Positions 1 through 64,000 of a DNA stretch of 64,000 nt are shown here, piece by piece. The notes beneath the pieces were generated by a model. It made no database searches and had not been told where the DNA came from. It saw only the letters and a program-made list of their open reading frames with translations. Numbering within the stretch: position 1 is the stretch's first letter; each line of letters opens with the position of its first letter. The translations under genes were made by a program, and so were the position numbers. The DNA comes from a virus. The stretch lies in the IMG/VR virus record IMGVR_UViG_3300021961_000053, positions 1-64,000 of that record. One strand, 5' to 3'.

Positions 1-5
1 CCCTG

Positions 6-347
6 ATGGCAGCTCCTGCCCTTGCTGGTCCTTACGTTGAAAGCAAAACTACTTCTGGTGTTGCTTTTGCCAACGGTGACAGCACTTACAAAGGTGCTCA
101 AACCGAACTTCGTATTGGTTATGAAGAAAAAGTTGCTAAGGGTGTCACCGTCTATGGTGAGATTGGCCCTGGTTACGAGTGGAACACTGGTAAAACTAAA
201 AACGAAGAAGTTGCTGTTGCCGAAGTTGGCGTAAAGGCTAAGGTTGCCAAGAACGTTGGTGTTGCTGCCAAGGTTACTGGTGAGTATGGTAATCTTTCCA
301 AGGTTACCGATATCGGTGGCGAACTGAAAGTTCGTTATTCCTTCTGA
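6..347 (+). CDS. Outer-membrane beta-barrel (porin/OMP-like) protein, probably 5'-truncated by the window edge
   Basis: Signal-peptide tail (AAPALA), alternating amphipathic strands, C-terminal VRYSF BAM-type motif; frame is open back to the window start. Confidence 0.65.
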   Translation: MAAPALAGPYVESKTTSGVAFANGDSTYKGAQTELRIGYEEKVAKGVTVYGEIGPGYEWNTGKTKNEEVAVAEVGVKAKVAKNVGVAAKVTGEYGNLSKVTDIGGELKVRYSF

Positions 348-368
348 TCTATTATTAGATAATCTTAC

Positions 369-393
369 GGGACCTATAAGGGTCCCTTTTTTT
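369..393 (+). terminator. Rho-independent terminator
   Basis: GGGACC-tataag-GGTCCC followed by T7. Confidence 0.85.
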
Positions 394-426
394 GTATCTA
401 AATAAACTAGGTGTGAAAAGGTTTTT

Positions 427-744
427 ATGCTCTCTACTAATTATCGCTTACGCATGGAGTTTATCTGTGATCGCATCGTCAAAGGGGAGGAATTGAAGTT
501 AGAAGACATGATTTGGGCAGAGAAACTCTCTAAGCACAATAGAAGCGCCGCTACGATGCTTAGACAGGCGAGAAGACGTGCCAGCAACCCAGAGATGCAA
601 GAGGGCAGCCTAGACGATTTTATGAATGCCTTAGACCTAGGAGATCCAGATCCATCAAACCACAAGACAAGATTTGATGGTGCTGATGATATCGTAGATT
701 GGTTTTCTCAAGATAAGTCAGACGACTGGCGACAGAGGGATTGA
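427..744 (+). CDS. Hypothetical cyanophage protein (105 aa)
   Basis: ORF preceded by late-promoter-like CTAAATA (398-404). Confidence 0.75.
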   Translation: MLSTNYRLRMEFICDRIVKGEELKLEDMIWAEKLSKHNRSAATMLRQARRRASNPEMQEGSLDDFMNALDLGDPDPSNHKTRFDGADDIVDWFSQDKSDDWRQRD

Positions 745-769
745 CAAAACCTCAGAAACTCAGTAGAAT
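741..769 (+). promoter_or_regulatory. Sigma70-type promoter
   Basis: TTGACA-17 nt-TAGAAT. Confidence 0.75.
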
Positions 770-795
770 AAGTCTGTCCGAGTTTCAGAAGGGTA

Positions 796-999
796 ATGGC
801 TTTAGGAAATCAAGTAGAACAGAGCCTCAAAGAGGCAGAGCAATGTTTGCGTAATGCACTTGCTTTTGCTGCTAGAGCAGAGAGACCGATGGTATGCAAA
901 CAAATTGCTTCAATGATTGCAGAAATTGAGCATATCGGGTCATTTGATGGTATAATGGACAAACTAGAGGAGCTTTCCAATGACAAAGAAAAGTTTTAA
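796..999 (+). CDS. Hypothetical protein (67 aa)
   Basis: ORF downstream of sigma70 promoter. Confidence 0.7.
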   Translation: MALGNQVEQSLKEAEQCLRNALAFAARAERPMVCKQIASMIAEIEHIGSFDGIMDKLEELSNDKEKF

Positions 1000-1120
1000 G
1001 AAGATCGACAGCAAGGGTCACGAGGAGATCTGGGAATGGGATGAGACCCCTGAACTCAAGGCATTCATCAAGGGACAGACAATTACAAAACTGTCCGTAC
1101 CCCCTTCCCGTCCTACATAG
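980..1120 (+). CDS. Small hypothetical protein (46 aa, MTKKSFKKIDSKGHEEIWEW...)
   Basis: Manually translated ORF below track cutoff; overlaps previous stop. Confidence 0.55.
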   Translation: MTKKSFKKIDSKGHEEIWEWDETPELKAFIKGQTITKLSVPPSRPT

Positions 1121-1133
1121 TTCATGGTATAAT
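1077..1133 (+). promoter_or_regulatory. Palindrome + -10 early-type promoter module
   Basis: AGACA-N10-TGTCC, 31 nt, TATAAT. Confidence 0.6.
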
Positions 1134-1156
1134 TACTAGGTAATCAAGGCAAGACG

Positions 1157-1285
1157 ATGACTACGCTTCCCAACTGGCAACATCACAGTAAAAAAGAGCA
1201 GAAGCGTAGTCTGAAACCTCAGGCATTACGCCAAGCAAAAGCACGTAAGCAGGCACTGAAAGCAAAACTATTAGTGCGAATATGA
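1157..1285 (+). CDS. Small basic protein (42 aa, MTTLPNWQHHSKKEQKR...)
   Basis: Manually translated ORF directly after promoter. Confidence 0.55.
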   Translation: MTTLPNWQHHSKKEQKRSLKPQALRQAKARKQALKAKLLVRI

Positions 1286-1293
1286 ACCCCTAT

Positions 1294-1365
1294 GGGGGTG
1301 TAGCTTAATGGTTAGAGCGACCTGCTTATAACGGGTTAGTCTGGGTTCAAGTCCCAGCATCCCTA
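1294..1365 (+). tRNA. tRNA-Ile(UAU)
   Basis: Cloverleaf; anticodon arm ACCTG-CTTATAA-CGGGT; TTCAAG T-loop. Confidence 0.85.
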
Positions 1366-1368
1366 TTC

Positions 1369-1441
1369 GCTCCTTTAGCAATCTGGTGAATGCAGCGAAC
1401 TCATAATTCGCCTGAGGCGTGTTCAATCCACGCAAGGAGCA
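1369..1441 (+). tRNA. tRNA-Met(CAU), elongator type (Ile2 not excluded)
   Basis: GCTCCTT/AAGGAGC acceptor; GCGAA-CTCATAA-TTCGC; paired 1:72 so not initiator. Confidence 0.85.
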
Positions 1442-1446
1442 CCTAA

Positions 1447-1537
1447 GGAAGTGTGGCAGAGCGGTTTAATGCTGGGGATTGCTAATCCCTTGATACATGC
1501 TATAATGTATCCGTTGGTTCGAATCCAACCACTTCCG
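1447..1537 (+). tRNA. tRNA-Ser(GCU)
   Basis: Anticodon loop TTGCTAA, long variable arm, G discriminator. Confidence 0.92.
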
Positions 1538-1543
1538 CCTCAT

Positions 1544-1618
1544 TCCGAGATAGCCAAGCGGTAAGGCAGCGGGTTTTGGTCCCGCCATTCCTAGGTTCGA
1601 TTCCTAGTCTCGGAACCA
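1544..1618 (+). tRNA. tRNA-Gln(UUG)
   Basis: GCGGG-TTTTGGT-CCCGC; encoded CCA. Confidence 0.9.
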
Positions 1619-1621
1619 GTT

Positions 1622-1695
1622 ACTCTCTTAGCTCAGTGGATTAGAGCATCTGACTACGGATCAGAGGGTCGTAGGTTCAAGTCCTACAGAGAGTG
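1622..1695 (+). tRNA. tRNA-Arg(ACG)
   Basis: TCTGA-CTACGGA-TCAGA; full cloverleaf. Confidence 0.92.
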
Positions 1696-1698
1696 TCT

Positions 1699-1770
1699 GG
1701 GTTATTAACTCAGCGGTAGAGTATTCGGCTTTTAACCGATTAGTCGTTGGTTCAAATCCAACATAACCCA
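1699..1770 (+). tRNA. tRNA-Lys(UUU)
   Basis: Loop CTTTTAA; GGGTTAT/ATAACCC acceptor. Confidence 0.92.
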
Positions 1771-1774
1771 CCTT

Positions 1775-1846
1775 GGGAGATTAGCTCAGTGGTAGAGCAA
1801 CGTGCTGATAACGCGGAGGTCGCTAGTTCGAATCTAGCATTTCCCA
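1775..1846 (+). tRNA. tRNA-Ile(GAU)
   Basis: Loop CTGATAA; full cloverleaf. Confidence 0.92.
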
Positions 1847-1850
1847 CCTC

Positions 1851-1925
1851 GGTCTCATCGTCTAGTGGTTAGGACAACACTCTTTCACAGTGTAGACACG
1901 GGTTCAAGTCCCGTTGAGACTACCA
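1851..1925 (+). tRNA. tRNA-Glu(UUC)
   Basis: ACACT-CTTTCAC-AGTGT; encoded CCA. Confidence 0.92.
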
Positions 1926-1927
1926 AA

Positions 1928-2012
1928 GGGAGCATGGTGGAATCGGTAGACACACCAGACTTAAAATCTGTTGGGCATTACGCCCGTGGGAGTTCAAGTC
2001 TCCCTGCTCCTA
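1928..2012 (+). tRNA. tRNA-Leu(UAA)
   Basis: Loop CTTAAAA, long variable arm, no intron. Confidence 0.92.
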
Positions 2013-2047
2013 TTCCTGTTAAATAGTAACAGGATATACTAACAAAT

Positions 2048-2332
2048 GTGATGGCAGTTTTTAGATACACCATAACTAGGAAACATGTCTTCGTTGACAA
2101 TGAACCAGTTCTGATGTATTTTATTGAGAACATACCATTTGCATTTGATGTTTTAGAAGAGAACGAGAAACACGATAAGTGGATCTTGTCAGAAGCAGCA
2201 CTCAATCTAGAATACACTCTTGAAGATATCTTCAGGTATTCTGATTATTTGATTGCTGAAGAATGCCACCCTGTATTGTTTGAATTAGATTTAGTTAATC
2301 CAGAAGTTTTACCTGATGAACCAGTTTCTTGA
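2048..2332 (+). CDS. Hypothetical acidic protein (94 aa) upstream of cpeT
   Basis: ORF after late-promoter-like TTAAATA (2019-2025); overlaps cpeT start. Confidence 0.7.
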   Translation: MMAVFRYTITRKHVFVDNEPVLMYFIENIPFAFDVLEENEKHDKWILSEAALNLEYTLEDIFRYSDYLIAEECHPVLFELDLVNPEVLPDEPVS

Positions 2333-2855
2333 TCTATTAGAGGGCACCTTTGCTAACAAACGTCAGGCACAAGGACACCCTACTCGTTATGCACATATTC
2401 GGGTTCAACATCGGAAAATTTCCGATTGTCGCTTTTATGGCGAACAAGCATACAACTATCTTCTAAATAGACCATATCGCCAGTTCGTAATTGAAGTGGT
2501 AGATGAGGGTAATGAAGTAGATGGAAACATTTACCGTCTCAAAAACTATGAGATTGAAGACTCTCTAAGGTTTGCGGAATGCAAAAATCTAGAACTTATC
2601 ACTGATGAGATCTTGACATACCGCAAGGGGTGTGATATTATTATGAGGCAAGTCGGTCCAGCAGCATTCAAGGGTGGCACCTCCACCTGCGAGTGCTGGG
2701 TTGATTGGCAAGGCACGAAGACCTACGTTCAAAACGAGGTTCTGCTCACAGAGACAGATTACCAAGTGGTTGATCGTGGTCTTCATGCCGAAACCCATGC
2801 TAAAGTATGGGGGTCCGACTGGGGAGCGTTCAAGTTCGTCAGAATGGGGATGTAG
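2316..2855 (+). CDS. cpeT: CpeT/CpcT-family (T-type) phycobilin lyase
   Basis: Motifs G.F.N..QA..HP..YAHI, YGEQAY....PYRQ, GCD, DRG.......VWGS..G.F.F characteristic of T-type lyases. Confidence 0.9.
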   Translation: MNQFLDLLEGTFANKRQAQGHPTRYAHIRVQHRKISDCRFYGEQAYNYLLNRPYRQFVIEVVDEGNEVDGNIYRLKNYEIEDSLRFAECKNLELITDEILTYRKGCDIIMRQVGPAAFKGGTSTCECWVDWQGTKTYVQNEVLLTETDYQVVDRGLHAETHAKVWGSDWGAFKFVRMGM

Positions 2856-2918
2856 CTCAGTGGTTAGAGCACTAGCCTGTCACGCTAGTGGTCGTGGGTT
2901 CAAGTCCCATCATCCTCG
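2846..2918 (+). tRNA. tRNA-Asp(GUC)
   Basis: CTAGC-CTGTCAC-GCTAG; first 10 nt overlap cpeT 3' end. Confidence 0.92.
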
Positions 2919-2919
2919 T

Positions 2920-2961
2920 GGGTGGTTCGCGCTGGAAAGATAAACCAGAATGCCGCTACCC
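2920..2961 (+). ncRNA. Small structured inter-tRNA element
   Basis: GGGTGG/CTACCC closing stem enclosing CTGG-N9-CCAG hairpin. Confidence 0.35.
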
Positions 2962-2966
2962 TTCAT

Positions 2967-3038
2967 GCCATTTTAGCTCAGTGGTAGAGCAACCGCCTTG
3001 TAAGCGGTAGGTCGTCAGTTCGAATCTGACATGTGGCT
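2967..3038 (+). tRNA. tRNA-Thr(UGU)
   Basis: ACCGC-CTTGTAA-GCGGT; one acceptor mismatch. Confidence 0.9.
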
Positions 3039-3140
3039 TTGGTAGTCGCTAGGCACATAGCCTAGAAAGACGCCAACCTTCCGTTAGGGTTGGAAATGTC
3101 CGAATCTAATGGTCGTAGGGAAGTCCTCTAACACTTCCCA
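3039..3140 (+). ncRNA. Three consecutive hairpins between tRNAs
   Basis: TTGG..GTC.CTAGGC/GCCTAG..GAC.CCAA; CCGTTAGG..TTGGA/TCCGA..TCTAATGG; GGGAAGT/ACTTCCC. Confidence 0.4.
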
Positions 3141-3141
3141 T

Positions 3142-3216
3142 TTCCTCTGGTAGTCTATTGATAAGGACACCCCGACAAGGGAGTTGGAAACTGGGTTTGA
3201 TTCCCAGACAGAGGAA
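3142..3216 (+). ncRNA. tRNA-like RNA with non-canonical anticodon arm
   Basis: TTCCTCTG/CAGAGGAA acceptor, U8A9, GTCT/GGAC D-stem, CTGGG-TTTGATT-CCCAG T-arm; anticodon arm only CCC-GACAA-GGG. Confidence 0.6.
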
Positions 3217-3270
3217 GATAGAGGGCAAGCCTCTGTTATATCCTTGAGGTATATTACGCTTGTCCCATCT
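3216..3270 (+). ncRNA. Long bulged hairpin RNA element
   Basis: AGAT..GGGCAAGC/GCTTGTCC.ATCT with inner GTTATATCC-TTGA-GGTATATTAC. Confidence 0.4.
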
Positions 3271-3344
3271 GGGGAATTAGCTCAGTCTGGTAGAGCGCCT
3301 GCTTTGCAAGCAGGATGTCAGCGGTTCGAGTCCGCTATTCTCCA
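3271..3344 (+). tRNA. tRNA-Ala(UGC)
   Basis: CCTGC-TTTGCAA-GCAGG; G3:U70 pair. Confidence 0.93.
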
Positions 3345-3350
3345 CCTTAT

Positions 3351-3422
3351 TCCACAATAGCTCAGCGGTAGAGCCATCGACTGTTAATCGATTGGTCCCT
3401 GGTTCGAATCCAGGTTGTGGAG
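3351..3422 (+). tRNA. tRNA-Asn(GUU)
   Basis: ATCGA-CTGTTAA-TCGAT. Confidence 0.93.
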
Positions 3423-3437
3423 TTTTTAGAGGTTAAT

Positions 3438-3551
3438 ATGAATATCCGAGGTGATTGTACTTGGTCCGAACAATTCGGATACATTTATCTGTGTGTCAAA
3501 GAGATCACTAAAATTCTTATACTTGGAGATCGCTACCGCCCTAGTGTATAA
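3438..3551 (+). CDS. Small hypothetical protein (37 aa)
   Basis: AGAGG SD, ATG...TAA; manually translated. Confidence 0.45.
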   Translation: MNIRGDCTWSEQFGYIYLCVKEITKILILGDRYRPSV

Positions 3552-3554
3552 ATA
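3547..3554 (+). promoter_or_regulatory. T4-type late promoter
   Basis: Exact TATAAATA about 40 nt upstream of the giant structural gene. Confidence 0.85.
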
Positions 3555-3595
3555 AATCCTAGGATAAAAGCTTACACCGCAGGGTCAGTATAATC

Positions 3596-6500
3596 ATGCC
3601 ATTAACACGTCTGGATAACCTTATCAGCTCCAAAACTGGTAAGTATCTTTATGTTTCTCCTGATGACTTTAACGCCACAGATTCGTTATCAAACAGAGGT
3701 AATTCACCAGTTACCCCATTTAAGAGCATCCAACGTGCGTTCTTAGAAATCGCAAGATATTCATATACCCCTGGTCCATCTAACGATAGATTTGACCAGT
3801 TCAGCATCATGCTGATGCCTGGTATTCACTATATTGATAACCGTCCTGGTCTTGTAGATACCAGTGGTATTGATGTATTTGATTTCAACCAAGCTCTGAA
3901 TGCTTGGGGCGATGATCCTATCCTTGATATCTCAAATCCAGATAACATCCTTTACAGGTTCAACAACACTGAAGGTGGTGCTATTATCCCTAGAGGTTCT
4001 TCTCTTGTAGGTTATGACCTCAGAAGAACTACTGTTCGTCCTCTATACGTTCCTGATCCTGCATCTGTAACTGTTCCACGTTCTGCAATCTTTAACGTAA
4101 CTGGTGGTTGCTACTTCTGGCAATTCACTCTAAAGGATGGACAGACCACTGCTGAATCCCCTCTCTACAACCCTGCAGCAGGCACTGGTGAAGTATACTA
4201 TGATCCTAATGATTTCACTAGAAAAACTGCTCCTAACTTCTCTCACCACAAACTAACTGTATTTGAATATGCTGATAAGGAAGAGCTGCAACTCTTCTAC
4301 AGAAAGATTGCTAAGGCATTCTCTGCATATCAACCAACCATTGATGATGTATCACCAGAAGGTATTCCTGAGTTTGATTACAACGTTCAGGAAAATAGAA
4401 TCGTTGGTCCTCTATCTGACTCTCGTGTTATTGAGTCACTTAAATTCACGGATGCGACAACAAATCCTGCAATTCCATCATCAACCACTGAGATTGAAGT
4501 AACAACTAAGGTTGATCACGGTTACTTTGCTGGTCAGTTTGTTGCTATTTCTGGAACTGAAATTGATGATGAGATCGAAGGATTCTGGGGAATTTATGAC
4601 ATCTCTGATGATCCTCGTAAATTTACCTATCGTGTTCCTTTTGTTGTATCTGGAATCGGTCAAGGTCTATCGTCTGGAATTACCGTTAGTGTAGATACCA
4701 CTCCTGCATTAGGTCAGAACGCACAAGTTCTTGCGGAAGTTGATTCTGTTGAGTCTGCGTCACCATACGTTTTCAACGTTTCAATTCGTTCTGTCTGGGG
4801 TATTTGTGGTATCTGGGCAAATGGTTTGAAAGCCACTGGATTCAAATCCATGGTTATCGCTCAATACACGGGTGTTTCGCTTCAGAGAGACGATAGAGCA
4901 TTCATTCGCTACGACGAATACGCAAACACTTGGAACCAAGCATCACTAGTTGATGCATTTGCTAGTGTTCCTTACCACGCTAAGGGCGATTCCTACTGGA
5001 AGGATGACTGGAGAAACTTCCACGTTCGTGCTTCCGATGACGCATTCATCCAGAACGTTTCTATCTTCGCGGTTGGTTTCGCTGATCACTTCCTGATGGA
5101 GTCGGGTGGTGACATGTCGATCACCAACTCTAACTCAAACTTCGGTAATACCTCACTACACGCTATTGGTTTCAAAGGATTCTCCTTCAACCAAGATAAG
5201 GCAGGTTATATTACCGATATCATTCCTCCTCAGCAAGTTGTTGAGAGTGAGACAAATAGAAAGAGAGTTCTATACTATACTATTGACGTTCAGGGAACCA
5301 TCCAGGATGGAGCAAATCGCACCAAACTATATCTTGGTGGAACAGATCTAGACAATCCACTAGATCGTCCTGCTGCTACTATTGGTGGATATAGAATTGG
5401 TGGCAAGTCTGGTGATAAACTTTATGTAAAACTGGACAAAAAGAATAACATTGATACTTTCCAAACAACATTAAGTCCAACTGGTTTTGTTAAGTATATT
5501 GCTAAGGGTTCTATTCTCAATCCAAGTAACTATACTATTAATAATGTAAATGTTGACGCTGCTAATCTAATCGAAAGCAACCGTCGCATGATTCAGGAGG
5601 AAGTCTTCGGTTATATTCTAGAGAAGTATCCAAGACTCCAGAACATTTCATATGTCAATCCATCACTTAACCCTGCTGCTGGTCGTTACCTTGATGCCAA
5701 GAATCTAATCATTGCTAACCGTCAAGAGATTGTTGATACAGCTTTTGACGAGATGGTTGAGGCATTTGGTATTGGTAACATTCAAGGTGTTGCCGATGGT
5801 AAGTGCAAGCGTGACATTGGTTTCATCGTTGATGCTATCGCAGAAGACCTCAGAGATGGTGGTAATGCTAACATCATTGCTGCAACTAGAGAGTATTTTG
5901 ATGGCAATGGAGATGCAATTTCAAACGGTCTTGTTGGAGAAGAAGTTCCATCTGTATTTGCATTTAACAGAGCAAGAGATCTCTGCAAGAAAGCAATTGC
6001 TAACCTACTAACAGTTAAAGCATCTATCTACGATCCAGAGACTGATAACCTACTATCTCCTTATGGAGTTATCTCTGGAAGCACTGGATCTGCTGCTCTA
6101 GGACTAGACAGTGAAGGTGTAACTGTAGATAAGGCAAACAGACAAGATCCTGCTGGTCGTTATAAGGATGCTCGCAACAGAATTATTGCCAACCGTGACT
6201 TTATTCTTGACGCAGCACTAGCAGAAGTTGCTGTCTATCATGACGATTTCTACTTCCCAGGAACTGCACAGACTACTGCTAAGTCTCGTTTCTACGATGG
6301 ATTCAGAATGATCCGTCGCAACAACAAAGAGATTGCTGATAGAGCCCTTGCTAAGATTGCATTTGAGCATCCTGATTTCTACTTCCCAGGAGATGCTCAG
6401 ACCACTGCTGATTCAAGATTCTATGATTCATATCGTCTGATTCAGCAAAACAAAGATGAGATTCAAGACCGTGCATTAGCACAGATTGCAATCAACCATC

Positions 6501-9500
6501 CAGATTTCTACATTCCTGGTAGTGCTCAGACAACAACACAATCAAGATTCTTTGATTCATATCGTTTGATTCAACAGAACAGAACTGACATCATCAATAC
6601 AGCATGGAACAACATGGTTGCTGTATATCCTGGTGTTGTTGGTACTGAGACCAAGTGTAAGCGTGACCTAGGATACTTTGTTGATGCTATCTCCCTTGAC
6701 ATCTTCATGGGTGGTAACAAGTATGCCCGTAAGTTTGTCTCCATGTACTTTGCTAGTGGAGCACCTATTGGTAATGGTCTAGTTGGTGAAGAGGCAGAGA
6801 GCATCCGTGCATTCCAAGAGGCAAGAGACCTCATGGGTCAGGCAGTTGCTAACCAACTAGCAGTTAAGGATCTTTCACTGACTGCAGATCCTGCTACTGG
6901 TTCTAACATTGATCCTAACTCCTGCGCTAACGTTCAGTCTGCAATTGATTCTCTTACGCTCATCGTAACTGATGTAATTGCTGCTGGTTCTCTTGCTGGT
7001 ATGGCTGCAGAAACTCCTTACTCTATTGAGGCAGGTGAGCTCAAGTGCCGTAGAGACCTTGGATTCTTCATTGATGCTGTATCCCTTGACCTCTTTATTC
7101 GTGGCAATGAGTATTCATACAGATTTGCTGCTGAATACTTTGATGTCAATGGTGCTGCAATCAGCAATGGTCTAGTTGGTGAGACTGCAGAAAGCATCAC
7201 TGCTTTCAACAAAGCAAGAGACATGATGAAACTTGCTATCACCAATTCTCTATATGAGAAGGATCTAACTCTAACAGCAGATCCTGCAACTGGTGATAAC
7301 CAAGATCAAGCATCCTGTGCTAACGTTCAGTCAGCACTTGACACTCTGACAAGCATTGTCACAACCATCGTTGCTGCTGGTAACCTATCATCTCTACCTG
7401 TTGAAATCAACAAGGGTTCTGCTCCTGCAGGTATGGAGAAGTGTGGTCGTGACATTGGATACTTCATTGATGCAATTGCTGTTGATCTCTTCACTGGTGG
7501 TAACAAGCACACCAGAACCTTCATTCAGCAATACTTTGATGGTAACACACCTATTAGCAATGGTTTAGCGGGTGAAGAAGCTGAGAGCATCACTGCTTTC
7601 AACGAAGCTTCTGCATACATGCAGCTGGCAGTTACAAACGAACTATACTACAGAGATTTAACTGTTACTGCTGATCCTCTAACTGGAGACAACCAAGATC
7701 CTAATTCCTGTGCTAACGTTCGCTCTGCTATCTCAACGCTAACAACATACGTTACCGATGCTCTGACTGCAGGCAACCTCAACACTCTACCAACTGAGAA
7801 TGCTGGATCATTCCAGACTGGAGAACTCAAGTGCCGTAGAGACCTAGGATATGTTGTTGATGCTGTAGCACAAGACCTCTGGTTTGGTGGTAACGAATAC
7901 ACCATCGCAGCAACTAAGGAATACTTCAATGGTAACTCATTGATTGCTAACGGTGTTGATAACGAGATCGCACCTTCAATCACAGCATTCAAGAGAGCTG
8001 CAGATCTAATGAATCGTGCAGTCAATAACCAATACTACTACCGTGATCTTGGTCTAACCCTAGATCAAACTGGTGATCCAGCATTCGTTGCTGACATTCA
8101 TGCTGATGCATACAACCTTGTTCTTGATAACAAGGAGTTCATTGCTGCTGAGGCATATGAGCGTATGCTTGCTGCTTACCCATCATACCAACCATCTGCT
8201 GGTAACACCAAGCAGGATTGCCTAGATGACGTTTATGACGTTCTAGAAGAGGTAATGTGGGATGTCAAGTTTGGTGGCAACTCTAAGACCTATGATGCTG
8301 CAGAAATCTATGTAACTAACATCTTCAATGGTCAGCCTATTGATACTTTCCTAGATGCTGAGCGTGATGAAGCTGCTAAGGTATTCCTTGAGGCAAAGAA
8401 CATTGCTATCCAGTGCCTCAGAAATGAGACTGTAAGCGTATCTGCTGGCAATACTCTAACTCAAGTCAAAGACCTAACAATCGTCAATGATTGGGATGAT
8501 GACTTTGCTCCACTACCTCAGTGTGGTTCTGCTGCTGGTGCTGTAGATACTCTGTTTGGTATCATTCTACAGGCAGTAGGTAATGATGGTGGTGTTGGTA
8601 ACCTCAATGGAGTTACAAGAACTGCTCCTTCCCAACCATCAACCTATACATTAGGTAATTGCTCTGACGTTCTAGCAACAATTGATACTCTCATCGGTAT
8701 CGTTTGTGATGCTCTCTATGCTGGTAGCCTTGATACACTACCACCTCTAAGCAATGGTGAGTGGGATTGTGCTAACGTTCGTTCTTCAATTGAAAACCTC
8801 TTCGACATCATCACAGATGCCATTTCTAGCGGTTCTCTTGCTGGACTACCAGTTCTTAACCGTGGAGACTTCATCGTTAATGCAGAGTCTTCTAAGTGCT
8901 TCAGAGACGTTGCTTACATCGTTGATGCTATTGTTAATGACCTCAAGTACGGTGGTAACATCAACAGCGTACAGGCAGGTGAAGCATACTATGTTGGTAC
9001 TCAACTAGATTACATCGATGGCGAGAAAGCGGAAACAATTGATGCTTGGAACTACGTCGGTCAAATGGCAATCGCAGCAATGCGTAACTTTGACTTCCTT
9101 GCATATAACTGTGCCACAACCAATTCTTCTGCTCTTGTAACTATTCCTGATGCTGCTGGAACTGGAACCAGAGATGTTCCTGCTTCTGCAATCATTAATG
9201 TTGGAGACAACAGCGGTATTATCATCGGTATGAAGGTTGAGGAGTATCCATCTGGTTCTTACACCAATGGATTACTAAATGCTGGAGCTACACCAGTTAC
9301 CACAAACATTCCAGAAGGAACATATGTTAAGAGCTTGATCGGATCTGATAGCATTGAGTTGGGAACTTATGGTTCTCGCCTTGATAGTGGTGTAAATCAA
9401 AATTGTCAGCAACCACCAAGTTCAACCGTTTCCCTTTACTTCACCTACGAACAGGGTGCATGGGCGAACACAACACCTAAGACGGTTGTTGTTGGACCAG

Positions 9501-12500
9501 AAGCATCCGATCCAGATGTTATTCAGGACACTACAACTTCACCTTCCCAGCGTGAGTGTGCTTCAACTGCTGCTGCTATTCTTCAGCTCACAGAGAACAT
9601 CACCACTATTATTAACACTGGTCTAACCAAAGTTGTTAATGGTGTCACGGTTCCTACTGTAGATCGTGTAGAACCAACGTTCAACACTGCTCTACTTGCA
9701 TCTAGAGCAACTGTATTCACAATTGATACAACTGGTTACGGTTCAACAGATGCTCATGACTTTGAGACTGGAACTCCTGTTAGACTTGTTCCACGTCCTC
9801 GTTTTAACCCAGCAACTGGACAATATGTTGATGTAGATAAGCGTGTTATTAGACTGCCTAATGGATTTGATACTAATACCACTTACTATGTGATTGCTCC
9901 TGGTAGAGCAACACAACCAGTAGATTACAGCGGATCAACTCTCTTTGATGAGACCGCAGTTACTAGATTGATGCTTGCGACTTCTAAAGAGAACGCAGCT
10001 GCTGGTATCTACATCTACGCATCTGAAACAGAATCTATTGATCCAGATATTGAGATCGATCTCTATCAGTTTGTACTTGATGACAAGTATGATCTTCACA
10101 CCTATTCTTGTGGACTAGTCAATACTGTTGTTGGTGGCATTGAAACAGATATTGCTCACATTTTTGATATACCTTCTACCGCAACAACTCCTCAGAAAGT
10201 ATTCTTTAGAGCAATTGAAGGAAGTGATCTTCCAGATCTTGCTACAAATTATGCTTCAGATCCAACCGTTGCAATCACAAGTGGTGTCAATGCTGGTAAG
10301 ATTAACCCAAGTGTTGAATTTTATGTTCGTTATCAGACCAGCAAGGTCTTCACAATTCATAAGACTCTTGCTGATGCCTTAAACGATGTAAATCCAATCA
10401 CTTTCAACAACGCTAACGGTCCATTCAGAGTATTTGCTAACAAGAAGCGCAGCCCAATGCGCTTTGATCCAGGATTTAATGGTTCTGATACCGACAACGG
10501 TAAGTGGTACTTACAGTGTCTGGATAGAGAAACTGAAGGAAACGCAGTATTCTTTAATGAAATCTTCTACAGAATCAATGAGTCTGATTATCAGAGTAAG
10601 CCTACTACAACTGATACGTGGTATGAGCGTGTTGATGACACCAGAGATGCTAATGAGAGAACCTATAAACTCCGTTATGTCATTCCTAAGTACATTGAGA
10701 ACGCAAGAGATCCTATCAATGGATTTGTTATTAAGACAAGAACTGACGATACTCGTAAGTTAGTTCCTCAGAAACTACTACTCAAGCCTGTTGCTGGTAA
10801 CGTTTATGGTGCTCGATTTGAGAACCCACAACAACCAGGAGAATTCATTGGATTTACCAAAGAACAATTTGCTGCAGATGACACCCTAAATGATCTTAAT
10901 GCATATGATCCATTTAGAAGACCTCTAACTGGAGAAGATCAAGACACAGATTACCGTGCAATTGCAAGATTCACCTCTGGAGTCGCTGCTACAATTCAAT
11001 CTGGTCGTTATGTTGAGGATGATTTAGATGCATCTATTAAATATCTAGAACTGACTGTATTTGATCATAGTATCGATACTAAGAACTTCCCTGGACTAAG
11101 AAATGAGATCCTAACAACCGTCAAGATCTCTGCTCCTCAGGGTGGTGGTTTCATTGCAAATAAGACACAAAGTATTGTTGGTAACTCCGTCTCATTTGCT
11201 GGTAACTCTTCAGGTACTGCTTACATTCACGGATACTTTAATGTTGGTGGTGATCACTACCTAATCATCAAGGGTATCAGTGGTGCCAAGGGAACTGCTT
11301 CGCTAGAGTATAGCGAGTTCCAAGGCACAAGATTCACTCAGGGTGCTGTCTTTGCTGATATGCTGGATGACCAGGATATGGGCAAATCGCTACCTCTGAA
11401 GACCCATATCAGAAAAAATTTCCCAGAGTATTTTTACAAGCAAAACGGCGCTAACGTTTATACTATCACTCCTGGTGATCGTATTCAAGACGACGCTGGT
11501 ATTGAATACTATGTTTATAGTGTAGAAGATGCTGGTGTCATTGAAGATACTTTCTATATCTTCGATAGCGAAGAACTACAGAAGCGTATTCCAGGTCAGC
11601 AAGATGGTATCTACTATCTAACAGCTCTCCGTGGTAATATCTCTCCATATCCAACTGGTGCTGGTGCTGGTGGAAACTTCCGTAAGTTCAAGTTCTCTCA
11701 ACCAGTTGGTAAGATCTATCCTCTAAACTATAGAAACGATCCTCTCTGGTTCCAGAAGTCTGGTACAACCAACGAAGAGAAGAACTACTATTCACAGTTG
11801 ATTGATCCACCTCAGGCATTCTCTGCTGCTGATAACTATATCCACGGTAAAGTCACTGTCAACGATACCAAGAACTCTGTAACCAAGGAACTTGTTATCG
11901 ATCTTCTCAAGCAACCTGCGTTTGTCGAGAACACCTATACTAGTGATAATGAGATTCAGGCACAATTAGGTAATGCAACTTCTGGATCAGAAGATCGCCG
12001 CATTCCTATTGCTGGTGATAGCACAGTTCTTGCCGATCAGCGTTACTACGTTGAACTCCGCAGACCATCTATTGCCCGTGCTGGTAACCACACGTTTGAA
12101 TACCTAGGTTTCGGTCCTGGTAACTACTCAACAGGTCTTCCTGCCCGTCAGGAGATCGTTCTAGAACCAGAACAAGACTTCTACGCACAAGCTAAGAAGC
12201 AAGATGCTGGTATCGTATTCTACACTGGTATCAACTCTCAGGGTGACCTCTACATTGGTAACAGAAGAATCAACGCTATCACTGGTGAAGAAGACTTCAT
12301 CGATAGAGCAGTTCTTGCCGATGATGGAGATGCTGATGACGTTATCGGACAACTCGTTACTACATTCGACACACCTGTAACGTTCAACCAGAACATTACA
12401 ATCGTTGGTGGTCCAGATGGCGAACTTGTTAATAATATCAACTCTCCAATTCTGATTAATGTCCCAGACAATCAGTTAAGTAATCTTGGAGCACCTCTTG

Positions 12501-15500
12501 TTGTATATTCACTAGTAAGTTCAACAGATCCTATTACTGGATATCCTCAAGATACCACTTTAGATAGAAATAACTTCTTCCCAAATACATCTGGTGATAT
12601 CAGACTTGGTAAGAACAGAGTTGATGCCGCAATCTTTGGATTCAATCCAAGAGGAGAAGGTCAGAATTATAAGATTCAAACTCATGCTCCTGGTGGAATT
12701 GCGTCAAACATTTCTCCAAATCAAGATACTCTGATTTCTCAGGGTGGATCTAGAATTAATGCAAGTCAGTTCATCACATATGGTGGCACTGTTCTTCCTT
12801 CCACTGGAGATATGGCACTCAAGGGCGGTGCAGTTAATAAGAATGGCTCTCTTGGTTGGATCTTTGCTAACATTTACACAACAATTCCTAACAACGTAAT
12901 TTCTTCCCTGGAAGTTATTGTTGATCAGAGTGTTAATGTTGCATCATTCACGTTTATTGATAGCAACAGTAATCCAGTTCCTGTTGGATCCCTTAACATC
13001 AAGTCTGGTTCTGAAATTAGACTACAGAACATCAATTATAGCGGCGTTCTGAATGGAACATGGCCAGTTCTTTCTACTGTAGATTATCCATTCAACCCAC
13101 TCGATAACGTTGTATATTTCCAAGTTACTCCAAGAACTGGAACTCCACTTGGTGCATTTGATGAAACCTGGAGTAGTGGAATTATCAATAATCCTACTAA
13201 CCCATCTCCAAATGCTATTGTTTCCTTCTCCGTATCAAACTGGAAAGAGTTTGGTGTTCTGGGTGCTGAAGCACTTAGAACCGAGACTGAAACCATTGGT
13301 GATTACAAGCTCGGCATTAACACCATCAATAGAGCAACACATAATGCATATAAGGATGCATTTGTTGAAGTTGCAAATACTGATCCTCGTGCTAACTTGG
13401 ACGTTGTTGGTAATGCATACATCAGTGGTCGTAAGACAACTGATTGGCTTGCTCATGATGAGTATGCAGATCGTGAAAAGAATGCAGTATCGGATGCATT
13501 TGTTGTTGGTGGAGACAGTGCAAACATTGATGAGTATGCAACCCTTCGTGTTTCTACAGAAGAGATTGCAATTACCGAACCTGGCAGAGGAAATAATGCT
13601 GGCAAGGTTGGAATCAATGTTACTGATGCAGAACTAGATAGAGCACTAGTTGTTAAGGGCAACGCTAGATTCACCGAAGATGTACGCTTTGAGCGTGACA
13701 TCGAGATCCATGGTAATGGTACTCTAACTGAGGTAAGAACTGATACCACAACTGGTACATTCAACTTCATCACCGATACCAACTTTACTGGTACTCTTAA
13801 TATTGCTAACTCTGCTAGCGTACTTAACTTCGTTAATACCGCTACCACGATCGAGATTGGCAATGATGCTACAACAAATTCATTCTACTTTGGTAATGAT
13901 GTAGCAGGAGATCAGTTCTTCTACTTCGGTAGCAATGCTGACCATAGCAACTTCTTTATTGGCAATACACCAGACAGCGCAACTGTTGCTGCTAATGGAT
14001 CTATTCCAGTAACTGGTACTGGAATCAGTAGGGTAATTATTGGTGGTGCATTTGGTAACAGCAACCAAGATCAGTCCTATACAAGAATTGGATCCCAGAT
14101 TCTTAGAATTGATGGTGATGCTTGGTTAGGTTTCCGTCGTCAAGGTGGAACTGCTAGAATGAGATCACAGGCATCTGTGATTGATTTCTTCTCCAACTCT
14201 GGTGGTCCTTCGACAATCAACTTTGCTCTAAATGCATCTGAGATTAATATTGCTGGACAGGGTGGTAAGACAACTATCAATAACCAGTTAGAGGTTATTG
14301 CTTCTGCCAAGTTTAATTCAAATATCCTTCTTTGTGGTGGTCTTTCTTCCTTCTCCTTCTCTGGAAACAGAGCACAGATGGGATCTGTCATCTCAACACA
14401 TGATGATGGAGTTAATCCAGATGGAACGTTCATCAAAAACGTTGATATCCTGAATGTACTTGTTCTAGATTCACTAGCAGATGGATATAATGCTGTTGAT
14501 ACCGCTGGTTCTGGAACATGGGGTGGAGCATCTCACCAAGAAGCAGAAACATTTGATGGTGCTGCTGAACCAGTCGCAATTCCAGCTCTGAGTGGAGACG
14601 AGTATTACCTACCAATTAAATATTCTCCAAACAAATCAAACGGAGATCCATATCTAACCACTGGTGATTACATCATTGTTAATAGTGCAATTGTTGGATC
14701 TACAAATCACCCAGAGATTGTTCAGATTGTTGAAGTTGTAAGATCTGTTGCTCCATACTACCTAAAAGTTAAGCGTCGTCCATTTGGTGCATTTGGTGGT
14801 GTTCTTTCAAATCATGCAGATACAACTGCAATCTACAAGGTTAACGTACAGTTTGATGCTACCTGGATCGAACAACCAGTTGATGGCGCTGGCGCACAAG
14901 ATAACTTCTATCTTGCTGAGTTTGGTGGCGATCTCACAGTTAATGATTATATTCTTCTCAGCAGAGATGATGCTACTGGAACACCAGAATATGTAAAAGT
15001 TGTAACTCCTCTATCACAAGAAGTTCAGAAATTTAGAATTGCTGATGGTACTGACTGTGATAATACTGATGGAGATGTATTTGTTGTTGATTCTAAGACT
15101 GGTGACACATATATTGGTGGATCTGTTACTATCAATTCTTCCATTCTTCAAAATGGTGGTTGCTTCCTGACATCTTCTCTGGTAACTGGTGATTTAGTAC
15201 CAGAATCTGAGATTAATTTAACCTATAACATTACAAATATTAGCGATGAAGATATTGCTAATGTTGCTCTTGGTGACACTGTTAAGTTAAGAACTGGTAC
15301 TGCTTCTTCTGAATTCTTCTATCCTTGGTCTCAAGTTGTTGAGATTGAGAATACGGGAGGCGATCAGAACAGTGTCAAGTTGTCTGTAGCAGCTGTGAAT
15401 TTTGCCACAGAAGAAAATCTACAGTTCGAGTTTGGCAAGAATGAGGTATTTGCAATTGATAACGGACATCAGCAATCAACATTACATTTTGACACTTGCT

Positions 15501-17038
15501 CTGGAACACTTGAAATTGGTAATCAATATAGAAGATTTGAAATTGAAAGAATTTTACCAGACACCGAAACTGTAGCTGAAACAGTTGCAAGATATGATGG
15601 CGATGTCTTCAAAACAATCAGAGTATATGGGTATCAGCAAGATCCAAAATCTATTCAAGCAGATGGACCAAAAACTACTTTAAGTTCTGGTGCATCAACA
15701 GGATTAATTCCTAATTCTGTTTATCTAACTTGTGCCTCTATTGGAACTGGAGATGGTGCTTTTGCTGTTGGTGACCTGATTATGGTTGGTGACACGGCAG
15801 ATATTGATTCCAAGGGAACTGATGGAAATCAGTGGGAGATAATGAAGATTGCTTCTATTGACGCAGTTAATAACATATTGAGATGTCTTCCAGGACAAGA
15901 AGGAACAACAGCAAGAGCTCTTACTGATTATCCTGCAATTACAACAACAGTAATCAGACTTCTTAAGCATCCAGAGACTTCACTAATCTATGATATTCAA
16001 CAGAGAACGAGAGCAAGCGTTGGTTTTGTTTCTCTAATTCTTGAGAAAGGATATATTTCTCAAACAATCATGGATTATGCTCAGTATTTCAGATTCTATG
16101 ATACTACTGGAGTTTTGGATGATGAGTGGTTCTATGTTCCTACTTGCCTAAGAGGTAAGTATCATGAGACCACAATGAATGAGCAAGTTTATGCTGGTCA
16201 GTTTGGTGAAAGATCTCAGAGAATTGGTAATATTGTTATTAACAATGATCTTGAGCTGATTGGTGGTCAAATTCTCATGTATGATTCCACGAGAAAGACC
16301 AAGATTCTAAACTTCCTCAATGATGGCGGACACTCTGATCACCAAGGAGAACTATACTTCGATGCTAAGGTAACAGGAAGAGGAACAATTACAATTTATG
16401 GATTGGGATGTCCAGAGGAGACCAATTCACTCACATGTGATCCAACCTTTGCTGTAAATCAGGACGGTGATGTAACAGCGTTGAGAACATTCTCTATCAC
16501 TGGTATTGCTTCCACAAATCCACCAACATCACCAATATTGACTGTCAAGAACCTTGGCGTTCAGGGTGGATCTGAATTTACAGTAAATCATGATTGTTCT
16601 ATTGACTCCTTCGGATACGATAAGTTCTATACCAGAACTGGTGGTAGACACACAAGATACCTAGCATCTGGTACTGACGCTGAAAATCTATATCTGAAAC
16701 CAAATATTAATTACTTTGTAAATGTAACTGATGGAGATAACTTCGTTGTTTATCTACCAGAGGCTCCAATTTCTGGAGATACTGTTACTATTATTGATGT
16801 TGGTGGAAATCTAACTTACAACACTTCGTTGGTTGTTAGAGCACAGGGAACTGGAGTTAAAGTACAGGGAGATAGCACAGGAACAACCCTTGGTGGTCTT
16901 GCTTCTGCATATCCATCAGGTGAACTTGTTGTCCAAACAGCACATGCCGCATTCACACTAATCTATCTTGGTGGTACTGACACTACTGGAGCAATTGTTT
17001 CTTCTAGTGTCAATGGATGGTGGCTCAAGGAGGTCTGA
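3596..17038 (+). CDS. Giant virion structural protein (4480 aa; tail/baseplate-associated) containing 7 phycobiliprotein-like helical domains
   Basis: Uninterrupted ORF under a late promoter; cyanomyovirus-type N-terminus MPLTRLDNLISSKTG; fibre-like C-terminus; repeated KCxRD[IL]G..DA...DL..GGN motifs. Confidence 0.85.
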   Translation: MPLTRLDNLISSKTGKYLYVSPDDFNATDSLSNRGNSPVTPFKSIQRAFLEIARYSYTPGPSNDRFDQFSIMLMPGIHYIDNRPGLVDTSGIDVFDFNQALNAWGDDPILDISNPDNILYRFNNTEGGAIIPRGSSLVGYDLRRTTVRPLYVPDPASVTVPRSAIFNVTGGCYFWQFTLKDGQTTAESPLYNPAAGTGEVYYDPNDFTRKTAPNFSHHKLTVFEYADKEELQLFYRKIAKAFSAYQPTIDDVSPEGIPEFDYNVQENRIVGPLSDSRVIESLKFTDATTNPAIPSSTTEIEVTTKVDHGYFAGQFVAISGTEIDDEIEGFWGIYDISDDPRKFTYRVPFVVSGIGQGLSSGITVSVDTTPALGQNAQVLAEVDSVESASPYVFNVSIRSVWGICGIWANGLKATGFKSMVIAQYTGVSLQRDDRAFIRYDEYANTWNQASLVDAFASVPYHAKGDSYWKDDWRNFHVRASDDAFIQNVSIFAVGFADHFLMESGGDMSITNSNSNFGNTSLHAIGFKGFSFNQDKAGYITDIIPPQQVVESETNRKRVLYYTIDVQGTIQDGANRTKLYLGGTDLDNPLDRPAATIGGYRIGGKSGDKLYVKLDKKNNIDTFQTTLSPTGFVKYIAKGSILNPSNYTINNVNVDAANLIESNRRMIQEEVFGYILEKYPRLQNISYVNPSLNPAAGRYLDAKNLIIANRQEIVDTAFDEMVEAFGIGNIQGVADGKCKRDIGFIVDAIAEDLRDGGNANIIAATREYFDGNGDAISNGLVGEEVPSVFAFNRARDLCKKAIANLLTVKASIYDPETDNLLSPYGVISGSTGSAALGLDSEGVTVDKANRQDPAGRYKDARNRIIANRDFILDAALAEVAVYHDDFYFPGTAQTTAKSRFYDGFRMIRRNNKEIADRALAKIAFEHPDFYFPGDAQTTADSRFYDSYRLIQQNKDEIQDRALAQIAINHPDFYIPGSAQTTTQSRFFDSYRLIQQNRTDIINTAWNNMVAVYPGVVGTETKCKRDLGYFVDAISLDIFMGGNKYARKFVSMYFASGAPIGNGLVGEEAESIRAFQEARDLMGQAVANQLAVKDLSLTADPATGSNIDPNSCANVQSAIDSLTLIVTDVIAAGSLAGMAAETPYSIEAGELKCRRDLGFFIDAVSLDLFIRGNEYSYRFAAEYFDVNGAAISNGLVGETAESITAFNKARDMMKLAITNSLYEKDLTLTADPATGDNQDQASCANVQSALDTLTSIVTTIVAAGNLSSLPVEINKGSAPAGMEKCGRDIGYFIDAIAVDLFTGGNKHTRTFIQQYFDGNTPISNGLAGEEAESITAFNEASAYMQLAVTNELYYRDLTVTADPLTGDNQDPNSCANVRSAISTLTTYVTDALTAGNLNTLPTENAGSFQTGELKCRRDLGYVVDAVAQDLWFGGNEYTIAATKEYFNGNSLIANGVDNEIAPSITAFKRAADLMNRAVNNQYYYRDLGLTLDQTGDPAFVADIHADAYNLVLDNKEFIAAEAYERMLAAYPSYQPSAGNTKQDCLDDVYDVLEEVMWDVKFGGNSKTYDAAEIYVTNIFNGQPIDTFLDAERDEAAKVFLEAKNIAIQCLRNETVSVSAGNTLTQVKDLTIVNDWDDDFAPLPQCGSAAGAVDTLFGIILQAVGNDGGVGNLNGVTRTAPSQPSTYTLGNCSDVLATIDTLIGIVCDALYAGSLDTLPPLSNGEWDCANVRSSIENLFDIITDAISSGSLAGLPVLNRGDFIVNAESSKCFRDVAYIVDAIVNDLKYGGNINSVQAGEAYYVGTQLDYIDGEKAETIDAWNYVGQMAIAAMRNFDFLAYNCATTNSSALVTIPDAAGTGTRDVPASAIINVGDNSGIIIGMKVEEYPSGSYTNGLLNAGATPVTTNIPEGTYVKSLIGSDSIELGTYGSRLDSGVNQNCQQPPSSTVSLYFTYEQGAWANTTPKTVVVGPEASDPDVIQDTTTSPSQRECASTAAAILQLTENITTIINTGLTKVVNGVTVPTVDRVEPTFNTALLASRATVFTIDTTGYGSTDAHDFETGTPVRLVPRPRFNPATGQYVDVDKRVIRLPNGFDTNTTYYVIAPGRATQPVDYSGSTLFDETAVTRLMLATSKENAAAGIYIYASETESIDPDIEIDLYQFVLDDKYDLHTYSCGLVNTVVGGIETDIAHIFDIPSTATTPQKVFFRAIEGSDLPDLATNYASDPTVAITSGVNAGKINPSVEFYVRYQTSKVFTIHKTLADALNDVNPITFNNANGPFRVFANKKRSPMRFDPGFNGSDTDNGKWYLQCLDRETEGNAVFFNEIFYRINESDYQSKPTTTDTWYERVDDTRDANERTYKLRYVIPKYIENARDPINGFVIKTRTDDTRKLVPQKLLLKPVAGNVYGARFENPQQPGEFIGFTKEQFAADDTLNDLNAYDPFRRPLTGEDQDTDYRAIARFTSGVAATIQSGRYVEDDLDASIKYLELTVFDHSIDTKNFPGLRNEILTTVKISAPQGGGFIANKTQSIVGNSVSFAGNSSGTAYIHGYFNVGGDHYLIIKGISGAKGTASLEYSEFQGTRFTQGAVFADMLDDQDMGKSLPLKTHIRKNFPEYFYKQNGANVYTITPGDRIQDDAGIEYYVYSVEDAGVIEDTFYIFDSEELQKRIPGQQDGIYYLTALRGNISPYPTGAGAGGNFRKFKFSQPVGKIYPLNYRNDPLWFQKSGTTNEEKNYYSQLIDPPQAFSAADNYIHGKVTVNDTKNSVTKELVIDLLKQPAFVENTYTSDNEIQAQLGNATSGSEDRRIPIAGDSTVLADQRYYVELRRPSIARAGNHTFEYLGFGPGNYSTGLPARQEIVLEPEQDFYAQAKKQDAGIVFYTGINSQGDLYIGNRRINAITGEEDFIDRAVLADDGDADDVIGQLVTTFDTPVTFNQNITIVGGPDGELVNNINSPILINVPDNQLSNLGAPLVVYSLVSSTDPITGYPQDTTLDRNNFFPNTSGDIRLGKNRVDAAIFGFNPRGEGQNYKIQTHAPGGIASNISPNQDTLISQGGSRINASQFITYGGTVLPSTGDMALKGGAVNKNGSLGWIFANIYTTIPNNVISSLEVIVDQSVNVASFTFIDSNSNPVPVGSLNIKSGSEIRLQNINYSGVLNGTWPVLSTVDYPFNPLDNVVYFQVTPRTGTPLGAFDETWSSGIINNPTNPSPNAIVSFSVSNWKEFGVLGAEALRTETETIGDYKLGINTINRATHNAYKDAFVEVANTDPRANLDVVGNAYISGRKTTDWLAHDEYADREKNAVSDAFVVGGDSANIDEYATLRVSTEEIAITEPGRGNNAGKVGINVTDAELDRALVVKGNARFTEDVRFERDIEIHGNGTLTEVRTDTTTGTFNFITDTNFTGTLNIANSASVLNFVNTATTIEIGNDATTNSFYFGNDVAGDQFFYFGSNADHSNFFIGNTPDSATVAANGSIPVTGTGISRVIIGGAFGNSNQDQSYTRIGSQILRIDGDAWLGFRRQGGTARMRSQASVIDFFSNSGGPSTINFALNASEINIAGQGGKTTINNQLEVIASAKFNSNILLCGGLSSFSFSGNRAQMGSVISTHDDGVNPDGTFIKNVDILNVLVLDSLADGYNAVDTAGSGTWGGASHQEAETFDGAAEPVAIPALSGDEYYLPIKYSPNKSNGDPYLTTGDYIIVNSAIVGSTNHPEIVQIVEVVRSVAPYYLKVKRRPFGAFGGVLSNHADTTAIYKVNVQFDATWIEQPVDGAGAQDNFYLAEFGGDLTVNDYILLSRDDATGTPEYVKVVTPLSQEVQKFRIADGTDCDNTDGDVFVVDSKTGDTYIGGSVTINSSILQNGGCFLTSSLVTGDLVPESEINLTYNITNISDEDIANVALGDTVKLRTGTASSEFFYPWSQVVEIENTGGDQNSVKLSVAAVNFATEENLQFEFGKNEVFAIDNGHQQSTLHFDTCSGTLEIGNQYRRFEIERILPDTETVAETVARYDGDVFKTIRVYGYQQDPKSIQADGPKTTLSSGASTGLIPNSVYLTCASIGTGDGAFAVGDLIMVGDTADIDSKGTDGNQWEIMKIASIDAVNNILRCLPGQEGTTARALTDYPAITTTVIRLLKHPETSLIYDIQQRTRASVGFVSLILEKGYISQTIMDYAQYFRFYDTTGVLDDEWFYVPTCLRGKYHETTMNEQVYAGQFGERSQRIGNIVINNDLELIGGQILMYDSTRKTKILNFLNDGGHSDHQGELYFDAKVTGRGTITIYGLGCPEETNSLTCDPTFAVNQDGDVTALRTFSITGIASTNPPTSPILTVKNLGVQGGSEFTVNHDCSIDSFGYDKFYTRTGGRHTRYLASGTDAENLYLKPNINYFVNVTDGDNFVVYLPEAPISGDTVTIIDVGGNLTYNTSLVVRAQGTGVKVQGDSTGTTLGGLASAYPSGELVVQTAHAAFTLIYLGGTDTTGAIVSSSVNGWWLKEV
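6239..6625 (+). repeat. Three tandem 129-bp (43-aa) repeats within the giant gene
   Basis: H[DP]DFY[FI]PG.AQTT..SRF.D..R.I..N starting at 6239, 6368 and 6497. Confidence 0.85.
6653..8040 (+). repeat. Four ~390-bp (~130-aa) imperfect repeats
   Basis: KC.RD motifs at 6653, 7043, 7439, 7829; shared NGLVGE.AESI.AF and DL..TADP.TG.N.D..SCANV.SA. Confidence 0.85.
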
Positions 17039-17041
17039 TAA

Positions 17042-18424
17042 ATGGCAAGCTATAACAGAATAAAAGCAAGTACAAATTTTCCGATTGGAACTATTATTCC
17101 ATGGACTGGTGGATCTAGGCGAGGTGATGAAGCTGATCGAGTACCAGCTGGGTGGATAATATGCAATCAAGCGAATAGTTTATTATTTGCTGCTGACTAT
17201 CCTATTCTTGCAAAAATTATAGGAAACACATATGGTCCAATACCAGAAACACCAGATCAAGAAATTGGAGTAAATTATGGGATTGTAAATCAGTATCCAT
17301 ATAATCCACCAGATACTAGTCCAGACCACAATCCCAACTTACATGTTGATGTTTTTTCTCTGCCAAATTTAAACCAACTTGCTCTCGTTGATCTAGAGGG
17401 ATCTAGATTATCAACAACGGATCTTTTGCAAATTGGACAATATATCAGCACTAATGGAACGGAAGAAGGAAAGCAAGCCCTAACCTTGATTAGATCTGAT
17501 GTTGATATTCAGTTTGACCTAGAACCATCAAATACACTTGCTGGAAAAATTACTGGTATAGCAATGTCTGATCCAGTCTATTTTGACACACTTTATGTTC
17601 TCCCAAGAAAGTTGGGCATTGATCATATGCCAAACCACAATCACCAACCTCAAAGTGCTGATGAATTTGATCAATTTATCACTGCTGTTCCCTCTGGAAC
17701 TAACGTATTAGAATTTCAACCAGGAATTCCGTTGAGAAATGATGCTGCAAAAACAACTGCTGTAACACCAGTTGGTAGAAAAGGAACAAGTTCTTCAGCA
17801 CACACATTTAAACCAGGAAAAGCAGAAATTACTTGGTATGATCCAAATGATGGTGGTATTTCTTTAGTCACAACGGATCAAAAAGTAAATATAGCTAGTA
17901 ATTTAAATTTGATTCCGCAAGTACAATCTAGAGTTATTCCAGAACAATTTGCTATTGAATTTTCATATACTGATAACGGATCAGCAATTGCAAATGTTCA
18001 AGCAGATGCTCATACTGGAGCATTTCCACCAGCAGGATATTATCAAGGAAAAAGAAATTATTATCAGAGTGTAGATATTCCAGCGGAACACAGGGGTGCT
18101 GATATGCCAGCATCTAACATTGCTGATATGGTTTATGATCCAGCTCAGGAAAAACAACCAATCAACCCAAACGTAACAAATACATTTGCAACAACTCTAA
18201 ATCATCCTAACGAGGAATGGGCTTCTACTGGATTAAAATCTCACGATCACGATGCCATGGAATTGACAATGAATAAAGGTGGATTGGGAATTACAACAAC
18301 GTTACTTGTTAATGATGTTTCCACTGGAACAACTTCCCCGCTATCTATTGAAACCGCTCTTAGTGTAGCAATAAATCCTAATACGCCTTCACTAACGATG
18401 ATATATATTATGAGGGCTTTCTAA
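17042..18424 (+). CDS. Tail-collar-domain protein (short tail fibre/baseplate-fibre connector)
   Basis: PIGTIIPW...VPAGWIICN...DYP.L...IGNTYG...F.LPNL collar motif; HxH motifs; YIMRAF end. Confidence 0.8.
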   Translation: MASYNRIKASTNFPIGTIIPWTGGSRRGDEADRVPAGWIICNQANSLLFAADYPILAKIIGNTYGPIPETPDQEIGVNYGIVNQYPYNPPDTSPDHNPNLHVDVFSLPNLNQLALVDLEGSRLSTTDLLQIGQYISTNGTEEGKQALTLIRSDVDIQFDLEPSNTLAGKITGIAMSDPVYFDTLYVLPRKLGIDHMPNHNHQPQSADEFDQFITAVPSGTNVLEFQPGIPLRNDAAKTTAVTPVGRKGTSSSAHTFKPGKAEITWYDPNDGGISLVTTDQKVNIASNLNLIPQVQSRVIPEQFAIEFSYTDNGSAIANVQADAHTGAFPPAGYYQGKRNYYQSVDIPAEHRGADMPASNIADMVYDPAQEKQPINPNVTNTFATTLNHPNEEWASTGLKSHDHDAMELTMNKGGLGITTTLLVNDVSTGTTSPLSIETALSVAINPNTPSLTMIYIMRAF

Positions 18425-18426
18425 AA

Positions 18427-19773
18427 ATGGCAGTATACTACAACAGAGAGAAAGCAAGGCATGGTGGATTGACAGGAACTATTATATCAGTTCCTGTTCA
18501 GATTGCTTCAAATGATCCATCCTCGTCGATACAAAAAGCACAATTTCCTGCTGGATATTTGAGATGTGATGGAAGCATCTATACAGCAGATGATTATCCT
18601 TTGCTTGCCGCAGTTCTTGGAGTTGGGGATAATTGCAAATTCAAAAAAGATGATCAACCATTAAATGCGACTCAGTTTCAGTTGCCAGATCTTAGAAGTA
18701 AGCACATAAGAGCAACGACTTCATCTAACATTGGATTTTACAATGATCTGGTAGTTCAAACTCAAGACGGTGACGATGTTGTAAAATCTGGTGTTGGTTT
18801 AGAGGTGCTTCAGAACATTGAGAGTCCATATGAATTAACTTATAATGGATCTTTTTATATTCCACCGCAGTCTCAACCATTGAAGGGAGAACCAGCTTTT
18901 AGTATTGATAGTGGAACTTATACATTTGAAAGAGAAGTTCCAGAAACTGGTTTCCAACCTCACATGCACAGAACAACAACATCTCGTGCTAGACAGGTTG
19001 ACAAAAATGGAAATTATTTTTCTAATAGTCAATTAAATTCTATAAAAACTAAGTTATCTCTTACCACCTGTGAATGGTGGAAAAATACAAGACAAGATCT
19101 TTGTTACTGGCAACTGACAACAGCTGCTGCCGTTGATGCTCCTGGAAAAACCGAAAACTCAACTTCATATTATGAACAATATGGTTTGTGTTGGAATGCT
19201 TGTAGTGGATTTACTACAGCTGGATATTGCTTGTGGCCTAGTACCACTGCTTGTCCTGGTTTGAATAATTCAAAAAACATGTGTATTGTTTTGGATGTTG
19301 ATGATGATTGCAACACTCTCAAAAACAACATTTGTGAAGGGACAACATTTGGCAACATTACGTATGATCCAACATTTACACAATCTTGCGTTTGTACTCT
19401 TGAGATTCTTGGTGAATGTCCTGGTGCATTAAATGGTGGAGATCTAGCTCTCCCACAAAATACATCTCAGTTGGTTAACTATGATGATCCAAACATGCCA
19501 GTCAGTAGTTTAGATGAATCCTATTCTACTGGATATGCTGCTGTAAGTAATTACACAATGCTTACTGGATTCAAGGGGGATGATGCTATTCATAAACATA
19601 CGTTGAATTTCAGTGCAGACGAACCTCATACTTATGTTATGAAGACTAGAGCTGGCACCGCATCTGCTTCAGCTGGACTGGTTTCTAAGATAACAATACA
19701 AAAAAACAACGAACCAAAGGCGGATAAATACATTCAACCATACATTGTCACCGAATATTTAATTAAGATATAA
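18427..19773 (+). CDS. Tail-collar-domain protein with Cys-rich insert
   Basis: PAGYLRCDGS..DYPLLA..LG...FQLPDLR; PHMH; QPY....YLIKI end. Confidence 0.8.
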   Translation: MAVYYNREKARHGGLTGTIISVPVQIASNDPSSSIQKAQFPAGYLRCDGSIYTADDYPLLAAVLGVGDNCKFKKDDQPLNATQFQLPDLRSKHIRATTSSNIGFYNDLVVQTQDGDDVVKSGVGLEVLQNIESPYELTYNGSFYIPPQSQPLKGEPAFSIDSGTYTFEREVPETGFQPHMHRTTTSRARQVDKNGNYFSNSQLNSIKTKLSLTTCEWWKNTRQDLCYWQLTTAAAVDAPGKTENSTSYYEQYGLCWNACSGFTTAGYCLWPSTTACPGLNNSKNMCIVLDVDDDCNTLKNNICEGTTFGNITYDPTFTQSCVCTLEILGECPGALNGGDLALPQNTSQLVNYDDPNMPVSSLDESYSTGYAAVSNYTMLTGFKGDDAIHKHTLNFSADEPHTYVMKTRAGTASASAGLVSKITIQKNNEPKADKYIQPYIVTEYLIKI

Positions 19774-22700
19774 ATGGCAAGTTATAGACCTACGTTTGAG
19801 AACTTTTATTCGGATAAAGGTGGTTTCTATTCAACAATAGGAGCTATTATGCCCGTATTGGTGAATAGTTATACTGACAGTGCTAATACTGACACTGGTG
19901 GCAATCCAGAGCATTATGCTCATAGGGGATTCTTATATTGTGATGGATCGGAATATTTTATTAGAGATTATCCTCTATTGTACAGAGTCGTTGGCAATAA
20001 CTATGTTAAGTCAGCAGACAAAGTAAATAATAATTCTCATTTTTTTCAAAGTGCTGGTGAAGATGGCACTATATACAGAACTTTTGTTGATAGTGGAAAC
20101 TTGTATGCTGAGATATACAAGTATGATCATACATTTGATGACTCTACCGTTGTTAAATACAGATCAACTCCAAATGGCGCAACCTTAAGGTTTGTTGGCA
20201 GTTTGGGATCTTTTCCAGACGGTGGTATATTTTCAGCTGATGTTGATTATCTTCTAGAATACAGTGATACTTATCAAAACCTAGCACAAGACAGTAATAC
20301 AACAGTTCATAGATTTATAGTAGATGGTGCTACTATATCTACACCTGTTGTCTGGTCAGTAAATATGCCAGACCTTGTTCTAAATTTTGAGGGAGATCTT
20401 GTTCTTCCTATTCAACACTTTGGAACTGTTCCACCATTTGAACAAGATCCAGCAACTGGACAATATTCAACTTCTTCAACTGGATATGACAGTTATGTGT
20501 TGGATGGAGCATTAAATACAAGCCCAGCAGTTTCTTGGGGATCTCCATCTGGACTTCCTGATGGAGTTGTTGTGGATGAATATGAAATTTACTTAGAGAA
20601 CCTTTCTTTAGAAAATTTTGTTTGTTGGCATCTTTCCAATATTCCAGCAACAACAACATTTTTGACTCCAAATGCCGAACCACCAAATGGTTCTACAGTT
20701 CAAACAAATAATGCCAATTCAGTCCTGCAGAATGCTGATGGCACAAAACCTTGGATAAGAAGTAATGGTTATTCTGGACCACAACCAGAAAAAGGTGATA
20801 CAAACATTTATAAGATGAATATAATTGCATATCTATCTAATGGACAGACGTTAGTTGTATCAAAAGAATTTATTGCTGGGAATGGACCTATTATTCCAGT
20901 CTATCCAGGTGGATCTGCATATACAGATAATCTTATTATTGGTGGATCTCAAAGTTCTATAAATGGTAGTGCTTTTAATATTTTATGGTCAACTCTTGCT
21001 ACTCATCCGTCTGTAAGAATAAGGAAGGCATTCAGTTTAGCTGATTCTCCTTATCAATTAGGAAAATTTAGAGTTCCCGATTATCGTGATAGAAAATTAA
21101 TCGGATATGGAGAAGGAGTTGATGGAACAGGAACTCCATTGGTTGAAGATAGAGTTAGTATTAAAGTTGGCGATATTGGTGGAAAGTGGTTTATTCCAAC
21201 TAGTGCAATCAAAGATCCACTTGAATTCTTTTCTATTAGTGATGTATCTACAACTGGTTATAAAGATGTCCAAACACAAATTCAAGCATATCTTACTGGA
21301 TCAAAGAAATATGTGGTTGGACCAATTGATGATTATATTTTTTCAAAACCACCAAGTCATCAGCACCAACTTTTAACTTCAAGAGTAAATGAAAGTAATG
21401 AGGTTAGTCTTGCAGGTGTAGATACATTTGCTGTTCAATATCTAGAAAGTAAGGGAACCATATTGGATTTTACTCCTGGTGGAGAATTTACTGATGATTC
21501 GCCTTTCGGACATTCGCATGGATTGCTGGGAAGTAAGCCAATCAACAAAGTTATGGCTACCTATGGCAACATAGATGGTATTGGTGAAAAATACGACGAG
21601 GGTGGTGGATGTTTCAGTTATGGAGTTACAGAATCTCCACCACTATTAACTACTGGTGTTAGTAGCGATGGTACATATATTACAGTTGTTACTTCCAATT
21701 CGCATGGATTATCGGCAAATGATTGGGTTACTATCACTAATGCTGGCAGTTTAAATGGAAGTTATAAAATCATAGCAACTGGAATAACATCTACCAGTTT
21801 CAATCTTCAACCAAGTCCTGCACCAGCAGTAACAACCGAAAATTCTGCTGTTGTAAAGCAAGCTAGTGGAATTTTCGAAGAAGTGACAAGCACACCAGAT
21901 CCAGATTGCTGGGTTGTCAATAACAACACTGTTATTGGTGGGAAAGAAACAATTGCAATTCCCGCAGGCAATTATAAACTTGCTTATGATAGCGCACTTA
22001 CATCATCGGGCAGTCTTCTTAAGACTGCTGCTGATGGTGGAGCAAATGTATTGAGATATAGAATTGACATGTTCGCCCCTGGTGGCGGCGGTGGTGGAAC
22101 ATCTGGTAATGGCGGAAATGCTGGAACTGCGTCAGTAACTTTTACCGTCAGTGGAGTGCAATATACAGTTACTGCTAGTGGTGGAACTGGAGGAACAGCA
22201 GGGACATCTGGAGGAACTGGTGGAAGTGGAGGTACTGTTACTATTCCAACAGCTTTAGTTAGCGAACCTAAAGTTGATATATCTTCTACTACTGAGAATG
22301 TAAATGGTACTACTGGAGGACAGGCAAATGGTGCTACTCCTAATGGTGGATTGCTAAATGGTGGTCCAGATGCAGTAGCTGGAAATGGTGGAAAGGGTGG
22401 ATATACTACAACATTGATAACTGGTAGTTTCAGTCAAACTTTTACTGCAGCTGGAGATTATGATGCGACAACAGATTCTAATTTACCAACAATTAGCGGA
22501 ACTACTGCAACTGTTGATAGCGTATCAATTGACATTTCTGGTGGAGCAGGTGGAAATGGAAATAGCGATGGACAGGCTGGATGTAGTACAACTGGTGGTA
22601 ATGGATCTGCAGGACGAAGAGTTACCGCAACTACGACTTCTATCAAGTCCTTTAGTTTCGAAATTGGTACAAAGGGTGGAGATGGATTTAACAATGTTGG

Positions 22701-24291
22701 CGGCAATAGTTACGAAGCAACCAACACTGCCGTAGGAACTGGTTCTGCAAATGGTGGAAATGGAGGACAAGGTGCATGGGCTAATGCTGGAACTGGTGGT
22801 GCTGGTGGCGGTGCCACTGGTGTTTCTGGCAGTGTTGGATATATTCTCGGTGCTGGCGGCGGTGGCGGTGGCGGTGGATCTGGTGGTAATGCATCTCAGG
22901 GAGATGGGTGTTCTTACGGAAACAATGGTAAAGGTCCAGAGGGTGGTATAGTAGGAACTACTTCTATTGGTCCTTACACTGGTGGTGCTGGTGGAACAAC
23001 TGGATGCACAGGCGGCGGCGGAGGCGGCGGCGGTGGGGGATTCTACATCTCTGGTTCTGGCGGTGGTGCTGGTACTGCTGATGGCGGTGCTGCAGGTGTT
23101 GCTCACCCACAGTATGGAACTACTGGTGGCGGCGGTGGTGGTTATGCTGGATATTCTGCATACAATTCAAATTATTTTTCTTCTGCCACTGAAAGTGATG
23201 GATCTACTGGTAATGGATATGCCAAATTTACAGTAAATTATTCTGGCACACAAACCAATCCATCTGGTGGAGGCGGTGGCGGTGGTGCCGCAGCAACTAT
23301 TATTATTAGTGGAACTCTTGATGATCTGGGTCAATTTGCAACAGCAATTAGCGCAACCTTGGGTGGTCCTGGTAGTGCTGGTTCTGGAAATGGACTTGGG
23401 GGAAGTAATGGATACATCAGAGTTAGAGCATTTTATATCGAACAGGGAGATGCTCAAGTAGTTGATATTTCAACTCCTGGTGGTAGAGTGTGGGAAACTG
23501 CTGGATTCCCAACTAATAAACCATCTGGATCTGGAGCTGCTGTTGGCGGAGCCATATGGCATTCATCCAGTACAGGAGTAAATGTTAAGCAATCATCTAC
23601 AGGAACATTTCCTGTTGCTACTACATTAACTGGTGGTGTTTCTGATAGATACATTGAATTTGCTGGTTCTGGTAGTCGTTTTCTCCAAATTGGACCATTG
23701 AATCTGAGTGCTGCAGAACAAATAGTTTTTACAGTGATTAAAGGAAATGGAAGCAACGGTGGCGATTCACCAGAAGAGCCATTGGATTTGTATTATAAAA
23801 CTTCTGTAGATTCCCCAACAGAAACTCTATTACAGTCCATTGCAACTGCTACTGTAACTGCCAGTGGATATGCTGACTACACAATTGATGTTGATGATTC
23901 GTCTCCAATAAAATTTAATGGTGTATATCTAGTCATAAGACAAACTAGAGGATCAACTTCTGGTGATAATTCTGCTGTTAATGAATCGCAATTGGATAAT
24001 TGGGGACTGGGTATGTTCTCTGTTATTTACGGGGAGGTTACACAAACCGTATTTACTCCATCACTAAACGCAACAATCCCTGGAAATGAAGGAACATGTG
24101 GTCCTGACAGCGGAATTGATGTTATTCGTAGAACTGTTCCAGCAAATAAAACTAACATTACATTTACTGATGGAACTTTCCAGTTATCGACATCCACTCC
24201 AATTTCTATAACGTCATCTGCATATGTTGTAGATACTATTCCACTGATCACCAAATATCATAGATCAAAATATTTGATTAAAGCATTCTAA
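19774..24291 (+). CDS. Tail fibre protein (1505 aa): split collar domain, PEBP-like insert, Gly-rich shaft, C-terminal jelly-roll-like domain
   Basis: GFLYCDGS...DYPLLY.VVGN and F.VPDYR collar halves; poly-Gly segments; YLIKAF end. Confidence 0.8.
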   Translation: MASYRPTFENFYSDKGGFYSTIGAIMPVLVNSYTDSANTDTGGNPEHYAHRGFLYCDGSEYFIRDYPLLYRVVGNNYVKSADKVNNNSHFFQSAGEDGTIYRTFVDSGNLYAEIYKYDHTFDDSTVVKYRSTPNGATLRFVGSLGSFPDGGIFSADVDYLLEYSDTYQNLAQDSNTTVHRFIVDGATISTPVVWSVNMPDLVLNFEGDLVLPIQHFGTVPPFEQDPATGQYSTSSTGYDSYVLDGALNTSPAVSWGSPSGLPDGVVVDEYEIYLENLSLENFVCWHLSNIPATTTFLTPNAEPPNGSTVQTNNANSVLQNADGTKPWIRSNGYSGPQPEKGDTNIYKMNIIAYLSNGQTLVVSKEFIAGNGPIIPVYPGGSAYTDNLIIGGSQSSINGSAFNILWSTLATHPSVRIRKAFSLADSPYQLGKFRVPDYRDRKLIGYGEGVDGTGTPLVEDRVSIKVGDIGGKWFIPTSAIKDPLEFFSISDVSTTGYKDVQTQIQAYLTGSKKYVVGPIDDYIFSKPPSHQHQLLTSRVNESNEVSLAGVDTFAVQYLESKGTILDFTPGGEFTDDSPFGHSHGLLGSKPINKVMATYGNIDGIGEKYDEGGGCFSYGVTESPPLLTTGVSSDGTYITVVTSNSHGLSANDWVTITNAGSLNGSYKIIATGITSTSFNLQPSPAPAVTTENSAVVKQASGIFEEVTSTPDPDCWVVNNNTVIGGKETIAIPAGNYKLAYDSALTSSGSLLKTAADGGANVLRYRIDMFAPGGGGGGTSGNGGNAGTASVTFTVSGVQYTVTASGGTGGTAGTSGGTGGSGGTVTIPTALVSEPKVDISSTTENVNGTTGGQANGATPNGGLLNGGPDAVAGNGGKGGYTTTLITGSFSQTFTAAGDYDATTDSNLPTISGTTATVDSVSIDISGGAGGNGNSDGQAGCSTTGGNGSAGRRVTATTTSIKSFSFEIGTKGGDGFNNVGGNSYEATNTAVGTGSANGGNGGQGAWANAGTGGAGGGATGVSGSVGYILGAGGGGGGGGSGGNASQGDGCSYGNNGKGPEGGIVGTTSIGPYTGGAGGTTGCTGGGGGGGGGGFYISGSGGGAGTADGGAAGVAHPQYGTTGGGGGGYAGYSAYNSNYFSSATESDGSTGNGYAKFTVNYSGTQTNPSGGGGGGGAAATIIISGTLDDLGQFATAISATLGGPGSAGSGNGLGGSNGYIRVRAFYIEQGDAQVVDISTPGGRVWETAGFPTNKPSGSGAAVGGAIWHSSSTGVNVKQSSTGTFPVATTLTGGVSDRYIEFAGSGSRFLQIGPLNLSAAEQIVFTVIKGNGSNGGDSPEEPLDLYYKTSVDSPTETLLQSIATATVTASGYADYTIDVDDSSPIKFNGVYLVIRQTRGSTSGDNSAVNESQLDNWGLGMFSVIYGEVTQTVFTPSLNATIPGNEGTCGPDSGIDVIRRTVPANKTNITFTDGTFQLSTSTPISITSSAYVVDTIPLITKYHRSKYLIKAF

Positions 24292-24320
24292 AATAAATAA
24301 GTCATACCATAAAGAGCGTC

Positions 24321-25253
24321 ATGGCAACCAGAGTATCCAGTAACGTCGAATTTTATATGAACACCATTGAACGTGTCATGCAATATAAAGGCGTTCAAAA
24401 ACAAATTAACGATGATTATTGGGAGTCTTCTATTGCCCCACTTCTCTACCCATTTTGGGATAATCCCAAAGACAGACTAGAGTTGTTTGTATACAACAAA
24501 GATGATTCTTTCGTTGTCACCAGAAGTAAATACAAGAGAGATTGGAAAACAAATACTTCAACTTGGGTTTCTTATTCGTTTGACCCAACAGCAGCAGAAC
24601 CATCCTCTGTTTCAAATTTTAAGAATCAATTAGTTGAAAAATTTATTGAGTTTAAAGATCTTTCAGACAAGACATACGAAGACTTTATCACTCAAGAGTA
24701 TTCCAGAACAAATAGTTTGACATGGAAGAAGATTCAGTTGGTCAGGAAGTTTCTACTCCAAGATTCTGATTTCATTTTCAATCAAGATTATGAAATCAGT
24801 GATGAGAAAAAAGCGTTGTGGAAACAATATAGAACTTATATTAGAGACATTCCAGAAATTCAAAAGGGAACAGAAACTCCATTTGACGTTGTGTTTCCTA
24901 TCACTCCCGATGAATATTTGAAGAGAAAGGAATTGTATATCGAACCACTAGTTGCTGAGATGGTTGGAGATCAGGGAATCAATGATGATTATTTGACCAG
25001 TTCTTATCATTTCTGGAAACTGAGTGCCCCAAATCTTGCCATGTTTGCACAAAGGTTTAGTTTCTACATTGCTGCTAGGGCAATAACTTCTGATCTTGAA
25101 CCAAACTATCGCATCATGGTAAGTAATTTCATCACTAAATTTACTGCAAACCCAGAAGTTCAGGCTTCAAGAATTAATTCTGAAAATTCTGGTCTTGCAA
25201 CTGATAGTTTTATTGATGATCTGTTAAATAAAATTGAACTTGGAGAGTTGTAA
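24321..25253 (+). CDS. Putative tail fibre assembly chaperone
   Basis: R..LL.DSD......W..YR..IRD.P....V.FP motif; follows fibre genes and late-promoter-like AATAAATA (24292-24299). Confidence 0.65.
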   Translation: MATRVSSNVEFYMNTIERVMQYKGVQKQINDDYWESSIAPLLYPFWDNPKDRLELFVYNKDDSFVVTRSKYKRDWKTNTSTWVSYSFDPTAAEPSSVSNFKNQLVEKFIEFKDLSDKTYEDFITQEYSRTNSLTWKKIQLVRKFLLQDSDFIFNQDYEISDEKKALWKQYRTYIRDIPEIQKGTETPFDVVFPITPDEYLKRKELYIEPLVAEMVGDQGINDDYLTSSYHFWKLSAPNLAMFAQRFSFYIAARAITSDLEPNYRIMVSNFITKFTANPEVQASRINSENSGLATDSFIDDLLNKIELGEL

Positions 25254-25627
25254 TGCTAATCTCAATGGAACCAAAGCGACTGTATGATATAGTTGCTTCA
25301 CATGCAAAATCAACTGGTAAATATGTTCTAGTTGTTAATTATGAAAATATATTCTTTCATACTGAAGAACAGAAAGCATCCCTGAAGGAATTCTATTCGG
25401 ATGCAATTCCTGAAGAAGAAATAGATGAGATTTTTGGATCTCAATATAATTTCTATGAGTTCAATGCACAATCATCTGCTGTTGAAACAGCTACGGATTG
25501 GTTTCCAAGAACCATCGATCTGGATGACATGACATATTTTGTTGAGTGTTATGTCATAACCCCATCTGGTGGAATTCCTCACACAAATAAAGTAACAGCA
25601 AGACCATTGACAGAATCGGAAGAGTGA
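25253..25627 (+). CDS. Hypothetical protein (124 aa)
   Basis: TAATG coupling with upstream gene. Confidence 0.75.
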   Translation: MLISMEPKRLYDIVASHAKSTGKYVLVVNYENIFFHTEEQKASLKEFYSDAIPEEEIDEIFGSQYNFYEFNAQSSAVETATDWFPRTIDLDDMTYFVECYVITPSGGIPHTNKVTARPLTESEE

Positions 25628-25659
25628 TCTATACTTGATTCTCTGTTTCCAAATAGCGA

Positions 25660-25887
25660 ATGAAAGTTCCCACTCAACCTGAGTTGATTCATCTTCAGTT
25701 GCAGGCTATGCTGCGAGATCATAATATTCCAGAGACTGAAGTAAAGTATCTTGGTGATCGTGAATATACTATTGAGTATCAAGCACATCCAGAGTATCAT
25801 GGTAAAATCATGCCGTGGTATTTGATTGCAAATGAACATGAAGTGCCCGTGTGCGACATCGCATCAATTGATGCAGTGGACAATTGA
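25660..25887 (+). CDS. Hypothetical protein (75 aa)
   Basis: ORF; stop lies inside downstream promoter palindrome. Confidence 0.7.
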   Translation: MKVPTQPELIHLQLQAMLRDHNIPETEVKYLGDREYTIEYQAHPEYHGKIMPWYLIANEHEVPVCDIASIDAVDN

Positions 25888-25934
25888 AGAACTGTCACAG
25901 GGGGTCTTCGACCCCCTTTCTCATGCCCTATACT
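25878..25934 (+). promoter_or_regulatory. Palindrome + -10 early-type promoter module with internal terminator hairpin
   Basis: GGACA-N10-TGTCA, GGGGGT-CTTCG-ACCCCC-TTT hairpin, TATACT 31 nt after palindrome. Confidence 0.75.
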
Positions 25935-25956
25935 ATTCTCATCAACGACGCACCGC

Positions 25957-27207
25957 ATGACCCTGACTCTTCGCCCTCACCAGCAGCGTATGCTCGATGC
26001 TCTGCTGACTGCTGCTAAGGGTCGCCTGACCTGCCCTACAGGCGGCGGCAAGACCCTTGTGATGATCCTTGACACCCTGCGTCGCCTGCAGCAGGCAGAC
26101 CGCCCCCAGACCATTGTAGTGGTCTCTCCTCGCATCCTGCTCTCTGTGCAACTCTTTGAAGAGTTCTTTGCTGAGCTGAATGGCAAGGTTGATGTTGCTA
26201 CCCTCCACGTTCATAGTGGTGAGGTTGAAGGCAACAGCACCACCAAGATCGGTGAGATTGCTTGCCATGCTGCTGTGTGTAAGACTGCTGGCATTCACCA
26301 ACTGATCTTCACCACCTACAATTCTCTGCGTCGCATCAACGAGGCAGGTATTGATGTGGATACCATCTATTATGATGAAGCACACAACTCTGTCCGCCGT
26401 GACTTCTTCAAAGAAGTTGCTGCTGCTACTCTGACTGCTAAGCAAGCATACTATCTGACTGCCACTCCTAAGTATCGTGGTGGTGCTATCAGCATGAACA
26501 ACACTGATGTGTATGGTTCTGAACTGATCAATGTCCCTGCTCCCGAGCTGATTGCTAACGGTAGCATCATTCCTCCCACCGTTCAACCTCACGTTGTTGA
26601 TTTTGAGCGCAACAAGTCTCTGCTTGCTGCTGAGAACGACCGTGAAGTGCTGGTAGATATCATCAACAAACTTGATAATGATGCTGCCCAGAAAATCCTG
26701 GTTGCTGCTCCTAACACTCGTGTGCTGTGGGCATTGCTGTCTCAAACCAATGTGATGGCAGAGTTTGCTGCTAAAGGTTATGACGTGCTGCATATTACCA
26801 GCAAGTACGGTGCTTATGTCAATAAGAAGAAAGTTGGTCGTCAAGAGTTCTTTGACACTCTTGATGCATGGGGTAAAGATCCTAGCCGCAAGTTCATCAT
26901 GTTCCACTACAGCATTCTGTCTGAAGGCATCAACGTGCCTGGTCTGACCCATACCATTCTCCTTCGCAATCTTCCTGTGATTGAGATGGCACAGACCATC
27001 GGACGTGTGATCCGTCTTGACCGCCAGGATGCTGCTGATATTGCCTCTGGCAAGATCCCTGCTGGCAAACTTGACTTCTACCGCAAGAAGACTGGTTTCG
27101 TGACTGTACCTGTCTTCACCAACTATGGCAAGCAGACTGAGAAGCGCCTGCAGCGCGTTGTGGATGCCATCTTTGTCAAAGGTGTTGCTGCCACTGAGTT
27201 TGCCTAA
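25957..27207 (+). CDS. Superfamily 2 (DEAH-box, ResIII-like) helicase
   Basis: Walker A CPTGGGKT, DEAH, LTATP, ILSEGINVP, QTIGRVIR motifs. Confidence 0.9.
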   Translation: MTLTLRPHQQRMLDALLTAAKGRLTCPTGGGKTLVMILDTLRRLQQADRPQTIVVVSPRILLSVQLFEEFFAELNGKVDVATLHVHSGEVEGNSTTKIGEIACHAAVCKTAGIHQLIFTTYNSLRRINEAGIDVDTIYYDEAHNSVRRDFFKEVAAATLTAKQAYYLTATPKYRGGAISMNNTDVYGSELINVPAPELIANGSIIPPTVQPHVVDFERNKSLLAAENDREVLVDIINKLDNDAAQKILVAAPNTRVLWALLSQTNVMAEFAAKGYDVLHITSKYGAYVNKKKVGRQEFFDTLDAWGKDPSRKFIMFHYSILSEGINVPGLTHTILLRNLPVIEMAQTIGRVIRLDRQDAADIASGKIPAGKLDFYRKKTGFVTVPVFTNYGKQTEKRLQRVVDAIFVKGVAATEFA

Positions 27208-27221
27208 AGGTTAAGAATGTA

Positions 27222-27248
27222 TGAGGGAATGCGGATTCCCTCACATTT
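27222..27248 (+). terminator. Hairpin/terminator after helicase
   Basis: TGAGGGAAT-gcgg-ATTCCCTCA. Confidence 0.55.
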
Positions 27249-27281
27249 ACATCTAAAATACTACTACTATGCTACACTAAC

Positions 27282-27464
27282 ATGGATCAAGTAAAGCACG
27301 ACAAACGCCGTGATGCTCTCGGTTTATTCTACGAGAGCGTTTTGAAACCAGATCCTGAGCTGCGCCAGTGCGCCCACAATCAAGAATGTTTCCATGAATT
27401 GATGGAGTGGCGCTCTGAAGTGCTAGAATATCTTGACAACCGCCGTAACGAGGAATTTCACTGA
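27282..27464 (+). CDS. Hypothetical protein (60 aa)
   Basis: ORF coupled to next gene. Confidence 0.7.
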   Translation: MDQVKHDKRRDALGLFYESVLKPDPELRQCAHNQECFHELMEWRSEVLEYLDNRRNEEFH

Positions 27465-27754
27465 TGACTATTGAAGGACGCCCTGAATTGAACGTTGATT
27501 GGAAAGAACAGTATGCTAAGCAGCGTCGCAATCGCCTAGCAGACAGCATCAACGAGTATCTTGAGGATGATGAGGTGACTATTGATGAATTCTATAACGA
27601 TCTGAAGGCAGAGATTGAGGAGATTATCACTTATCATAAAAAGCGCAAGGAAAATGCCGAGGGTGCCCTCCAGTTGGTCCTCGGACATCGCAGCGTCACT
27701 TTTGACGAAGATCTAAGCCAGAAGTGGAAAATGGACATTCCTGGACGTTACTGA
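27464..27754 (+). CDS. Hypothetical protein (96 aa)
   Basis: TGATG coupling at both ends. Confidence 0.75.
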   Translation: MTIEGRPELNVDWKEQYAKQRRNRLADSINEYLEDDEVTIDEFYNDLKAEIEEIITYHKKRKENAEGALQLVLGHRSVTFDEDLSQKWKMDIPGRY

Positions 27755-27999
27755 TGAATGAGAAAGCACGTTTGCTGCTAGCACTGCAGCAAATAAATAA
27801 CATCACCAAACTTATCCAAGACAATCAGTACAAAGATTACATGTACCAGAATCTTGTGAAGGTTGAGGTAGAACTACAACGCCAACTCACAAACATTACT
27901 TATCATGAGCGAAGAAGATTTCAAGACAGCGGTGCAAAACATGCTGATGATGCAGAACAACAACGATCACAACTTCCAGATCTTACAGGCACAAATTGA
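27754..27999 (+). CDS. Hypothetical protein (81 aa, start refined to ATG 27754)
   Basis: TGATG coupling. Confidence 0.6.
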   Translation: MNEKARLLLALQQINNITKLIQDNQYKDYMYQNLVKVEVELQRQLTNITYHERRRFQDSGAKHADDAEQQRSQLPDLTGTN

Positions 28000-28105
28000 C
28001 AATCTGCAAAAGCAACTGACTGAACTGAATGATCTGAAAGAAATGTTCCGTCTCCCTAAACCAGAGAATCAAAACCGCGAAGCATTTACCCAGATTGACG
28101 AATGA
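27905..28105 (+). CDS. Coiled-coil hypothetical protein (66 aa)
   Basis: Heptad pattern; ATGA coupling with next gene. Confidence 0.65.
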   Translation: MSEEDFKTAVQNMLMMQNNNDHNFQILQAQIDNLQKQLTELNDLKEMFRLPKPENQNREAFTQIDE

Positions 28106-28371
28106 AATTCCAGTATGGTATGATGGTTGAGTACCGCCACACTCGTGGTTGGGTCAATTTTATTGACGATCAGTACATTACCATCTGTTATGTCGATAGA
28201 CCAGATCGATCTTCGCATACTGGTCGTTATCAAGCAAACCTTGTCGTTTTTCGTAATTATTGGCATGAAGTACGCAGTTGTGTGGATGAAACAAAAGAAG
28301 AACAAGCAGACGAAACAACAAGCTATTTTCTACAATCTAGAGGATGCGATTATGTGGGAGCAGCACATTAA
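28102..28371 (+). CDS. Hypothetical protein (89 aa)
   Basis: ATGA coupling. Confidence 0.6.
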   Translation: MKFQYGMMVEYRHTRGWVNFIDDQYITICYVDRPDRSSHTGRYQANLVVFRNYWHEVRSCVDETKEEQADETTSYFLQSRGCDYVGAAH

Positions 28372-28423
28372 CATGACTGAACACGCAAAGACAGAGTTGC
28401 ACCCAATCTGGGGTGACAGTTGA
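28265..28423 (+). CDS. Small hypothetical protein (52 aa, MKYAVVWMKQKK...)
   Basis: ATG in the 28127-28423 frame; stop inside promoter palindrome. Confidence 0.55.
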   Translation: MKYAVVWMKQKKNKQTKQQAIFYNLEDAIMWEQHINMTEHAKTELHPIWGDS

Positions 28424-28469
28424 AGAACTGGTTGGGGCGCTTGACACCGCCCCTTTTTCATGCCATAAT
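28414..28469 (+). promoter_or_regulatory. Palindrome + sigma70 promoter with internal hairpin
   Basis: TGACA-N10-TGGTT; TTGACA-17-CATAAT; GGGGCG/CGCCCC-TTTTT. Confidence 0.7.
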
Positions 28470-28491
28470 ATCAGTATCAAAACAACACATC

Positions 28492-29316
28492 ATGACACCG
28501 CTCCAGCGCCTTGAGTCCATTTTAACCGCAGTATATGACAATGCTAGACATTTAGAGACTGCTGCTGATCAAGTATACATGTCATGCTTCCGAACAGGAA
28601 CTGATCTTGTTGCTCTCCTGGATAACATTCAGTCCGATAAGGTGTTTGATGTAAATACTTTTAGCGCAGCATCTGCTGGCAATATCTTTGATTACATACA
28701 AGAAGAGTTTCGTGAATGTGTTTCACGTTTTGTTAATATTACTGCTGGTGGAAATGGCGGTATGGCGTCAATTGGGCGTGGAGAGTTCATGATTTCGTTC
28801 GCTAGTAATTTCCAAGCGAAGATTAGCAAGGCAGGCAAGGGAGATCTGGAATATGTTGTCAAACGCATCAATGAAGAAGTAAAGTGGAACGGTGGTAAGA
28901 TCGAAGTATCTAAAACTCAAGGTAAAGAAGTTTATAAGACCTTTATTTCTCTGCTGAAGCAGAACAATGATATTGATCTTATCATCAAAGACTTCCTCCC
29001 CTTCCGTAAAAAAGATAAAAAAGTTTATGATGCTGACACCATTGCTGTCTTGAATTCTTATTTTTGGCAAGCTGTCTCTGGGCAAAAATGTGGTCCTCTC
29101 ACAGACTCTGAGTTGAAAAAACTCTGTCTCCGTTGTGCCTTTGACCTCACCTTCACTAAATCTGATTCTATTTTAATTGTCAATGAAGATGGTAAGTTCG
29201 TTCGCTTTACAGATGCAGATACTGCTGTAGAATACTACCACAATAAAATTGATAAAGTTGATCTGGAAATTCGTGCCAAGCAAACCAATCCCATCGCCAT
29301 TTACTTATTTGTATGA
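28492..29316 (+). CDS. Putative PD-(D/E)xK endonuclease (start refined to ATG 28492)
   Basis: GRGEF...KGDL...EEVK motif; coupled to a methyltransferase. Confidence 0.5.
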   Translation: MTPLQRLESILTAVYDNARHLETAADQVYMSCFRTGTDLVALLDNIQSDKVFDVNTFSAASAGNIFDYIQEEFRECVSRFVNITAGGNGGMASIGRGEFMISFASNFQAKISKAGKGDLEYVVKRINEEVKWNGGKIEVSKTQGKEVYKTFISLLKQNNDIDLIIKDFLPFRKKDKKVYDADTIAVLNSYFWQAVSGQKCGPLTDSELKKLCLRCAFDLTFTKSDSILIVNEDGKFVRFTDADTAVEYYHNKIDKVDLEIRAKQTNPIAIYLFV

Positions 29317-30080
29317 CTTTTGATTTACAACTAGGTGACTGTCTGGACCTCATGCGTGAGATTCCAGATGAATCCATCGATTTTATTTGCTGTGACCCAC
29401 CCTACGGCACCACCACCATCAAGTGGGATGAGATTTTAGATTTTGATGCCATGTGGGAGCAATATGGTCGCATCATTAAACCCCAGGGCATGATGTGTCT
29501 GTTTGGATCACAACCATTTTCTGCACAGTTGATATGCTCCAAGATCAACTGGTTCAAGTATGAATTGGTGTGGAACAAGAACAAGTGTGGTTCTCCTGGT
29601 CTTGCAAAGTATAGACCCATGAAGACACATGAAAATATACTGCTGTTCTCTAAGAAACCAGGCGGAGTATATAATCCTCAGATGGAGGTTGGAGAACCAT
29701 TTAAAAGAAAGAGTAAGAACCCAGAAGGATATGTGAGCAAAAGAAATCCTCATGGTTATGGACTGAAACCAGTGAAAGAGTTTGAGAACAATGGCACACG
29801 CTATCCTAAGTCTGTTCTGAATATCTCACGCGATTTTAGCGCACAACAGCAAGTACATCCCACACAAAAACCTGTGCCTTTGATGGAGTGGTTGATCAAG
29901 ACATACTCTAATGAGGGTGATACTGTGCTCGATAATTGCATGGGATCTGGTTCTACTGGTGTTGCCGCAGTGAAACTTAATCGTAAGTTCATTGGCATGG
30001 AGTCAGACACAGAATACTATTCTATCGCTGAAAAGAGAATAAAAGAAGCGGATAGAGTTGACATCAATCATTTTTTGTGA
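29313..30080 (+). CDS. N6-adenine/N4-cytosine DNA methyltransferase (beta class)
   Basis: DPPY catalytic motif before HPTQKP and VLDNCMGSGSTG SAM-binding motif. Confidence 0.92.
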   Translation: MTFDLQLGDCLDLMREIPDESIDFICCDPPYGTTTIKWDEILDFDAMWEQYGRIIKPQGMMCLFGSQPFSAQLICSKINWFKYELVWNKNKCGSPGLAKYRPMKTHENILLFSKKPGGVYNPQMEVGEPFKRKSKNPEGYVSKRNPHGYGLKPVKEFENNGTRYPKSVLNISRDFSAQQQVHPTQKPVPLMEWLIKTYSNEGDTVLDNCMGSGSTGVAAVKLNRKFIGMESDTEYYSIAEKRIKEADRVDINHFL

Positions 30081-30146
30081 TAAAATAATTTAGTAACTAG
30101 AAACAGACAATTTCTGTTTCTCTCTAAACATTTAAGGAGACCTATT

Positions 30147-31238
30147 ATGTCTTTTGCAACACCACCAATCATTGAACGAGTTATGTTCTATGACTGGTTA
30201 GATGAAAAAAAGTACCTAGTCAATCCAATTGAGAGACCGTACAAGGAACGAGCAAAACGAGCTGATGTCATTGACCGATTTAATCCATGGCAGTCTATCC
30301 ATTATCTTGGTCACGCTACGGAACTCCAAGTAGATGATGTTGATGAAGTCAGCGGTATAAAATATAAGAAAGGAACCATATTCAAGTTGGATATGCATAC
30401 CAGACCCCAAGTAATCATCAATGGGGATAGTGATGCAACTCCAGAGTTAATTGATAAAAACGGTGGATTTTTAATTTCCAAGGAGAAAGCTTTCAGCATT
30501 AAAGACGTAAAAGCACAGTACAAGCGGCATGACAGTGCAGAGGCAGTAGAAAAAAGATCTGATGCAATGTATTCTGCTTTCTATTCTGCTTACTATGATA
30601 CTCTGGTTCCACAACCAGATAATCCTGCCTTCATGAAGGCTCAACCGCTTTCATATGCTGCATTCTACACATTTGGATGGGATGAAATAAAGAAAAAAGG
30701 ATTCAAGTCTGACAGTGGGTTAGATCAAGAAACACTTTCTTATGCTGTGAAAGCATTTATGTCCTATTACGACAAACTTGATAACATCACTTTTAACACT
30801 AAAAAGATGTCATCAAAGAGTGATGCGGCACATGTGTATGCTTCTATCAGATGGGATAGTTGGTTGTATTTTGCTAGTCTGATGGTTGGTCATCATCATA
30901 ACTGGTCGCCTGCTTGGTATCAGACAGTTCTGCAAATCAACAACTGTGATTTAACAGGTTTAGATCTCACTGGAAAAAAAGGATCAACAGCACTTGCTCT
31001 CCTTTGTCGTGAATGGGATCAAACTAATGGAGCACCAGCACACCCAGACAAACGTTTAAATAAAGGACAACTTGGTGGTTCGTTGATAGATCAATTGTTC
31101 TTTTTGTTTGATGCTGCTATCCAAGAACCTAATAAGAGATTCAAGAGTATTTTTACTGAAAGTAATGGATACTTTGATAATGTATACAAATTCAGATTAA
31201 ATCAATCTAAGAAGAATAGTATCTCTTACTTCTTTTAA
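30147..31238 (+). CDS. Hypothetical protein (363 aa), possible ParB/Srx-like N-terminal domain
   Basis: AAGGAG SD; KLDMHTR resembles the DGxHR/DGHTR motif. Confidence 0.6.
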   Translation: MSFATPPIIERVMFYDWLDEKKYLVNPIERPYKERAKRADVIDRFNPWQSIHYLGHATELQVDDVDEVSGIKYKKGTIFKLDMHTRPQVIINGDSDATPELIDKNGGFLISKEKAFSIKDVKAQYKRHDSAEAVEKRSDAMYSAFYSAYYDTLVPQPDNPAFMKAQPLSYAAFYTFGWDEIKKKGFKSDSGLDQETLSYAVKAFMSYYDKLDNITFNTKKMSSKSDAAHVYASIRWDSWLYFASLMVGHHHNWSPAWYQTVLQINNCDLTGLDLTGKKGSTALALLCREWDQTNGAPAHPDKRLNKGQLGGSLIDQLFFLFDAAIQEPNKRFKSIFTESNGYFDNVYKFRLNQSKKNSISYFF

Positions 31239-31248
31239 ATATTTCATG

Positions 31249-31306
31249 TGCCACTTTTCAAAGTGTCACAGGGGGTCCTCGTGACCCCTTTTTTATGCCC
31301 TATACT
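31249..31306 (+). promoter_or_regulatory. Palindrome + -10 early-type promoter module with internal terminator
   Basis: TGTGCCA-N10-TGTCACA; GGGGTC/GACCCC-T6; TATACT. Confidence 0.8.
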
Positions 31307-31326
31307 ACAAAGGTAGTCAAGGGAAC
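31298..31326 (+). repeat. 29-nt direct repeat, copy 1
   Basis: CCCTATACTACAAAGGTAGTCAAGGGAAC, identical at 32288-32316. Confidence 0.9.
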
Positions 31327-31331
31327 ACCCC

Positions 31332-31574
31332 ATGCAACTCCTGAACTCTGCCACTCAAGTCGATTTCTTTCCTGTCGCTGGTGGCAAGCGTTTCGTCAAG
31401 CGCGTGATCTGGCATCCTGGTGCTGCTAGCGAGATGATCTCCTTCTCCACCGTTGTCAAGAGCGATGCTCTCTATTCTATCCGCAACCTGATCGCTAACG
31501 GTGCTGAGGTGACTGACTTCAACACTGAAGCATACTCTGGTTCTGATTATAATCCTATGGCAGGTGCTTGCTGA
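31332..31574 (+). CDS. Hypothetical early protein (80 aa)
   Basis: First ORF after promoter module. Confidence 0.75.
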   Translation: MQLLNSATQVDFFPVAGGKRFVKRVIWHPGAASEMISFSTVVKSDALYSIRNLIANGAEVTDFNTEAYSGSDYNPMAGAC

Positions 31575-31608
31575 TCTTCAAGATCTTTTTTCCCCTGAAA
31601 CTATCACC

Positions 31609-31788
31609 ATGTTTCCATTTCTCCTGGCTACAGTTACCGCATTTCAAGATCCTAATGTTGCGCCTGAGTATATACAGCGTCATTGTGCTGCTGTCATTGG
31701 CATCCCTTATGCTTCCGACAACTTCTCAGAAGAAGAATGGTGGCAATACGTGGGATGTGTCCGTGATCATCTAAGACATGATGTTTGA
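31609..31788 (+). CDS. Small hypothetical protein with hydrophobic N-terminus
   Basis: ATG 31609 in ORF 31564-31788. Confidence 0.55.
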   Translation: MFPFLLATVTAFQDPNVAPEYIQRHCAAVIGIPYASDNFSEEEWWQYVGCVRDHLRHDV

Positions 31789-32065
31789 ATTTCCGCATCA
31801 ACCTCCGCGTGGTTACACATATGAAATCATGCCTCATAAGCGTAATATTCTTTCTATTTGGATCTGTAACCACAGCAAGTTTAGTTATACTGACGATACT
31901 CCTGTTAAATCCATCTGGGGATTTTATAATACAAAGACACGCGAATACATTGCTCCAATCAATGCAGAAAAACCTGGAAAAGTGGTAGCATTTGATGATA
32001 CCACGCCCTACAGCGCCATGCAGATCCTGAAACCGCTGCGCCCCAGTGTCCTATCGTTCTGCTAG
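31778..32065 (+). CDS. Hypothetical cyanophage protein (95 aa)
   Basis: ORF with FPH.PP.GY.YE and SIWGFYNTK motifs. Confidence 0.75.
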   Translation: MMFEFPHQPPRGYTYEIMPHKRNILSIWICNHSKFSYTDDTPVKSIWGFYNTKTREYIAPINAEKPGKVVAFDDTTPYSAMQILKPLRPSVLSFC

Positions 32066-32110
32066 AGGCGTCTAGAAGCGCCTGTAATGCCCCTCTGACC
32101 CCTGTGACCT

Positions 32111-32287
32111 ATGAAGACTGCTGAAGTCCCCCTGACCGCCTCTGAACTGAAGTTCCTGATCGATGTGCTGTGGGGTGCTCCCATCGCCACGGTCAAGGAT
32201 GCAGCATTGCGCCATGGTCTCTCTGATTCTGACGTGGAGGGACACTTGGTAAAGTGTCTAGGATACCTCGCCTGTGAGTCCGATTGA
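32111..32287 (+). CDS. Small hypothetical protein (58 aa)
   Basis: Manually translated; 3' end encodes promoter palindrome. Confidence 0.55.
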   Translation: MKTAEVPLTASELKFLIDVLWGAPIATVKDAALRHGLSDSDVEGHLVKCLGYLACESD

Positions 32288-32296
32288 CCCTATACT
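32240..32296 (+). promoter_or_regulatory. Palindrome + -10 early-type promoter module
   Basis: GGACA-N10-TGTCT, 31 nt, TATACT. Confidence 0.75.
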
Positions 32297-32316
32297 ACAA
32301 AGGTAGTCAAGGGAAC
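32288..32316 (+). repeat. 29-nt direct repeat, copy 2
   Basis: Identical to 31298-31326. Confidence 0.9.
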
Positions 32317-32321
32317 GACCC

Positions 32322-32477
32322 ATGATCGGTGACACCACTGAAGACAAACAACTCCGCCGCATGATCCTCAATGCTATTGAGGGTTATGACATTGAGATGC
32401 TCAAGCGCATTGCTTATGAAGTGCGTTGTGAAGAGATGGGCATCTATCCCGACCACACTTACACCAACCTGAAATGA
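32322..32477 (+). CDS. Small hypothetical protein (51 aa)
   Basis: Manually translated; first ORF after promoter. Confidence 0.6.
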   Translation: MIGDTTEDKQLRRMILNAIEGYDIEMLKRIAYEVRCEEMGIYPDHTYTNLK

Positions 32478-32629
32478 AAACCTCTTACTGGTTCCTTGCT
32501 GTCATTGCCATTCTCATGTATAATGGTTTCTTAGCACAGCGCGATGCCAAGATGTTTGAAGCATACGATCGCGCCTGTGCTGAATTGCCTACAGGGCACC
32601 CTGATTGTGTGTTTGCTAAGAAAAAATGA
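32474..32629 (+). CDS. Small membrane-anchored protein (51 aa)
   Basis: ATGA coupling at both ends; hydrophobic N-terminus. Confidence 0.6.
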   Translation: MKTSYWFLAVIAILMYNGFLAQRDAKMFEAYDRACAELPTGHPDCVFAKKK

Positions 32630-32928
32630 TTGCTGCTTTAATGTGTGGCGTTGCCACATTCTACGGCATGGGTGATGGTTTCCATGGTAACATTACTGCT
32701 TCTGGTGAGCGTTTCGATGCTTATCGATGGACTGCTGCTCACCCTTATCTCCCGATGGGTAGTAAAATCCGTGTCACGAACCAAGATAACGGCAAACAAG
32801 TAATTGTCCGTGTCAATGATCGTGGTCCATTCTCTCATGCTGATCTAGACTTATCCTATGCTGCGTTCGCGCACATAGAATCTACCCGCAAGGGTAATGC
32901 TACTGTTTGTTATCGCGTTATTGGTTAA
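32626..32928 (+). CDS. RlpA-like double-psi beta-barrel (lytic transglycosylase family)
   Basis: ATFYG..FHG..TASGERFD....TAAH..LP.GS...VTN..NGK.V.VRVNDRGPF...DLS.AAF. Confidence 0.9.
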   Translation: MIAALMCGVATFYGMGDGFHGNITASGERFDAYRWTAAHPYLPMGSKIRVTNQDNGKQVIVRVNDRGPFSHADLDLSYAAFAHIESTRKGNATVCYRVIG

Positions 32929-32930
32929 TT

Positions 32931-33059
32931 ATGGAAGAAGTTTTGCTTGACCGTTACATCCTGAGCCAACTGGATGCTTATGATCTTGATCTCAGTGAAG
33001 ATAACTGGGATGAGATGCCTAAAGAACAACTATCTGATGAGGTTTTGGAATTGCTGTGA
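32931..33059 (+). CDS. Small acidic protein (42 aa)
   Basis: Manually translated ORF. Confidence 0.5.
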   Translation: MEEVLLDRYILSQLDAYDLDLSEDNWDEMPKEQLSDEVLELL

Positions 33060-33125
33060 TTAAACTGCTCGTGGTTGTTGCTGCCATTTATATCCTATGG
33101 GAACCAGCACGACCGATCCGCCATG

Positions 33126-33182
33126 TGACAGCTGACATACTGGCACATACTGCCGATCTTGTGCGCCGCTAGACCCTATACT
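33126..33182 (+). promoter_or_regulatory. Palindrome + -10 early-type promoter module
   Basis: TGTGACA-N10-TGGCACA, TATACT 31 nt after TGGCA. Confidence 0.8.
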
Positions 33183-33209
33183 GATTACATCAGCGAAAGA
33201 CACCACCCC

Positions 33210-33563
33210 ATGACCGCCACCTTCGCCCAGTTCCAAGCAGAGCAAGACGCTCGCAACACCATCCAACTCAACATTGTCAAGTATGGTATGATGCTGTGTG
33301 ATGCTCTCCAGCAGACTGCTCCTGACGGTTACTTCTACTCTCTGGATTCTTCTGGTCGCAAGTATCACAAAGTCTTCATGCATATTGATGATCGCCGCGA
33401 TAGCATCCACGCTTTCATCGACAAGAAGACTGGTGAAGTGTTCAAACCTGCTAGTCTGAAAGCGCCTGCCAAGGGTGCTCGCTACAACGTTCTCTCCATT
33501 CCTTCCCGCGAAGAGATGTTTGAGCGTTGTGATTGGGCAGGTGGTTACCTCTACATGCGTTGA
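33210..33563 (+). CDS. Conserved-type phage early protein (117 aa; start refined)
   Basis: GRKYHKV...SIHAFIDKKTGEVFKPAS.KAPAKG.RY motif. Confidence 0.75.
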   Translation: MTATFAQFQAEQDARNTIQLNIVKYGMMLCDALQQTAPDGYFYSLDSSGRKYHKVFMHIDDRRDSIHAFIDKKTGEVFKPASLKAPAKGARYNVLSIPSREEMFERCDWAGGYLYMR

Positions 33564-33588
33564 CATTCCGCGCCTTCTCTGCTAAATT
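33560..33588 (+). promoter_or_regulatory. Sigma70-type promoter
   Basis: TTGACA-17-TAAATT with extended TG. Confidence 0.6.
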
Positions 33589-33615
33589 ACTCTAGAGTTC
33601 AATCGCTTTCCTCTC

Positions 33616-33849
33616 ATGACTGCCCCTCGTTTCTATTTGGTTGCTAACGAAGACGCTTTCATTCTTGATAATGATGGCGTGACTGTTTATGGTGCTCCTG
33701 TCAATTCTGATGGCACTGTAGATTTTGAGTGTGCCTACGATTTTGATCCATGTGAGGATGAATTAGAGTATGTTGCTCACATGAGCAAATGTTTGATTGA
33801 TTCTGCTAAACTGTACCACGAACACAACGTTGAGGTCTTTATCAAATGA
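33616..33849 (+). CDS. Hypothetical protein (77 aa)
   Basis: ORF, coupled downstream. Confidence 0.7.
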   Translation: MTAPRFYLVANEDAFILDNDGVTVYGAPVNSDGTVDFECAYDFDPCEDELEYVAHMSKCLIDSAKLYHEHNVEVFIK

Positions 33850-34094
33850 ACATGCTTCAAGAGCACATCCGCGAGTACATCAATCCATTTCCCAATCGTT
33901 ACACTCGTGGATCGTGGGAAATCCGTGTTCTTCCGCACGAAGATCTAGATTATGATGGTGTAGAGAAGTTCTGGCGTCTCTTCAAGAAGTTTCCTAACGA
34001 TTTTGCTGCTGCTGCCGTCTCTCTGCTCCCTGATGATGTAGAATTCATTCAGTACGACCACCTCAACAACATTCTCTTCGCTAACAAACTATGA
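33846..34094 (+). CDS. Hypothetical protein (82 aa)
   Basis: ATGA coupling. Confidence 0.7.
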   Translation: MNMLQEHIREYINPFPNRYTRGSWEIRVLPHEDLDYDGVEKFWRLFKKFPNDFAAAAVSLLPDDVEFIQYDHLNNILFANKL

Positions 34095-34303
34095 GTACCG
34101 ACATCGAACGCCTTTCAGCACAACGCGACGACATCTACGATTACATGTGTGATCGTTTCAAGCAGATGATTGCTGAAGACCGTCATGATGATGCTATGGC
34201 AATTGCAGATGAGTTCTTTGAGTGGTTGGACCCTGAACAAATGGATCTCGAAGAAACATTCTACTATGACGAGCGCGAACTCATCAAACTCACCAATGAG
34301 TGA
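34091..34303 (+). CDS. Hypothetical acidic protein (70 aa)
   Basis: ATGA coupling. Confidence 0.7.
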   Translation: MSTDIERLSAQRDDIYDYMCDRFKQMIAEDRHDDAMAIADEFFEWLDPEQMDLEETFYYDERELIKLTNE

Positions 34304-34433
34304 GGAATTTCACAAACTAATCATAGACTACATGACGGCATACAACAATGACGATTATGAGCTAGCAAATCTGTATCTCTCACAGATACAGGAGCATAAC
34401 ATGAAGGAGAAACTCAATGGAAGTGAAGATTGA
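34296..34433 (+). CDS. Small hypothetical protein (45 aa; start refined)
   Basis: ATG overlapping upstream stop region. Confidence 0.55.
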   Translation: MSEEFHKLIIDYMTAYNNDDYELANLYLSQIQEHNMKEKLNGSED

Positions 34434-34587
34434 ACTGGGACCAGATCTTCAGTTAGAGTATCAATCATGGTTGGATGTGAAAGAGAGTCTTGGTATTGAT
34501 CGTAGCATCAATAACTTCCTCTACTATACATACAATTACGGAACATTTGCCAACCCCAAGAACCCTGACGACAATGACGATTCCTAA
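34417..34587 (+). CDS. Small hypothetical protein (56 aa)
   Basis: AAGGAG SD; manually translated. Confidence 0.6.
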   Translation: MEVKIELGPDLQLEYQSWLDVKESLGIDRSINNFLYYTYNYGTFANPKNPDDNDDS

Positions 34588-34960
34588 TTTCAAATCCCAA
34601 GAAGACTGGGAAGCATTTACAGCAATGTTTGATGCTCGTTGGCATTGCAAGAAAGCATTGCTAGAGCGTGTCAAGGATGATCTCTATCCCAAATACAAGT
34701 GGGAAGAACTGACTGCAGGGGCAGTTGAAGTAATCAACGACATCGTTCAATCTCTGCTGTATGATGTAGAGTATGAGTTTGAACAAGTACATCCAGAGTA
34801 TAAGCGTGATGATGAATTGTTCATTCCACGCCGCTCATTCAAAGAAGATGTAGAGGAAGCACTGCTAGCTGCCAACCAGAAGTTCTGGAATAGTGCTAAC
34901 GAGTGCGAACCATGTCCTCCCTGTGATGAACTGGCATGTACTGATCATCTAGGTGAGTGA
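34574..34960 (+). CDS. Hypothetical protein (128 aa; start refined)
   Basis: ATG 34574 in ORF 34490-34960. Confidence 0.7.
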   Translation: MTIPNFKSQEDWEAFTAMFDARWHCKKALLERVKDDLYPKYKWEELTAGAVEVINDIVQSLLYDVEYEFEQVHPEYKRDDELFIPRRSFKEDVEEALLAANQKFWNSANECEPCPPCDELACTDHLGE

Positions 34961-35460
34961 AAAAGTGTATCATACGATCGACCGCATCGGAATGGTTTGT
35001 GGTAGAATCATTCCTGGCACATCATTCACAAGTTTGGAGGAAAATGATTGACGTTAAAGAAAACGAAGACGGTACGTTCACAATCAGCTGGGACGAAAAC
35101 GACCCAGAAGAAAGCATCTTCAACGACTGGACAGAAAAAGACTTCACAGACGCAATCACGAACTACATCAACACTCTCAAAGAATCTGGCGTCCTTGACG
35201 ACGACGGAGAGCAAAAGCTCACAGAAAGCATCGAGCAAATCAGCGAGTTCTTCTTCGAAGACTACGAAGACGCCTACGAAAACTACATCCAAGCGTCCTA
35301 CGAAGTCAGCCCCTACTACATCGACCAAACAGCAGAAGAAGTCCAGCAAGACATCGACACTGCCCGTCAATACATCCAAAGCACGAACGAAGAAACCTAC
35401 GGAGAGCAAGCAATCCGTAAAGACGAAGGTGACGACCGACGCCCTCGTTTATTCTTCTGA
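34957..35460 (+). CDS. Highly acidic protein (start GTG 34957 or ATG 35044)
   Basis: GTGA coupling; D/E-rich; extreme NNC codon bias from 35044. Confidence 0.7.
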   Translation: MKKCIIRSTASEWFVVESFLAHHSQVWRKMIDVKENEDGTFTISWDENDPEESIFNDWTEKDFTDAITNYINTLKESGVLDDDGEQKLTESIEQISEFFFEDYEDAYENYIQASYEVSPYYIDQTAEEVQQDIDTARQYIQSTNEETYGEQAIRKDEGDDRRPRLFF

Positions 35461-35608
35461 TCTCACTCTATTCCCCTTTGTAGATACATTCCCGTATCGT
35501 CTAGAGGATAAGAGCGAGAAGAAAACCTGTTATTTCCAATGTGAATCTCATGCCAGAAAATACATCGACAGATACAAACCAGAATACCAGTTATACTGTT
35601 ACTCTTGA
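35048..35608 (+). CDS. Lys/Ser/Thr-rich basic protein with C-terminal folded domain, overprinted on the acidic ORF
   Basis: GGAGG 7 nt before TTG; 413-nt +1-frame overlap; C-terminal FPYRLEDK..KKTCYFQCE.HA.KYI.RY. Confidence 0.6.
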   Translation: MTLKKTKTVRSQSAGTKTTQKKASSTTGQKKTSQTQSRTTSTLSKNLASLTTTESKSSQKASSKSASSSSKTTKTPTKTTSKRPTKSAPTTSTKQQKKSSKTSTLPVNTSKARTKKPTESKQSVKTKVTTDALVYSSDLTLFPFVDTFPYRLEDKSEKKTCYFQCESHARKYIDRYKPEYQLYCYS

Positions 35609-35762
35609 GGAAGATGGTGACGAGTGTATTCTACCTCTTCCTGATGAACTCATGGATCAATTAGGATGGTATGATGGGGATGAACTGGAATGGATCGTAA
35701 ATGACGACAACACCATCACGATCCGCAAGGTGCCAGTTGATGAAGTGGCACCCTGCCCCTGA
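35550..35762 (+). CDS. AbrB/MazE/SpoVT-like DNA-binding protein
   Basis: ILPLPDELMDQLGWYDGDELEWIV....ITIRKV swapped-hairpin motif. Confidence 0.7.
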   Translation: MPENTSTDTNQNTSYTVTLEEDGDECILPLPDELMDQLGWYDGDELEWIVNDDNTITIRKVPVDEVAPCP

Positions 35763-35787
35763 CTCTGCCACCACTCTGCCCTATAAT
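35731..35787 (+). promoter_or_regulatory. Palindrome + -10 early-type promoter module
   Basis: GGTGCCA-N10-TGGCACC, 31 nt, TATAAT. Confidence 0.8.
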
Positions 35788-35810
35788 TACAAGGTAATCG
35801 AGAGACACCC

Positions 35811-36188
35811 ATGGCAACCCGCTCCCGCATCGGTATCGAACTCAAGAACGGTTCTATTCTGTCTGCCTATCACCACTGGGATGGTTACCCCGAGTGGTTG
35901 GGTCGCATCCTGAATACTCATTACAATACTCGTGCTAAAGCTGCCGAACTGATTGATGGTGGTGACATGAGTGCTTGCTGGAATGATAACAAGCAAGCAG
36001 AATACTATGGCACGGATTGCCCCCCGCGTCTTGATGCTGACCTTGCGGAATACCTGCTCCCCGAGAATAGCGAAGAGTTTGCATATGTCTTCCGTAATGA
36101 TGAGTGGGTGTGCTATAATATGCATGAGTTTGATGATAGCAAACTCCCTGAAGTTGTTGAGATCCCCTCTGGAGCATTGATGGCATGA
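35811..36188 (+). CDS. Conserved-type phage early protein (125 aa)
   Basis: MATRSRIG...Y.HWDGYP..LG..L...Y motif. Confidence 0.75.
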   Translation: MATRSRIGIELKNGSILSAYHHWDGYPEWLGRILNTHYNTRAKAAELIDGGDMSACWNDNKQAEYYGTDCPPRLDADLAEYLLPENSEEFAYVFRNDEWVCYNMHEFDDSKLPEVVEIPSGALMA

Positions 36189-36385
36189 AGCGTGTAACTG
36201 TTCGTCCTAAATCATCCAAAGCAAAGAACCGTCTTGCTAATATGATGGATGGCAATGCTATTTGTATTGTAGAGCAAGACAAAGGTGATGGTATGCTGTT
36301 CCTTGCTAGTGAGAATGGCAAATACTTCTTCTGGGTGAATACTAGCAACGATTGTCACTGGGAAACTGAATGGGAGGTACTATGA
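36185..36385 (+). CDS. Hypothetical protein (66 aa)
   Basis: ATGA coupling. Confidence 0.7.
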   Translation: MKRVTVRPKSSKAKNRLANMMDGNAICIVEQDKGDGMLFLASENGKYFFWVNTSNDCHWETEWEVL

Positions 36386-36597
36386 GTCATTTTGTGAAGA
36401 ACCCAGACGAGATTGTGCTGGAAGATGTGCGTATGATCCATTATGAAACAATGGAAGAAGGACGTGCTGTGTGGTTGGGCATCTACATGAATGATGGTAA
36501 GATGTATCATATGAATATCGGTGGTGATAATCTGTATGTCAATTACTCTTACGAGGGTAATGATCCAAACATTACTGAATGGGCAAAACTCAAATGA
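36382..36597 (+). CDS. Hypothetical protein (71 aa)
   Basis: GGAGG SD, ATGA coupling. Confidence 0.7.
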   Translation: MSHFVKNPDEIVLEDVRMIHYETMEEGRAVWLGIYMNDGKMYHMNIGGDNLYVNYSYEGNDPNITEWAKLK

Positions 36598-36800
36598 AAC
36601 CAGTTAGTGTAGATCAACTGATTGAAGCACTGTATAATGAATATGTCTATCTTTGTCACGATGATTTTGATCCCGATGAAGATCCAACTCCCGAAGAGTA
36701 TCTTGAAATGATCAAAACTTTATCGTATGATGAATTGATTTCAGAAACTAGCACTGATGAAGAATATACTCTTCAAGAGTTTATGGAGACATGGGGATGA
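36594..36800 (+). CDS. Hypothetical acidic protein (68 aa)
   Basis: ATGA coupling. Confidence 0.7.
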   Translation: MKPVSVDQLIEALYNEYVYLCHDDFDPDEDPTPEEYLEMIKTLSYDELISETSTDEEYTLQEFMETWG

Positions 36801-36949
36801 CTGACGAACAAATTGATATGCTCCGTCATCTCATCAAACAAGAGATTGATGCTGCACAAATTGATGGTATGGAGCATGGACAATGGGGATGGGCAGATAA
36901 ACAACTAGAGGAAGGATGGAAGATGTTCAAGGAGAGTTTCAATGACTGA
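36797..36949 (+). CDS. Small hypothetical protein (50 aa)
   Basis: Manually translated, ATGA coupling. Confidence 0.6.
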   Translation: MTDEQIDMLRHLIKQEIDAAQIDGMEHGQWGWADKQLEEGWKMFKESFND

Positions 36950-37121
36950 CTATAACATGCCCAATGGTGATTTCATCAAGACTTATCCTGATGTCACTCG
37001 TGTAGAGGTTATCACCAACAATGGACGTGAGTTCGTTCAGTATGAATGTTCCAACGTTCAGGTGTCACTACAGGATGACGGACAAACAATTAAAGTATTT
37101 CTATTCTCCACCTATGACTGA
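36942..37121 (+). CDS. Small hypothetical protein (59 aa)
   Basis: VTRVEVI..NGREFV...VSLQDDG.TIKVF; AAGGAG SD. Confidence 0.65.
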   Translation: MTDYNMPNGDFIKTYPDVTRVEVITNNGREFVQYECSNVQVSLQDDGQTIKVFLFSTYD

Positions 37122-37341
37122 AGATGATAAACATGCATTGAAAGAGTTCATGAATGGTGTGGCATTTACCGTTGCTGTCGTAGGTATTGCTATCATAGGT
37201 ATTGCCATCATGTCTGGTGGTAGTGTGCCAGAAGAACAACTGCCCACGAAGGTGGTTGGCACATACAAAGACTGTGATATAATTCAATGGCATTACGGCC
37301 CTCTCGCTGAATACAAGTATTTTCTCTATTGCCCCAAATGA
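37114..37341 (+). CDS. Small membrane protein (75 aa; start refined)
   Basis: Single transmembrane segment VAFTVAVVGIAIIGIAIM. Confidence 0.65.
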   Translation: MTEDDKHALKEFMNGVAFTVAVVGIAIIGIAIMSGGSVPEEQLPTKVVGTYKDCDIIQWHYGPLAEYKYFLYCPK

Positions 37342-37946
37342 CTTACAACGCTGAACTGACATTCAAATTTGATGCTACCTACACTCATGAGTATAATCGT
37401 GGGTTTGGTTCTACTATTGGTGATGATGACTTTGTTCCTGAAGAGCATTATATTATCACAGCACCAGCAGCAGACCTCAATGCCAAGCAGTATTTCAAGT
37501 TATTTGAGAAATTCATGCTGTGTGTAGGCATGTGCCCGCAATCTATCCGCAGTGGTGCTATGTCTCTTGTCTTCAATGAATATGTGAGTGAGGCAGATCA
37601 GCGCAAGGTGTGTGATGAGTATGAGCTGACGATGGATGAAGATCTGCGTAGCAAGTTTGAAGACTTCAAAGAGGTAGATGCTGCATGGGCAAAACTGAAG
37701 AAAGGTCCAATGGGCACAGTTCTTGAAGATGACTGGAAAGATAAGTTTGATGCACTACATCGTCGCTTCAATCGCTTTGCTGCTCTCAGTGATGATCAAC
37801 TAGAAGATCTTGCTAAGTATGCGGAGAAGACATACTATGTGGTGGATGATTGTGCTCTAGATGATAAGGAGAAGTGCAAGGAGTATAATATGCGTGAGCA
37901 AGAATACTACGACAAACGCGCACAACTGGACCTGAAAACAAAATGA
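37338..37946 (+). CDS. Hypothetical protein (~202 aa)
   Basis: ATGA coupling. Confidence 0.75.
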   Translation: MTYNAELTFKFDATYTHEYNRGFGSTIGDDDFVPEEHYIITAPAADLNAKQYFKLFEKFMLCVGMCPQSIRSGAMSLVFNEYVSEADQRKVCDEYELTMDEDLRSKFEDFKEVDAAWAKLKKGPMGTVLEDDWKDKFDALHRRFNRFAALSDDQLEDLAKYAEKTYYVVDDCALDDKEKCKEYNMREQEYYDKRAQLDLKTK

Positions 37947-38125
37947 TTGTTCCTATACTTGGTTGTATTCTCGCAGGTTGCCTGCAAGACGTGCCTATCA
38001 TCGTTTCAGACCGTCCCATCCTCACTAGATTGGAACTTCTAACAAACAAACCCAAATCCATAGACAAATCACAATACTCATGCTATATTGAAGGAGAGTT
38101 TTACACATCATGTCCGACAAAATGA
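37943..38125 (+). CDS. Small putative lipoprotein (60 aa)
   Basis: Hydrophobic N-terminus with LAGC lipobox. Confidence 0.55.
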   Translation: MIVPILGCILAGCLQDVPIIVSDRPILTRLELLTNKPKSIDKSQYSCYIEGEFYTSCPTK

Positions 38126-38388
38126 TCTACGAAAGCCCTGATAAAGGAAAGACTGTTACCCAGCGTCCATTCCATCAACCAATCAAACAAGTGAAATCTA
38201 ATTGGTATTATGTGTTCTGGGGCATCATGGCAACTGCTGTTGTGGGAGGGCAAATCTATGTTGGACTAGGTTATCGTGAGATGGCAGAAGCAACCAAATC
38301 TACATCTATCAGTGTGATGTGTGAAACAATGTCACCATATCAGATTCCAGTCTCACCCTATCGTAATCGTACAGGACAATTTGAATGA
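38110..38388 (+). CDS. Membrane protein (92 aa)
   Basis: Hydrophobic WYYVFWGIMATAVVGGQIYVGL. Confidence 0.65.
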   Translation: MSDKMIYESPDKGKTVTQRPFHQPIKQVKSNWYYVFWGIMATAVVGGQIYVGLGYREMAEATKSTSISVMCETMSPYQIPVSPYRNRTGQFE

Positions 38389-38648
38389 CACTCATCAAAT
38401 TCATTCATCGTGAAGACTTTGGACATGAATATATTGTTCAAATTATCAACACAGGCAAACATATGCCTAAACCATTCAAGAACTACTCATTGATTCAAGT
38501 ATCATTGTCATGGAATGATTTCCCTGGTTGGCCATACATTAAGATCAGTTCTGGTACTGGTAGTCTAATCAATGTTATGGCATGGGTGTATAAACTAGGA
38601 TTTGATTTCTCTATCATAGATCGTACATGGAATTGGCATGAGGAATAA
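38385..38648 (+). CDS. Hypothetical protein (87 aa)
   Basis: ATGA coupling. Confidence 0.65.
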   Translation: MTLIKFIHREDFGHEYIVQIINTGKHMPKPFKNYSLIQVSLSWNDFPGWPYIKISSGTGSLINVMAWVYKLGFDFSIIDRTWNWHEE

Positions 38649-38798
38649 ATGACATACGAAGTACAAACATGGGATAGTGAAGAGTATTGTGTGAACTATC
38701 ATACAGTCAGTGATGCAATTGATTATGAGGATGCACAACAAGTAATAGAACTACAATACCCAGATCAAAAAGTAATCTCAGTAATCAAACGACAATGA
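38649..38798 (+). CDS. Small hypothetical protein (49 aa)
   Basis: GAGG SD; manually translated. Confidence 0.55.
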   Translation: MTYEVQTWDSEEYCVNYHTVSDAIDYEDAQQVIELQYPDQKVISVIKRQ

Positions 38799-38923
38799 TT
38801 TACTTTCTCATCATATCATCAGCAGTAGTATGGGCATTGTTCTCATTGTACTCACCTAGACTGTCTCATCTAGATAAAGAACATGAACAACAACGTATCA
38901 ATGATAGACGAGAACACACCTGA
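38795..38923 (+). CDS. Small membrane protein (42 aa)
   Basis: ATGA coupling; hydrophobic N-terminus. Confidence 0.45.
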   Translation: MIYFLIISSAVVWALFSLYSPRLSHLDKEHEQQRINDRREHT

Positions 38924-39044
38924 TAAACTAAGAGAGATTATCAGAGATACATGGCCTAATCTCTATCATTTGAAGCAACGTGATAATGACGTTGATAATG
39001 ATTCTGAACCAGATTGTCAAGGTGCTCCGCGTCAGTATCAGTAA
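38883..39044 (+). CDS. Small hypothetical protein (53 aa)
   Basis: Manually translated (..TPDKLREIIRDTWPNLY..). Confidence 0.45.
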   Translation: MNNNVSMIDENTPDKLREIIRDTWPNLYHLKQRDNDVDNDSEPDCQGAPRQYQ

Positions 39045-39164
39045 GGGTTCTTGATACTAATTCGTATTGTTATCAGAATGTTTTTAAATCATAATAAAAA
39101 TAGGGTTAAGGTGCGGTAGAGATGTTGGCTTAGCACGCTACCTATCGAAAGTCAAGCAACACTG

Positions 39165-39220
39165 TGCCAGTCCTCAAAGTGTCACAGAAACCCTCAGAGA
39201 CCCTCAGAATGCCCTATAAT
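39165..39220 (+). promoter_or_regulatory. Palindrome + -10 early-type promoter module
   Basis: TGTGCCA-N10-TGTCACA, 30 nt, TATAAT. Confidence 0.8.
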
Positions 39221-39258
39221 AGGTACATCAGAGGGGGAGAGATCCACGCCTTCTGAGG

Positions 39259-39385
39259 TTTTCCACAGGTTGTGGAATTTGTGGAAAACTCAAAAACTGA
39301 AAAAGACAAAAATCTCACTTTTTAAGTTTTTTCAAAAACTGAGAATTTAAGATTTTTGAGTTTTTTCAAAAATTAAACTTTAATC
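39259..39385. other. Candidate replication origin/DnaA-binding region
   Basis: TTTTCCACA (39259), TGTGGAATT (39271), TGTGGAAAA (39280) followed by ~100 nt of A/T tracts. Confidence 0.45.
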
Positions 39386-39405
39386 ACCTGCATTTACTCA
39401 CTAAA

Positions 39406-39654
39406 ATGACAAAAACCTACGATAATCTTACTAGTAGTGCTATCAATAGTATTACAGTAGAAGATAATGTAGTAAAAGTAGTGTATAATAGTAATAAAGA
39501 CAAAGAATATACATTCAACTGTCAAAACATGGATCAATTTGTAGAACAATTGAGTTCAGAATTGATCGATGTAGAGATCAACAATGGAAAAGGATCTGTT
39601 GGTCGTTTCTTACACCAACAAATCAAGAATGGTGTTCTAATTGAATCTAAATAG
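39406..39654 (+). CDS. KTSC-like domain protein
   Basis: SSAI.SI......V.V.Y.....EY.F ... GSVGRFLHQQIK. Confidence 0.6.
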   Translation: MTKTYDNLTSSAINSITVEDNVVKVVYNSNKDKEYTFNCQNMDQFVEQLSSELIDVEINNGKGSVGRFLHQQIKNGVLIESK

Positions 39655-39687
39655 TCACACAGTTTGAGTAACTAATCAATCAAAACA

Positions 39688-39849
39688 ATGAGCAACAAAA
39701 ATCATCGCAATGACCGCTACGATAAGTATAGCGAATTCAATGACGATTTCGAAGACTTTGGTTATGACGTGAAGAACGTTCGCCGTCAAACTAAAAAGAA
39801 AGTTACCAAATTCAAGACCCGTGACGATGAATACTATGACACTTTCTAA
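39688..39849 (+). CDS. Small charged protein (53 aa)
   Basis: Manually translated; stop inside promoter palindrome. Confidence 0.55.
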   Translation: MSNKNHRNDRYDKYSEFNDDFEDFGYDVKNVRRQTKKKVTKFKTRDDEYYDTF

Positions 39850-39893
39850 ACTGGCACACTAACACCCCCATCGATCCCATCATCGTGTATTGT
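39837..39893 (+). promoter_or_regulatory. Palindrome + -10 early-type promoter module
   Basis: TGACA-N10-TGGCA, 31 nt, TATTGT. Confidence 0.65.
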
Positions 39894-39922
39894 ATACAAG
39901 TTGATGGGATTTTTGATTGACG

Positions 39923-40093
39923 ATGACACTAACTGAACGCAACCAAAAGTTATATGAACTGCGTGATCAGTTGTTGAAAGCACGAGCACAAGTTGCCTGG
40001 ATTGAACAACAGATCTGGTTGACTCGTGATGCATACGATCAAGAACAATTTGCCATCCCTGGTAATAGTCTTTTTGATCAAATGTTCAACTAG
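39923..40093 (+). CDS. Small coiled-coil protein (56 aa)
   Basis: Manually translated. Confidence 0.55.
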   Translation: MTLTERNQKLYELRDQLLKARAQVAWIEQQIWLTRDAYDQEQFAIPGNSLFDQMFN

Positions 40094-40122
40094 ATAATAT
40101 AACCAACACCCAAGGAGTTCTC

Positions 40123-40257
40123 ATGACTGTGCAGGAAATGTATCAAGAGATGAAAGAACAAATGCTGGAGGATTCGCTCCTAGGGTATAGAGATCATCAC
40201 CTCTACGATGATGCTGAGAGCTATATTGTAGAAATCGACTACACTACACAGAACTAG
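40123..40257 (+). CDS. Small acidic protein (44 aa)
   Basis: AAGGAG SD; manually translated. Confidence 0.55.
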   Translation: MTVQEMYQEMKEQMLEDSLLGYRDHHLYDDAESYIVEIDYTTQN

Positions 40258-40259
40258 TG

Positions 40260-40317
40260 TGACAGTTGGCAAGGTGTCCCCAATTGACCCCAGATGCCCC
40301 GACCCTGTGCCTATAAT
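40260..40317 (+). promoter_or_regulatory. Palindrome + -10 early-type promoter module
   Basis: TGACA-N10-TGTCC, 32 nt, TATAAT. Confidence 0.75.
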
Positions 40318-40323
40318 GTCTGC

Positions 40324-40521
40324 ATGACAAACAACCTCACCGCTTCCATGGTCCATCAGTTCGATCTCGACATCGCTCCCGCCTTGCGTGAGTACATGGG
40401 TTCTAATCTCACTGACCTCAGCGACTGCATCGATTGGGTGTGCGCTGTGTTCGATGTGCCCGCTAGCGAGTGGATCTGCGATCGTATCGCTGACGAGTTC
40501 GAAGAGTTCTTCGGGGTGTGA
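40324..40521 (+). CDS. Hypothetical early protein (65 aa; likely leaderless)
   Basis: ATG 6 nt after -10 box; its TGA stop is part of the next palindrome. Confidence 0.65.
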   Translation: MTNNLTASMVHQFDLDIAPALREYMGSNLTDLSDCIDWVCAVFDVPASEWICDRIADEFEEFFGV

Positions 40522-40575
40522 CAGTTGGGGGAGTGTCCATCATTCTCCCCATTGCCCCCCATCTGCTGCCATACT
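40519..40575 (+). promoter_or_regulatory. Palindrome + -10 early-type promoter module
   Basis: TGACA-N10-TGTCC, 31 nt, CATACT. Confidence 0.7.
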
Positions 40576-40604
40576 AACCTCAGTTCAAACAACCAACGCC
40601 AAAC

Positions 40605-40964
40605 ATGCGTAAGATCGAACGCCAAATGCTCAACGCCATTGCTGTTAACAGCAACTGGAAATGTGCTAACACTGAAGTGTGCTACGATCCCGAAACTAAC
40701 GAGAGCACTGTGTATCTGCACGGTAACAAGATTGCAGAGGTAGGTGATAACTACCTGCGCCTCTTTGATGGTGGTTGGCAATCTAACACCACCAAATCTC
40801 GCATCAATGCTATCATGCAAGAATGCAGCATTGCAGGCGAAGGTGTATTCCAGAAGAACTATCAGTGGTTCATTCGCCTCTTCAATGGCACTGAATTCTT
40901 CGTCACTGAGTTTCGCTCTGGCATGAAACTTGGTGCTCTGCCTTACTCTCTGCTGCTCGCCTGA
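40605..40964 (+). CDS. Conserved-type phage early protein (119 aa)
   Basis: MRKIERQM..AI...VYLHGNKIA...DGGWQSNTTKSRINA. Confidence 0.75.
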   Translation: MRKIERQMLNAIAVNSNWKCANTEVCYDPETNESTVYLHGNKIAEVGDNYLRLFDGGWQSNTTKSRINAIMQECSIAGEGVFQKNYQWFIRLFNGTEFFVTEFRSGMKLGALPYSLLLA

Positions 40965-40974
40965 GTTACAGAAT

Positions 40975-40995
40975 AGGGGAGACAATCTCCCCTTC
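40975..40995 (+). terminator. Hairpin after early gene
   Basis: AGGGGAGA-caa-TCTCCCCT. Confidence 0.5.
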
Positions 40996-41105
40996 TCAAT
41001 AGACTTTCTAATTGAGAATCGCGGCTGCCCCTAGTACAACTGAACTCATGGCATCATCAGCATCCCCCATCCTAGGCGTCTGGTATGATCCGACCGCCAA
41101 GCGCA

Positions 41106-41163
41106 GTACAGTTGAGAATGTGGCACAGTGGGTTGCCGTTGCTGCTGCCCTGGGATCTATACT
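41106..41163 (+). promoter_or_regulatory. Palindrome + -10 early-type promoter module
   Basis: GTACA-N10-TGGCA, 32 nt, TATACT. Confidence 0.7.
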
Positions 41164-41187
41164 GATCTCAGTTCAAACGAAACGCAA

Positions 41188-41403
41188 GTGACCCACGCCA
41201 TCGCAGTTCAACCGACCGCCTGGACTTCCTTCGATCAGCATGGTTGCGAGTGGGCAACCGACATGCGCCATGCCTACCGCATCGCCCAACAATGGGGCGA
41301 GCCCTGCATGGTCTGGATGTGCCCCGTGCATGGTGCCCCGATGAAGTGGTGTCGTGCCACTGAGATCACAGACGCCATCGCTGACCTAGTGTTCGGTGCC
41401 TGA
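41188..41403 (+). CDS. Hypothetical early protein (71 aa; GTG start)
   Basis: First ORF after promoter. Confidence 0.6.
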   Translation: MTHAIAVQPTAWTSFDQHGCEWATDMRHAYRIAQQWGEPCMVWMCPVHGAPMKWCRATEITDAIADLVFGA

Positions 41404-41447
41404 AGTGGCACAAGGGGGACTGAGATCCCCTGCCCACCCTCTATACT
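41391..41447 (+). promoter_or_regulatory. Palindrome (degenerate left half) + -10 module
   Basis: AAG-TGGCACA right half, 31 nt, TATACT. Confidence 0.65.
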
Positions 41448-41453
41448 AACAGC

Positions 41454-41663
41454 ATGAACAGCACCGAACTCAAGACCCTGAACTTCACCCTCTCCCTGCA
41501 GGATCGCTGCATCGCCATCGCTGAGGCGCTCGCCATGGAAATCAACGGTGACCTCTCCTACGTGCCAGAGGAGGATGCCGAGCGTATCATGGCACGTCTG
41601 ACCCCAGACAACATACAGGAGACGGCAGAGGAACTGGCACAACTTGCCTACTGGTTCAACTGA
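41454..41663 (+). CDS. Hypothetical early protein (69 aa; likely leaderless)
   Basis: ATG 6 nt after -10 box. Confidence 0.7.
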   Translation: MNSTELKTLNFTLSLQDRCIAIAEALAMEINGDLSYVPEEDAERIMARLTPDNIQETAEELAQLAYWFN

Positions 41664-41677
41664 TCACCCCTTAGACT
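41620..41677 (+). promoter_or_regulatory. Palindrome + -10 early-type promoter module
   Basis: AGACG-N10-TGGCA, 32 nt, TAGACT. Confidence 0.6.
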
Positions 41678-41698
41678 GATTCCATCGAAACGAACCCC

Positions 41699-41866
41699 AT
41701 GATCTACGTTGTGACCGCTGGCGACTTCTACGAATCCGATGATGTCTGCTGCCTGTTCGCCCATGAGGCAGACGCCCATGCCTATGCTGCCCAACTCGAA
41801 GGCGAATACGATTGGGCAGAGGTCACTCCCCAAACCGTCCACCAAGGTCCGCTGGTCGCCGCCTGA
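41699..41866 (+). CDS. Small acidic early protein (55 aa)
   Basis: Manually translated. Confidence 0.6.
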   Translation: MIYVVTAGDFYESDDVCCLFAHEADAHAYAAQLEGEYDWAEVTPQTVHQGPLVAA

Positions 41867-41877
41867 CCCCTTATACT
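41821..41877 (+). promoter_or_regulatory. Palindrome + -10 early-type promoter module
   Basis: GGTCA-N10-CGTCC, 31 nt, TATACT. Confidence 0.6.
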
Positions 41878-41883
41878 AAGAGC

Positions 41884-42054
41884 ATGAACAAACAACCCGA
41901 CCTCGCCGCCATCATGGCATCCTACACTGCACAGTACAACCAGATGCAGGCACGATCCGCTGCCAACCGTCAGGCATTCGCTGAGGGTCGCCCCTTCCCC
42001 TTCCCTGCCCCTGAGTGCCAGTCGGGCAACTGGAACATCAGCGACCGCGACTGA
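41884..42054 (+). CDS. Small early protein (56 aa; likely leaderless)
   Basis: ATG 6 nt after -10 box. Confidence 0.6.
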   Translation: MNKQPDLAAIMASYTAQYNQMQARSAANRQAFAEGRPFPFPAPECQSGNWNISDRD

Positions 42055-42073
42055 TCGCCTGACCCTCTAGAAT
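42016..42073 (+). promoter_or_regulatory. Palindrome + -10 early-type promoter module
   Basis: TGCCA-N10-TGGAA, 32 nt, TAGAAT. Confidence 0.65.
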
Positions 42074-42100
42074 TCTCTCATACCAAACAACCCAAACGAC

Positions 42101-42373
42101 ATGACCGCTTCCACCCTCCCCACGTACAACGGTTGGGCAACCTACGAGACCTGGAATGCTGCCCTCTGGATTGGCAACGATCAATTCCTCTACAACACCG
42201 CTAAGGCGTGTGTCGAGTTCTGCTCTGATGACGAGACCCCCTGGGATAAGTTCGTCCGCTGCATGACTGACGGGCAGATCGGTCGCCATCTTGTGCAGAC
42301 CCGTGATGGGGTGCGCTGGGATAGCGTCGCCATCGATGCAGACGAGATGAACGCCATGATGGTCGATCTCTGA
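42101..42373 (+). CDS. Conserved-type phage early protein (90 aa)
   Basis: YNGW.TYETWN.ALWI.ND..LY motif. Confidence 0.75.
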   Translation: MTASTLPTYNGWATYETWNAALWIGNDQFLYNTAKACVEFCSDDETPWDKFVRCMTDGQIGRHLVQTRDGVRWDSVAIDADEMNAMMVDL

Positions 42374-42418
42374 ACCGCACACTACGGGGGTCTCTGCTGC
42401 CCCCCTTGCCTATAGACT
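42361..42418 (+). promoter_or_regulatory. Degenerate palindrome + -10 module
   Basis: GGTCG-N10-CGCAC, 32 nt, TAGACT; in register with the other copies. Confidence 0.45.
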
Positions 42419-42446
42419 AACCACAGTTCAACCGACAGACAGACCG

Positions 42447-42632
42447 ATGATCATGAGCATGGCAACCGACCTCCAGACCCGCCGCATCGTGTGGGCAGGT
42501 CGCAAGACAGAGACCGCTCATCAGACCATGGGGCAAGATCTCCCCATCACCGTAGAGAGCGAGTGGATCGCGGGTGCCTACGCTGACCGCTGGCATGATG
42601 AGGCAATCGCCAAGATCCCCACGTTCGGGTGA
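42447..42632 (+). CDS. Hypothetical early protein (61 aa)
   Basis: First ORF after promoter. Confidence 0.6.
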   Translation: MIMSMATDLQTRRIVWAGRKTETAHQTMGQDLPITVESEWIAGAYADRWHDEAIAKIPTFG

Positions 42633-42671
42633 GGGGTCGCCCCCCATCCTACCACACACCCATTCTCTACT

Positions 42672-42872
42672 ATGAACATCAGAAAGTATCAGCGATCAGT
42701 GGATGAAATCATGAACCGCTACGGTTTCATCTTTGAGAGCAAGTCTAAGCACATGAAATACAAGCACACGAAACTAGGCATCATTCAGGTATGCTCTGCG
42801 ACGCCATCTGATAACTATGCTCTCTCGCAGATTGAGCGCCAATGTAGACGCTCACTCGCAGCAGCACAGTGA
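42672..42872 (+). CDS. HicA-like (dsRBD-fold) protein
   Basis: YGF.......KHMKYKH......V.S.TPSD pattern; 66 aa, basic. Confidence 0.55.
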   Translation: MNIRKYQRSVDEIMNRYGFIFESKSKHMKYKHTKLGIIQVCSATPSDNYALSQIERQCRRSLAAAQ

Positions 42873-42876
42873 TACT

Positions 42877-42902
42877 GGGGGGCAGTTAATTTGCCCCCCT
42901 TT
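42877..42902 (+). terminator. Rho-independent terminator ending the early block
   Basis: GGGGGGCA-gttaatt-TGCCCCCC-TTT. Confidence 0.75.
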
Positions 42903-43022
42903 GTTATACTTAGGGGCGCCAAGCGAAATGTTTGGGTCCCTCCTAACCTACAAAAGTATCCAGACGACCGATAAATATTTCTGAAAACCTTGAAAATAAA
43001 AAAATTTGCCCAGAAAAAAATT

Positions 43023-43274
43023 ATGGAAAAACCCGCGTTTGAAAACTTCACAGGTATTCTAGAGAACTTTGATGCATTCTGCGACGAGTTTGAATCACGC
43101 GCCGCAGAGGCATTCATGAGAGGAGATCAAAATAATGGAAACATCGTCAGAGCAGCCACAGAAAAACTTGGAGGAGAAACTCCTACTGTTGTTACAGAGA
43201 TTAGAGAGTCTGGAGCTGAGGGTGTCTCAGTTGGAGAGACCGACGATTGCGTACAGACGCCCACAGGGGAATAA
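43023..43274 (+). CDS. Hypothetical protein (83 aa; start refined)
   Basis: After late-promoter-like ATAAATA (42971-42977). Confidence 0.65.
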   Translation: MEKPAFENFTGILENFDAFCDEFESRAAEAFMRGDQNNGNIVRAATEKLGGETPTVVTEIRESGAEGVSVGETDDCVQTPTGE

Positions 43275-43365
43275 TTACGAAACATTGTCAGACACTCTGG
43301 ACTACCTTCACAATAATGTAGAAGGTATTAAGAAAGATTTGCTAAAAGTCGCCCAAGCAGTATAA
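43135..43365 (+). CDS. Coiled-coil hypothetical protein (76 aa)
   Basis: AGGAG SD; TAATG coupling with the next gene. Confidence 0.7.
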   Translation: METSSEQPQKNLEEKLLLLLQRLESLELRVSQLERPTIAYRRPQGNNYETLSDTLDYLHNNVEGIKKDLLKVAQAV

Positions 43366-43817
43366 TGCCAAACATCGTAGGACCAGATTGTGTAGATACT
43401 TTAAGTACAGATGCACTATGTCTGTATCCCGCAAAGGCACTAGGAGGGGACCCTACAAAGAGTCCTAATGTAAAGATCAACGGCGAATCGGTAGAATACT
43501 ATAAATCTACGAGTATTCCAGACCCCACCGATCCAGAACCACTCCCATCAAATGTGATTCCCCTCCCATGCCAACCAGGAGATCGAAGGATTCAACCAAC
43601 AATTAACACGACAGTGTATATCAATGGTAATCTTTTCGCAGTACAGGGAGATGAAGCACAGTTGGTGGTGGGAGGCACTCCAAGACCCCTCGTTGGTCCG
43701 TTCAAGTATCCCACAGTCAAAATACAGGAAGGAGGTGCTGGAGGGTCATCTGGAGGCAGCTCAGGGGGTGATGAAGCATTCCCACCAGATGATGGGGGTG
43801 AATTCATTCTTTACTGA
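43365..43817 (+). CDS. PAAR-like spike-tip protein (gp5.4-like) with acidic Gly-rich tail
   Basis: SPNVKING, TVYING...AVQGD and PTVKI repeats; position upstream of gp25. Confidence 0.5.
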   Translation: MPNIVGPDCVDTLSTDALCLYPAKALGGDPTKSPNVKINGESVEYYKSTSIPDPTDPEPLPSNVIPLPCQPGDRRIQPTINTTVYINGNLFAVQGDEAQLVVGGTPRPLVGPFKYPTVKIQEGGAGGSSGGSSGGDEAFPPDDGGEFILY

Positions 43818-43855
43818 GTTTTATGGTATAATATACAAGTCAATCGAGTACATCT

Positions 43856-44002
43856 ATGGCAAAATCTAAAGTTGGTATCAGTGGTTTGAAGTTTGAGCCT
43901 GGTCCCCCTAAAAAGTCCCGTCAAGGTCGTTCAAAGAATACCAGTCTTAGTGCTACATCCCGCAATGGGCGTAAGAAGCGTTATCGTGGTCAGGGGAGTT
44001 AA
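43856..44002 (+). CDS. Small basic protein (48 aa, ...RKKRYRGQG)
   Basis: Manually translated; TGGTATAAT promoter upstream. Confidence 0.65.
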   Translation: MAKSKVGISGLKFEPGPPKKSRQGRSKNTSLSATSRNGRKKRYRGQGS

Positions 44003-44098
44003 TCTCCGAGAACGTAAGCGCCGAGCAAACTAAATATTTCTAAGAGATAGCAACCTCTCTAAAAGTTCTGGAAACAGACTCTTAGAGAGGTTATTTTT

Positions 44099-44305
44099 AT
44101 GGGACTCTACCCAGTAGACAAAGGTAATGATTTTCTAAAGGAAGGCAAGACGCTAATCACCGAACATGACAGTGAGAGGTATCTAGAAGCGCACAGAAAG
44201 AGCAAGAAACGCGACGAACTATACGACATACCAGAAGACAGAATGAGCCGCCCCTGTGGCGGTCCTGGGGGATTCGATGATTTTGTAGAGCGTTGGCATG
44301 AGTGA
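44099..44305 (+). CDS. Hypothetical protein (68 aa)
   Basis: GAGG SD (inside a hairpin). Confidence 0.65.
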   Translation: MGLYPVDKGNDFLKEGKTLITEHDSERYLEAHRKSKKRDELYDIPEDRMSRPCGGPGGFDDFVERWHE

Positions 44306-44336
44306 ATAAATACAAATAGCTTCGTATCTTCATGCA

Positions 44337-44729
44337 ATGCAGACCTTTAAGACGTTTAAGGATTTAAGCGTCACATTTAAAAAACATCCTATGACCAATG
44401 AGTTACTCACGGTCAAGGATCAGGCTGCAATTAAACAGTCGATCATGATTTTGCTTCTAACAGAAAAGAATGAGCGACTGTTTAAACCCAAATTCGGAAG
44501 TGCTATTTACTCAATGTTATGGGAACCACTCGATTTTGCTAGTGCTGCGATCATTCGCAGTGAAATTGGTCAAGTATTAGCACAATATGAACCACGTATT
44601 AATGTAACTGAGATAATATGCAATCCAGACTTTAACAACAATGGATTTGATGTAGAAGTTCATTATGAAATTATAGGAAGAGACGATACTCCACAAAACG
44701 TAGCTTTTACATTAGAGAGAACTCGATAA
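44337..44729 (+). CDS. gp25: Baseplate wedge subunit gp25
   Basis: AIKQSI..LLLT...ERLF.P.FGS.....L.EP...YEPRI motif; AATAAATA upstream. Confidence 0.9.
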   Translation: MQTFKTFKDLSVTFKKHPMTNELLTVKDQAAIKQSIMILLLTEKNERLFKPKFGSAIYSMLWEPLDFASAAIIRSEIGQVLAQYEPRINVTEIICNPDFNNNGFDVEVHYEIIGRDDTPQNVAFTLERTR

Positions 44730-46526
44730 ATGCCATACGCTCAGATTTCAAATCTTGACTTTAATGATATTAAAGTAGTTCTCAAAGAATACATGAGAAC
44801 ACAGTCAGATTTTACTGACTATGATTTTGAGGGATCCGTTCTCAGCAATCTATTAGATGTTCTTGCCTATAACACTTATTATACGGCATTTAACACCAAC
44901 ATGGCAATCAATGAGTTATTCATTGATAGTGCCACAATCAGAGACAACGTTGTTGCTATTGCCAGACAACTTGGATATAGACCAAGATCTATTACCAGTT
45001 CAACAGCATATGTCAATTTTACAGTTGAGTATGCAAATCCAACAACTGATGTAGAACTAATCCTCAGAAAAGGAACAGGATTTGTTGCATCATTCAATAA
45101 TAAGGTTTATCAATACGTAACACCTGTAGACGTAAAAACACAGGTGGTGAATGATGTCGCAACTTTCACTAACGTTTTAGTAAAAGAAGGCACCCAGATA
45201 GAGAATCAGTTTATTGTCAATACTTCCAATAAATCACAGAGATTTATTCTAGACAACAGAAATATAGATACTGATACGATTCAAGTAGAAGTCTTTGCAG
45301 ATGGTTCTAGTTTTAGCGAACCATATCTTCTTGCTGACAACATCCTCGATGTAACTTCAACAACAAAAGCATTTTTCCTCAATGAAATCGAAGACCAACG
45401 ATATGAGTTGATCTTTGGTGATGGTATCATTGGAAAGAAACTTGATGATCAATCTTTAGTTGTTGTTCGTTATGTTGTTACTAATGGTCCAGAAGCAAAT
45501 GGAATCAGAACTTTTGTATTTTCTGGAATTTTAGAAAACGAGTTTGGCATTTCCCCACTATCATTCGATACAAGTATCAATTCCACAGTTGCAGCAACTG
45601 GTGGCGAAGCAATTGAAAGCATTCAATCGGTAAAATATAGTGCTCCAAAAACATTTGGCACACAGAATAGAGCAGTTACAGCATCTGACTATTCTGCACT
45701 AGTGAGAAATGCATATCCATCGGTTGGAGACATTATTGTTTTTGGTGGTGAAGATCAAGACCCACCTCAATATGGAAAAGTTTTTATCTCTGTAAAACCC
45801 AGAGATTCTGCATATCTAACTTCATTTAGTAAGCAAAAAATTCTTGATGAATTGAAAAAGTATTCGGTGGCATCTGTTCAAGCAGAAATAGTAGATCCAT
45901 CAATACTCTACGTTGAATTAAACAGTAAGATATTCTTCAATAGTTCAACAACAGATCTAACAGCATCTCAGATAGCAGCACTTGTAACAAGAAATTTCCA
46001 ATCTTATATTGAAAGATCTGATACAGAAAAGTTCAACGGAAAGTTTAGATTTAGTAAAGCAGTTAGCGTTATTGATGATTCTGCTAAAGCAATCAATTCC
46101 AATTTAACTACTGTTAAAATGAGGAAGGATTTTTATCCACAGTTGAACTCTACAACATATTATGAAATATGTTTCCAAAATGCATTTGATAAAGATTGTG
46201 ATGGTCCAACCCTTTCTACGACTGGGTTTAGAGTAACCGAGTATCCGAATTTTGATGTCTATTTAGAAGATAGGGATGGCAAAATTGTCCTATATAGACT
46301 AGATGCTATAACTGGTGAAAAAGTTGTTCTAGACAAGGAAGTTGGCGATATTAATTATGAAAAAGGTGAATTGATGATGTATGATCTAACAATAATTAAA
46401 GGATCATTCTTTGATAATCGTATCTCAGTTAGAGTAAATCCACTATCTAATGATATCAAGGCAGCTCGTGAAGTTTATCTTGATGTTGATGTAGCAAATT
46501 CGACCTTCATTGCGTACAAAGAGTAA
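44730..46526 (+). CDS. gp6: Baseplate wedge subunit gp6
   Basis: LDF..IK..L..Y.....FTDYDFEGS....LLDVLAYNTYY; QNRAVTA.DY; YGKVFIS.KP. Confidence 0.92.
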   Translation: MPYAQISNLDFNDIKVVLKEYMRTQSDFTDYDFEGSVLSNLLDVLAYNTYYTAFNTNMAINELFIDSATIRDNVVAIARQLGYRPRSITSSTAYVNFTVEYANPTTDVELILRKGTGFVASFNNKVYQYVTPVDVKTQVVNDVATFTNVLVKEGTQIENQFIVNTSNKSQRFILDNRNIDTDTIQVEVFADGSSFSEPYLLADNILDVTSTTKAFFLNEIEDQRYELIFGDGIIGKKLDDQSLVVVRYVVTNGPEANGIRTFVFSGILENEFGISPLSFDTSINSTVAATGGEAIESIQSVKYSAPKTFGTQNRAVTASDYSALVRNAYPSVGDIIVFGGEDQDPPQYGKVFISVKPRDSAYLTSFSKQKILDELKKYSVASVQAEIVDPSILYVELNSKIFFNSSTTDLTASQIAALVTRNFQSYIERSDTEKFNGKFRFSKAVSVIDDSAKAINSNLTTVKMRKDFYPQLNSTTYYEICFQNAFDKDCDGPTLSTTGFRVTEYPNFDVYLEDRDGKIVLYRLDAITGEKVVLDKEVGDINYEKGELMMYDLTIIKGSFFDNRISVRVNPLSNDIKAAREVYLDVDVANSTFIAYKE

Positions 46527-46530
46527 ATAA

Positions 46531-49500
46531 ATGGCAATTAAGACCAAAAAAATCTCTGCTCTTATTGAGTCTCAACTTCCTAATTTTATAGTTGATGAGT
46601 ACCCATTGTTCTCCAAGTTTTTGGAGAAGTATTATGAGGCACAGGAAAATAGTGGGCAACCTCTAGATCTTGCTAATAATATCTTAGAGTACGCAGATAT
46701 TAATTATTATGAGTCTAATTTGCTCAAGGAAAATACTCTATTGAGTAGCACTATCTCAGCATCAGATTCAACTATTGTGTTGGATGCTGGAGATTCATTC
46801 CCAGATAAAAATGGATACGTCAGAATTAATGACGAGATTATTTTTTATGGCAGGAGAAATGGAAACATTCTCACAAACTGCTCCAGAGGCGTCAGTGGCA
46901 ACACCACCCTAGGAGATTTATACGAACAGTCTTCATTCGTTACTACAGAGGCAGCAGGACACGTCTCAGGGTCTGTTGTATATAACGTAAGTAATCTTTT
47001 CCTGTATGCTCTTATCAAGAGCTTTGAATCTCAATACCTGGCATCATTTCCAGAGAAATATCTCAAGGGTGCGGTAGACAAAAGAACCCTTATCAAGAAT
47101 ATAAAGCAGTTTTACAAAACAAAAGGAACCACTGCTTCTATTAGATTCATTTTCAACTCTATTGTCGCAAAAGACACTAGAGATGTCCCAGAAACATATA
47201 ACCCAACAGATTACACATACAAGGCATCTAATGCCGATTGGATTAATGTATTTGCTATAAAAGCAAAGGTTGTATCTGGAGATCCAAATGATCTAATTGG
47301 AAAGGTCATTGTTCAAGAAGAAACCGATGAATATGGATATGCATCAGCAACTGTTGATAATGTTTATCCAGATGGTACTTCCGATGGAGAACAAATTTGG
47401 AACATTGTTTTAGCACCAGAAACAGTAAATGGAACTTTTGCAATTTCCACTAAGACTCGCTTAGAAAAAGAACTACAAACAACCGATGGTGTTGGAAAGA
47501 GAGTTAATGTTTTCTCTACAGTAGGATGGGGAAAGACTGGGGAAATTCTAATCGGTGATGAAATAATTAAATTTGAAGAAAAAAATGTAACTCAGTTTGT
47601 AATCAAGAAAAGAGGAAATATAACCTACACTCATAGTGTTGGTGCTTCTGTATATAAACCAGTTACTATTTCTGGATCCAATGTCACTATGCTGACATTT
47701 GGTGTTGTCTATAATTTGAAGCCAAATAATTTACAACCATATTCCTTTACTGGAGATAAAGTTCAGATTTCAAATCCTGGATTTGAAACCTCAGATCCAA
47801 AGATTGTATTAAGTGGAACAAATCAAGTACGCTGGTTGTTAAATCGCAACCTTCCTGTAAGCATTACATCAATTCCATTATTACAAACTTCTCTTGATGA
47901 TGTCTCTACTGATGTATCTGCTATTTTTAGCGATGATCAATACTATTACATCACAACCTCTGGTTTTCCATCTTATAACATTCTCAATGGTTCTACAGTA
48001 ACTCAGACTGTTCAAGATCAGAAGATCTTACGTATTATAAGAAAGCGAGCAACTAGAACTACAGAAAAATATAATACTCCAAAATCTGAAGTTGGAATTC
48101 TACTGAACGGAGCTAGAGTTTATTGTCATAAAGATTCTGAAAGCATTCGATATGGAAAACTAGAGAGTATTGCAGTTAATACTCAAGGAAGTGGTTATGC
48201 TAAACCACCTTTTGTATTACTCGACGGTGTTCCAAATAAAGCAAGAGCAATTCTTTCTGGATCTGTTGTTGAAAGATATGTTGTTGATACAAAAGATACG
48301 TTTAGAAGAACACCAGTTGTAGAAGTAACATCTGGCAGAGGAGCAGTTGTTCGTGCAATTGTTACTGGAGATAAGATTACATCTTTGGTTATTGATAACC
48401 CTGGCGAATACTATTCGTCCCCACCACTTATTAGAATTACAGACAAGAATGGAAAGGGAAGATTCGCGGATTATACATCTGTTGTAAACACAGATGGAAA
48501 AATTACTGGGTTTATCAAAAATGATGAAGGAACTTTCTACAATCAGAATACTGTAGTAGTTGATGTTATTCCTGTCGGTAAAGGTGCAACAGCAACTCCA
48601 TTTTTGAAAGAATGGAATTTCAATAGATTTGAAAAGTTAAAAACCAATCTTGATTCCGAGTATGGATATGTTTTCAAGAATTATAATAACGTTTTAGAAT
48701 ATGGTTATGGACACGTAGCAAATCCAAAAGCACTCAGAGTTGCACTCAATGATAACTTGGGTCCTTCTGGGATCGAGCCATCCACAAAAGTGCATTCCCC
48801 AATTATCGGATTTGCTTATGATGGAAATCCAATTTATGGTCCTTTTGGTCATCAGAATCCTTTAGATCCACAGTCACCTATTGCTAGAATGACTTCTAGT
48901 TATTCTAGAAAAGGAACTAGGGCAGATGGTCCTTCTATGACGACATATCCATTGGGATCATTCACAAATGATTATGTTTATACTCATAAATCTGGGTCTC
49001 TAGATGAAAATAATGGAAGATTCTGTATTACTCCAGATTATCCAGAAGGGGTTTATGCTTATTTTATTACAATCGATAGTAATCAAGTACCACAATATCC
49101 ATATATTTTAGGGGAAAATTTCTATTCACTTCCAGTTGAAAGTAATTATGCTTCTGACATCAATCAAAACGATATTCCAAAAAATTCAAAAAGGTTATTC
49201 GTTCCTGGTATGCCACAGAATGGAAGTGGTGTTGTTGCAGAAATTGCAGAAGTAAAATCTGGAACTGTCGATGCAATCAGTATTGATAGATCATCCGATA
49301 ACTTTTCTGTTAATTCTAAACTGTATTTTGACAATAGAGGGACGGATGGATCTGATGCCGAAGCACTGGTAGAATCGGTAAAAGGAAAAGTAGTATCTTA
49401 CCTCGATAGTTATGAAAACAAAGTAGTAAAACTAACTACGATTCAAAATGCATATCTCTTTACAGATGATACATTAAGACAACCATCGTCTGGAGCATCT

Positions 49501-52500
49501 GGAGTTATTGTTGGTGAAGTTAAAAACGACAATGTTGTTGTGTTAAAAAATGTTGTTGGCACTTTTGATAATACAGGAACATTTTCAGCAGACATCAAAA
49601 CTTTCTTCATTCTTTTAGATCAAAAGAGTTCTTTTACAAAAGGTGCTACAATAAGCCTTACCGATGGTATAAATCCACCTATTGCCACTGCAGAAATCTT
49701 AAATGGAACTGCTGCTCAGAATGTAGTTGAAATTAAGGTTGAAACTGGAGATTGGTTACAATTTAACCAAGCGGATTACTTCTTACAATCAGATAATCTA
49801 TTTGACACATCTGGAACCAGACCAGTTATCCTCACTTCTTTAAGCGATAATTTGGAACCATTTGAAGTAAATCAAAGTGTTGCTCTTATTGAAACAGCAT
49901 CAAATCATGGTCTTGGAGTTGGTGATAAAGTCAATGTTGATATCTTCCCAGATGATGCATCTAAAACCAAGACGTACTATTTGAGAAAAAGATTATACCA
50001 GGATGTTGTATTAAAAGCACCTCAATTTAAGACTTCTATAAATGACACTGGAGTTGGAAGATTTCAAATTTTAAATGGTGGAGCTGGTTATACTCCAGGA
50101 ACATATACTAATGTACCACTGACTGGTGGATCTGGAAGTGGTCTGACAGCTACTATTACAGTTTCCAATGCTGGTATTGTATCTTCAATACAACTTCAAA
50201 ATGGTGGTAATGGATATAAAAAAGCAGATTACCTTGGAGTTGACGATGAATCTTTACAAAGATCTGTTAATTTTGGCAGCACTCAGAGGTTAGCATTATA
50301 TGTTGATCATGTAGGATTTGCTTCTGGATCTACAAATCTCACTCTTGATAGTGTAACTGGTATCTCTGAAAATGATTTGATTTTTATTGGAGAAGAAATT
50401 ATTAAAGTTTCTTCAATTGCAGGTAAAACTCTTACTGTTTTGAGAGCAAGAGAGAACACAATCGATGCAGATCACTATAATGGTCAAGAAGTATCTTTGT
50501 ATAAACCAAGATACAATTTTGATGCGAATTTCCAAGTAGGATCTGGAATTGGTAGTGGATACATTGCTTCTTATGATTTAGAAACTCAAAAAGCAACTAT
50601 TGTTTATGACTATTCCACATTAAAGGAAACGGCAAAAAATGTAAAGATAAGTACCACTTTCTTTGATAATAGTGTTCCTTCTAGATTGGTTTCTATTAGA
50701 ACTGTAGATCCAATAGAATATAAATTTGAATTTTCAGAAGATAACGTTAATTATATTCCAAACCCAACTATAGAGATACAGGAATATTACAAATACAAAT
50801 TTGACACATCACATTCATCACTAACTGGAACATATTTTGATTTGAGTCCTAGTAAAAATTATAATGTAATTACAACCGAGAAATTAGCATCCAACATTCT
50901 TCCTGGAAACCCTGGAGCATTTACAGATGTTAAATTTGGATTTGGACCAAGAATTGCTGGAAATAATTATCAGACAAAAACAGGAACGGATTTTACGAAT
51001 TTCTACTATTTTGACAAAAAGGGAATCGTAGATTCGGATGGAAAATATCTAAAGATCATCACAGATCCACTTCAAGGTGAAAAGGTATTAAATTATGTTA
51101 CTCCAAACAGATTTGTATATAATATTGTAGATCCGCCCCTTTGGGACGGATCTGGTTCAATCACATATACTACTACTGGACAATTTGCAGTTGGTGAATT
51201 AAATTCCATCAAGATTACAAATCTTGGATTAAATTATAAAAAAGTTCCAGTTATTGCTGGCATTGATCCAAACCAAAACTTTAAAGCAAAAGCTACAGTT
51301 TTATTTGATGCTGCAACTAGCACTATAACTGGAGTTTCATTGGATGATAAAGGATCAAACTACACAAATCCAAAAGCAGTTATTATAGATGGTGATGGAA
51401 TTGATGCAACATTTAATTTGGTTGTTAGAGATGGAAGTATTTTCTCAATTACTATAGGTAACCCAGGAAGAGGATATACATATGCTCCTACTATTGAAAT
51501 TGTTGAGGGTGATGTAGAGGCATATGTTGATAGCTCAACTATAGGTATTCCACAAAGTATTAATATCATAAGAAATGGTGGGGCATTTCATTTAGATAAG
51601 ACAATATCTTCCAAATTTGAATCGAAATACACAGTTTCTCTCAAGAACTTTAGTGGAAATTTCCAAAGAGGGGAAACTGTTATCCAGAAAATTGGTCAAA
51701 CAGAAATTTCTAGATCAACAGTATCTGAATGGAGACTTGGATCTAATCTTCTCAAACTAGAGAATATTAGAGGTATCCTTAGAGAAGACATTGCAATTGA
51801 AGGATTGGTGTCTCGTGCAAATGGAAATGTGAAGGCAGTATATGCTACCACCTTTGCAGAGAGCATAACTGCTTTCTTTGACAATGTTGGATATTACAAA
51901 TCTGATAAAGGAAAACTTGGTGTATCAAATCAAAAAATTACCGATAGCTTTTTCTATCAGGACTATTCATATGTAATTAAGTCTAAGACTCCTATCGAAC
52001 AATGGAGAGACTTAATCAAGTCAACAACTCATCCAGCTGGATTTAGACTATTTGGGCAAGTTGATATTGAAGCTTCTGCACAAGTTGAAATGCCAGTAGA
52101 GATGCCAAAAGCATCGCACTATAGTGTAATTCAACTTTGGGATCCAAACAAAAATAAAATAACGGTAGAAAATACCAGAAGGACAATAACTCAAACTATC
52201 CAGAAGATAGAGAACCAAAGAATCCGAAAAGGAGTTGGATCCGCTGCTACATCAGAGTTTAATTTCAATGAATCTCGTGCATTCACATTTACACTCAATG
52301 GATCTTTTGATGGATATTATGATTCAAATGGCAGATTGCAAGGAACAACGACTTTCCAGATACTAGACGATCAAGGATTCCCATTCTTCCCAGCAAGTTC
52401 TAAGAATTTGATTGTAACTCTGGATGGAATTCTTCAAGAACCAGAAGTAGCATACACTATTTCTGCAGATAATATCATTTTCTCCCAACCACCACTTGGA

Positions 52501-55500
52501 CCATATCAGAAACTGACTGGCAGTACATTAACAGCTCTTACTCCATATGCTGGCGTTACTTTCTACGGTAGATATTTTAGTTTCAAAGATAGTCAATATA
52601 ATACAAGGTACTTTAAAAAGATTAGAAACATCTTCCAGAGAAATGGAAGATGGTTGGATGCTGCTAATCAAATTGAAAGAAACAGAAGTTTCATCGTAGA
52701 GGAATCTATTGGTTATGGAAGATCAAAGTATCCATCACTAGATTGGAGCACCAAGCAAGATGATTATGAGAGAGATCTGGGATATATTCTTGATGCGTAT
52801 CAACATGATATTAGATTTGGTGGTAATGTAAAGACTGTTGATTATGTTTCTTTCTTTAATCAAGATACTGATTATGATTATATCACAGACAACAAAGTTC
52901 AATCACTGAGCATATTTAAGTATGCCACCAACTTGGCAAAACTTTCCGTTAGAAATTGGGATGTTGTAGAAACTGGAGTATCTTATATTCAAGGATCTAA
53001 AGTAGTTATAGTACAAGATACTAATAATCTTGCTGTTGGTATGCATATTAGTTCTGGGAGATCATACGCTCCAGGAACAAAGATTGTTTCTATTGATAGT
53101 GCTACTCAAGTTACATTGTCACATGCTGCTCTTGCTAACTCTGGTGGTGGTGGTGGAGCTCCTGATGGAACTACCACATATAGTGGAACAAGCGGTGGTA
53201 ATGTTACTGCTCCTACAAATACTGTTGCTATTGAGCCAGGTGATACTTTTGCGGTTGAACCAGGAGATACTTTTATAGCTCCAGTATCATTCTCTGGATC
53301 AGATACGGCAACATTCTTCTTCAGCGGAATCAACAGTGGAACGTTCTATGATGCTGCCAATTTAATCTCATACAATAAAGAGTATCTACAAGAAGAAATC
53401 AGTGGATATATCTATGACAACTATACCCTATCCACAGATGTAAGCAAGTGCTATAGAGATCTTGGTTACCTAGTTGATGCTATCACATACCATTTAAAAT
53501 TTGGTGGAAATGAGAAGGTTGTAGAGTTTGCAAGACTTTACTATACAAATGCTGGATATCCATATGGAGAGGAACTAACCTATATTAATAGAACTGCAGA
53601 AGAAACTGCTGCTGCTATTGATGCATGGGAAAAACTTGGAGAGAAGATGATTCTTGCCATGAGGAATTCTCTTGGCGCTGGAGCATATACAGCAATTCTT
53701 CCAGTTACAGATACTTCAATTGCTGTTGATCCAGTTTCACCATATTGTTCCGAAGTGGCATCTGCTATCAACTCTTATGTTGATATAGTCAAGGATATTC
53801 TTGCAAACGGAACTGGTGCTGTAGATTCAGTTGGAATCAACGCTACCAAACCTGGATATTGGACTGATACAAAACCATCTATTGATTATAATCTAATCCC
53901 AGATCCTTCAAAACCAGGAACAGGTGAGTGTGATGATGTTGTCTCTGCAATTGATTCTCTTTATGATAATGTTGATGATGTCCTTGCAGAACTATTGGTT
54001 GCAAAAAATCTCCCAGATTATGTCGACGGAGAAAATAAAGTATTTGAGTTGTATTGGGATGATGATACAGAGGTTTCTACAGAAGAAGATGAAGATCTAT
54101 TCTTAATGATCAATGCTGTTCTTCAAAGACCTAAGTACAATGCAGAATACCCAGGTGGTGATGCATACTATATTGATAGAAACACGATTCCAAATAAACT
54201 AGTCTTTGATGTTGCTCCAATTTGGGACCAAGATTTTGGTGCTAAGAGCATTGGAGAACCAACTGCTGTGGAGAAAGTGGTCGGTATTGGTGTTGGTAAC
54301 TATAAGAGACTAACAATTGACTATAATCTTGTCAATGGAGTTAAGACTGGACCATTCCTAATCCTTGATGTTGAGGACAAAACAGTTCAGAGTGTTGAAG
54401 AGAAGGAATATCTGTATGTCTTCTTAGATGGTGTTTTACAAAGAGAAGGATATAGCTACATTGTTTCTGGTCCAAATATCTATTTCAATGTTCCTATTAA
54501 GAAGGAAATGAAGATTGATATGAGATATCTCTATGGTAGAGATGTCGGACAGATCCTAAACATTTATGATTTTGCTCCAGATACCTATTTTGCTACTGGT
54601 ACTTTTATTATAGAGTCTAGTTCATCATTGATTAATGATTATTTGAGCTATAGATGGATGGGAAATCTTTCTGGATTTGGAGTTCATTGTTGGCAACAAA
54701 GACCAGATGGAACTTACAACGTAATTGGAAAACTTACCAATCCATATAGAACTTCGTCTGAAATCAAGTTTGATGTTGTAAGATCTCAGAACGCAACTAT
54801 TATTCCTGGATTAGATATTGTATTTGCTGTTGAGGGCAGATATTCAAGAACATTCACTCTCCCAACATCAGAATTTACAAATGCAACTTTAACATTAGAA
54901 GTTGATGAATTTGGAAGAAAGATACTTTCAAGTGAAGATGCTTATTGGTATGGAACTTTCTTCAGAAGATTCCACAAAAATCCTTTCGTAAGCCTATCTA
55001 ATGGCGACAAGATCCGCGTAGAAGGAGAAGATAAATTCAGAAGTATTAAAGTTCTCCCGCAAAAAACCACATCAAAAGATGGCAGAGATGGAGAGCAACT
55101 ATCAGATGACATATATGGATCTGTTGAGGTAGAGACTTATAATGGTATTACTCGCGGAGAAGGTCTCAGTGTTGTTGCAACTATTGAAAATGGAAGTGTT
55201 GTTTCTCTATCTTGGAACCAACGCAGCTGGGATCCACTGACTCAACCAACAGCATATCAGTATTTTACACCACCTGTTCTTGAATTTGTTCCAGAAAATG
55301 GAGATGGCGGCGGCGCAAGAGCCGAAGTAATAGTAAGCAAAGGTCAGGTTATCAGTGTTGATCTTCTTGATGGTGGTTCTGGATACACCAAGGCACCGAA
55401 GGTTGTTGTTGCCAGAAGATATGAAATTCTTAATGAGAGAGACATTGGTGTATCACTAATTCGCGTGGGAATCAATCCATACGTTGAACATGCTGGAATG

Positions 55501-57048
55501 ATTGTTACATCAACTATTGATACTCTTGGCAATCAAGTTTCTGGAATTAATACATTTACATCAATCGTCTTTAGTAGTCCAGTTGATGCATCAAGAAAAA
55601 TTACTGCCCAAATTCAGTTAATTGAAGCCACAGGCAGCGAATTACAAAGAGCAGGGGCAGAATTTTTAGGAATTCGAGATGATGATGCAGATAACGTACA
55701 AGTAATTGATCTATTTACTGCGACCAATCAATATATCTCACAAATTTCTGGTCGTGTTGCGGATATTATTTCAAACTCTATTGTAACTGCTAGCAGACAA
55801 ATCACCACCACTGTAGATGTGTTACTACAGAATGATGCCTTGTCAAATATCAATTACTATGAGGTTGGTGCATATCTTGATATTGATCTTGGTCTCACAG
55901 ACACTATTGTTTATATTCCAGATACAACCAAATTTAAATCAAATGGTTATCTATTGATTGGAAATGAAGTTGTTCGCTACATGCGTAAGCTGAATGATCG
56001 TTTCCTCAAGGTAGAAAGAGCACAAAATAACACAACAGCACAGTTCTGGGCTGCAGGAACATTTATCAGGCAGATTCCAAATCCAGTATCTGTTGCATTT
56101 GGAGGCGTTGCTGTTATTCATTCCGATGCTTCTGTAAGCATGGTTGGTGCTTTTGCTGGGGTTGGAGCAGCAGGAGATGGACAAGATAGAGTTCGCTATC
56201 AACAAATAGAATCTCCAAGTGTGACTGTTGTATCAACTTCCAGAGTAATTACTGCAGAGATACAACCAGAAATTAATATTCAGTCTATAACAGAAACATA
56301 TAGTTTTGTAAAATATAGGTTAGAGACTTCCGTTGATAGTATTAAATCAATCATTGTTTCTCATGAAGCAACTGAGACAAGAGCAGAAATTCAGTCTGTT
56401 CAATCTCAGTTTGTAGTTCAAAGAGCAGCAACAGAATTGGTATTGACACCACCACCTTCTGGTATTATTGATAGATATGAAGAAAGTGTTTACATAGATG
56501 ATCCAATCAAAACAAGATTGAATGGATTTGTAGATATTCTCAATGATTATGGTGTCGTTCAAAGAAGTTCAAATATAATTTATGTTTCCAACTCCATATT
56601 TGGAAGCGGTAGTGAATATTTTGGAAACTACACTAATTCAAATGCTGGATATGTTATTAAACATTTTGATGGAATATTTGACGATGGATTTGCTAATGTA
56701 TCTGGATTGTCAATTCAAGAGATTACTACGTACTTCTCCGCATTAACTCTTCGTGATTTTACGGAAAGAAAAAATTCTCAATATACTCTTTCTGGCGCTA
56801 AATTTAATTTATTGCCACCATCAATACAAAATCCAGTCAGTATTAGTTCTTCTTCTGGAACAATTGTTGGATCAATATCTGTGCAATCAACAACATATTT
56901 CCCCGAGGAAGGATATCTATTCAGTTCTGGTGGAACAGTCATTCAATATACAGGTAAAACATCAACAACCTTTGACGGATGTACATTGCATAAAGGACCA
57001 GACTTGATCACTGCTGGTGATGAGTTGGTTCCATATTCAATTTCCTAA
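46531..57048 (+). CDS. gp7: Baseplate wedge initiator gp7-like (3505 aa) with YHYH-like domain and two phycobiliprotein-like domains
   Basis: Position between gp6 and gp8; FY.TKGT..SI.F.F and DSFFYQDYSYVIKS....W.......HPAGF motifs. Confidence 0.8.
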   Translation: MAIKTKKISALIESQLPNFIVDEYPLFSKFLEKYYEAQENSGQPLDLANNILEYADINYYESNLLKENTLLSSTISASDSTIVLDAGDSFPDKNGYVRINDEIIFYGRRNGNILTNCSRGVSGNTTLGDLYEQSSFVTTEAAGHVSGSVVYNVSNLFLYALIKSFESQYLASFPEKYLKGAVDKRTLIKNIKQFYKTKGTTASIRFIFNSIVAKDTRDVPETYNPTDYTYKASNADWINVFAIKAKVVSGDPNDLIGKVIVQEETDEYGYASATVDNVYPDGTSDGEQIWNIVLAPETVNGTFAISTKTRLEKELQTTDGVGKRVNVFSTVGWGKTGEILIGDEIIKFEEKNVTQFVIKKRGNITYTHSVGASVYKPVTISGSNVTMLTFGVVYNLKPNNLQPYSFTGDKVQISNPGFETSDPKIVLSGTNQVRWLLNRNLPVSITSIPLLQTSLDDVSTDVSAIFSDDQYYYITTSGFPSYNILNGSTVTQTVQDQKILRIIRKRATRTTEKYNTPKSEVGILLNGARVYCHKDSESIRYGKLESIAVNTQGSGYAKPPFVLLDGVPNKARAILSGSVVERYVVDTKDTFRRTPVVEVTSGRGAVVRAIVTGDKITSLVIDNPGEYYSSPPLIRITDKNGKGRFADYTSVVNTDGKITGFIKNDEGTFYNQNTVVVDVIPVGKGATATPFLKEWNFNRFEKLKTNLDSEYGYVFKNYNNVLEYGYGHVANPKALRVALNDNLGPSGIEPSTKVHSPIIGFAYDGNPIYGPFGHQNPLDPQSPIARMTSSYSRKGTRADGPSMTTYPLGSFTNDYVYTHKSGSLDENNGRFCITPDYPEGVYAYFITIDSNQVPQYPYILGENFYSLPVESNYASDINQNDIPKNSKRLFVPGMPQNGSGVVAEIAEVKSGTVDAISIDRSSDNFSVNSKLYFDNRGTDGSDAEALVESVKGKVVSYLDSYENKVVKLTTIQNAYLFTDDTLRQPSSGASGVIVGEVKNDNVVVLKNVVGTFDNTGTFSADIKTFFILLDQKSSFTKGATISLTDGINPPIATAEILNGTAAQNVVEIKVETGDWLQFNQADYFLQSDNLFDTSGTRPVILTSLSDNLEPFEVNQSVALIETASNHGLGVGDKVNVDIFPDDASKTKTYYLRKRLYQDVVLKAPQFKTSINDTGVGRFQILNGGAGYTPGTYTNVPLTGGSGSGLTATITVSNAGIVSSIQLQNGGNGYKKADYLGVDDESLQRSVNFGSTQRLALYVDHVGFASGSTNLTLDSVTGISENDLIFIGEEIIKVSSIAGKTLTVLRARENTIDADHYNGQEVSLYKPRYNFDANFQVGSGIGSGYIASYDLETQKATIVYDYSTLKETAKNVKISTTFFDNSVPSRLVSIRTVDPIEYKFEFSEDNVNYIPNPTIEIQEYYKYKFDTSHSSLTGTYFDLSPSKNYNVITTEKLASNILPGNPGAFTDVKFGFGPRIAGNNYQTKTGTDFTNFYYFDKKGIVDSDGKYLKIITDPLQGEKVLNYVTPNRFVYNIVDPPLWDGSGSITYTTTGQFAVGELNSIKITNLGLNYKKVPVIAGIDPNQNFKAKATVLFDAATSTITGVSLDDKGSNYTNPKAVIIDGDGIDATFNLVVRDGSIFSITIGNPGRGYTYAPTIEIVEGDVEAYVDSSTIGIPQSINIIRNGGAFHLDKTISSKFESKYTVSLKNFSGNFQRGETVIQKIGQTEISRSTVSEWRLGSNLLKLENIRGILREDIAIEGLVSRANGNVKAVYATTFAESITAFFDNVGYYKSDKGKLGVSNQKITDSFFYQDYSYVIKSKTPIEQWRDLIKSTTHPAGFRLFGQVDIEASAQVEMPVEMPKASHYSVIQLWDPNKNKITVENTRRTITQTIQKIENQRIRKGVGSAATSEFNFNESRAFTFTLNGSFDGYYDSNGRLQGTTTFQILDDQGFPFFPASSKNLIVTLDGILQEPEVAYTISADNIIFSQPPLGPYQKLTGSTLTALTPYAGVTFYGRYFSFKDSQYNTRYFKKIRNIFQRNGRWLDAANQIERNRSFIVEESIGYGRSKYPSLDWSTKQDDYERDLGYILDAYQHDIRFGGNVKTVDYVSFFNQDTDYDYITDNKVQSLSIFKYATNLAKLSVRNWDVVETGVSYIQGSKVVIVQDTNNLAVGMHISSGRSYAPGTKIVSIDSATQVTLSHAALANSGGGGGAPDGTTTYSGTSGGNVTAPTNTVAIEPGDTFAVEPGDTFIAPVSFSGSDTATFFFSGINSGTFYDAANLISYNKEYLQEEISGYIYDNYTLSTDVSKCYRDLGYLVDAITYHLKFGGNEKVVEFARLYYTNAGYPYGEELTYINRTAEETAAAIDAWEKLGEKMILAMRNSLGAGAYTAILPVTDTSIAVDPVSPYCSEVASAINSYVDIVKDILANGTGAVDSVGINATKPGYWTDTKPSIDYNLIPDPSKPGTGECDDVVSAIDSLYDNVDDVLAELLVAKNLPDYVDGENKVFELYWDDDTEVSTEEDEDLFLMINAVLQRPKYNAEYPGGDAYYIDRNTIPNKLVFDVAPIWDQDFGAKSIGEPTAVEKVVGIGVGNYKRLTIDYNLVNGVKTGPFLILDVEDKTVQSVEEKEYLYVFLDGVLQREGYSYIVSGPNIYFNVPIKKEMKIDMRYLYGRDVGQILNIYDFAPDTYFATGTFIIESSSSLINDYLSYRWMGNLSGFGVHCWQQRPDGTYNVIGKLTNPYRTSSEIKFDVVRSQNATIIPGLDIVFAVEGRYSRTFTLPTSEFTNATLTLEVDEFGRKILSSEDAYWYGTFFRRFHKNPFVSLSNGDKIRVEGEDKFRSIKVLPQKTTSKDGRDGEQLSDDIYGSVEVETYNGITRGEGLSVVATIENGSVVSLSWNQRSWDPLTQPTAYQYFTPPVLEFVPENGDGGGARAEVIVSKGQVISVDLLDGGSGYTKAPKVVVARRYEILNERDIGVSLIRVGINPYVEHAGMIVTSTIDTLGNQVSGINTFTSIVFSSPVDASRKITAQIQLIEATGSELQRAGAEFLGIRDDDADNVQVIDLFTATNQYISQISGRVADIISNSIVTASRQITTTVDVLLQNDALSNINYYEVGAYLDIDLGLTDTIVYIPDTTKFKSNGYLLIGNEVVRYMRKLNDRFLKVERAQNNTTAQFWAAGTFIRQIPNPVSVAFGGVAVIHSDASVSMVGAFAGVGAAGDGQDRVRYQQIESPSVTVVSTSRVITAEIQPEINIQSITETYSFVKYRLETSVDSIKSIIVSHEATETRAEIQSVQSQFVVQRAATELVLTPPPSGIIDRYEESVYIDDPIKTRLNGFVDILNDYGVVQRSSNIIYVSNSIFGSGSEYFGNYTNSNAGYVIKHFDGIFDDGFANVSGLSIQEITTYFSALTLRDFTERKNSQYTLSGAKFNLLPPSIQNPVSISSSSGTIVGSISVQSTTYFPEEGYLFSSGGTVIQYTGKTSTTFDGCTLHKGPDLITAGDELVPYSIS

Positions 57049-57055
57049 ATATTGC

Positions 57056-57069
57056 TATAAATATAAATA
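57056..57069 (+). promoter_or_regulatory. Two overlapping T4-type late promoters
   Basis: TATAAATA at 57056 and 57062. Confidence 0.8.
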
Positions 57070-57102
57070 ACTCAGGCACAAACACTACGTCGGAAAAAAC
57101 CA

Positions 57103-58914
57103 ATGGCTGCTATTATCTCTGATAAGTTTAGAATTTTTAATGCGAAACAATTTCTTGAATCGCTAACTGAGGGTGCTACGGATACTAGCGCCGAGCGTTC
57201 CAGAATGTATTTCTTTGTGGGTCGCCCACAACCCTGGAAAGCGTACTTAGAAGTTTATTCTAAGTCGGCAACCAACTTTACTGTTGGCAACGAAGTTTAT
57301 GTCGGAACATATGGATCAACAGCGTTCCGTGCCACAGTTTCTGCCGTTTATGATAGTGCCCTCCTCCTAACCGACATTTTTGGCAGCAACGGTGTTAATT
57401 CTGCTCCTTCTTTAGGCAGCACTCTAAAAGAGACAGCAGACGGTGGTGTTAGTGATACTGCAGCCACAGCAACCACTGGTGTCTATCGCTACGCTACTGA
57501 AGATGTGCCACCACTTCCTCTTGATAACCAAAGAGAGAAGATCGCTCTTTACGACGAAATTATTGCTGCTAAGCGCGTTACTGATGCATATGCAAGAACA
57601 GTTGTTCGTCGTTATAATTGGGATCTAGTTGCAAATCCTAAGTTTGACATGTGGAAACCTGATTACTCTGCTACTCCTGGTGGTGGCGGTCAAATCGGTA
57701 AGCAAACCGCGACTGGTGCAGACAACATTTCAGATGCTAAGTTCTATGTAATGAACTCTTCATATGAAGTATTCAAGTGCCTCTATAATGGTGAGAATCC
57801 TTCAAACACAACTGGACAGAATGCAACTGAAGAACCATTAACTACTGGTGCTAACTATGATGCTGGTACTGGTCTCTACACCGAGACAACAGGTGCTGGT
57901 TACATCTGGAAGCACATGTACACTATCCCAACTGACGATGTTCTGAAGTTCCTTTCTTCGGATTTCATGCCAATCGTTCTCCCATCACAACCTTCTAGAG
58001 TGGCAGTTGCTGGTCTTGCAGTTCCTGGTGCTGTTGATGTTGTTTTAATTGAAGATGCGGGCAATAATTTACCAGCATCTCAAACTCTTTACACAGGCAT
58101 CAAGGGAGATGGAACTGGTGGTGTAATTGAGTTTGTTACAGATGGTACTGGAAGCATTACTTCCGCATCTGTTGTTGCTCGTGGTTCTGGTTACACTTAT
58201 GCCAATGTTCTCCTTGGAAACGGTAATTTATTCTCAAACCAAGCACTGTCATCCGCTGTTGCAACTCCAGGTGGAGCAACTGGAGCTCTAGAAGTTGTAA
58301 TGCCTCCTCAAGGTGGTCATGGTTCAGATCACGAGATCGAACTAAATGGTAAGCGTGTTATGACGAATATTCGTCTAACTTATGCGGAAGGTTCTGGAGA
58401 CTTCCCAGTTGATAACGATTTCCGAAGAATCGGTATTATCAAGGATCCATACAACTATGGAACCACAACATATTCAACTTCAGATACTTTATCTGGTCTT
58501 CGTGCAATCAAGATTACTGGAGCATCTGCAGACTTTATTCCTGATGAAACTATTTCACAAACAGTAAGTGGTGGAACCGCATATGGAACAGTTGTTTCTT
58601 GGACCCTAGATTCTGGTTCAACAACTGCTGGTGTTCTTAAGTATATCCAAACCAATGATGCACACACAGATCAAGGTGTAGTAAGAGCTTTTGCAAGCAA
58701 CGGTGCTAATGCAATCTCTGGCGGACTCTCTGCTGCTTCTGGTAATGTCGATACTGGATATGCAAATACACTTCTAGGAGCAACATTTGCTGCTGGTCTA
58801 GCAACTCCAGAAATTGAAAACAACTCTGGAGATGTAATTTACATTGAAAACCGTCGTCTAATCACCCGTGCTCCTGACCAGATTGAAGATATCAAACTGG
58901 TTATTGAGTTCTGA
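57103..58914 (+). CDS. gp8: Baseplate wedge subunit gp8
   Basis: MAAIISDKFRI.NA..F; FYVMN..Y.V.KCL.N; GY.WK.MYTI; YIENR..I.RA.DQ.EDIKLVIEF. Confidence 0.9.
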   Translation: MAAIISDKFRIFNAKQFLESLTEGATDTSAERSRMYFFVGRPQPWKAYLEVYSKSATNFTVGNEVYVGTYGSTAFRATVSAVYDSALLLTDIFGSNGVNSAPSLGSTLKETADGGVSDTAATATTGVYRYATEDVPPLPLDNQREKIALYDEIIAAKRVTDAYARTVVRRYNWDLVANPKFDMWKPDYSATPGGGGQIGKQTATGADNISDAKFYVMNSSYEVFKCLYNGENPSNTTGQNATEEPLTTGANYDAGTGLYTETTGAGYIWKHMYTIPTDDVLKFLSSDFMPIVLPSQPSRVAVAGLAVPGAVDVVLIEDAGNNLPASQTLYTGIKGDGTGGVIEFVTDGTGSITSASVVARGSGYTYANVLLGNGNLFSNQALSSAVATPGGATGALEVVMPPQGGHGSDHEIELNGKRVMTNIRLTYAEGSGDFPVDNDFRRIGIIKDPYNYGTTTYSTSDTLSGLRAIKITGASADFIPDETISQTVSGGTAYGTVVSWTLDSGSTTAGVLKYIQTNDAHTDQGVVRAFASNGANAISGGLSAASGNVDTGYANTLLGATFAAGLATPEIENNSGDVIYIENRRLITRAPDQIEDIKLVIEF

Positions 58915-58935
58915 TTCAAACAAAAGATTATTAAG

Positions 58936-58963
58936 TCCCCTGAGAAATCAGGGGATTTTTTTT
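58936..58963 (+). terminator. Rho-independent terminator
   Basis: TCCCCTGA-gaaa-TCAGGGGA-T8; followed by late-promoter-like CTAAATA (58971). Confidence 0.85.
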
Positions 58964-59011
58964 ATCTCTACTAAATACTAAAGACTGGATACTAGTATTT
59001 GGCGGAGTACG

Positions 59012-62000
59012 ATGCCTCAGAAGACTAACCTTAATGTAAATCCTTATTATGAGGACTTTGACGCGAATAAGAATTTTTATAAAATTCTATTCCGTCCAGG
59101 ATACTCTATTCAAGGTAGAGAGTTAACACAACTACAATCAATCCTTCAAAATCAAGTAGAAAGTTTTGGAAGATTTGCATTTAAACAAGGTCAATTGGTT
59201 ATTCCAGGTGAAGTTTCACTTAACACCAAACTTGACTATGTTAAACTGTCATCTGTAACTGAGGTAGCAGTAAATGATGGAAATGATATTGTTTATAAAA
59301 AATATGATATTACCCAGCTGATTGGGCAAACTCTGAGAGGTATAACCTCTGGGGTTAGAGCAACCGTACTGACAGCAAATTTAGCAACCGCAAATTCTGC
59401 TGATACGTTGTACGTAAACTACTTAAACAGCGGTAATTCAAATACAGAAGAAACTTTTAGACAGGGTGAAACTTTAGAAGTTATTAATGGTGTTAATACT
59501 CCTTTGATGGTTGTTGGAACAGATGGAAGTGTTCTCCCAACAAGTATCAGTGTAAAAGATCCAGAATCTGGATTGATTACATCATTAGAAAGTCCAGCAA
59601 TGGGTTATGGATCTGCCGTAAAGGTAGAAGAAGGAATTTATTTTGTGAATGGTTACTTCGTTCGCAATGATGAACAACTTTTGGTAATTGATGAATACTA
59701 CAACAAACCATCCGCCAAAGTCGGATTTACTATTGTTGAAGAGATTATAACTCCAGAGGAAGATTCAAGTCTATATGACAACGCTATTGGATCTTCAAAT
59801 TATACAGCTCCTGGAGCACACAGATTAAAAATTAGTCTGGCGTTGAAAGAATTTTCATTAGATGCAATAACAGATAAAAATTTCATTCAGTTACTTACTG
59901 TATTAAAGGGCACTGTTCAGAGAAAAATTGCTGCAGCAGATTATACACTTTTAGAGCAAACTCTGGCACGTAGAACTTTTGATGAAAGTGGAGATTATGT
60001 AGTAGAAAATTTCTCTGTTGATATCAGAGAATATGCCCAACAGAACAGCAATATGGGCATATATTCTGTAGATGAATTTGGTTTATACAATGGATTAACT
60101 CAAGCAGAAGCATCCAAAAAAATGGTTGCTAGCATTGGTCCAGGTAAAGCATACATTAAAGGTTACGAAATTGTAAATAAAGAGACTAAGTATCTTGAGA
60201 TCAATAAGGCAAGAGAGAGTCTAACAAGCGACAACGTAACAATAAAAACAAAAGGACTTCCAACCTACACTATTTCTAATGTTTATGGTAGTGTTCCACT
60301 AAACAAAGAAGGATCACAATTAACAGCATATCCAACGGTATACCTATACAATCTTTTTAATGATGGGTATGTCGGTTTAAATGGAACTGAGTCCAATACA
60401 AATTATCGTCAAACAATTCAAAGAAGAGGTTTATTCTTTGATTCAAATACAGCTATAAAAACAATAACGTTGAATATAGTTGATGTCAATATTCCTATTA
60501 CATCTATCTCTCCAGATGAGCTCGAAACTACGTTTGCAAAATTATGGTATGTAAAAACTAGAGCTGGTACTAATGTTGTTTCTAGTGTAGATGTTCTTTC
60601 ATATACTAAAGTATTCAAACCACTAATAAATCCTGGCACCACAGAGGAATCAAAATTCCTTGAGGTAACTGTTGCTGGTTTAAAGTCGGATCTTGAAAAT
60701 GTATTCAAGGACTATGATGAGAGTTCCGATAACAAGAGGAGAAAATTATTCTTGACCCAGAATGATGCTCTTGGTGATGAAAAGGAAGGACTATCTTCAA
60801 CAATATTTGCATACATTGTTGATTATAGCGATAGCATTACTCCTGTAATTGGAACTGCAAAACCAAGTAATTTTTACTTGCAGCGTAGAGGGGATGGATT
60901 TAATCCAGATTCAGATGTTGTAATTTCCAAAGGAATTCTTCCACAGGGAACAGAGGCATACAATGCTTCCTTCGGATTTTCATATTTTGATCCCCAATTC
61001 TTCACAAAATTAAAATTAAATTCTACCCCACCACAAGGATCTTATGCTGTTGGTGTCTATGTGTATGGATTAACCAGTGGTGCTTACGGTGTTGTTGAAG
61101 GTGCTCCAGGTGGTGTATATTCAACTGGAAATCTTTTATTCGTCAAAACTCTTTCTGGAAAATTTGTTCCAGGTGAAACAATCAGAGACGAAAAAGGCAA
61201 TCTAGTAAAAATTGCCCAGGAAAATACAATTTCGCATTTCATTGTTCAAAATAGAGGTCTAGGATATCCAACTACTACCAAGATCATTATTGATGGTGTA
61301 ACTTATGATTCTTCTCAGTTCGAAGTAAATACTATTGCTACTGGCGTCTATAAAATTTCCATCAACGATACTTCTGCGCTTGTTCAATATTCAAAACCTC
61401 CAGTTGTTACTTTTGATACTGGATCTGCAAATCCAACAGAAAGTGCTTCCGTTTTACCTATTCTCAATAAGAACTCAGTAACAACATATACACCACAAAA
61501 TGTAAAATCATTTGGTGCATCATATGGATCTGGGAACGAGAATAAATTTACAGCAGATGTTATTGCTGATAGCAGAACATTTTCAGATATCACCCCCATC
61601 ACAGATTTTACTTTCTTTGGTTTAAAAGGAACAAAGTTCTTAGAATCTACTAGTTTTAGTGCTGATGCAAGTCCTGTTGTTCAACAGGGAGATTTGGTTC
61701 AATTCTCTGATGCATCGAATAATACAATTAGAGCAATTGTTCAATATGCAACCAGTCCTAGCGGATCATCAAAGACAAGAATTTATTTGGATGAAACCCT
61801 ATATGACGATGTAACTGGAACAACCGTCGTTCGTTTGCGTCCAAAAGTAGCAAATTCTAATGCTGGAACACTACTATTTCCAACTGGTAGTAAGCAGGTA
61901 TCAAAAATTTCTGCTGGATCCGAAGATAGCAAGATCAAATATTATTTCCGCAGAGATTTTGTAACTAGTGGTTCAACTGATGGCGGTTTAATCACGTTTG

Positions 62001-64000
62001 CTGCTCAACTTCCATTTGGAACACAAAGATTTGCAGCATTTAATGAAAACAACTATATTATTACTGTGCTTAATAAGAATAGTGCAGACTTGGTAGAAAC
62101 TGGAGACATTATATACATTGATCCAGATTTTGTTACTATTTCTTCATCCACTGATACAGCAAGTGGTCTAACAGCTGGAAGCATTGAATTCGAACTTCCA
62201 AAATCATACTTCACAGCAAATTACGAAGGAGTAGCAAATTATGTTGCTCCAGATCTTAAATTGACAGCAACTCTCGAAGTTACTAATGCAAAACCAAGAT
62301 TAAAAACCGCAGTTAGAAATAGAAGAATTGTTGTCAGTTCTGCTGGCGATAGAGTCCTTCCGTTTAGAGGAACAAATTACGATAGTGATAGTGTAGAAAT
62401 ACTATCATACTCAGATGCCTTTAAATTGAGATATGTTTATGAAGGCACAAGCACACAACCACCAGAGATCGATAGAGCTGGAAATTTAGTATCGGGAACC
62501 GATGTTACAAATAGATATACATTTGATGATGGTCAGAGAGATACAATTTATGATGTTTCTAGAATCATAATTAAACCTGGATTTGAACCAGCAGTAGGTC
62601 AATTAGTGATTGCATTTGATTATTTCGAACAGTCTCAGGGAGACTTCTGTACAATTGATAGCTATCTACACGAGTCTGGCGTAACTGAAGATGAAATTCC
62701 ATCATTCAATTCTTCTGTACTAGGAAATGTTGATCTAAAAAATCTTATTGATTTTAGACCAAAAGTTAATAGTCAAACAATTATTGCTGGATTCCAGGAT
62801 ACATCTTCTCTTGAAGTTACAAGCAGCAATTTCTCTGGAGCTGGAGCGGTTGTTGCAAGTACGCCTGCCCCAGATATAAATCTGGAATATACATTCTCAT
62901 TCAGTCAAGTTCAATACCTTGATAGAATTGATGGCATTTTCTTGAATAAGAATGGGGAGTTTGTTGTTAAGGAAGGCAATTCTTCTTTGAATCCATCCAA
63001 ACCAGATCAAATTAAAGATGCTATTCCTTTGTTCTATGCATATATTCCAGCTTACACTAATACAAGCAGAGATGTAAGAATCACTCCAGTTGAACATAAG
63101 CGTTATACAATGCGCGATATTGGTAAATTGGAGAAGCGCATTGAGCGCCTGGAATATTACACAACTCTTAGCATCCTTGAGCAACAAGCTTTAAACATGC
63201 AAGTTAAGGATGATATTGGATTGGATAGATTCAAGTGTGGATTCTTTGTAGATAACTTTGAAGCACATAAAGTTGGAAATCTTGTTTCTGCTGATTATAA
63301 GTGCTCTATTGATAGTAAGCAATCTGTTTTACGCCCACAATCAAAAGAAGACTCTTTAAAACTAAAAGAAGTTTATACCAGACAAGATCAGAGATCTGTA
63401 GCAGGATATCAAAAATCAAAAGATATTGTTACTCTTCCATATTCTCCCGTGAGATTACTTGGAAATGACTTTGCTTCAAAAACAATCAACCCAAATCCAT
63501 TTGTTGTATTCCAATATGTTGGAGATGGTAAGATTTCTCCAGAGATCGATCAATGGTATGATCAATCTATTGATCCCCTGGTTGTGGATACAAATACAAG
63601 CATCTTTAACATTTTCTTAGCCAAGGATGATTCCAAGGAAAGTTTTGCGAGCCTCCATAATTCATTTATCGTTAATTGGGTTGGAACTTCTCCTTCATTC
63701 ACTTCTATTAATTCTCTAGGAGAATCAAATAGTGCAAATGCAAGATCAACGGTGAGTGCTGCTTCAGTTGGAAGTTCTTCTAACATTAGTCCACAAAATA
63801 ACGAGATTGGTAAGGGAGTCCAGTCAAAGTCTGTTGGAGAAAATATTGTTTCTACCTCTCTGCAATTCTTTGCTAGAACTCAACCAATCAAATTCGTAAT
63901 TGGAAGATTAAAACCAAACACCAAAGTTTCGGTTTTCCTAGAAGGAAGAAATATTAATCGTTGGGTAAATCCAGATCTTAGATTTACTGGAACTGCTGCA
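59012..64000 (+). CDS. VrlC-like (DUF4815-type) large virion structural protein, 3'-truncated by the window
   Basis: MPQKTNLNVNPYYEDFD..KNFYKILFRPG..IQGRELTQLQSILQNQ; RYTMRDIGKLEKRIERLEYYT; not in the ORF track because it has no stop in the window. Confidence 0.85.
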   Translation, partial: MPQKTNLNVNPYYEDFDANKNFYKILFRPGYSIQGRELTQLQSILQNQVESFGRFAFKQGQLVIPGEVSLNTKLDYVKLSSVTEVAVNDGNDIVYKKYDITQLIGQTLRGITSGVRATVLTANLATANSADTLYVNYLNSGNSNTEETFRQGETLEVINGVNTPLMVVGTDGSVLPTSISVKDPESGLITSLESPAMGYGSAVKVEEGIYFVNGYFVRNDEQLLVIDEYYNKPSAKVGFTIVEEIITPEEDSSLYDNAIGSSNYTAPGAHRLKISLALKEFSLDAITDKNFIQLLTVLKGTVQRKIAAADYTLLEQTLARRTFDESGDYVVENFSVDIREYAQQNSNMGIYSVDEFGLYNGLTQAEASKKMVASIGPGKAYIKGYEIVNKETKYLEINKARESLTSDNVTIKTKGLPTYTISNVYGSVPLNKEGSQLTAYPTVYLYNLFNDGYVGLNGTESNTNYRQTIQRRGLFFDSNTAIKTITLNIVDVNIPITSISPDELETTFAKLWYVKTRAGTNVVSSVDVLSYTKVFKPLINPGTTEESKFLEVTVAGLKSDLENVFKDYDESSDNKRRKLFLTQNDALGDEKEGLSSTIFAYIVDYSDSITPVIGTAKPSNFYLQRRGDGFNPDSDVVISKGILPQGTEAYNASFGFSYFDPQFFTKLKLNSTPPQGSYAVGVYVYGLTSGAYGVVEGAPGGVYSTGNLLFVKTLSGKFVPGETIRDEKGNLVKIAQENTISHFIVQNRGLGYPTTTKIIIDGVTYDSSQFEVNTIATGVYKISINDTSALVQYSKPPVVTFDTGSANPTESASVLPILNKNSVTTYTPQNVKSFGASYGSGNENKFTADVIADSRTFSDITPITDFTFFGLKGTKFLESTSFSADASPVVQQGDLVQFSDASNNTIRAIVQYATSPSGSSKTRIYLDETLYDDVTGTTVVRLRPKVANSNAGTLLFPTGSKQVSKISAGSEDSKIKYYFRRDFVTSGSTDGGLITFAAQLPFGTQRFAAFNENNYIITVLNKNSADLVETGDIIYIDPDFVTISSSTDTASGLTAGSIEFELPKSYFTANYEGVANYVAPDLKLTATLEVTNAKPRLKTAVRNRRIVVSSAGDRVLPFRGTNYDSDSVEILSYSDAFKLRYVYEGTSTQPPEIDRAGNLVSGTDVTNRYTFDDGQRDTIYDVSRIIIKPGFEPAVGQLVIAFDYFEQSQGDFCTIDSYLHESGVTEDEIPSFNSSVLGNVDLKNLIDFRPKVNSQTIIAGFQDTSSLEVTSSNFSGAGAVVASTPAPDINLEYTFSFSQVQYLDRIDGIFLNKNGEFVVKEGNSSLNPSKPDQIKDAIPLFYAYIPAYTNTSRDVRITPVEHKRYTMRDIGKLEKRIERLEYYTTLSILEQQALNMQVKDDIGLDRFKCGFFVDNFEAHKVGNLVSADYKCSIDSKQSVLRPQSKEDSLKLKEVYTRQDQRSVAGYQKSKDIVTLPYSPVRLLGNDFASKTINPNPFVVFQYVGDGKISPEIDQWYDQSIDPLVVDTNTSIFNIFLAKDDSKESFASLHNSFIVNWVGTSPSFTSINSLGESNSANARSTVSAASVGSSSNISPQNNEIGKGVQSKSVGENIVSTSLQFFARTQPIKFVIGRLKPNTKVSVFLEGRNINRWVNPDLRFTGTAA

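What the first reader, a model, noticed from the sequence alone, without database searches (positions are those of the whole stretch)
5555..9620. Phycobiliprotein-like domains with both bilin-attachment-like cysteines in a giant virion protein: candidate chromophorylated (light-sensing or pigment-decorated) phage particle
Seen: three motif types recur seven times each in the 4480-aa late protein. (a) R..DA..LI..N...I...A......YP at 5555, 5693, 6167, 6296, 6425, 6554, 8105. (b) KCxRD[IL]G[YF]..DA...D[LI]..GG at Cys codons 5804, 6656, 7046, 7442, 7832, 8219 (divergent), 8897, e.g. EKCGRDIGYFIDAIAVDLFTGG. (c) A Cys-led amphipathic helix, e.g. SCANVQSAIDSL, at 6923, 7316, 7709, 8522, 8660, 8768, 9557. 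Established (sequences quoted from memory): phycocyanin alpha has [21 protein letters not shown] around bilin-binding Cys84, preceded by helices A/B ending in FP/QP, and phycocyanin beta has GDCSALASEIASYFD around bilin-binding Cys153. Motifs a, b and c match these segments in register and in order. Inference: these are phycobiliprotein/globin-fold domains recruited into the virion that may carry covalently bound bilins, for example for light-gated adsorption or ejection, photoprotection or host-antenna mimicry. I am not aware of this having been described.
Basis: partly seen in the sequence, partly recalled or inferred. Interest (0 to 1): 0.93.

Follow-up and report, generated by a model that had tools for sequence, protein, structure and literature searches.

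The report
Nested phycobiliprotein-like modules in cyanophage fibre
A giant tail-fibre-type protein of a marine cyanobacterial virus contains seven nested modules that look like relatives of its host's light-harvesting pigment proteins and keep the pigment-attachment residues, so one can now test whether the virus particle carries pigment and senses light.

Summary
Observation confirmed. All 21 motif sites (7 a, 7 b, 7 c) lie at the stated coordinates in the 4480-aa ORF 3596..17038.

Motifs a and b match helices B and E of phycobiliproteins. Every PDB hit listed is a phycobiliprotein or a derived fluorescent protein, best E 2.6e-5. hhalign against phycocyanin alpha gives 94.7%. A 22-residue stretch carries most of that signal. 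K-C-x-R-D is nearly invariant (C 99%, R 91%, D 100% of 1264 units).

Motif c does not match beta-Cys153 above shuffled controls.

The modules are nested, not tandem. The order aabaaaabcbcbcbabcccbc parses as M -> a M* b M* c. So do 98 of the 99 homologues with equal counts, against 130 of 99,000 shuffles.

The lyase gene cpeT lies 0.7 kb upstream. In 16 cyanomyovirus genomes, modules and cpeT are both present (13) or both absent (3). P-SSM2, which lacks both, adsorbs in the dark. P-HM1, P-HM2 and S-PM2, which have both, need light (PMC6628666).

Pigment binding is not shown. Earlier notes of this scan report the same thing in other genomes. I found no paper on it.

The parts
2316..2855 (+). 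cpeT, a T-type phycobiliprotein lyase homologue of 179 aa, 0.7 kb upstream of the giant gene
   Evidence: PF06206 E 8.5e-40, 132 bits against a cut-off of 21. ORF listed. S-RSM4 has the same order: cepT, tRNAs, a small ORF, then the giant fibre gene.
3596..17038 (+). Giant tail-fibre or baseplate-type virion protein, 4480 aa
   Evidence: ORF. PHROG 4527 'short tail fiber' (E 0) and PHROG 529 'tail fiber' (E 1.3e-290). 77.6% nt identity to the S-RSM4 'putative short tail fibre'.
5555..9622 (+). Module 1 (outermost): a at 5555, b at 8897 (Cys codon), c at 9557. All other modules lie in its a-b gap.
   Evidence: Motifs printed. Parse of aabaaaabcbcbcbabcccbc.
5693..8833 (+). Module 2: a at 5693, b at 5804, c at 8768. 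It is interrupted between its fourth helix and c.
6167..8725 (+). Module 3: a at 6167, b at 7832, c at 8660. It is interrupted in both gaps; module 7 lies in its b-c gap.
6296..7774 (+). Module 4: a at 6296, b at 7442, c at 7709
6425..7381 (+). Module 5: a at 6425, b at 7046, c at 7316
6554..6988 (+). Module 6, the innermost and uninterrupted copy: a at 6554, b at 6656, c at 6923. It is the first row of alignment A3.
   Evidence: A3 against PDB gives E 6e-5, and hhalign against cpcA gives 94.7% over unit columns 17-71 and phycocyanin-alpha columns 40-105.
8105..8587 (+). Module 7, uninterrupted and divergent: a at 8105, b at 8219 (D-C-L-D-D, Arg replaced by Asp), c at 8522
   Evidence: The Arg-to-Asp variant makes up 55 of 646 distinct modules with a C..D motif.
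46531..57048 (+). Second giant virion ORF (3505 aa) with two more modules, one nested in the other (a 52654, b 52771, a 53344, b 53446, c 53746, c 53926; string ababcc)
   Evidence: There is also a weak PF00502 match at 52612-52743.

Best explanation
Shown. The region 5555-9622 of a tail-fibre or baseplate-type virion protein consists of seven helical modules. Each module has helix a, helix b (K-C-x-R-D...G-G-N), two further helices, and a Cys-led helix c. An uninterrupted module is about 156 aa long. The modules are nested. A whole module is inserted either between a and b or before c of its parent. Helices a and b are sequence relatives of helices B and E of phycobiliproteins, closest to phycocyanin alpha. 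They keep the Lys-Cys-x-Arg-Asp residues that, from recalled phycobiliprotein structural work, hold the bilin at Cys84.

Inferred. The modules descend from a captured host phycobiliprotein that lost its N-terminal X-Y hairpin. They still take up a bilin covalently on the b cysteine, and perhaps also on the c cysteine. The co-inherited phage lyase CpeT would serve the c site, which sits where T-type lyases act. Host lyases or autocatalysis would serve the b site. The fibre would then be pigmented, and light absorbed by it would gate adsorption.

My odds: homology of the a-b segment 0.85; nested architecture 0.9; covalent bilin 0.4; light-gated adsorption through these modules 0.25.
For: Homology. 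With profile A1, all 27 PDB hits at E<=10 are phycocyanin or phycoerythrin alpha chains. Profile A2 gives best E 2.6e-5 and A3 gives 6e-5, each in one stretch covering chain residues 37-104. PF00502 is matched by 72 of 116 segments, against 9 of 116 for the next family. hhalign of A3 against 71 cpcA sequences gives 94.7%, P 5.7e-8, while the reversed control gives 0.04%. Helix a alone aligns at the B-helix place with P 0.054 or 0.0051.

Kept site. In 1264 units, K is 79%, C 99%, R 91% and D 100%. Both cysteines are present in 646 of 652 distinct parsed modules.

Nesting. 98 of 99 equal-count proteins parse, in 14 distinct architectures, against 130 of 99,000 shuffles. The two other module-bearing ORFs of this genome also parse.

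Host link. All 159 phage records with a tblastn match, out of 50,697 searched, carry cyanophage-type names (Synechococcus 124, Cyanophage 26, Prochlorococcus 8, Marine 1).

Lyase link. cpeT lies 0.7 kb upstream. Modules and CpeT occur together in 13 of 16 genomes and are absent together in the other 3. In 40 of 50 cpeT contigs searched, modules lie 2.4-5.6 kb downstream on the same strand. The other 10 contigs end within 2.8 kb.

Light. According to passages of PMC6628666, P-HM1 and P-HM2 do not adsorb in the dark and S-PM2 adsorption is light-dependent and independent of photosynthesis; these phages have modules. P-SSM2 and P-SSP7 adsorb in the dark and have none.

Role in adsorption. The two module-bearing giant ORFs of S-PM2d gained selected mutations in chemostats (passages of PMC9910659).

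Open questions in print. The role of phage cpeT is called unresolved and the role of phage bilin synthesis genes a mystery (passages of PMC3037559).
Against: Most of the homology signal sits in 22 residues of helix b. The half of the module after G-G-N shows no significant likeness to phycobiliproteins, at 0.3% and 1.1%. Motif c is no closer to the beta-Cys153 region than shuffled chains are. Single units stay below the Pfam cut-off, at 14.3 and 12.6 bits against 22.2, and the whole 4480-aa protein gave no Pfam hit. No fold could be predicted, so neither a bilin pocket nor the distance between the two cysteines is known. Two invariant cysteines per module is also the usual signature of a disulfide. 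55 of 646 modules carry Asp in place of the propionate-binding Arg yet keep the Cys. The three genomes that lack both features may be one lineage, so the 16-genome table may reflect only one or two events. Two of the four phages with pebS and ho1 (P-SSM2, S-SSM7; Table 3 of PMC3037559) lack modules, so phage bilin synthesis is not tied to them. No bilin reductase or haem oxygenase was found in this 43%-complete record. I found no report of coloured cyanophage particles. The light-adsorption link rests on five phages.
Confidence: 0.4

Rival explanations
1. The modules are phycobiliprotein-derived but carry no pigment. They serve as rigid helical beads that build or lengthen the fibre. The two invariant cysteines form an intramodule disulfide or bind a metal after release into oxic seawater. 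The Arg-Asp pair is kept for packing.
For: There are two near-invariant cysteines per module (646 of 652). 55 of 646 modules have Asp in place of the Arg. Copy number varies widely, up to 34 b motifs per protein, as in structural repeats. The C-terminal half has drifted beyond recognition. None of my searches found a report of pigmented virions.
Against: The most conserved residues are exactly those that hold the bilin in phycobiliproteins, while the rest of helix b has diverged. Modules and the CpeT lyase agree in 16 of 16 genomes. The modules are confined to cyanophages. In phycobiliprotein beta chains the two bilin cysteines are far apart (recalled, not tested here).
Confidence: 0.4
2. There is no common descent. 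A short K-C-x-R-D-[IL]-G-Y...G-G helix arose by convergence or chance in a phage helical repeat.
For: Helix b alone gives 95.1%, whereas helix a alone gives only 1-7% probability. The rest of the module gives nothing. Single units are below the Pfam cut-off.
Against: Helix a on its own finds the B helix at the correct place and spacing (P 0.0051-0.054). The module has the helix count and roughly the size expected from helix B to helix H (median 156 aa). Every PDB hit listed is a phycobiliprotein or a derivative. The host of these phages makes phycobiliproteins, and these phages are known to capture host genes.
Confidence: 0.1
3. The modules act inside the infected cell rather than on the particle. 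While the fibre protein accumulates late in infection, it would bind bilins, lyases or phycobilisome parts as a sink or decoy.
For: The attachment motif is kept. Modules and CpeT co-occur. Phages are known to interfere with host antennae (abstract of PMC12695635 as listed).
Against: The modules sit inside three different large virion-type proteins of the same genome and inside baseplate gp7 of P-HM2. That is a costly place for a soluble decoy. Selected mutations in the S-PM2d homologues point to adsorption.
Confidence: 0.07

Closest known systems
Phycobiliprotein subunits (Pfam PF00502), closest to C-phycocyanin alpha (CpcA)
   Same: The helix B - loop - helix E segment aligns in register. K-C-x-R-D-[IL]-G-Y...G-G and the N...A...P pattern of helix B are shared. 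The number of helices from B to H and the approximate size agree.
   Different: Nothing matches the N-terminal X-Y hairpin; the matches start at profile position 30 or chain residue 37. The C-terminal half is not recognisably alike. The modules are parts of 2900-4500-aa virion proteins, nested in one another, and not free alpha-beta subunits of an antenna. Pigment is not shown.
ApcE (the core-membrane linker of phycobilisomes)
   Same: Recalled, not tested here: a phycobiliprotein-type domain sits inside a large multidomain protein, is interrupted by a loop insertion between helices B and E, and attaches its bilin without a lyase. That is the same insertion site as the a-b gap used here.
   Different: ApcE has one such domain with a loop insertion, not whole modules nested up to ten deep. 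It is a cellular antenna protein, not a virion protein.
Tail-fibre and baseplate proteins of T4-like phages (PHROG 4527, 529; gp7-like proteins of cyanomyoviruses)
   Same: The flanking parts of the protein match these families. In P-HM2 the modules sit in the annotated gp7 baseplate wedge subunit.
   Different: Of 50,697 phage records, only 159 hold the module, and all carry cyanophage-type names.
T-type bilin lyases CpcT/CpeT and the phage copy (PhiCpeT)
   Same: The neighbouring gene is a clear family member. A review states that T-type lyases serve the cysteine equivalent to beta-153 (passage of PMC10452541). That cysteine lies before the last helix, as the c cysteine does.
   Different: The accepted substrate is host phycoerythrin or phycocyanin beta. 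A virion protein as substrate is my inference.

Membership tests
Phycobiliprotein (Pfam PF00502) | Sequence match to the family model above its curated cut-off (22.2 bits) | tested here: inconclusive
   The region 5555-9620 scores 42.2 bits, E 1e-10, but this is summed over related repeats. Single units score 14.3 and 12.6 bits (2 of 7 matched). The whole 4480-aa protein gave no hit. 72 of 116 two-unit segments match at E<=1, best 1.4e-7.
Phycobiliprotein (Pfam PF00502) | Profile-to-profile likeness of helices B and E, in register | tested here: met
   hhalign gives 94.7% (P 5.7e-8) against cpcA and 94.6% against alpha plus beta. The reversed control gives 0.04% and 0.26%. PDB profile searches give E 2.6e-5 and 6e-5.
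Phycobiliprotein (Pfam PF00502) | Bilin-site residues Cys84, Arg86 and Asp87 (with Lys83) on helix E | tested here: met
   K 79%, C 99%, R 91% and D 100% of 1264 units. 6 of the 7 window copies have all of them; the copy at 8219 has Asp for Arg. The role of these residues is recalled from the phycobiliprotein literature.
Phycobiliprotein (Pfam PF00502) | Globin-like fold with helices F', F, G and H completing the pocket | not testable with these tools
By sequence, the half after G-G-N gives 0.3% and 1.1%.
Phycobiliprotein (Pfam PF00502) | N-terminal X-Y helical hairpin that forms the alpha-beta monomer | tested here: not met
   No match reaches profile positions 1-29 or chain residues 1-36. 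An uninterrupted module begins with helix a.
Phycobiliprotein (Pfam PF00502) | Second attachment cysteine of beta chains (Cys153) in the G-H loop | tested here: inconclusive
   The c cysteine is present in all 652 parsed modules, though the c model favours it. The sequence around it scores like shuffled beta chains: mean -1.99 and max 3.8, against -2.48 and 5.0.
Phycobiliprotein (Pfam PF00502) | Covalently bound bilin | not testable with these tools
   This needs virion or recombinant protein chemistry.
CpeT/CpcT T-type lyase (Pfam PF06206), for the gene at 2316..2855 | Full-length match above the curated cut-off | tested here: met
   E 8.5e-40, 132.2 bits against 21, model positions 2-181 of 181.
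Phage tail-fibre or baseplate proteins (PHROG 4527, 529) | Match to the family profiles outside the module array | tested here: met
   PHROG 4527 E 0 (best stretch residues 1985-3794). PHROG 529 E 1.3e-290 (residues 1-630).

The most novel reading that the evidence does not exclude
Particles of most T4-like cyanophages carry covalently bound bilins on nested phycobiliprotein-derived modules in their fibre and baseplate proteins. The phage CpeT is the dedicated lyase for these modules. The pigmented modules are the long-sought photoreceptor behind light-dependent adsorption, which would make this a virion that senses light itself.
Probability: 0.25. Interest if true: 0.95.

Novelty: new variant of a known kind. 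Interest (0 to 1): 0.85.

Why it matters
Two questions about marine cyanophages have stayed open since about 2005-2010. The first is why most of them carry cpeT without the rest of the host operon (passages of PMC3037559). The second is what makes the adsorption of some of them depend on light independently of host photosynthesis (passages of PMC6628666). A bilin-site-bearing module family in the adsorption apparatus that is inherited together with cpeT gives both questions one concrete and cheap test, using zinc blots, spectra and mass spectrometry of purified virions. If pigment is found, it would be the first light-sensing virus particle, with consequences for the daily rhythm of infection of the ocean's main primary producers. 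Even without pigment, modules nested up to ten deep are an unusual way to build a fibre. They would also be a rare case of a host antenna protein recruited into a virion.

Tried and rejected
I first read the array as seven tandem units in the order c or a, then b, then helix 3, then helix 4 (alignment A1). I rejected that reading. It leaves four orphan a helices and runs of c helices unexplained, whereas the nesting grammar explains all 21 sites here and 98 of 99 equal-count homologues. The other 166 of the 265 proteins have unequal counts, so the grammar says nothing about them. They include fragments and a subfamily with many b, few a and no detectable c, such as P0122 with 34 b, 12 a and 0 c.

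A self-BLAST of the region printed nothing useful.

The match of motif c to beta-Cys153 was tested twice and is not supported.

A search for short stand-alone proteins with profile A3 gave 56 proteins of 91-291 aa. Many lie on contigs of about 1 kb or less, and the six I read look like pieces of larger genes. No phycobiliprotein reached E<=10 in that 5.8-billion-sequence database.

Adjacency of cpeT and a module gene is not universal. In Syn9, P-SSM4 and P-HM2 they are more than 35 kb apart.

Phage bilin-synthesis genes do not track the modules, because P-SSM2 and S-SSM7 have pebS and ho1 but no modules.

Literature searches for PF00502 with phage, for phycobiliprotein-like with phage, for cyanophage with tail fiber, phycobilisome and globin, and for cyanophage with virion, phycobiliprotein, bilin and structural protein found no paper describing such modules. 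The library lacks most subscription journals. Jia et al. 2010 and Gasper et al. 2017 were seen only as citations. Supplementary files were not opened.

I did not check whether the domain occurs in cellular genomes.

Full report
WHAT IS THERE. The window belongs to an 83,215-base virus record that CheckV estimates to be 43% complete. The finding lies in one ORF, 3596..17038 (+), of 4480 aa. The ORF matches the phage tail-fibre families PHROG 4527 and PHROG 529. Its closest isolate is Synechococcus phage S-RSM4, whose 'putative short tail fibre' is 77.6% identical in DNA over 91% of the finding region.

LIKENESS TO PHYCOBILIPROTEINS. A profile of seven window units (A1) searched against 177,635 PDB sequences found 27 hits at E<=10. 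All 27 are phycocyanin or phycoerythrin alpha chains, with best E 0.038. Deeper profiles built from IMG/VR relatives did better. A2 (116 two-unit segments) reached E 2.6e-5, and A3 (65 uninterrupted modules) reached E 6e-5. Each match was a single stretch covering chain residues 37-104. All 60 rows shown in each search are phycobiliproteins or fluorescent proteins derived from them.

In Pfam, the whole protein gave no hit. Single units gave PF00502 at E 0.042 and 0.14, in 2 of 7 units. The 1355-aa region gave E 1e-10, but that score is summed over related repeats. Of the 116 segments, 72 matched PF00502, against 9 for the next family. Most giant homologues already carry a precomputed PF00502 label.

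For a profile-to-profile test I fetched cpcA loci from cyanobacterial genomes with a degenerate pattern. From them I extracted 71 distinct alpha and 57 beta-type sequences. hhalign of A3 gave 94.7% (P 5.7e-8) against alpha, 63.8% against beta, and 94.6% against both together. The alignment covers 55-57 columns: module columns 16/17-71/72 and phycocyanin-alpha columns 40-105.

CONTROLS AND LIMITS. The reversed A3 gives 0.04% and 0.26%. Helix b alone, 22 columns, gives 95.1%, so most of the signal lies there. Helix a alone gives only P 0.054 (alpha) or 0.0051 (alpha plus beta), but it lands on the B helix at the correct spacing. The part after G-G-N gives 0.3% and 1.1%. A model of the c region scores beta chains no better than shuffled beta chains: mean -1.99 and max 3.8, against -2.48 and 5.0. 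The homology claim is therefore good for the a-b segment, unproven for the rest of the module, and not supported for c against beta-Cys153. The alpha alignment was selected by the very motif under test. The Pfam and PDB results do not depend on that selection.

CONSERVATION. A search of 1.84 billion representatives found 1203 proteins at E<=1e-3, with up to 34 copies per protein. In 1264 full units from 265 proteins, the Lys-Cys-x-Arg-Asp positions are conserved at 79, 99, 91 and 100%.

NESTED ARCHITECTURE. Motif HMMs for a, b and c turn the window protein into the string aabaaaabcbcbcbabcccbc. This string parses under M -> a M* b M* c. In words, whole modules are inserted between a and b, or before c, of a parent module.

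Among the 265 proteins, 99 have equal numbers of a, b and c. Of those, 98 parse, in 14 distinct architectures. Examples are ten a followed by seven bc pairs, two more a and five more bc pairs, and the string abababababccccc. Only 130 of 99,000 shuffles parse. The other 166 proteins have unequal counts because of fragments, missed motifs, or a subfamily without a detectable c, and they say nothing either way. The proteins are related to each other, so the 14 architectures are a better measure than the 98 proteins.

Of the 652 distinct parsed modules, 158 are uninterrupted, with a median length of 156 aa. 646 have both cysteines, and 55 have Asp in place of the Arg. The same genome has two more module-bearing giant ORFs. 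One is 46531..57048 with the string ababcc. The other lies outside the window with abcabc.

CONTEXT. tblastn of one unit against 50,697 phage records found 159 records, all with cyanophage-type names. cpeT lies at 2316..2855 (PF06206, E 8.5e-40), flanked by 13 tRNA genes. S-RSM4 has the same gene order. No bilin reductase or haem oxygenase was found in this incomplete record.

I then examined the 16 cyanomyovirus genomes of Sullivan et al. 2010; the column headings of their Table 3 were read. Modules and CpeT are both present in 13 genomes and both absent in 3 (P-SSM2, S-SM2, S-SSM7). No genome has only one of the two. A hand-computed exact test gives 1 in 560, but the three lacking genomes may be related, so this overstates the evidence.

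Of 80 IMG/VR contigs holding a close CpeT relative, I searched the 50 of at least 16.5 kb. Forty have modules, in every case 2.4-5.6 kb downstream on the same strand. The other ten contigs end within 2.8 kb downstream of cpeT. In Syn9, P-SSM4 and P-HM2 the two features are far apart.

LINK TO LIGHT. Passages of PMC6628666 state that P-HM1 and P-HM2 do not adsorb in the dark. [quoted passage not shown] The three light-dependent phages have modules and the two dark-adsorbing ones have none. P-GSP1 was not tested. Five phages make a lead, not a result. Passages of PMC9910659 report selected mutations in S-PM2d088 (3338 aa) and S-PM2d218 (3779 aa). By size and position these correspond to the two module-bearing S-PM2 frames found.

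READING. The shown parts are the motif array, the nesting, the a-b likeness to phycobiliproteins, the kept bilin-site residues, the restriction to cyanophages and the co-inheritance with cpeT. The inferred parts are common descent of the whole module, bilin attachment and light gating. The main rival is a pigment-free structural module whose two cysteines pair with each other. I cannot separate the two readings without a structure or wet chemistry.

The Atlas could not read new sequences.

PRIOR NOTES AND PRINT. Earlier notes of this scan describe the same modules in other genomes. I used two of their leads, nesting and CpeT co-occurrence, and tested both here. Four literature searches found no paper on such modules.

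Noticed in passing
window 1293-2012 and 2845-3423: There are thirteen tRNA genes in two clusters flanking cpeT (Ile, Met, Ser, Gln, Arg, Lys, Ile, Glu, Leu; then Asp, Thr, Ala, Asn). S-RSM4 has a similar cluster in the same place.
   Followed up: partly
window 46531-57048: A second giant ORF (3505 aa) carries two further modules, one nested inside the other before its c helix (token string ababcc, sites 52654-53985).
   Followed up: partly
L207 (G000:C1:64001-83215); sites at G000 75645-76870: A third large open frame (2913 aa, starting at G000 position 73302, outside the window) carries two complete modules side by side (abcabc).
   Followed up: partly
NC_015288.1 19950-20462 (Syn1); NC_006884.2 16642-17064 (P-SSM4): My PF06206 searches find CpeT-family genes in Syn1 (E 1.5e-35) and P-SSM4 (E 2.4e-10). 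Table 3 of PMC3037559 shows none for Syn1, and the review PMC2984593 says P-SSM4 has none.
   Followed up: partly
P0122 and similar proteins: A subfamily of giant proteins has up to 34 b motifs with few a helices and no detectable c helix, so it does not fit the three-motif grammar as tokenised here.
   Followed up: no
NC_015284.1 46318-59682 (P-HM2 gp7): In the Prochlorococcus phages P-HM1 and P-HM2 the modules sit in the annotated gp7 baseplate wedge protein and in a second large frame near 82-84 kb. They are not in a fibre gene next to cpeT.
   Followed up: partly
window 40001-44000: G+C rises to 0.51 here, against 0.34-0.46 elsewhere in the window. The cause was not examined.
   Followed up: no

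What the first reader, a model, noticed from the sequence alone, without database searches (positions are those of the whole stretch)
5555..9620. Seven helical domains are nested like Russian dolls, not arranged in tandem
Seen: with a = A/B helices, b = KCxRD segment and c = Cys helix, the order along the protein is a1 a2 b a3 a4 a5 a6 b c b c b c b a7 b c c c b [beta insert] c. This is 7 of each and parses as balanced brackets: I = 5555/8897/9557, II = 5693/5804/8768, III = 6167/7832/8660, IV = 6296/7442/7709, V = 6425/7046/7316, VI = 6554/6656/6923, VII = 8105/8219/8522. It also explains the two odd repeat arrays: the 129-bp repeats are outgoing N-halves and the 390-bp repeats are returning C-halves. 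Inference: repeated insertion of a domain into loops of its own copies builds a hairpin-like extended arm whose length can be tuned by copy number.
Basis: partly seen in the sequence, partly recalled or inferred. Interest (0 to 1): 0.82.

Follow-up and report, generated by a model that had tools for sequence, protein, structure and literature searches.

The report
Nested phycobiliprotein-like domains in cyanophage fibre
A giant tail-fibre gene of a marine Synechococcus phage holds seven copies of a phycocyanin-like helical domain that appear to be inserted one inside another rather than strung head to tail, a rare recursive way of building a protein.

Summary

ORF 3596..17038 (4480 aa) is the giant "short tail fibre" of a T4-like Synechococcus phage. 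Their order parses as balanced brackets of depth 6.

The unit a+b+c is one domain:
- It occurs contiguously in other cyanophage virion proteins.
- Its profile matches phycocyanin chains in the PDB, best E=1.5e-5.

Four tests support nesting:
- 96 of 121 homologues parse as balanced, with depths up to 10.
- The 7-, 6- and 5-domain relatives lose one 43-aa a-unit together with one 130-aa bc-unit.
- Similarity among a's mirrors similarity among b's only under nest pairing.
- Column pairs that covary in contiguous domains also covary in split domains only under nest pairing: 13 of 20, against 2-3 of 20 in controls.

The closest precedent is the 6-level recursive Si3 insertion of cyanobacterial RpoC2 (PMC13114784). 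I class this as a new variant of a known kind.

The parts
3596..17038 (+). Giant tail-fibre ORF (4480 aa) that holds the nest at residues about 650-2011
   Evidence: PHROG 4527/529 tail fibre; S-RSM4 'putative short tail fibre' 77.6% nt identity
5543..5635 (+). Domain I, segment a (outermost)
   Evidence: HMM hit. Its similarity profile matches b1 best, r=0.85.
5681..5767 (+). Domain II, segment a
5801..6022 (+). Domain II, segment b (KCKRD), contiguous with a2
6155..6250 (+). Domain III, segment a (first of four 43-aa units)
6284..6379 (+). Domain IV, segment a
6413..6508 (+). Domain V, segment a
6539..6631 (+). Domain VI, segment a (innermost, contiguous with b6)
6653..6877 (+). Domain VI, segment b
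6920..7003 (+). Domain VI, segment c (Cys helix)
7043..7270 (+). Domain V, segment b
   Evidence: The RGNEYSYRF signature is kept in the innermost domain of 6-domain relatives.
7313..7396 (+). Domain V, segment c
7439..7666 (+). Domain IV, segment b
7706..7789 (+). Domain IV, segment c
7829..8053 (+). Domain III, segment b
8093..8188 (+). Domain VII, segment a (side branch in the b|c loop of III)
   Evidence: a7-b7 profile r=0.88
8216..8437 (+). Domain VII, segment b (reads C-L-D-D, not CxRD)
8522..8602 (+). Domain VII, segment c
8657..8740 (+). Domain III, segment c (assigned by bracket logic only)
8765..8848 (+). Domain II, segment c (assigned by bracket logic only)
8894..9094 (+). Domain I, segment b
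9095..9553 (+). Non-helical-looking insert of about 152 aa in the b|c loop of domain I
   Evidence: sequence only; fold not tested
9554..9628 (+). Domain I, segment c (closes the nest)
   Evidence: b1-c1 profile r=0.68
52645..53985 (+). Second, smaller nest in another giant ORF (46531..57048): a b (a b c) c
   Evidence: PF00502 23.3 bits, above the cut-off of 22.2

Best explanation
Residues about 650-2011 of the fibre protein are seven copies of one phycobiliprotein-like (globin-type) helical domain. Each domain has three pieces:
- a aligns to phycocyanin residues about 34-62.
- b starts at the Cys-x-Arg-Asp site and runs through the next helices.
- c is the last helix, starting with a second conserved Cys.

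The copies are not head to tail. A whole copy sits in the a|b loop or the b|c loop of another copy. The resulting tree is I > II > III > IV > V > VI, with VII as a second insert in III and a foreign insert in I.

In space (inferred), each a helix folds back onto the b and c pieces that return later in the chain. Neighbouring domains are then joined by two short linkers, and both chain ends leave from the same end. This would give a hairpin-like, doubly connected string of domains projecting from the fibre.

Its length changes among relatives at the tip of the hairpin. The change comes either by loss or gain of the contiguous innermost domain, or by matched in-register loss or gain of one a-unit and one bc-unit.

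Shown: segment inventory, bracket order, domain homology, coupled copy number, and a-b pairing by similarity and covariation.
Inferred: the 3D packing, the rod shape, and the b-c pairings of II and III.
For: 1. Inventory and order: 7 a, 7 b and 7 c parse as balanced brackets of depth 6.

2. a+b+c is one unit.
- tblastn of contiguous domain VI hits 307 phage records, all cyanophages. In 294 of them one place covers at least 80% of the query.
- Many records hold only one place, lying in other giant virion proteins.
- A profile of 15 contiguous copies (A2) finds only phycobiliproteins among the 60 PDB sequences listed, best C-phycocyanin alpha at E=1.5e-5.
- Profile positions 15-72 align to CpcA 38-104, with the conserved Cys-x-Arg-Asp aligned.
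- PF00502 is above its cut-off in homologues: P0009 57 bits, P0003 51 bits.

3. Grammar in relatives.
- 96 of 121 homologues parse outright; 14 are one edit away, 8 two edits, 3 more. Depths are 4, 5, 6 and 10.
- Of 55 further nest-type representatives of 50%-identity clusters, 19 are balanced, 28 fit as truncated pieces, 8 are one edit away and 0 are otherwise.

4. Coupled copy number: an alignment of 7-, 6- and 5-domain relatives shows gaps of one or two 43-aa a-units together with one or two 130-aa bc-units, while I, II, III, IV and VII stay orthologous.

5. Paralogue Mantel test on split domains only: nest pairing gives r=0.71-0.94, order-preserving pairing gives -0.50 to -0.03.
- P0052: n=10, p=0.0024.
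- P0094: n=8, p=0.0004.
- P0108: n=6, p=0.023.
- P0010: n=4, p=0.043.
- P0001: n=4, p=0.085.
- P0103: n=5, p=0.15 (all).

6. Covariation transfer.
- Of the 20 a-b column pairs that covary most in 438 contiguous domains, 13 are in the top 2% in 623 split domains under nest pairing (median rank 24 of 2376).
- Controls give 3, 3 and 2 of 20 under shift-by-one, order-preserving and deranged pairing (median ranks 1137, 1130 and 1442).
- The top pairs use a-columns 3, 6, 7, 10 and 13, which is the spacing of one helix face.

7. Linkers are short: a to a 9-10 aa, c to b 13-14 aa, c to c 8-18 aa. Only a fold-back pairing is geometrically easy (inference).

8. A second ORF of the same window shows a b (a b c) c.
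Against:
- The window's own protein gave no Pfam hit as a whole, and domain VI alone scored 14.4 bits, below the PF00502 cut-off of 22.2.
- 25 of 121 homologues do not parse as detected. Most look like split b hits, truncated proteins or an undetected last c, but that was not proven case by case.
- Covariation support for the b-c and a-c pairings is weak: 3 against 1 of 20, and 6 against 4 of 20.
- The similarity-profile test did not resolve domains II and III.
- The Mantel test in the window's own protein has only 4 split domains (p=0.085).
- Covariation and Mantel signals could partly reflect shared descent of a and b of one domain rather than physical contact. Either still implies that they belong together.
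- A distant family (25-32% identity) does not follow this grammar as detected.
Confidence: 0.84

Rival explanations
1. Two independent tandem arrays. The 43-aa a-repeats form their own helical rod, and the 130-aa bc-repeats are truncated domains that fold without a. The equal counts would be coincidence or a looser length-matching constraint.
For: Along the chain the a's and the bc's do form two separate runs. Token shuffles with equal counts are balanced in 0.2-11% of trials, so order alone is not overwhelming once counts are equal.
Against: - Counts match across n=2, 3, 4, 6 and 10.
- a is homologous to an integral part of the phycobiliprotein fold, and a-b is contiguous in single-copy domains.
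- The a-b column couplings of contiguous domains reappear in split domains only under nest pairing.
Confidence: 0.05
2. The pairing is real but between chains. In the fibre oligomer, the a-array of one subunit completes the bc-array of a neighbouring subunit (domain swapping), so the arm is an intertwined multimer rather than a single-chain hairpin.
For: Sequence tests show which a belongs with which b, but they cannot tell whether the partner is in the same chain. Phage fibres are usually oligomers (general knowledge, not tested here).
Against: a6-b6, a7-b7 and a2-b2 are joined by only 6-9 residues and so must pair within the chain. With VI fixed in cis and 9-14-residue linkers on both strands, the neighbouring pairs are most simply in cis too (inference).
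Confidence: 0.1
3. Artefact: the bracket pattern is an accident of motif calling in a low-complexity, repetitive protein.
For: The c HMM is short (28 columns), and some c hits are weak (1e-7 to 1e-8 for c1 and c7).
Against: HMM hits are highly significant for a and b (1e-12 to 1e-36). The pattern is conserved across 48 seven-domain homologues. Only 1 of 200000 letter shuffles parses.
Confidence: 0.01

Closest known systems
Si3 insertion of cyanobacterial RNA polymerase beta' (RpoC2): recursively nested hybrid-motif domains
   Same: Copies of one small domain family serve both as host and as insert, giving a multi-level nest. [quoted passage not shown]
   Different: - Si3 is a beta-rich hybrid-motif fold in a cellular enzyme; here the domain is an all-helical phycobiliprotein-like domain in a phage fibre.
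- Two insertion sites are used here (a|b and b|c loops).
- Parse depth reaches 10 in relatives.
- Copy number varies among close relatives.
- Si3 has structures; this nest has none.
Phycobiliproteins (phycocyanin, phycoerythrin and allophycocyanin subunits; Pfam PF00502)
   Same: - A profile of the contiguous domain hits only phycobiliproteins among the 60 PDB sequences listed.
- Cys-x-Arg-Asp aligns with the bilin-binding site of CpcA. The numbering Cys84/Arg86/Asp87 is recalled.
- The c-segment Cys aligns weakly with the second Cys region of CpcB, residues 139-164.
- PF00502 is above its cut-off in homologues.
   Different: - Alignments start at about residue 34-38, so the N-terminal helices that pair alpha with beta subunits are not matched.
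- The domains are parts of 2500-7900-aa virion proteins, not 160-180-aa antenna subunits.
- They are split and nested.
- Bilin binding is untested.
Ordinary tandem-repeat fibre and adhesin proteins (beads on a string)
   Same: Many copies of one domain make a long virion appendage, and copy number differs among relatives. Some distant relatives of this very domain do look simply tandem: P0149, P0167 and P0189 are mostly ab-c units in tandem.
   Different: Here the pieces of one domain are up to about 1100 residues apart, and the order is a^n(bc)^n rather than (abc)^n.

Membership tests
Phycobiliprotein family (Pfam PF00502) | Sequence score above the curated Pfam cut-off (22.2 bits) | tested here: inconclusive
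   - Window protein as a whole: no hit at E<=0.1.
- Domain VI alone: 14.4 bits, below the cut-off.
- Close homologues P0009 (57 bits) and P0003 (51.2 bits): above it.
- The window's second ORF piece: 23.3 bits, above it.
- A2 profile against the PDB: phycocyanin at E=1.5e-5.
Phycobiliprotein family (Pfam PF00502) | Conserved Cys-x-Arg-Asp at the start of the chromophore helix | tested here: met
   Present in 6 of 7 b segments; VII has C-L-D-D. It aligns to the CpcA site.
Phycobiliprotein family (Pfam PF00502) | N-terminal helix pair used for alpha-beta pairing (feature recalled) | tested here: not met
   PDB alignments begin at chain residue 34-41 and profile position 11-20. Pfam matches begin at profile position 18-35. 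Nothing upstream of a matches.
Phycobiliprotein family (Pfam PF00502) | Covalently bound bilin | not testable with these tools
   Only context is available: a CpeT-family gene (PF06206, 1.6e-38) lies at 2316-2855, upstream of the fibre gene.
Recursive (nested) homotypic domain insertion, as in RpoC2 Si3 | Segments of one domain are interrupted by whole further domains, and the order parses as brackets | tested here: met
   96 of 121 homologues parse.
Recursive (nested) homotypic domain insertion, as in RpoC2 Si3 | Host and insert belong to the same domain family | tested here: met
   The same three HMMs detect all seven copies.
Recursive (nested) homotypic domain insertion, as in RpoC2 Si3 | The separated segments belong to one domain | tested here: met
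   - Mantel test: nest r=0.71-0.94 against -0.50 to -0.03 for order-preserving pairing.
- Covariation transfer: 13 of 20 against 2-3 of 20.
- These results hold for a-b. Support for b-c is weak.
Recursive (nested) homotypic domain insertion, as in RpoC2 Si3 | 3D structure shows the split segments packed as one fold | not testable with these tools
Simple tandem-repeat array | Whole units repeated head to tail | tested here: not met
   The order is a a b a a a a b c b c b c b a b c c c b c. TRF finds no array.

The most novel reading that the evidence does not exclude
Cyanophage fibre and baseplate proteins have evolved a protein architecture that obeys a bracket (context-free) grammar. A phycobiliprotein-like globin domain is recursively inserted into its own two surface loops, to depth 6 here and 10 in relatives.

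This would be the deepest homotypic nest reported and the first in an all-helical fold. The balance of the two arrays is kept during evolution by matched recombination in two arrays hundreds of residues apart.

The resulting doubly linked rod would carry up to 14 conserved bilin-type cysteines, next to a phage CpeT lyase gene. The arm might therefore be a pigment-bearing appendage of the virion.
Probability: 0.3. Interest if true: 0.88.

Novelty: new variant of a known kind. Interest (0 to 1): 0.74.

Why it matters
- Rarity: recursive self-insertion of a domain is rare. A 2026 survey singles out one 6-level case, cyanobacterial RpoC2 Si3 (PMC13114784, passages read).
- Second system: here is a second, unrelated and deeper system, with hundreds of natural variants whose copy number differs. 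It can be used to ask how discontinuous domains fold, how two distant repeat arrays stay matched in evolution, and whether doubly linked domain strings make stiffer rods than beads on a string.
- Annotation: whole-protein Pfam scanning missed the domains entirely, so split copies of known folds in giant phage proteins are easily overlooked.
- Cyanophage biology: a host-antenna-like fold sits in fibre and baseplate proteins, beside a bilin-lyase gene.
- Literature: searches for the phycobiliprotein link in phage virion proteins found nothing relevant.

Tried and rejected
- Tandem Repeats Finder on 3000-12000: no arrays. The copies are too diverged at DNA level.
- Pfam on the whole protein: nothing. 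phmmer of domain VI against PDB sequences: nothing at E<=10. Only a profile of 15 contiguous copies reached phycobiliproteins.
- Similarity-profile concordance: worked for domains I and VII. IV-VI are interchangeable, and II and III were unresolved.
- Best-match mapping of domains of other families onto the window's seven: gave no clean orthology and was dropped.
- Covariation transfer for b-c and a-c: only weak differences.
- The bracket grammar does not fit the distant family as detected (25-32% identity, 78 of 145 representatives).
  - That family has 108-aa 'ab' units and Cys-less c-like helices.
  - A second HMM for those helices showed c-runs followed by ab-runs of similar length (r=0.73; 21 of 52 equal). 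This is slightly better than c-runs compared with the preceding ab-runs (r=0.59; 12 of 46 equal).
  - I leave this unexplained.
- The search for related loci with a single domain gave only 6 close loci.
- Literature searches found no paper on this domain in phage virion proteins. PMC2984593 was searched for passages only and mentions cpeT as a photosynthesis gene.
- Chance and artefact were rejected.

Full report
**What is there.** The finding lies inside one ORF, 3596..17038 on the + strand, 4480 aa.
- PHROG families call it a tail-fibre protein (phrog_4527 and phrog_529).
- The nearest named relative of the stretch is the 'putative short tail fibre' of Synechococcus phage S-RSM4: 77.6% nt identity over 91% of the query. 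All 21 megablast hits are Synechococcus phages.

**Checking the observation.**
- A regex finds CxRD at residues 737, 1021, 1151, 1283, 1413 and 1768, which are nt 5804, 6656, 7046, 7442, 7832 and 8897.
- Cys helices stand at residues 1110, 1241, 1372, 1689 and 1725.
The seventh b reads C-L-D-D, and the c's at 8522 and 9557 are more diverged.
- HMMs built from these copies and run over all six frames of the window find 7 a, 7 b and 7 c in this ORF. Elsewhere there are only two of each, in a second giant ORF.
- The order is a a b a a a a b c b c b c b a b c c c b c.
- One of 200000 letter shuffles parses. With 'bc' kept as one token, 54 of 20000 shuffles parse.
- The 129-nt and roughly 390-nt periods are real. 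The copies are only 50-73% identical in DNA and 31-67% (a) or 49-60% (bc) identical in protein. This explains why TRF found nothing.

**What the unit is.** The three pieces together are one domain.
- tblastn of the one fully contiguous copy (VI, window 6524-7012) finds 307 phage records, all cyanophages. In 294 of them one place covers at least 80% of the query.
- In many records there is a single place, inside other giant virion proteins such as Syn19_088, S-RIM2 and S-SSM5. HMM scans of those loci give a-b-c in a row.
- A profile of 15 contiguous copies given by reference (A2) was searched against all PDB sequences. It returned 135 sequences at E<=10.
  - The 60 listed are all phycobiliproteins or engineered derivatives.
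  - The best is C-phycocyanin alpha at E=1.5e-5.
  - Profile positions 15-72 align to CpcA 38-104, and the Cys-x-Arg-Asp of segment b aligns to that of CpcA.
  - A weak second stretch aligns the c-segment Cys region to CpcB 139-164.
  - One chain (8u0f_C) matches over profile 12-151 and chain residues 35-176.
- Pfam PF00502 is above its cut-off in close homologues: P0009 57 bits, P0003 51.2 bits. In the window's own protein it is not found as a whole (no hit), and domain VI alone scores 14.4 bits.
- So a corresponds to the helix region at residues about 34-62 of phycobiliproteins, b to the chromophore helix and what follows, and c to the last helix. The helix letters are recalled, not tested.
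- The two insertion points are the a|b loop and the b|c loop.

Test 1, grammar in relatives.
- After two HMM iterations and merging of split hits, 96 of 121 homologues parse as balanced. The depths are 4, 5, 6 and 10. Examples are a4(bc)4 a6(bc)6 in P0094, and fifteen roughly 2920-aa proteins with ten a's in a row.
- Of the 25 that fail, 14 are one edit from balanced, 8 two edits and 3 more. They look like b hits split by inserts, truncated proteins or an undetected last c.
- Among 145 further representatives of 50%-identity clusters, 55 are of this type: 19 balanced, 28 fit as truncated pieces, 8 are one edit away and none is otherwise.

Test 2, coupled copy number.
- In the S-RSM4-like family the central block is 4 a + 3 bc + b, 3 a + 2 bc + b or 2 a + 1 bc + b.
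- Domains I, II, III, IV and VII stay orthologous.
- The alignment shows how the variants differ.
  - P0021 lacks one contiguous stretch equal to a6-b6-c6.
  - P0014 and P0025 lack one a-unit through an a5/a6 hybrid and, separately, one bc-unit through a b6/b5 hybrid.
  - The 5-domain forms lack two of each.

Test 3, paralogue Mantel test, restricted to split domains.
- The similarity matrix of the a's agrees with that of their b's under nest pairing (r=0.71-0.94).
- It does not agree under order-preserving pairing (r=-0.50 to -0.03).
- Permutation p values are 0.0024 (P0052, n=10), 0.0004 (P0094, n=8), 0.023 (P0108, n=6), 0.043 (P0010, n=4), 0.085 (the window's protein, n=4) and 0.15 (P0103, n=5).

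Test 4, covariation transfer.
- MI-APC (mutual information with average-product correction) was computed on 438 contiguous a-b pairs. This gave the 20 most strongly coupled column pairs.
- In 623 split domains, 13 of these lie in the top 2% under nest pairing (median rank 24 of 2376).
- Controls give 3, 3 and 2 of 20 under shift-by-one, order-preserving and deranged pairing (median ranks 1137, 1130 and 1442).
- The top pairs use a-columns 3, 6, 7, 10 and 13, which is one face of a helix.
- The same test is weak for b-c (3 against 1) and for a-c (6 against 4).

In addition, a1 and b1 are 1070 residues apart, yet both resemble the same subset of contiguous reference domains (r=0.85). Linkers are short: 9-10, 13-14 and 8-18 residues.

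**Limits.**
- Nothing here shows the 3D packing.
- The c assignments of II and III follow from the bracket rule only (one search did not resolve them).
- Mantel and covariation signals may partly reflect common descent of the pieces of one domain rather than contact.
- Pairing between chains of an oligomer is not excluded, except for the copies whose a and b are contiguous.

**How it probably works (inferred).**
- Each inserted copy sits in a surface loop of its host, so every domain boundary is crossed twice by the chain.
- The whole 1360-residue block enters and leaves at domain I. This gives a doubly linked row of six domains, with VII branching from III and a 152-aa foreign insert on I.
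- Length is changed at the tip.

**Comparison with what is known.**
- A 2026 survey of domain insertions (PMC13114784; abstract and passages read) states that most insertions are single-level. It highlights a 6-level recursive insertion of hybrid-motif domains in cyanobacterial RpoC2 Si3.
- That is the same principle in another fold and another kind of protein, so this is a new variant rather than a new category.
- I found no paper linking phycobiliprotein-like domains to phage virion proteins. Supplements were closed.

**Earlier notes of this scan.**
- It had noted a cpeT gene upstream, which I confirmed as PF06206 at 1.6e-38.
- It had noted a small nest in the gp7-like ORF, which I confirmed as a b (a b c) c.

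**Verdict.**
- The nested reading is supported at about 0.84.
- The arm shape is not tested.
- Interest is fairly high: a natural, variable, deep recursive architecture in an unexpected fold.

Noticed in passing
window 2316-2855 (+): A CpeT/CpcT-family bilin-lyase gene (PF06206, E=1.6e-38) lies about 740 nt upstream of the fibre gene. The fibre's domains keep both phycobiliprotein-type cysteines.
   Followed up: partly
window 46531-57048 (+), nest at 52645-53985: A second giant ORF (3505 aa) holds two more copies of the domain, ordered a b (a b c) c. The insertion is in the b|c loop. PF00502 scores 23.3 bits on this piece.
   Followed up: partly
proteins P0130-P0266, e.g. P0136, P0164, P0149: A distant family (25-32% identity, 78 of 145 representatives) has 108-aa a-b units in long runs (up to about 30 b hits) and Cys-less c-like helices. 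Some members are simple tandem (abc)n. In others, runs of c-like helices precede runs of ab units of similar length (P0164: c3 ab3 c4 ab4 c5 ab8). This does not fit the grammar and may be a permuted nest.
   Followed up: partly
homologues in alignment A1 and (e.g. P0120 1171-1446, P0083 1691-1905): The b|c loop and a loop inside b also take foreign inserts of 40-440 residues in relatives (for example b split at 1257/1701 in P0073). These loops therefore seem to be general insertion hot spots.
   Followed up: no
L007 (P-HM2 'gp7'), L008 (S-RIM2), L009-L016: Single contiguous copies of the domain sit in other 4000-7000-aa virion proteins of many cyanomyoviruses: 307 records, including 10 Prochlorococcus phages, whose hosts lack phycobilisomes according to PMC2984593.
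   Followed up: partly
window 3596-5500 (residues 1-630): The N-terminal 630 residues match phrog_529 (tail fibre protein) end to end and are nearly invariant among 38 homologues. The nest starts right after this conserved module.
   Followed up: no

Follow-up and report, generated by a model that had tools for sequence, protein, structure and literature searches.

The protein encoded at the gp7 position of a stretch of viral DNA (64,000 nucleotides of an IMG/VR record, here called the window) very probably contains, in two copies of which one is nested in the other, a diverged homologue of the globin-type core of phycobiliproteins, as judged from profile comparisons. In cyanobacteria and red algae, phycobiliproteins are known as soluble subunits of the light-harvesting antenna. 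The family is thereby placed in a new context, as a nested brick of phage baseplate and fibre proteins in which coupled contact residues appear to be kept. The features concerned are collected in Table 1.

Table 1. Module-bearing genes, module parts and neighbouring genes in the window
Feature	Coordinates	Strand	Basis
cpeT, full-length T-type bilin lyase homologue	2316..2855	+	Pfam PF06206, 132.8 bits, E 1.6e-38, positions 2-181 of 181
Second module gene, 4480-aa ORF, 14 module-HMM stretches	3596..17038	+	Module HMM
gp25-like baseplate wedge gene, upstream	44337-44729	+	PHROG 261, E 6e-49
gp6-like baseplate wedge gene, directly upstream of the 3505-aa ORF	44730-46526	+	PHROG 219, E 5e-202
gp7-position ORF, 3505 aa, carries both nested modules	46531..57048	+	ORF list, translation
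Outer module, N part, aa 2038-2165	52642..53025	+	HMM 1-128, 93.3 bits, E 1.1e-29
Insert splitting the outer module, aa 2166-2268	53026..53334	+	Translation; no module-HMM match
Inner module, complete, aa 2269-2431	53335..53823	+	HMM 1-157, 190.4 bits, E 1.4e-59
Outer module, C part, aa 2442-2486	53854..53988	+	HMM 110-151, 14.8 bits, E 1.5e-5
gp8-like baseplate wedge gene, directly downstream	57103..58914	+	PHROG 438, E 1.8e-173

The module region (52642-53988) was delineated with an HMM built from 35 module sequences and comprises two nested copies of a module of ~155 amino acids. Nesting of an inner domain within an outer one had been proposed in the original prediction and is confirmed by this HMM; the peptides and the four codons on which the proposal was based (52765, 53449, 53746 and 53929) are present as described. 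The HMM matches show the outer copy to be broken, just before its predicted last helix, by a linker and the whole of the inner copy. Loss of the Cys84-like residue from the outer copy and retention of its Cys153-like residue are both borne out at the codon level, as Tyr2079 (TAT) replaces the Cys84 equivalent in DYERDLGY of the N part, and Cys2467 (TGT) is found in the C part. The outer N part retains the Arg and Asp of the motif, and its coupled Tyr (HMM position 71) is changed to Phe. The inner module has Cys2307-Tyr-Arg-Asp (Cys codon TGC), the coupled Tyr and a second Cys, Cys2406 (TGT). The insert consists of a short beta-looking stretch followed by a Gly/Thr-rich linker, and a match to PHROG 17105 (function unknown; amino acids 112-162 of P0001) spans the junction between the outer N part and the insert. 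The same arrangement of outer N part, inner module and outer C part is found in a 3515-aa ORF of S-RSM4, and up to 36 module stretches can occur in one protein. Predicted giant virion proteins of T4-like cyanophages are built in part from repeats of the module, many of them nested.

The ORF carrying the nested pair lies within the gene order gp25-gp6-3505-aa ORF-gp8, which is that expected around a T4-type gp7. It matches PHROG 4406 (“virion structural protein”) end to end as well as the baseplate-wedge PHROGs 2885, 708, 17744 and 438, and its orthologues in P-HM1 and P-HM2 are annotated as gp7 (tblastn records). The Pfam Baseplate_wedge family (PF23786, cut-off 27) is matched by the ORF below its cut-off, with 24.2 bits and only over amino acids 1801-1841. 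T4 gp7 is ~1,030 amino acids long. The 3505-aa ORF resembles T4 gp7 in its flanking genes, gp6-like on one side and gp8-like on the other, and in its baseplate-wedge PHROG matches, but it is more than three times as long and contains YHYH and phycobiliprotein-like inserts. As had been predicted, the module is common to the gp7-position protein and a second giant ORF of the window, which has 4480 amino acids and whose relatives are annotated as tail protein or short tail fiber protein. If the gp7-position product acts as its location suggests, it would be part of the machinery that triggers contraction.

Relationship to phycobiliproteins is best seen with profiles. Searching the PDB with the 35-sequence module profile gave 81 sequences at E<=1, the best being C-phycocyanin alpha (E 3.7e-7); all 60 matches listed of these 81 are phycobiliproteins or engineered derivatives. 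A profile of five module sequences likewise found phycobiliproteins in 45 of 48 matches, and a single-sequence phmmer search in 6 of 8, the latter at E 0.1-0.8. The profile-profile comparison that the original prediction had proposed as its check upholds the similarity: hhalign against ten Synechococcus phycobiliproteins gave a probability of 96.2 (E 2.6e-9, 100 columns), at an overall identity of ~16%. Phycocyanin had been named as the closest match, and among the PDB matches listed C-phycocyanin alpha is indeed the best solved relative. The first motif, KCYRDLGYLVDAITYHLKFGG, shares 11/21 identities with a CpcA/RpcA-like protein of a marine Synechococcus genome, as had been claimed for phycocyanin alpha, and 12/21 with a CpeA-like protein of that genome; the ungapped alignment of this motif with phycocyanin alpha is reproduced by phmmer against the PDB. 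In Pfam, the phycobiliprotein family (PF00502, cut-off 22.2 bits) is the only family matched by the module region. All six module relatives scanned pass its cut-off with 25.0-41.1 bits, one of them over profile positions 32-153 of 155, and the window ORF itself falls below it with 16.4 bits over amino acids 2028-2070 (a scan of the genome gave 15.6 and 13.8 bits).

Homology to phycobiliproteins covers helices A-G and, in an extended alignment with beta subunits, reaches the end of helix H, with CpcA and phycoerythrin alpha as the nearest relatives; the aligned part, from helix A to helix H, corresponds to phycobiliprotein positions ~28/38-146/178. Alignments start only at position ~28-38, so that the N-terminal X-Y helical hairpin, which makes the alpha-beta pair in phycobiliproteins, is missing, and tandem module copies abut with no space for it between them. 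The B-E loop lines the bilin pocket in phycobiliproteins, and in the module it is 8-10 residues shorter in the alignments. The module has conserved residues of its own (Asp55, Asn61, Tyr71) that are not found in phycobiliproteins, and whereas these are free subunits of ~17 kDa, it is repeated and nested in virion proteins of 3,000-7,000 residues. Shared with phycobiliproteins are the Cys-x-Arg-Asp at the Cys84 position (in one of the two copies here) and, in many module copies, a second Cys at the beta-Cys153/155 position. The shortened B-E loop, the lost hairpin, the Cys-less outer copy and the Pfam score of the window ORF below the PF00502 cut-off are points against bilin binding.

ApcE, the phycobilisome core-membrane linker, provides a precedent: here, too, a phycobiliprotein domain is part of a large multidomain protein and is broken by an insertion, and its bilin is attached independently of a lyase. 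A 1045-aa frame in a Synechococcus genome shows PF00502 in two stretches, covering profile positions 2-54 and 66-150. The ApcE domain is cellular, intracellular and single-copy, with its insertion within the B-E loop, whereas the phage module is extracellular, occurs in multiple copies and is mainly interrupted before the last helix by entire further copies.

Conservation across the module points to a site. In 1,670 copies from 192 proteins, Cys41 is kept in 96%, Arg43 in 94% (a figure skewed toward the top-scoring representatives analysed, because many cluster-B-type copies read C-x-[D/T]-D instead of C-x-R-D), Asp44 in 99% and Tyr71 in 97%. The Cys41-bearing copies (1,581) have Arg in 96%, Asp in 100% and Tyr71 in 99%, and the 61 copies that lack Cys have them in 49%, 72% and 57%; conservation of Asp55, Asn61, Gly59 and Gly46 in the same 61 copies is unaltered. 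Since Cys, Arg, Asp and Tyr are lost jointly while other conserved positions stay, the four residues can be regarded as one site. The Cys2307-Tyr-Arg-Asp of the inner copy aligns to K-C-A-R-D of phycocyanin alpha, and in phycobiliproteins the bilin is contacted by Cys84 through the thioether, by Arg86 at the propionate and by Asp87 at the pyrrole nitrogen. An obligatory disulfide had been argued against in the original prediction, from the single lost Cys of the outer copy, and the wider sample agrees: exactly one Cys is present in 251 of the 566 whole copies, which rules out a disulfide as the cause of Cys conservation, and the second Cys is missing from 323 of the 547 whole copies that have the first. 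The obligatory Cys-Cys disulfide was accordingly rejected.

The motif of the second Cys had been reported to share 8/13 identities with beta-phycocyanin, but only 4-5/14 are found against three marine Synechococcus beta subunits, and the C-terminal 50 residues alone have no PDB match at E up to 10 (phmmer). The HMM stretch of this motif scores just 3.4 bits. Its use as independent evidence of homology was therefore dropped, and only positional equivalence stands: an extended hhalign comparison with beta subunits, over 141 columns (probability 82, E 1e-5), places the second Cys on the Cys of the beta “GDC”.

Linkage to a bilin lyase gene is a further line of evidence. In the window, cpeT and the 4480-aa module gene share a strand, with cpeT 740 nt upstream. 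At IMG/VR loci with a related cpeT, a module frame follows on the cpeT strand and starts 270-3472 nt downstream. Such a frame is seen in 39 of 39 loci where 5.5 kb or more of DNA lies downstream, in 7 of 12 with 3-5.5 kb and in none of 29 with less than 3 kb, and in none of the 80 loci was a module found upstream of cpeT or on the opposite strand. This synteny was seen in a single CpeT lineage (65-81% identity to the CpeT of the window) and may reflect inherited gene order. Module copies encoded at cpeT loci have the second Cys in 138 of 141 cases; for module copies in general the proportion is 259 of 605. Among 20 phage genomes, 14 have both module and CpeT, two the module only, none CpeT only and four neither (Fisher p = 0.003; kin are not independent, and eight of the 20 genomes were picked as already known to be module-positive). 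CpeT status of the cluster C genomes was taken from a published source (PMC10665884).

Co-occurrence of the module with cpeT, which the original prediction had suggested surveying, holds at the 39 informative loci and in 14 of the 20 genomes, and gives way in S-ShM2 and P-SSM7, which have the module and no CpeT. In S-ShM2 all four copies hold both Cys residues. P-SSM4 has CpeT, and its three copies all lack the first Cys, with the second in 0 of 2. A CpeS scan of five cluster C cyanomyoviruses found an S-type lyase in two, and the module is present in none of the five. An S-type bilin lyase is reported for four of the five (PMC10665884). Phage lyases therefore exist without the module, and a strict link between phage lyase and module is broken by cluster C, P-SSM4, S-ShM2 and P-SSM7. 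Prediction of a complex between CpeT and the module gave a score of 0.46 (runs 0.58, 0.05 and 0.46; best of three controls 0.02), which supports the pairing weakly: of 80 solved complexes, 58 reach the mark used, as do 2 of 110 mismatched pairs, and scores of 0.60 or less at that mark were given by only 7 of the 80 solved complexes and by both mismatches. Contact agreement between runs was at least 0%, the pLDDT of the partner was at least 73 and that of the module 74-78.

Among named phages, the module was found only in those with cyanophage-type names. Phage records matched by two module queries (tblastn) had cyanophage-type names in 256 of 256 and 63 of 63 cases, such names being Synechococcus, Cyanophage and Prochlorococcus, with one uninspected “Marine” record in each set. 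The module was found in none of five cultured PA5oct-like jumbo phages. A pattern scan of the genomes of 185,579 species gave 40 loci, against ~35 expected by chance on our own estimate; 18 of the 40 are genuine module copies, all in metagenome-bin contigs. One of these contigs is uncultured and 335 kb long, encodes a PA5oct-like capsid (64-69% identity) and carries seven module copies, three with C-x-R-D; psbA, hli and cpeT were looked for in its bin and were not found. A similar PA5oct-like capsid gene is present in a second metagenome bin, on a different contig. Common occurrence of the module, with the same cysteines, in phages of non-phototrophs lacking bilin genes had been named as an observation that would speak against the prediction. 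Among the tblastn records and the five jumbo phages, no phage of a known non-phototroph has the module, but strict confinement to cyanophages is not upheld, given the jumbo-phage contig. No description of phycobiliprotein-like domains in cyanophage virion proteins was found in the literature searched.

Taken from the sequence, the explanation that we tentatively favour is that at least the inner copy could well bind a bilin. The site of the module, with Cys-x-Arg-Asp on the equivalent of helix E and the coupled Tyr, would have been inherited from phycobiliproteins, and Cys2307, Arg2309 and Asp2310 of the inner copy would be the residues most likely to hold a covalent bilin. Loading would take place in the infected cell, from bilin made by the host or by the phage. 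Cys2406, at the beta-Cys153/155 position, is a candidate substrate site for the phage T-type lyase CpeT. The outer copy, with Tyr for Cys and Phe for the coupled Tyr, may be degenerate and serve chiefly as scaffolding.

A plausible, if somewhat more doubtful, explanation is that the whole module is scaffolding: a phycobiliprotein gene was captured, chromophore binding was lost, and what remains is a rigid, self-insertable brick that lengthens baseplate and fibre proteins, with Cys, Arg, Asp and Tyr retained for packing or in a buried polar network. Nesting and the large numbers of stretches per protein resemble a structural repeat, and the missing hairpin and shortened loop would suit a brick as well. 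Copies without the site persist, as in the outer copy here and in S-RSM4 and in all copies of P-SSM4, and the jumbo-phage contig carries the module in a bin where photosynthesis and bilin genes were not found. Pigmented cyanophage virions are, moreover, not known to have been reported. Packing does not, on the other hand, predict that three bilin-contact residues should be kept at 94-99% amid ~16% identity, nor that the site residues should be lost jointly with positions typical of the fold intact. A conserved lone Cys is unusual in a virion protein that is in contact with sea water, and adjacency to cpeT is left without a reason.

The site could instead be functional with a ligand other than bilin, such as a metal, some other cofactor or a component of the host surface, in which case the modules would be receptor-binding or enzymatic elements of the baseplate. 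This is a good deal less probable. Coupled behaviour of the site residues is in its favour, tail-fibre and baseplate proteins are the expected place of receptor-binding domains, and intact sites are kept on the jumbo-phage contig, whose bin yielded no cyanophage-type genes; but PF00502 is the only Pfam match, the PDB matches listed are only phycobiliproteins, the parent family uses these very residues for bilin, and the cpeT link and the restriction to cyanophages among named phages suit bilin better. Chance or convergent likeness of an unrelated helical repeat, to which the non-significant single-sequence scores, the 16.4-bit Pfam score and the second motif that alone matches nothing might point, is scarcely credible given the profile E of 3.7e-7 with 60 listed matches all to phycobiliproteins or derivatives, the hhalign probability of 96.2 over 100 columns and a curated Pfam cut-off exceeded in six of six relatives.

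A virus particle with a chromophore of its own would be a first, should the modules bind bilin; without such binding, they remain a clear example of how a host gene for photosynthesis became virion architecture. A role for such a pigment in light-dependent adsorption or baseplate triggering seems unlikely. Also improbable is the fuller picture in which many T4-like cyanophage virions are pigmented, with bilin covalently attached, aided by the phage CpeT, to modules in the gp7 baseplate wedge and the giant fibre protein, and with these modules acting as a light sensor of the virion that controls adsorption or the triggering of the baseplate. If true, the pigmented-virion reading would explain why bilin lyase and bilin synthesis genes are found in cyanophages, among them those that infect Prochlorococcus strains almost devoid of phycobiliproteins, and it would also explain the light-dependent adsorption of S-PM2, P-HM1 and P-HM2. 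Two questions are opened to bench work, namely a light sensor in adsorption and the substrate of phage CpeT and of the bilin synthesis genes.

P-SSM2 and P-SSP7 adsorb in the dark. The module is absent from both of these phages, as it is from S-SM2 and S-SSM7, and present in P-HM2, P-HM1 and S-PM2. Adsorption of S-PM2 and of P-HM1 and P-HM2 is reported to be light-dependent and independent of host photosynthesis (PMC6628666). Module presence tracks light-dependent adsorption in five of five phages considered, a tiny sample in which the phages are related. A Pfam scan of the whole 3505-aa ORF at E up to 1 gave no GAF, PHY or PAS domain, and likeness to bilin photoreceptors such as phytochromes and cyanobacteriochromes would lie only in a possible mode of action, in which a Cys-linked bilin moves the protein under light. 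Within the phycobiliprotein family, the alpha subunit of phycoerythrocyanin is photoactive.

The protein at the gp7 position carries a nested module of about 155 residues that, by sequence comparison, derives from phycobiliproteins, with a coupled site in its inner copy and a degenerate one in its outer copy. No account of phycobiliprotein-like modules in cyanophage virion proteins was found in the literature searched. PHROG 4406 ("virion structural protein") covers the whole length of the 3505-aa ORF, several baseplate-wedge PHROGs also match it, and the surrounding genes are gp25-like (PHROG 261), gp6-like (PHROG 219) and gp8-like (PHROG 438). Orthologous stretches in phages P-HM1 and P-HM2 carry the gp7 annotation. 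Together these support the presumed identity as a gp7-position baseplate wedge protein, which is accepted with the reservation that the Pfam Baseplate_wedge match lies below its cut-off (24.2 bits against 27). A YHYH domain (PF14240, E 3.6e-28) also lies within this protein (aa 751-854, window 48781-49092).

The peptides and codons of the original prediction were all verified in place: Cys2307 (codon 53449), Cys2406 (53746), Cys2467 (53929) and Tyr2079 (52765), the last standing where other module copies carry Cys. Comparison of the inner stretch with the large ORFs of the window (BLASTP, phmmer) identified a repeated module, which the 4480-aa ORF contains many times over and the 3505-aa ORF also carries. 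Alignment A1 holds five window copies; alignment A2 holds 35, namely the inner copy, 4 from the 4480-aa ORF and 30 from IMG/VR loci, drawn from 80 loci among 543 confirmed. The A2 HMM matches the gp7-position ORF in three stretches, in the order outer N part, inner module, outer C part, indicating that the outer copy is interrupted immediately ahead of the last helix, where a linker (aa 2166-2268) and the entire inner copy intervene, as the predicted nesting had it. The 3515-aa ORF of phage S-RSM4 has the identical order of stretches and the identical DYERDLGY / KC.RD.GY pair, which suggests that the arrangement is inherited and stable. New copies beginning ahead of the last helix of another are also found in several IMG/VR sequences of A2. 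Within the insert that interrupts the outer module (window 53026-53334) are a directly repeated peptide (AIEPGDTF / AVEPGDTF) and a run rich in Gly and Thr.

Coordinates of the module-bearing frames, the module copies and the cpeT genes
Feature	Nucleotides	Residues	Strand	Basis
3505-codon ORF, gp7 position (window)	46531-57048		+	ORF list, translation
Outer module, N part		2038-2165		A2 HMM 1-128, 93.3 bits, E 1.1e-29
Inner module		2269-2431		A2 HMM 1-157, 190.4 bits, E 1.4e-59
Outer module, C part		2442-2486		A2 HMM 110-151, 14.8 bits, E 1.5e-5
Full-length CpeT/CpcT gene (window)	2316-2855		+	PF06206, 132.8 bits
4480-aa ORF (window)	3596-17038			BLASTP, phmmer
S-PM2 cpeT	163,961-164,470
S-PM2 module stretches	166,207-170,376
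S-RSM4 cpeT	176,535-177,038
S-RSM4 module stretches	169,996-173,577		-
Syn1 cpeT	19,950-20,462
Syn1 module stretches	21,462-26,288

Evidence for a relationship with phycobiliproteins rises with profile depth. A single region searched against the PDB with phmmer gave phycobiliproteins as 6 of 8 matches at E up to 10, none of them significant (E 0.1-0.8). With a 5-sequence profile they made up 45 of 48 matches (best E 0.009), and with a 35-sequence profile the best 60 of the 81 sequences at E<=1 were all phycobiliproteins or derivatives (smURFP and similar), headed by a C-phycocyanin alpha chain (E 3.7e-7). The profile-profile comparison suggested with the original prediction, hhalign of A2 against 10 phycobiliproteins from one marine Synechococcus genome, gave a probability of 96.2 and E 2.6e-9 over 100 columns, with module 10-112 aligned to phycobiliprotein 38-146. 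The PF00502 cut-off was passed by all six relatives scanned (25.0-41.1 bits; one spans profile positions 32-153 of 155), and of the 43 longer proteins that the inner copy retrieved, 9 bear a precomputed PF00502 label. With the deep-profile, hhalign and PF00502 matches, homology to phycobiliproteins is well supported and chance resemblance is not a serious rival.

Among the PDB matches listed, phycocyanin alpha chains are the nearest solved relatives, in keeping with the proposed closeness to phycocyanin; the short first motif is equally close to marine Synechococcus phycoerythrin alpha (12/21) and phycocyanin alpha (11/21). The module resembles phycobiliproteins and is probably descended from them; it differs in that the whole 3505-aa ORF scores below the PF00502 cut-off (16.4 against 22.2 bits) and that the alignment begins past the X-Y hairpin, with an 8-10-residue gap required in the B-E loop. 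The proposed correspondence of the second motif to beta-Cys153 holds in position, since an extended hhalign with beta subunits (probability 82, E 1e-5, 141 columns) aligns the second Cys to the beta 'GDC' Cys. The motif itself is weak in sequence: it matches three marine beta subunits at 4-5 of 14 positions, gives an HMM stretch of 3.4 bits, and the last 50 residues alone have no PDB match. Its nearest precedent in architecture is the core-membrane linker, whose phycobiliprotein-like domain likewise lies embedded in a large Synechococcus protein and is split by insertion.

A HMMER scan of 1.84 billion representative proteins gave 1,582 at E<=0.001 and 641 at E<=1e-30, with up to 36 module stretches in one protein. 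Site statistics were taken from 150 listed proteins of the 1,582 plus those found earlier with the inner copy (192 proteins, 1,828 stretches). Among the 1,670 copies spanning the first motif, a sample biased to high scorers, the first Cys is conserved in 96%, Arg in 94%, Asp in 99% and Tyr (HMM 71) in 97%, and the Cys-Arg-Asp triad is complete in 1,533. Because C-x-D-D or C-x-T-D stands in many cluster-B-type phages, this sample overstates the generality of Arg. The second Cys is much less frequent (259 of 605 copies). The 566 uninterrupted whole copies divide into 224 with both Cys, 323 with the first alone, 1 with the second alone and 18 with neither; since 251 contain exactly one Cys in total, a disulfide is ruled out as the reason for conservation of the first, which bears out and strengthens the earlier argument against an obligatory bond.

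The conserved residues are lost together. In copies with Cys (n=1,581) and without it (n=61), respectively, Arg43 occurs in 96% and 49%, Asp44 in 100% and 72%, and Tyr71 in 99% and 57%. Other positions show no such fall: Asp55 (97% and 100%), Asn61 (82% and 90%), Gly59 (74% and 82%) and Gly46 (78% and 70%). Cys, Arg, Asp and Tyr71 thus appear to act as one functional site rather than as fold-stabilising residues; in phycobiliproteins, three of these four hold the bilin. The inner copy of the gp7-position ORF has the whole site, whereas in the outer copy Cys is replaced by Tyr and the coupled Tyr by Phe, with Arg and Asp retained. Phage P-SSM4 (NC_006884) has three copies in a 7312-aa frame, the first Cys in none and the second in 0 of 2, yet carries cpeT, and is a natural "site-less" comparison phage.

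In one lineage, a bilin lyase gene sits immediately upstream of a giant gene rich in modules. In the window, cpeT precedes the 4480-aa module gene by 740 nt, and the adjacency recurs in S-PM2, S-RSM4 and Syn1. In 80 IMG/VR loci with CpeT 65-81% identical to that of the window, scanned with the module HMM, a frame with the module starts 270-3472 nt downstream, in the same orientation, in 39/39 loci with >=5.5 kb of downstream DNA, in 7/12 with 3-5.5 kb and in 0/29 with less; in none of the 80 does a module occur on the opposite strand or upstream. Of the 141 copies encoded downstream of cpeT in these loci, 138 carry the second Cys. In beta subunits the position of this Cys is the site served by T-type lyases (PMC10452541).

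Co-occurrence with cpeT, which the original prediction proposed to survey, holds in part: of 20 phage genomes, related to one another and 8 of them already known to be module-positive when chosen, 14 have both, none has CpeT alone, 4 have neither and 2 (P-SSM7, S-ShM2) have the module alone (Fisher p = 0.003). Complex prediction for CpeT and the module scored 0.46 (runs 0.58, 0.05, 0.46; best control 0.02), a verdict of "weak support" under a mark reached by 58/80 solved complexes and 2/110 mismatches, and at <=0.60 by only 7/80 and both mismatches; contact agreement was at least 0% and partner pLDDT at least 73. Several findings count against the link. CpeT of most cluster B phages is more divergent, shorter and not adjacent to module genes, P-SSM4 has CpeT with Cys-less copies, and S-ShM2 lacks CpeT yet has both Cys in 4/4 copies. 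Cluster C phages, reportedly having an S-type lyase but no psbA or hli (PMC10665884), have the module in 0/5 cyanomyoviruses (HMM).

Among named phages, the module appears confined to T4-like cyanophages. The inner copy matched 256 of 50,697 phage records by tblastn (Synechococcus 196, Cyanophage 49, Prochlorococcus 10, "Marine" 1), and a divergent query copy from an uncultured jumbo phage matched 63 with the same kinds of names. Whole records scanned with the HMM show the module in 16 of 19 cluster A/B cyanomyoviruses; the exceptions are P-SSM2, S-SM2 and S-SSM7, and the podovirus P-SSP7 also lacks it. Screening one genome per prokaryote species for the motif yielded 40 loci, 18 with real copies, all on contigs of variously labelled metagenome bins. 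The bins checked contain cyanophage-type Gp23 genes, and one contains psbA, so mis-binned cyanophage contigs probably explain much of this, although not all. The main fact against a restriction to cyanophages is a 335,231-bp jumbo-phage contig (G002:C57, bin labelled Neomarinimicrobiota), whose capsid gene is 64-69% identical to those of Sinorhizobium phage Phosso, Vibrio phage 2.275.O and Pseudomonas phage PA5oct. Of its seven module copies, spread over three ORFs, three read C-x-R-D and four have all three positions replaced; psbA, hli and cpeT are absent from its bin. In a second bin (G005), module copies and a similar capsid gene occur on different contigs; five cultured members of the PA5oct/Phosso-like group have the module in 0/5.

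The jumbo-phage contig, the nesting, the shortened loop and the Cys-less copies are all accounted for by the main rival explanation, a pure scaffold, which is possible if somewhat doubtful, and which leaves unexplained both the cpeT synteny and why precisely the bilin-contact residues of the parent family are coupled. The reading that the Cys-Arg-Asp-Tyr site may still bind bilin is quite conceivable and held tentatively. That a bound pigment might act in light sensing at the baseplate is unlikely. The module finding is of high interest because cheap experiments can settle the matter.

According to Liu et al. (2019, PMC6628666), darkness prevents adsorption of P-HM1 and P-HM2 but not of P-SSM2 or the podovirus P-SSP7, the light dependence of S-PM2 is independent of host photosynthesis, and the sensor is left undecided between host receptor and phage tail fibres. 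Module stretches with intact sites number 6 in P-HM1, 6 in P-HM2 and 12 in S-PM2, with none in P-SSM2 and P-SSP7. Module presence thus tracks light-dependent adsorption in 5/5 phages, a small and phylogenetically lumpy sample that provides a lead only.

Elsewhere in the window, a small ORF at 6-347 (+) matches Pfam Phage_OMP (PF24653, cyanophage outer-membrane-protein-like beta barrel; E 7.5e-19), and the ORF after the 1505-aa structural gene (24321-25253, +) matches phage tail assembly chaperone family PF16778 (31.3 bits).
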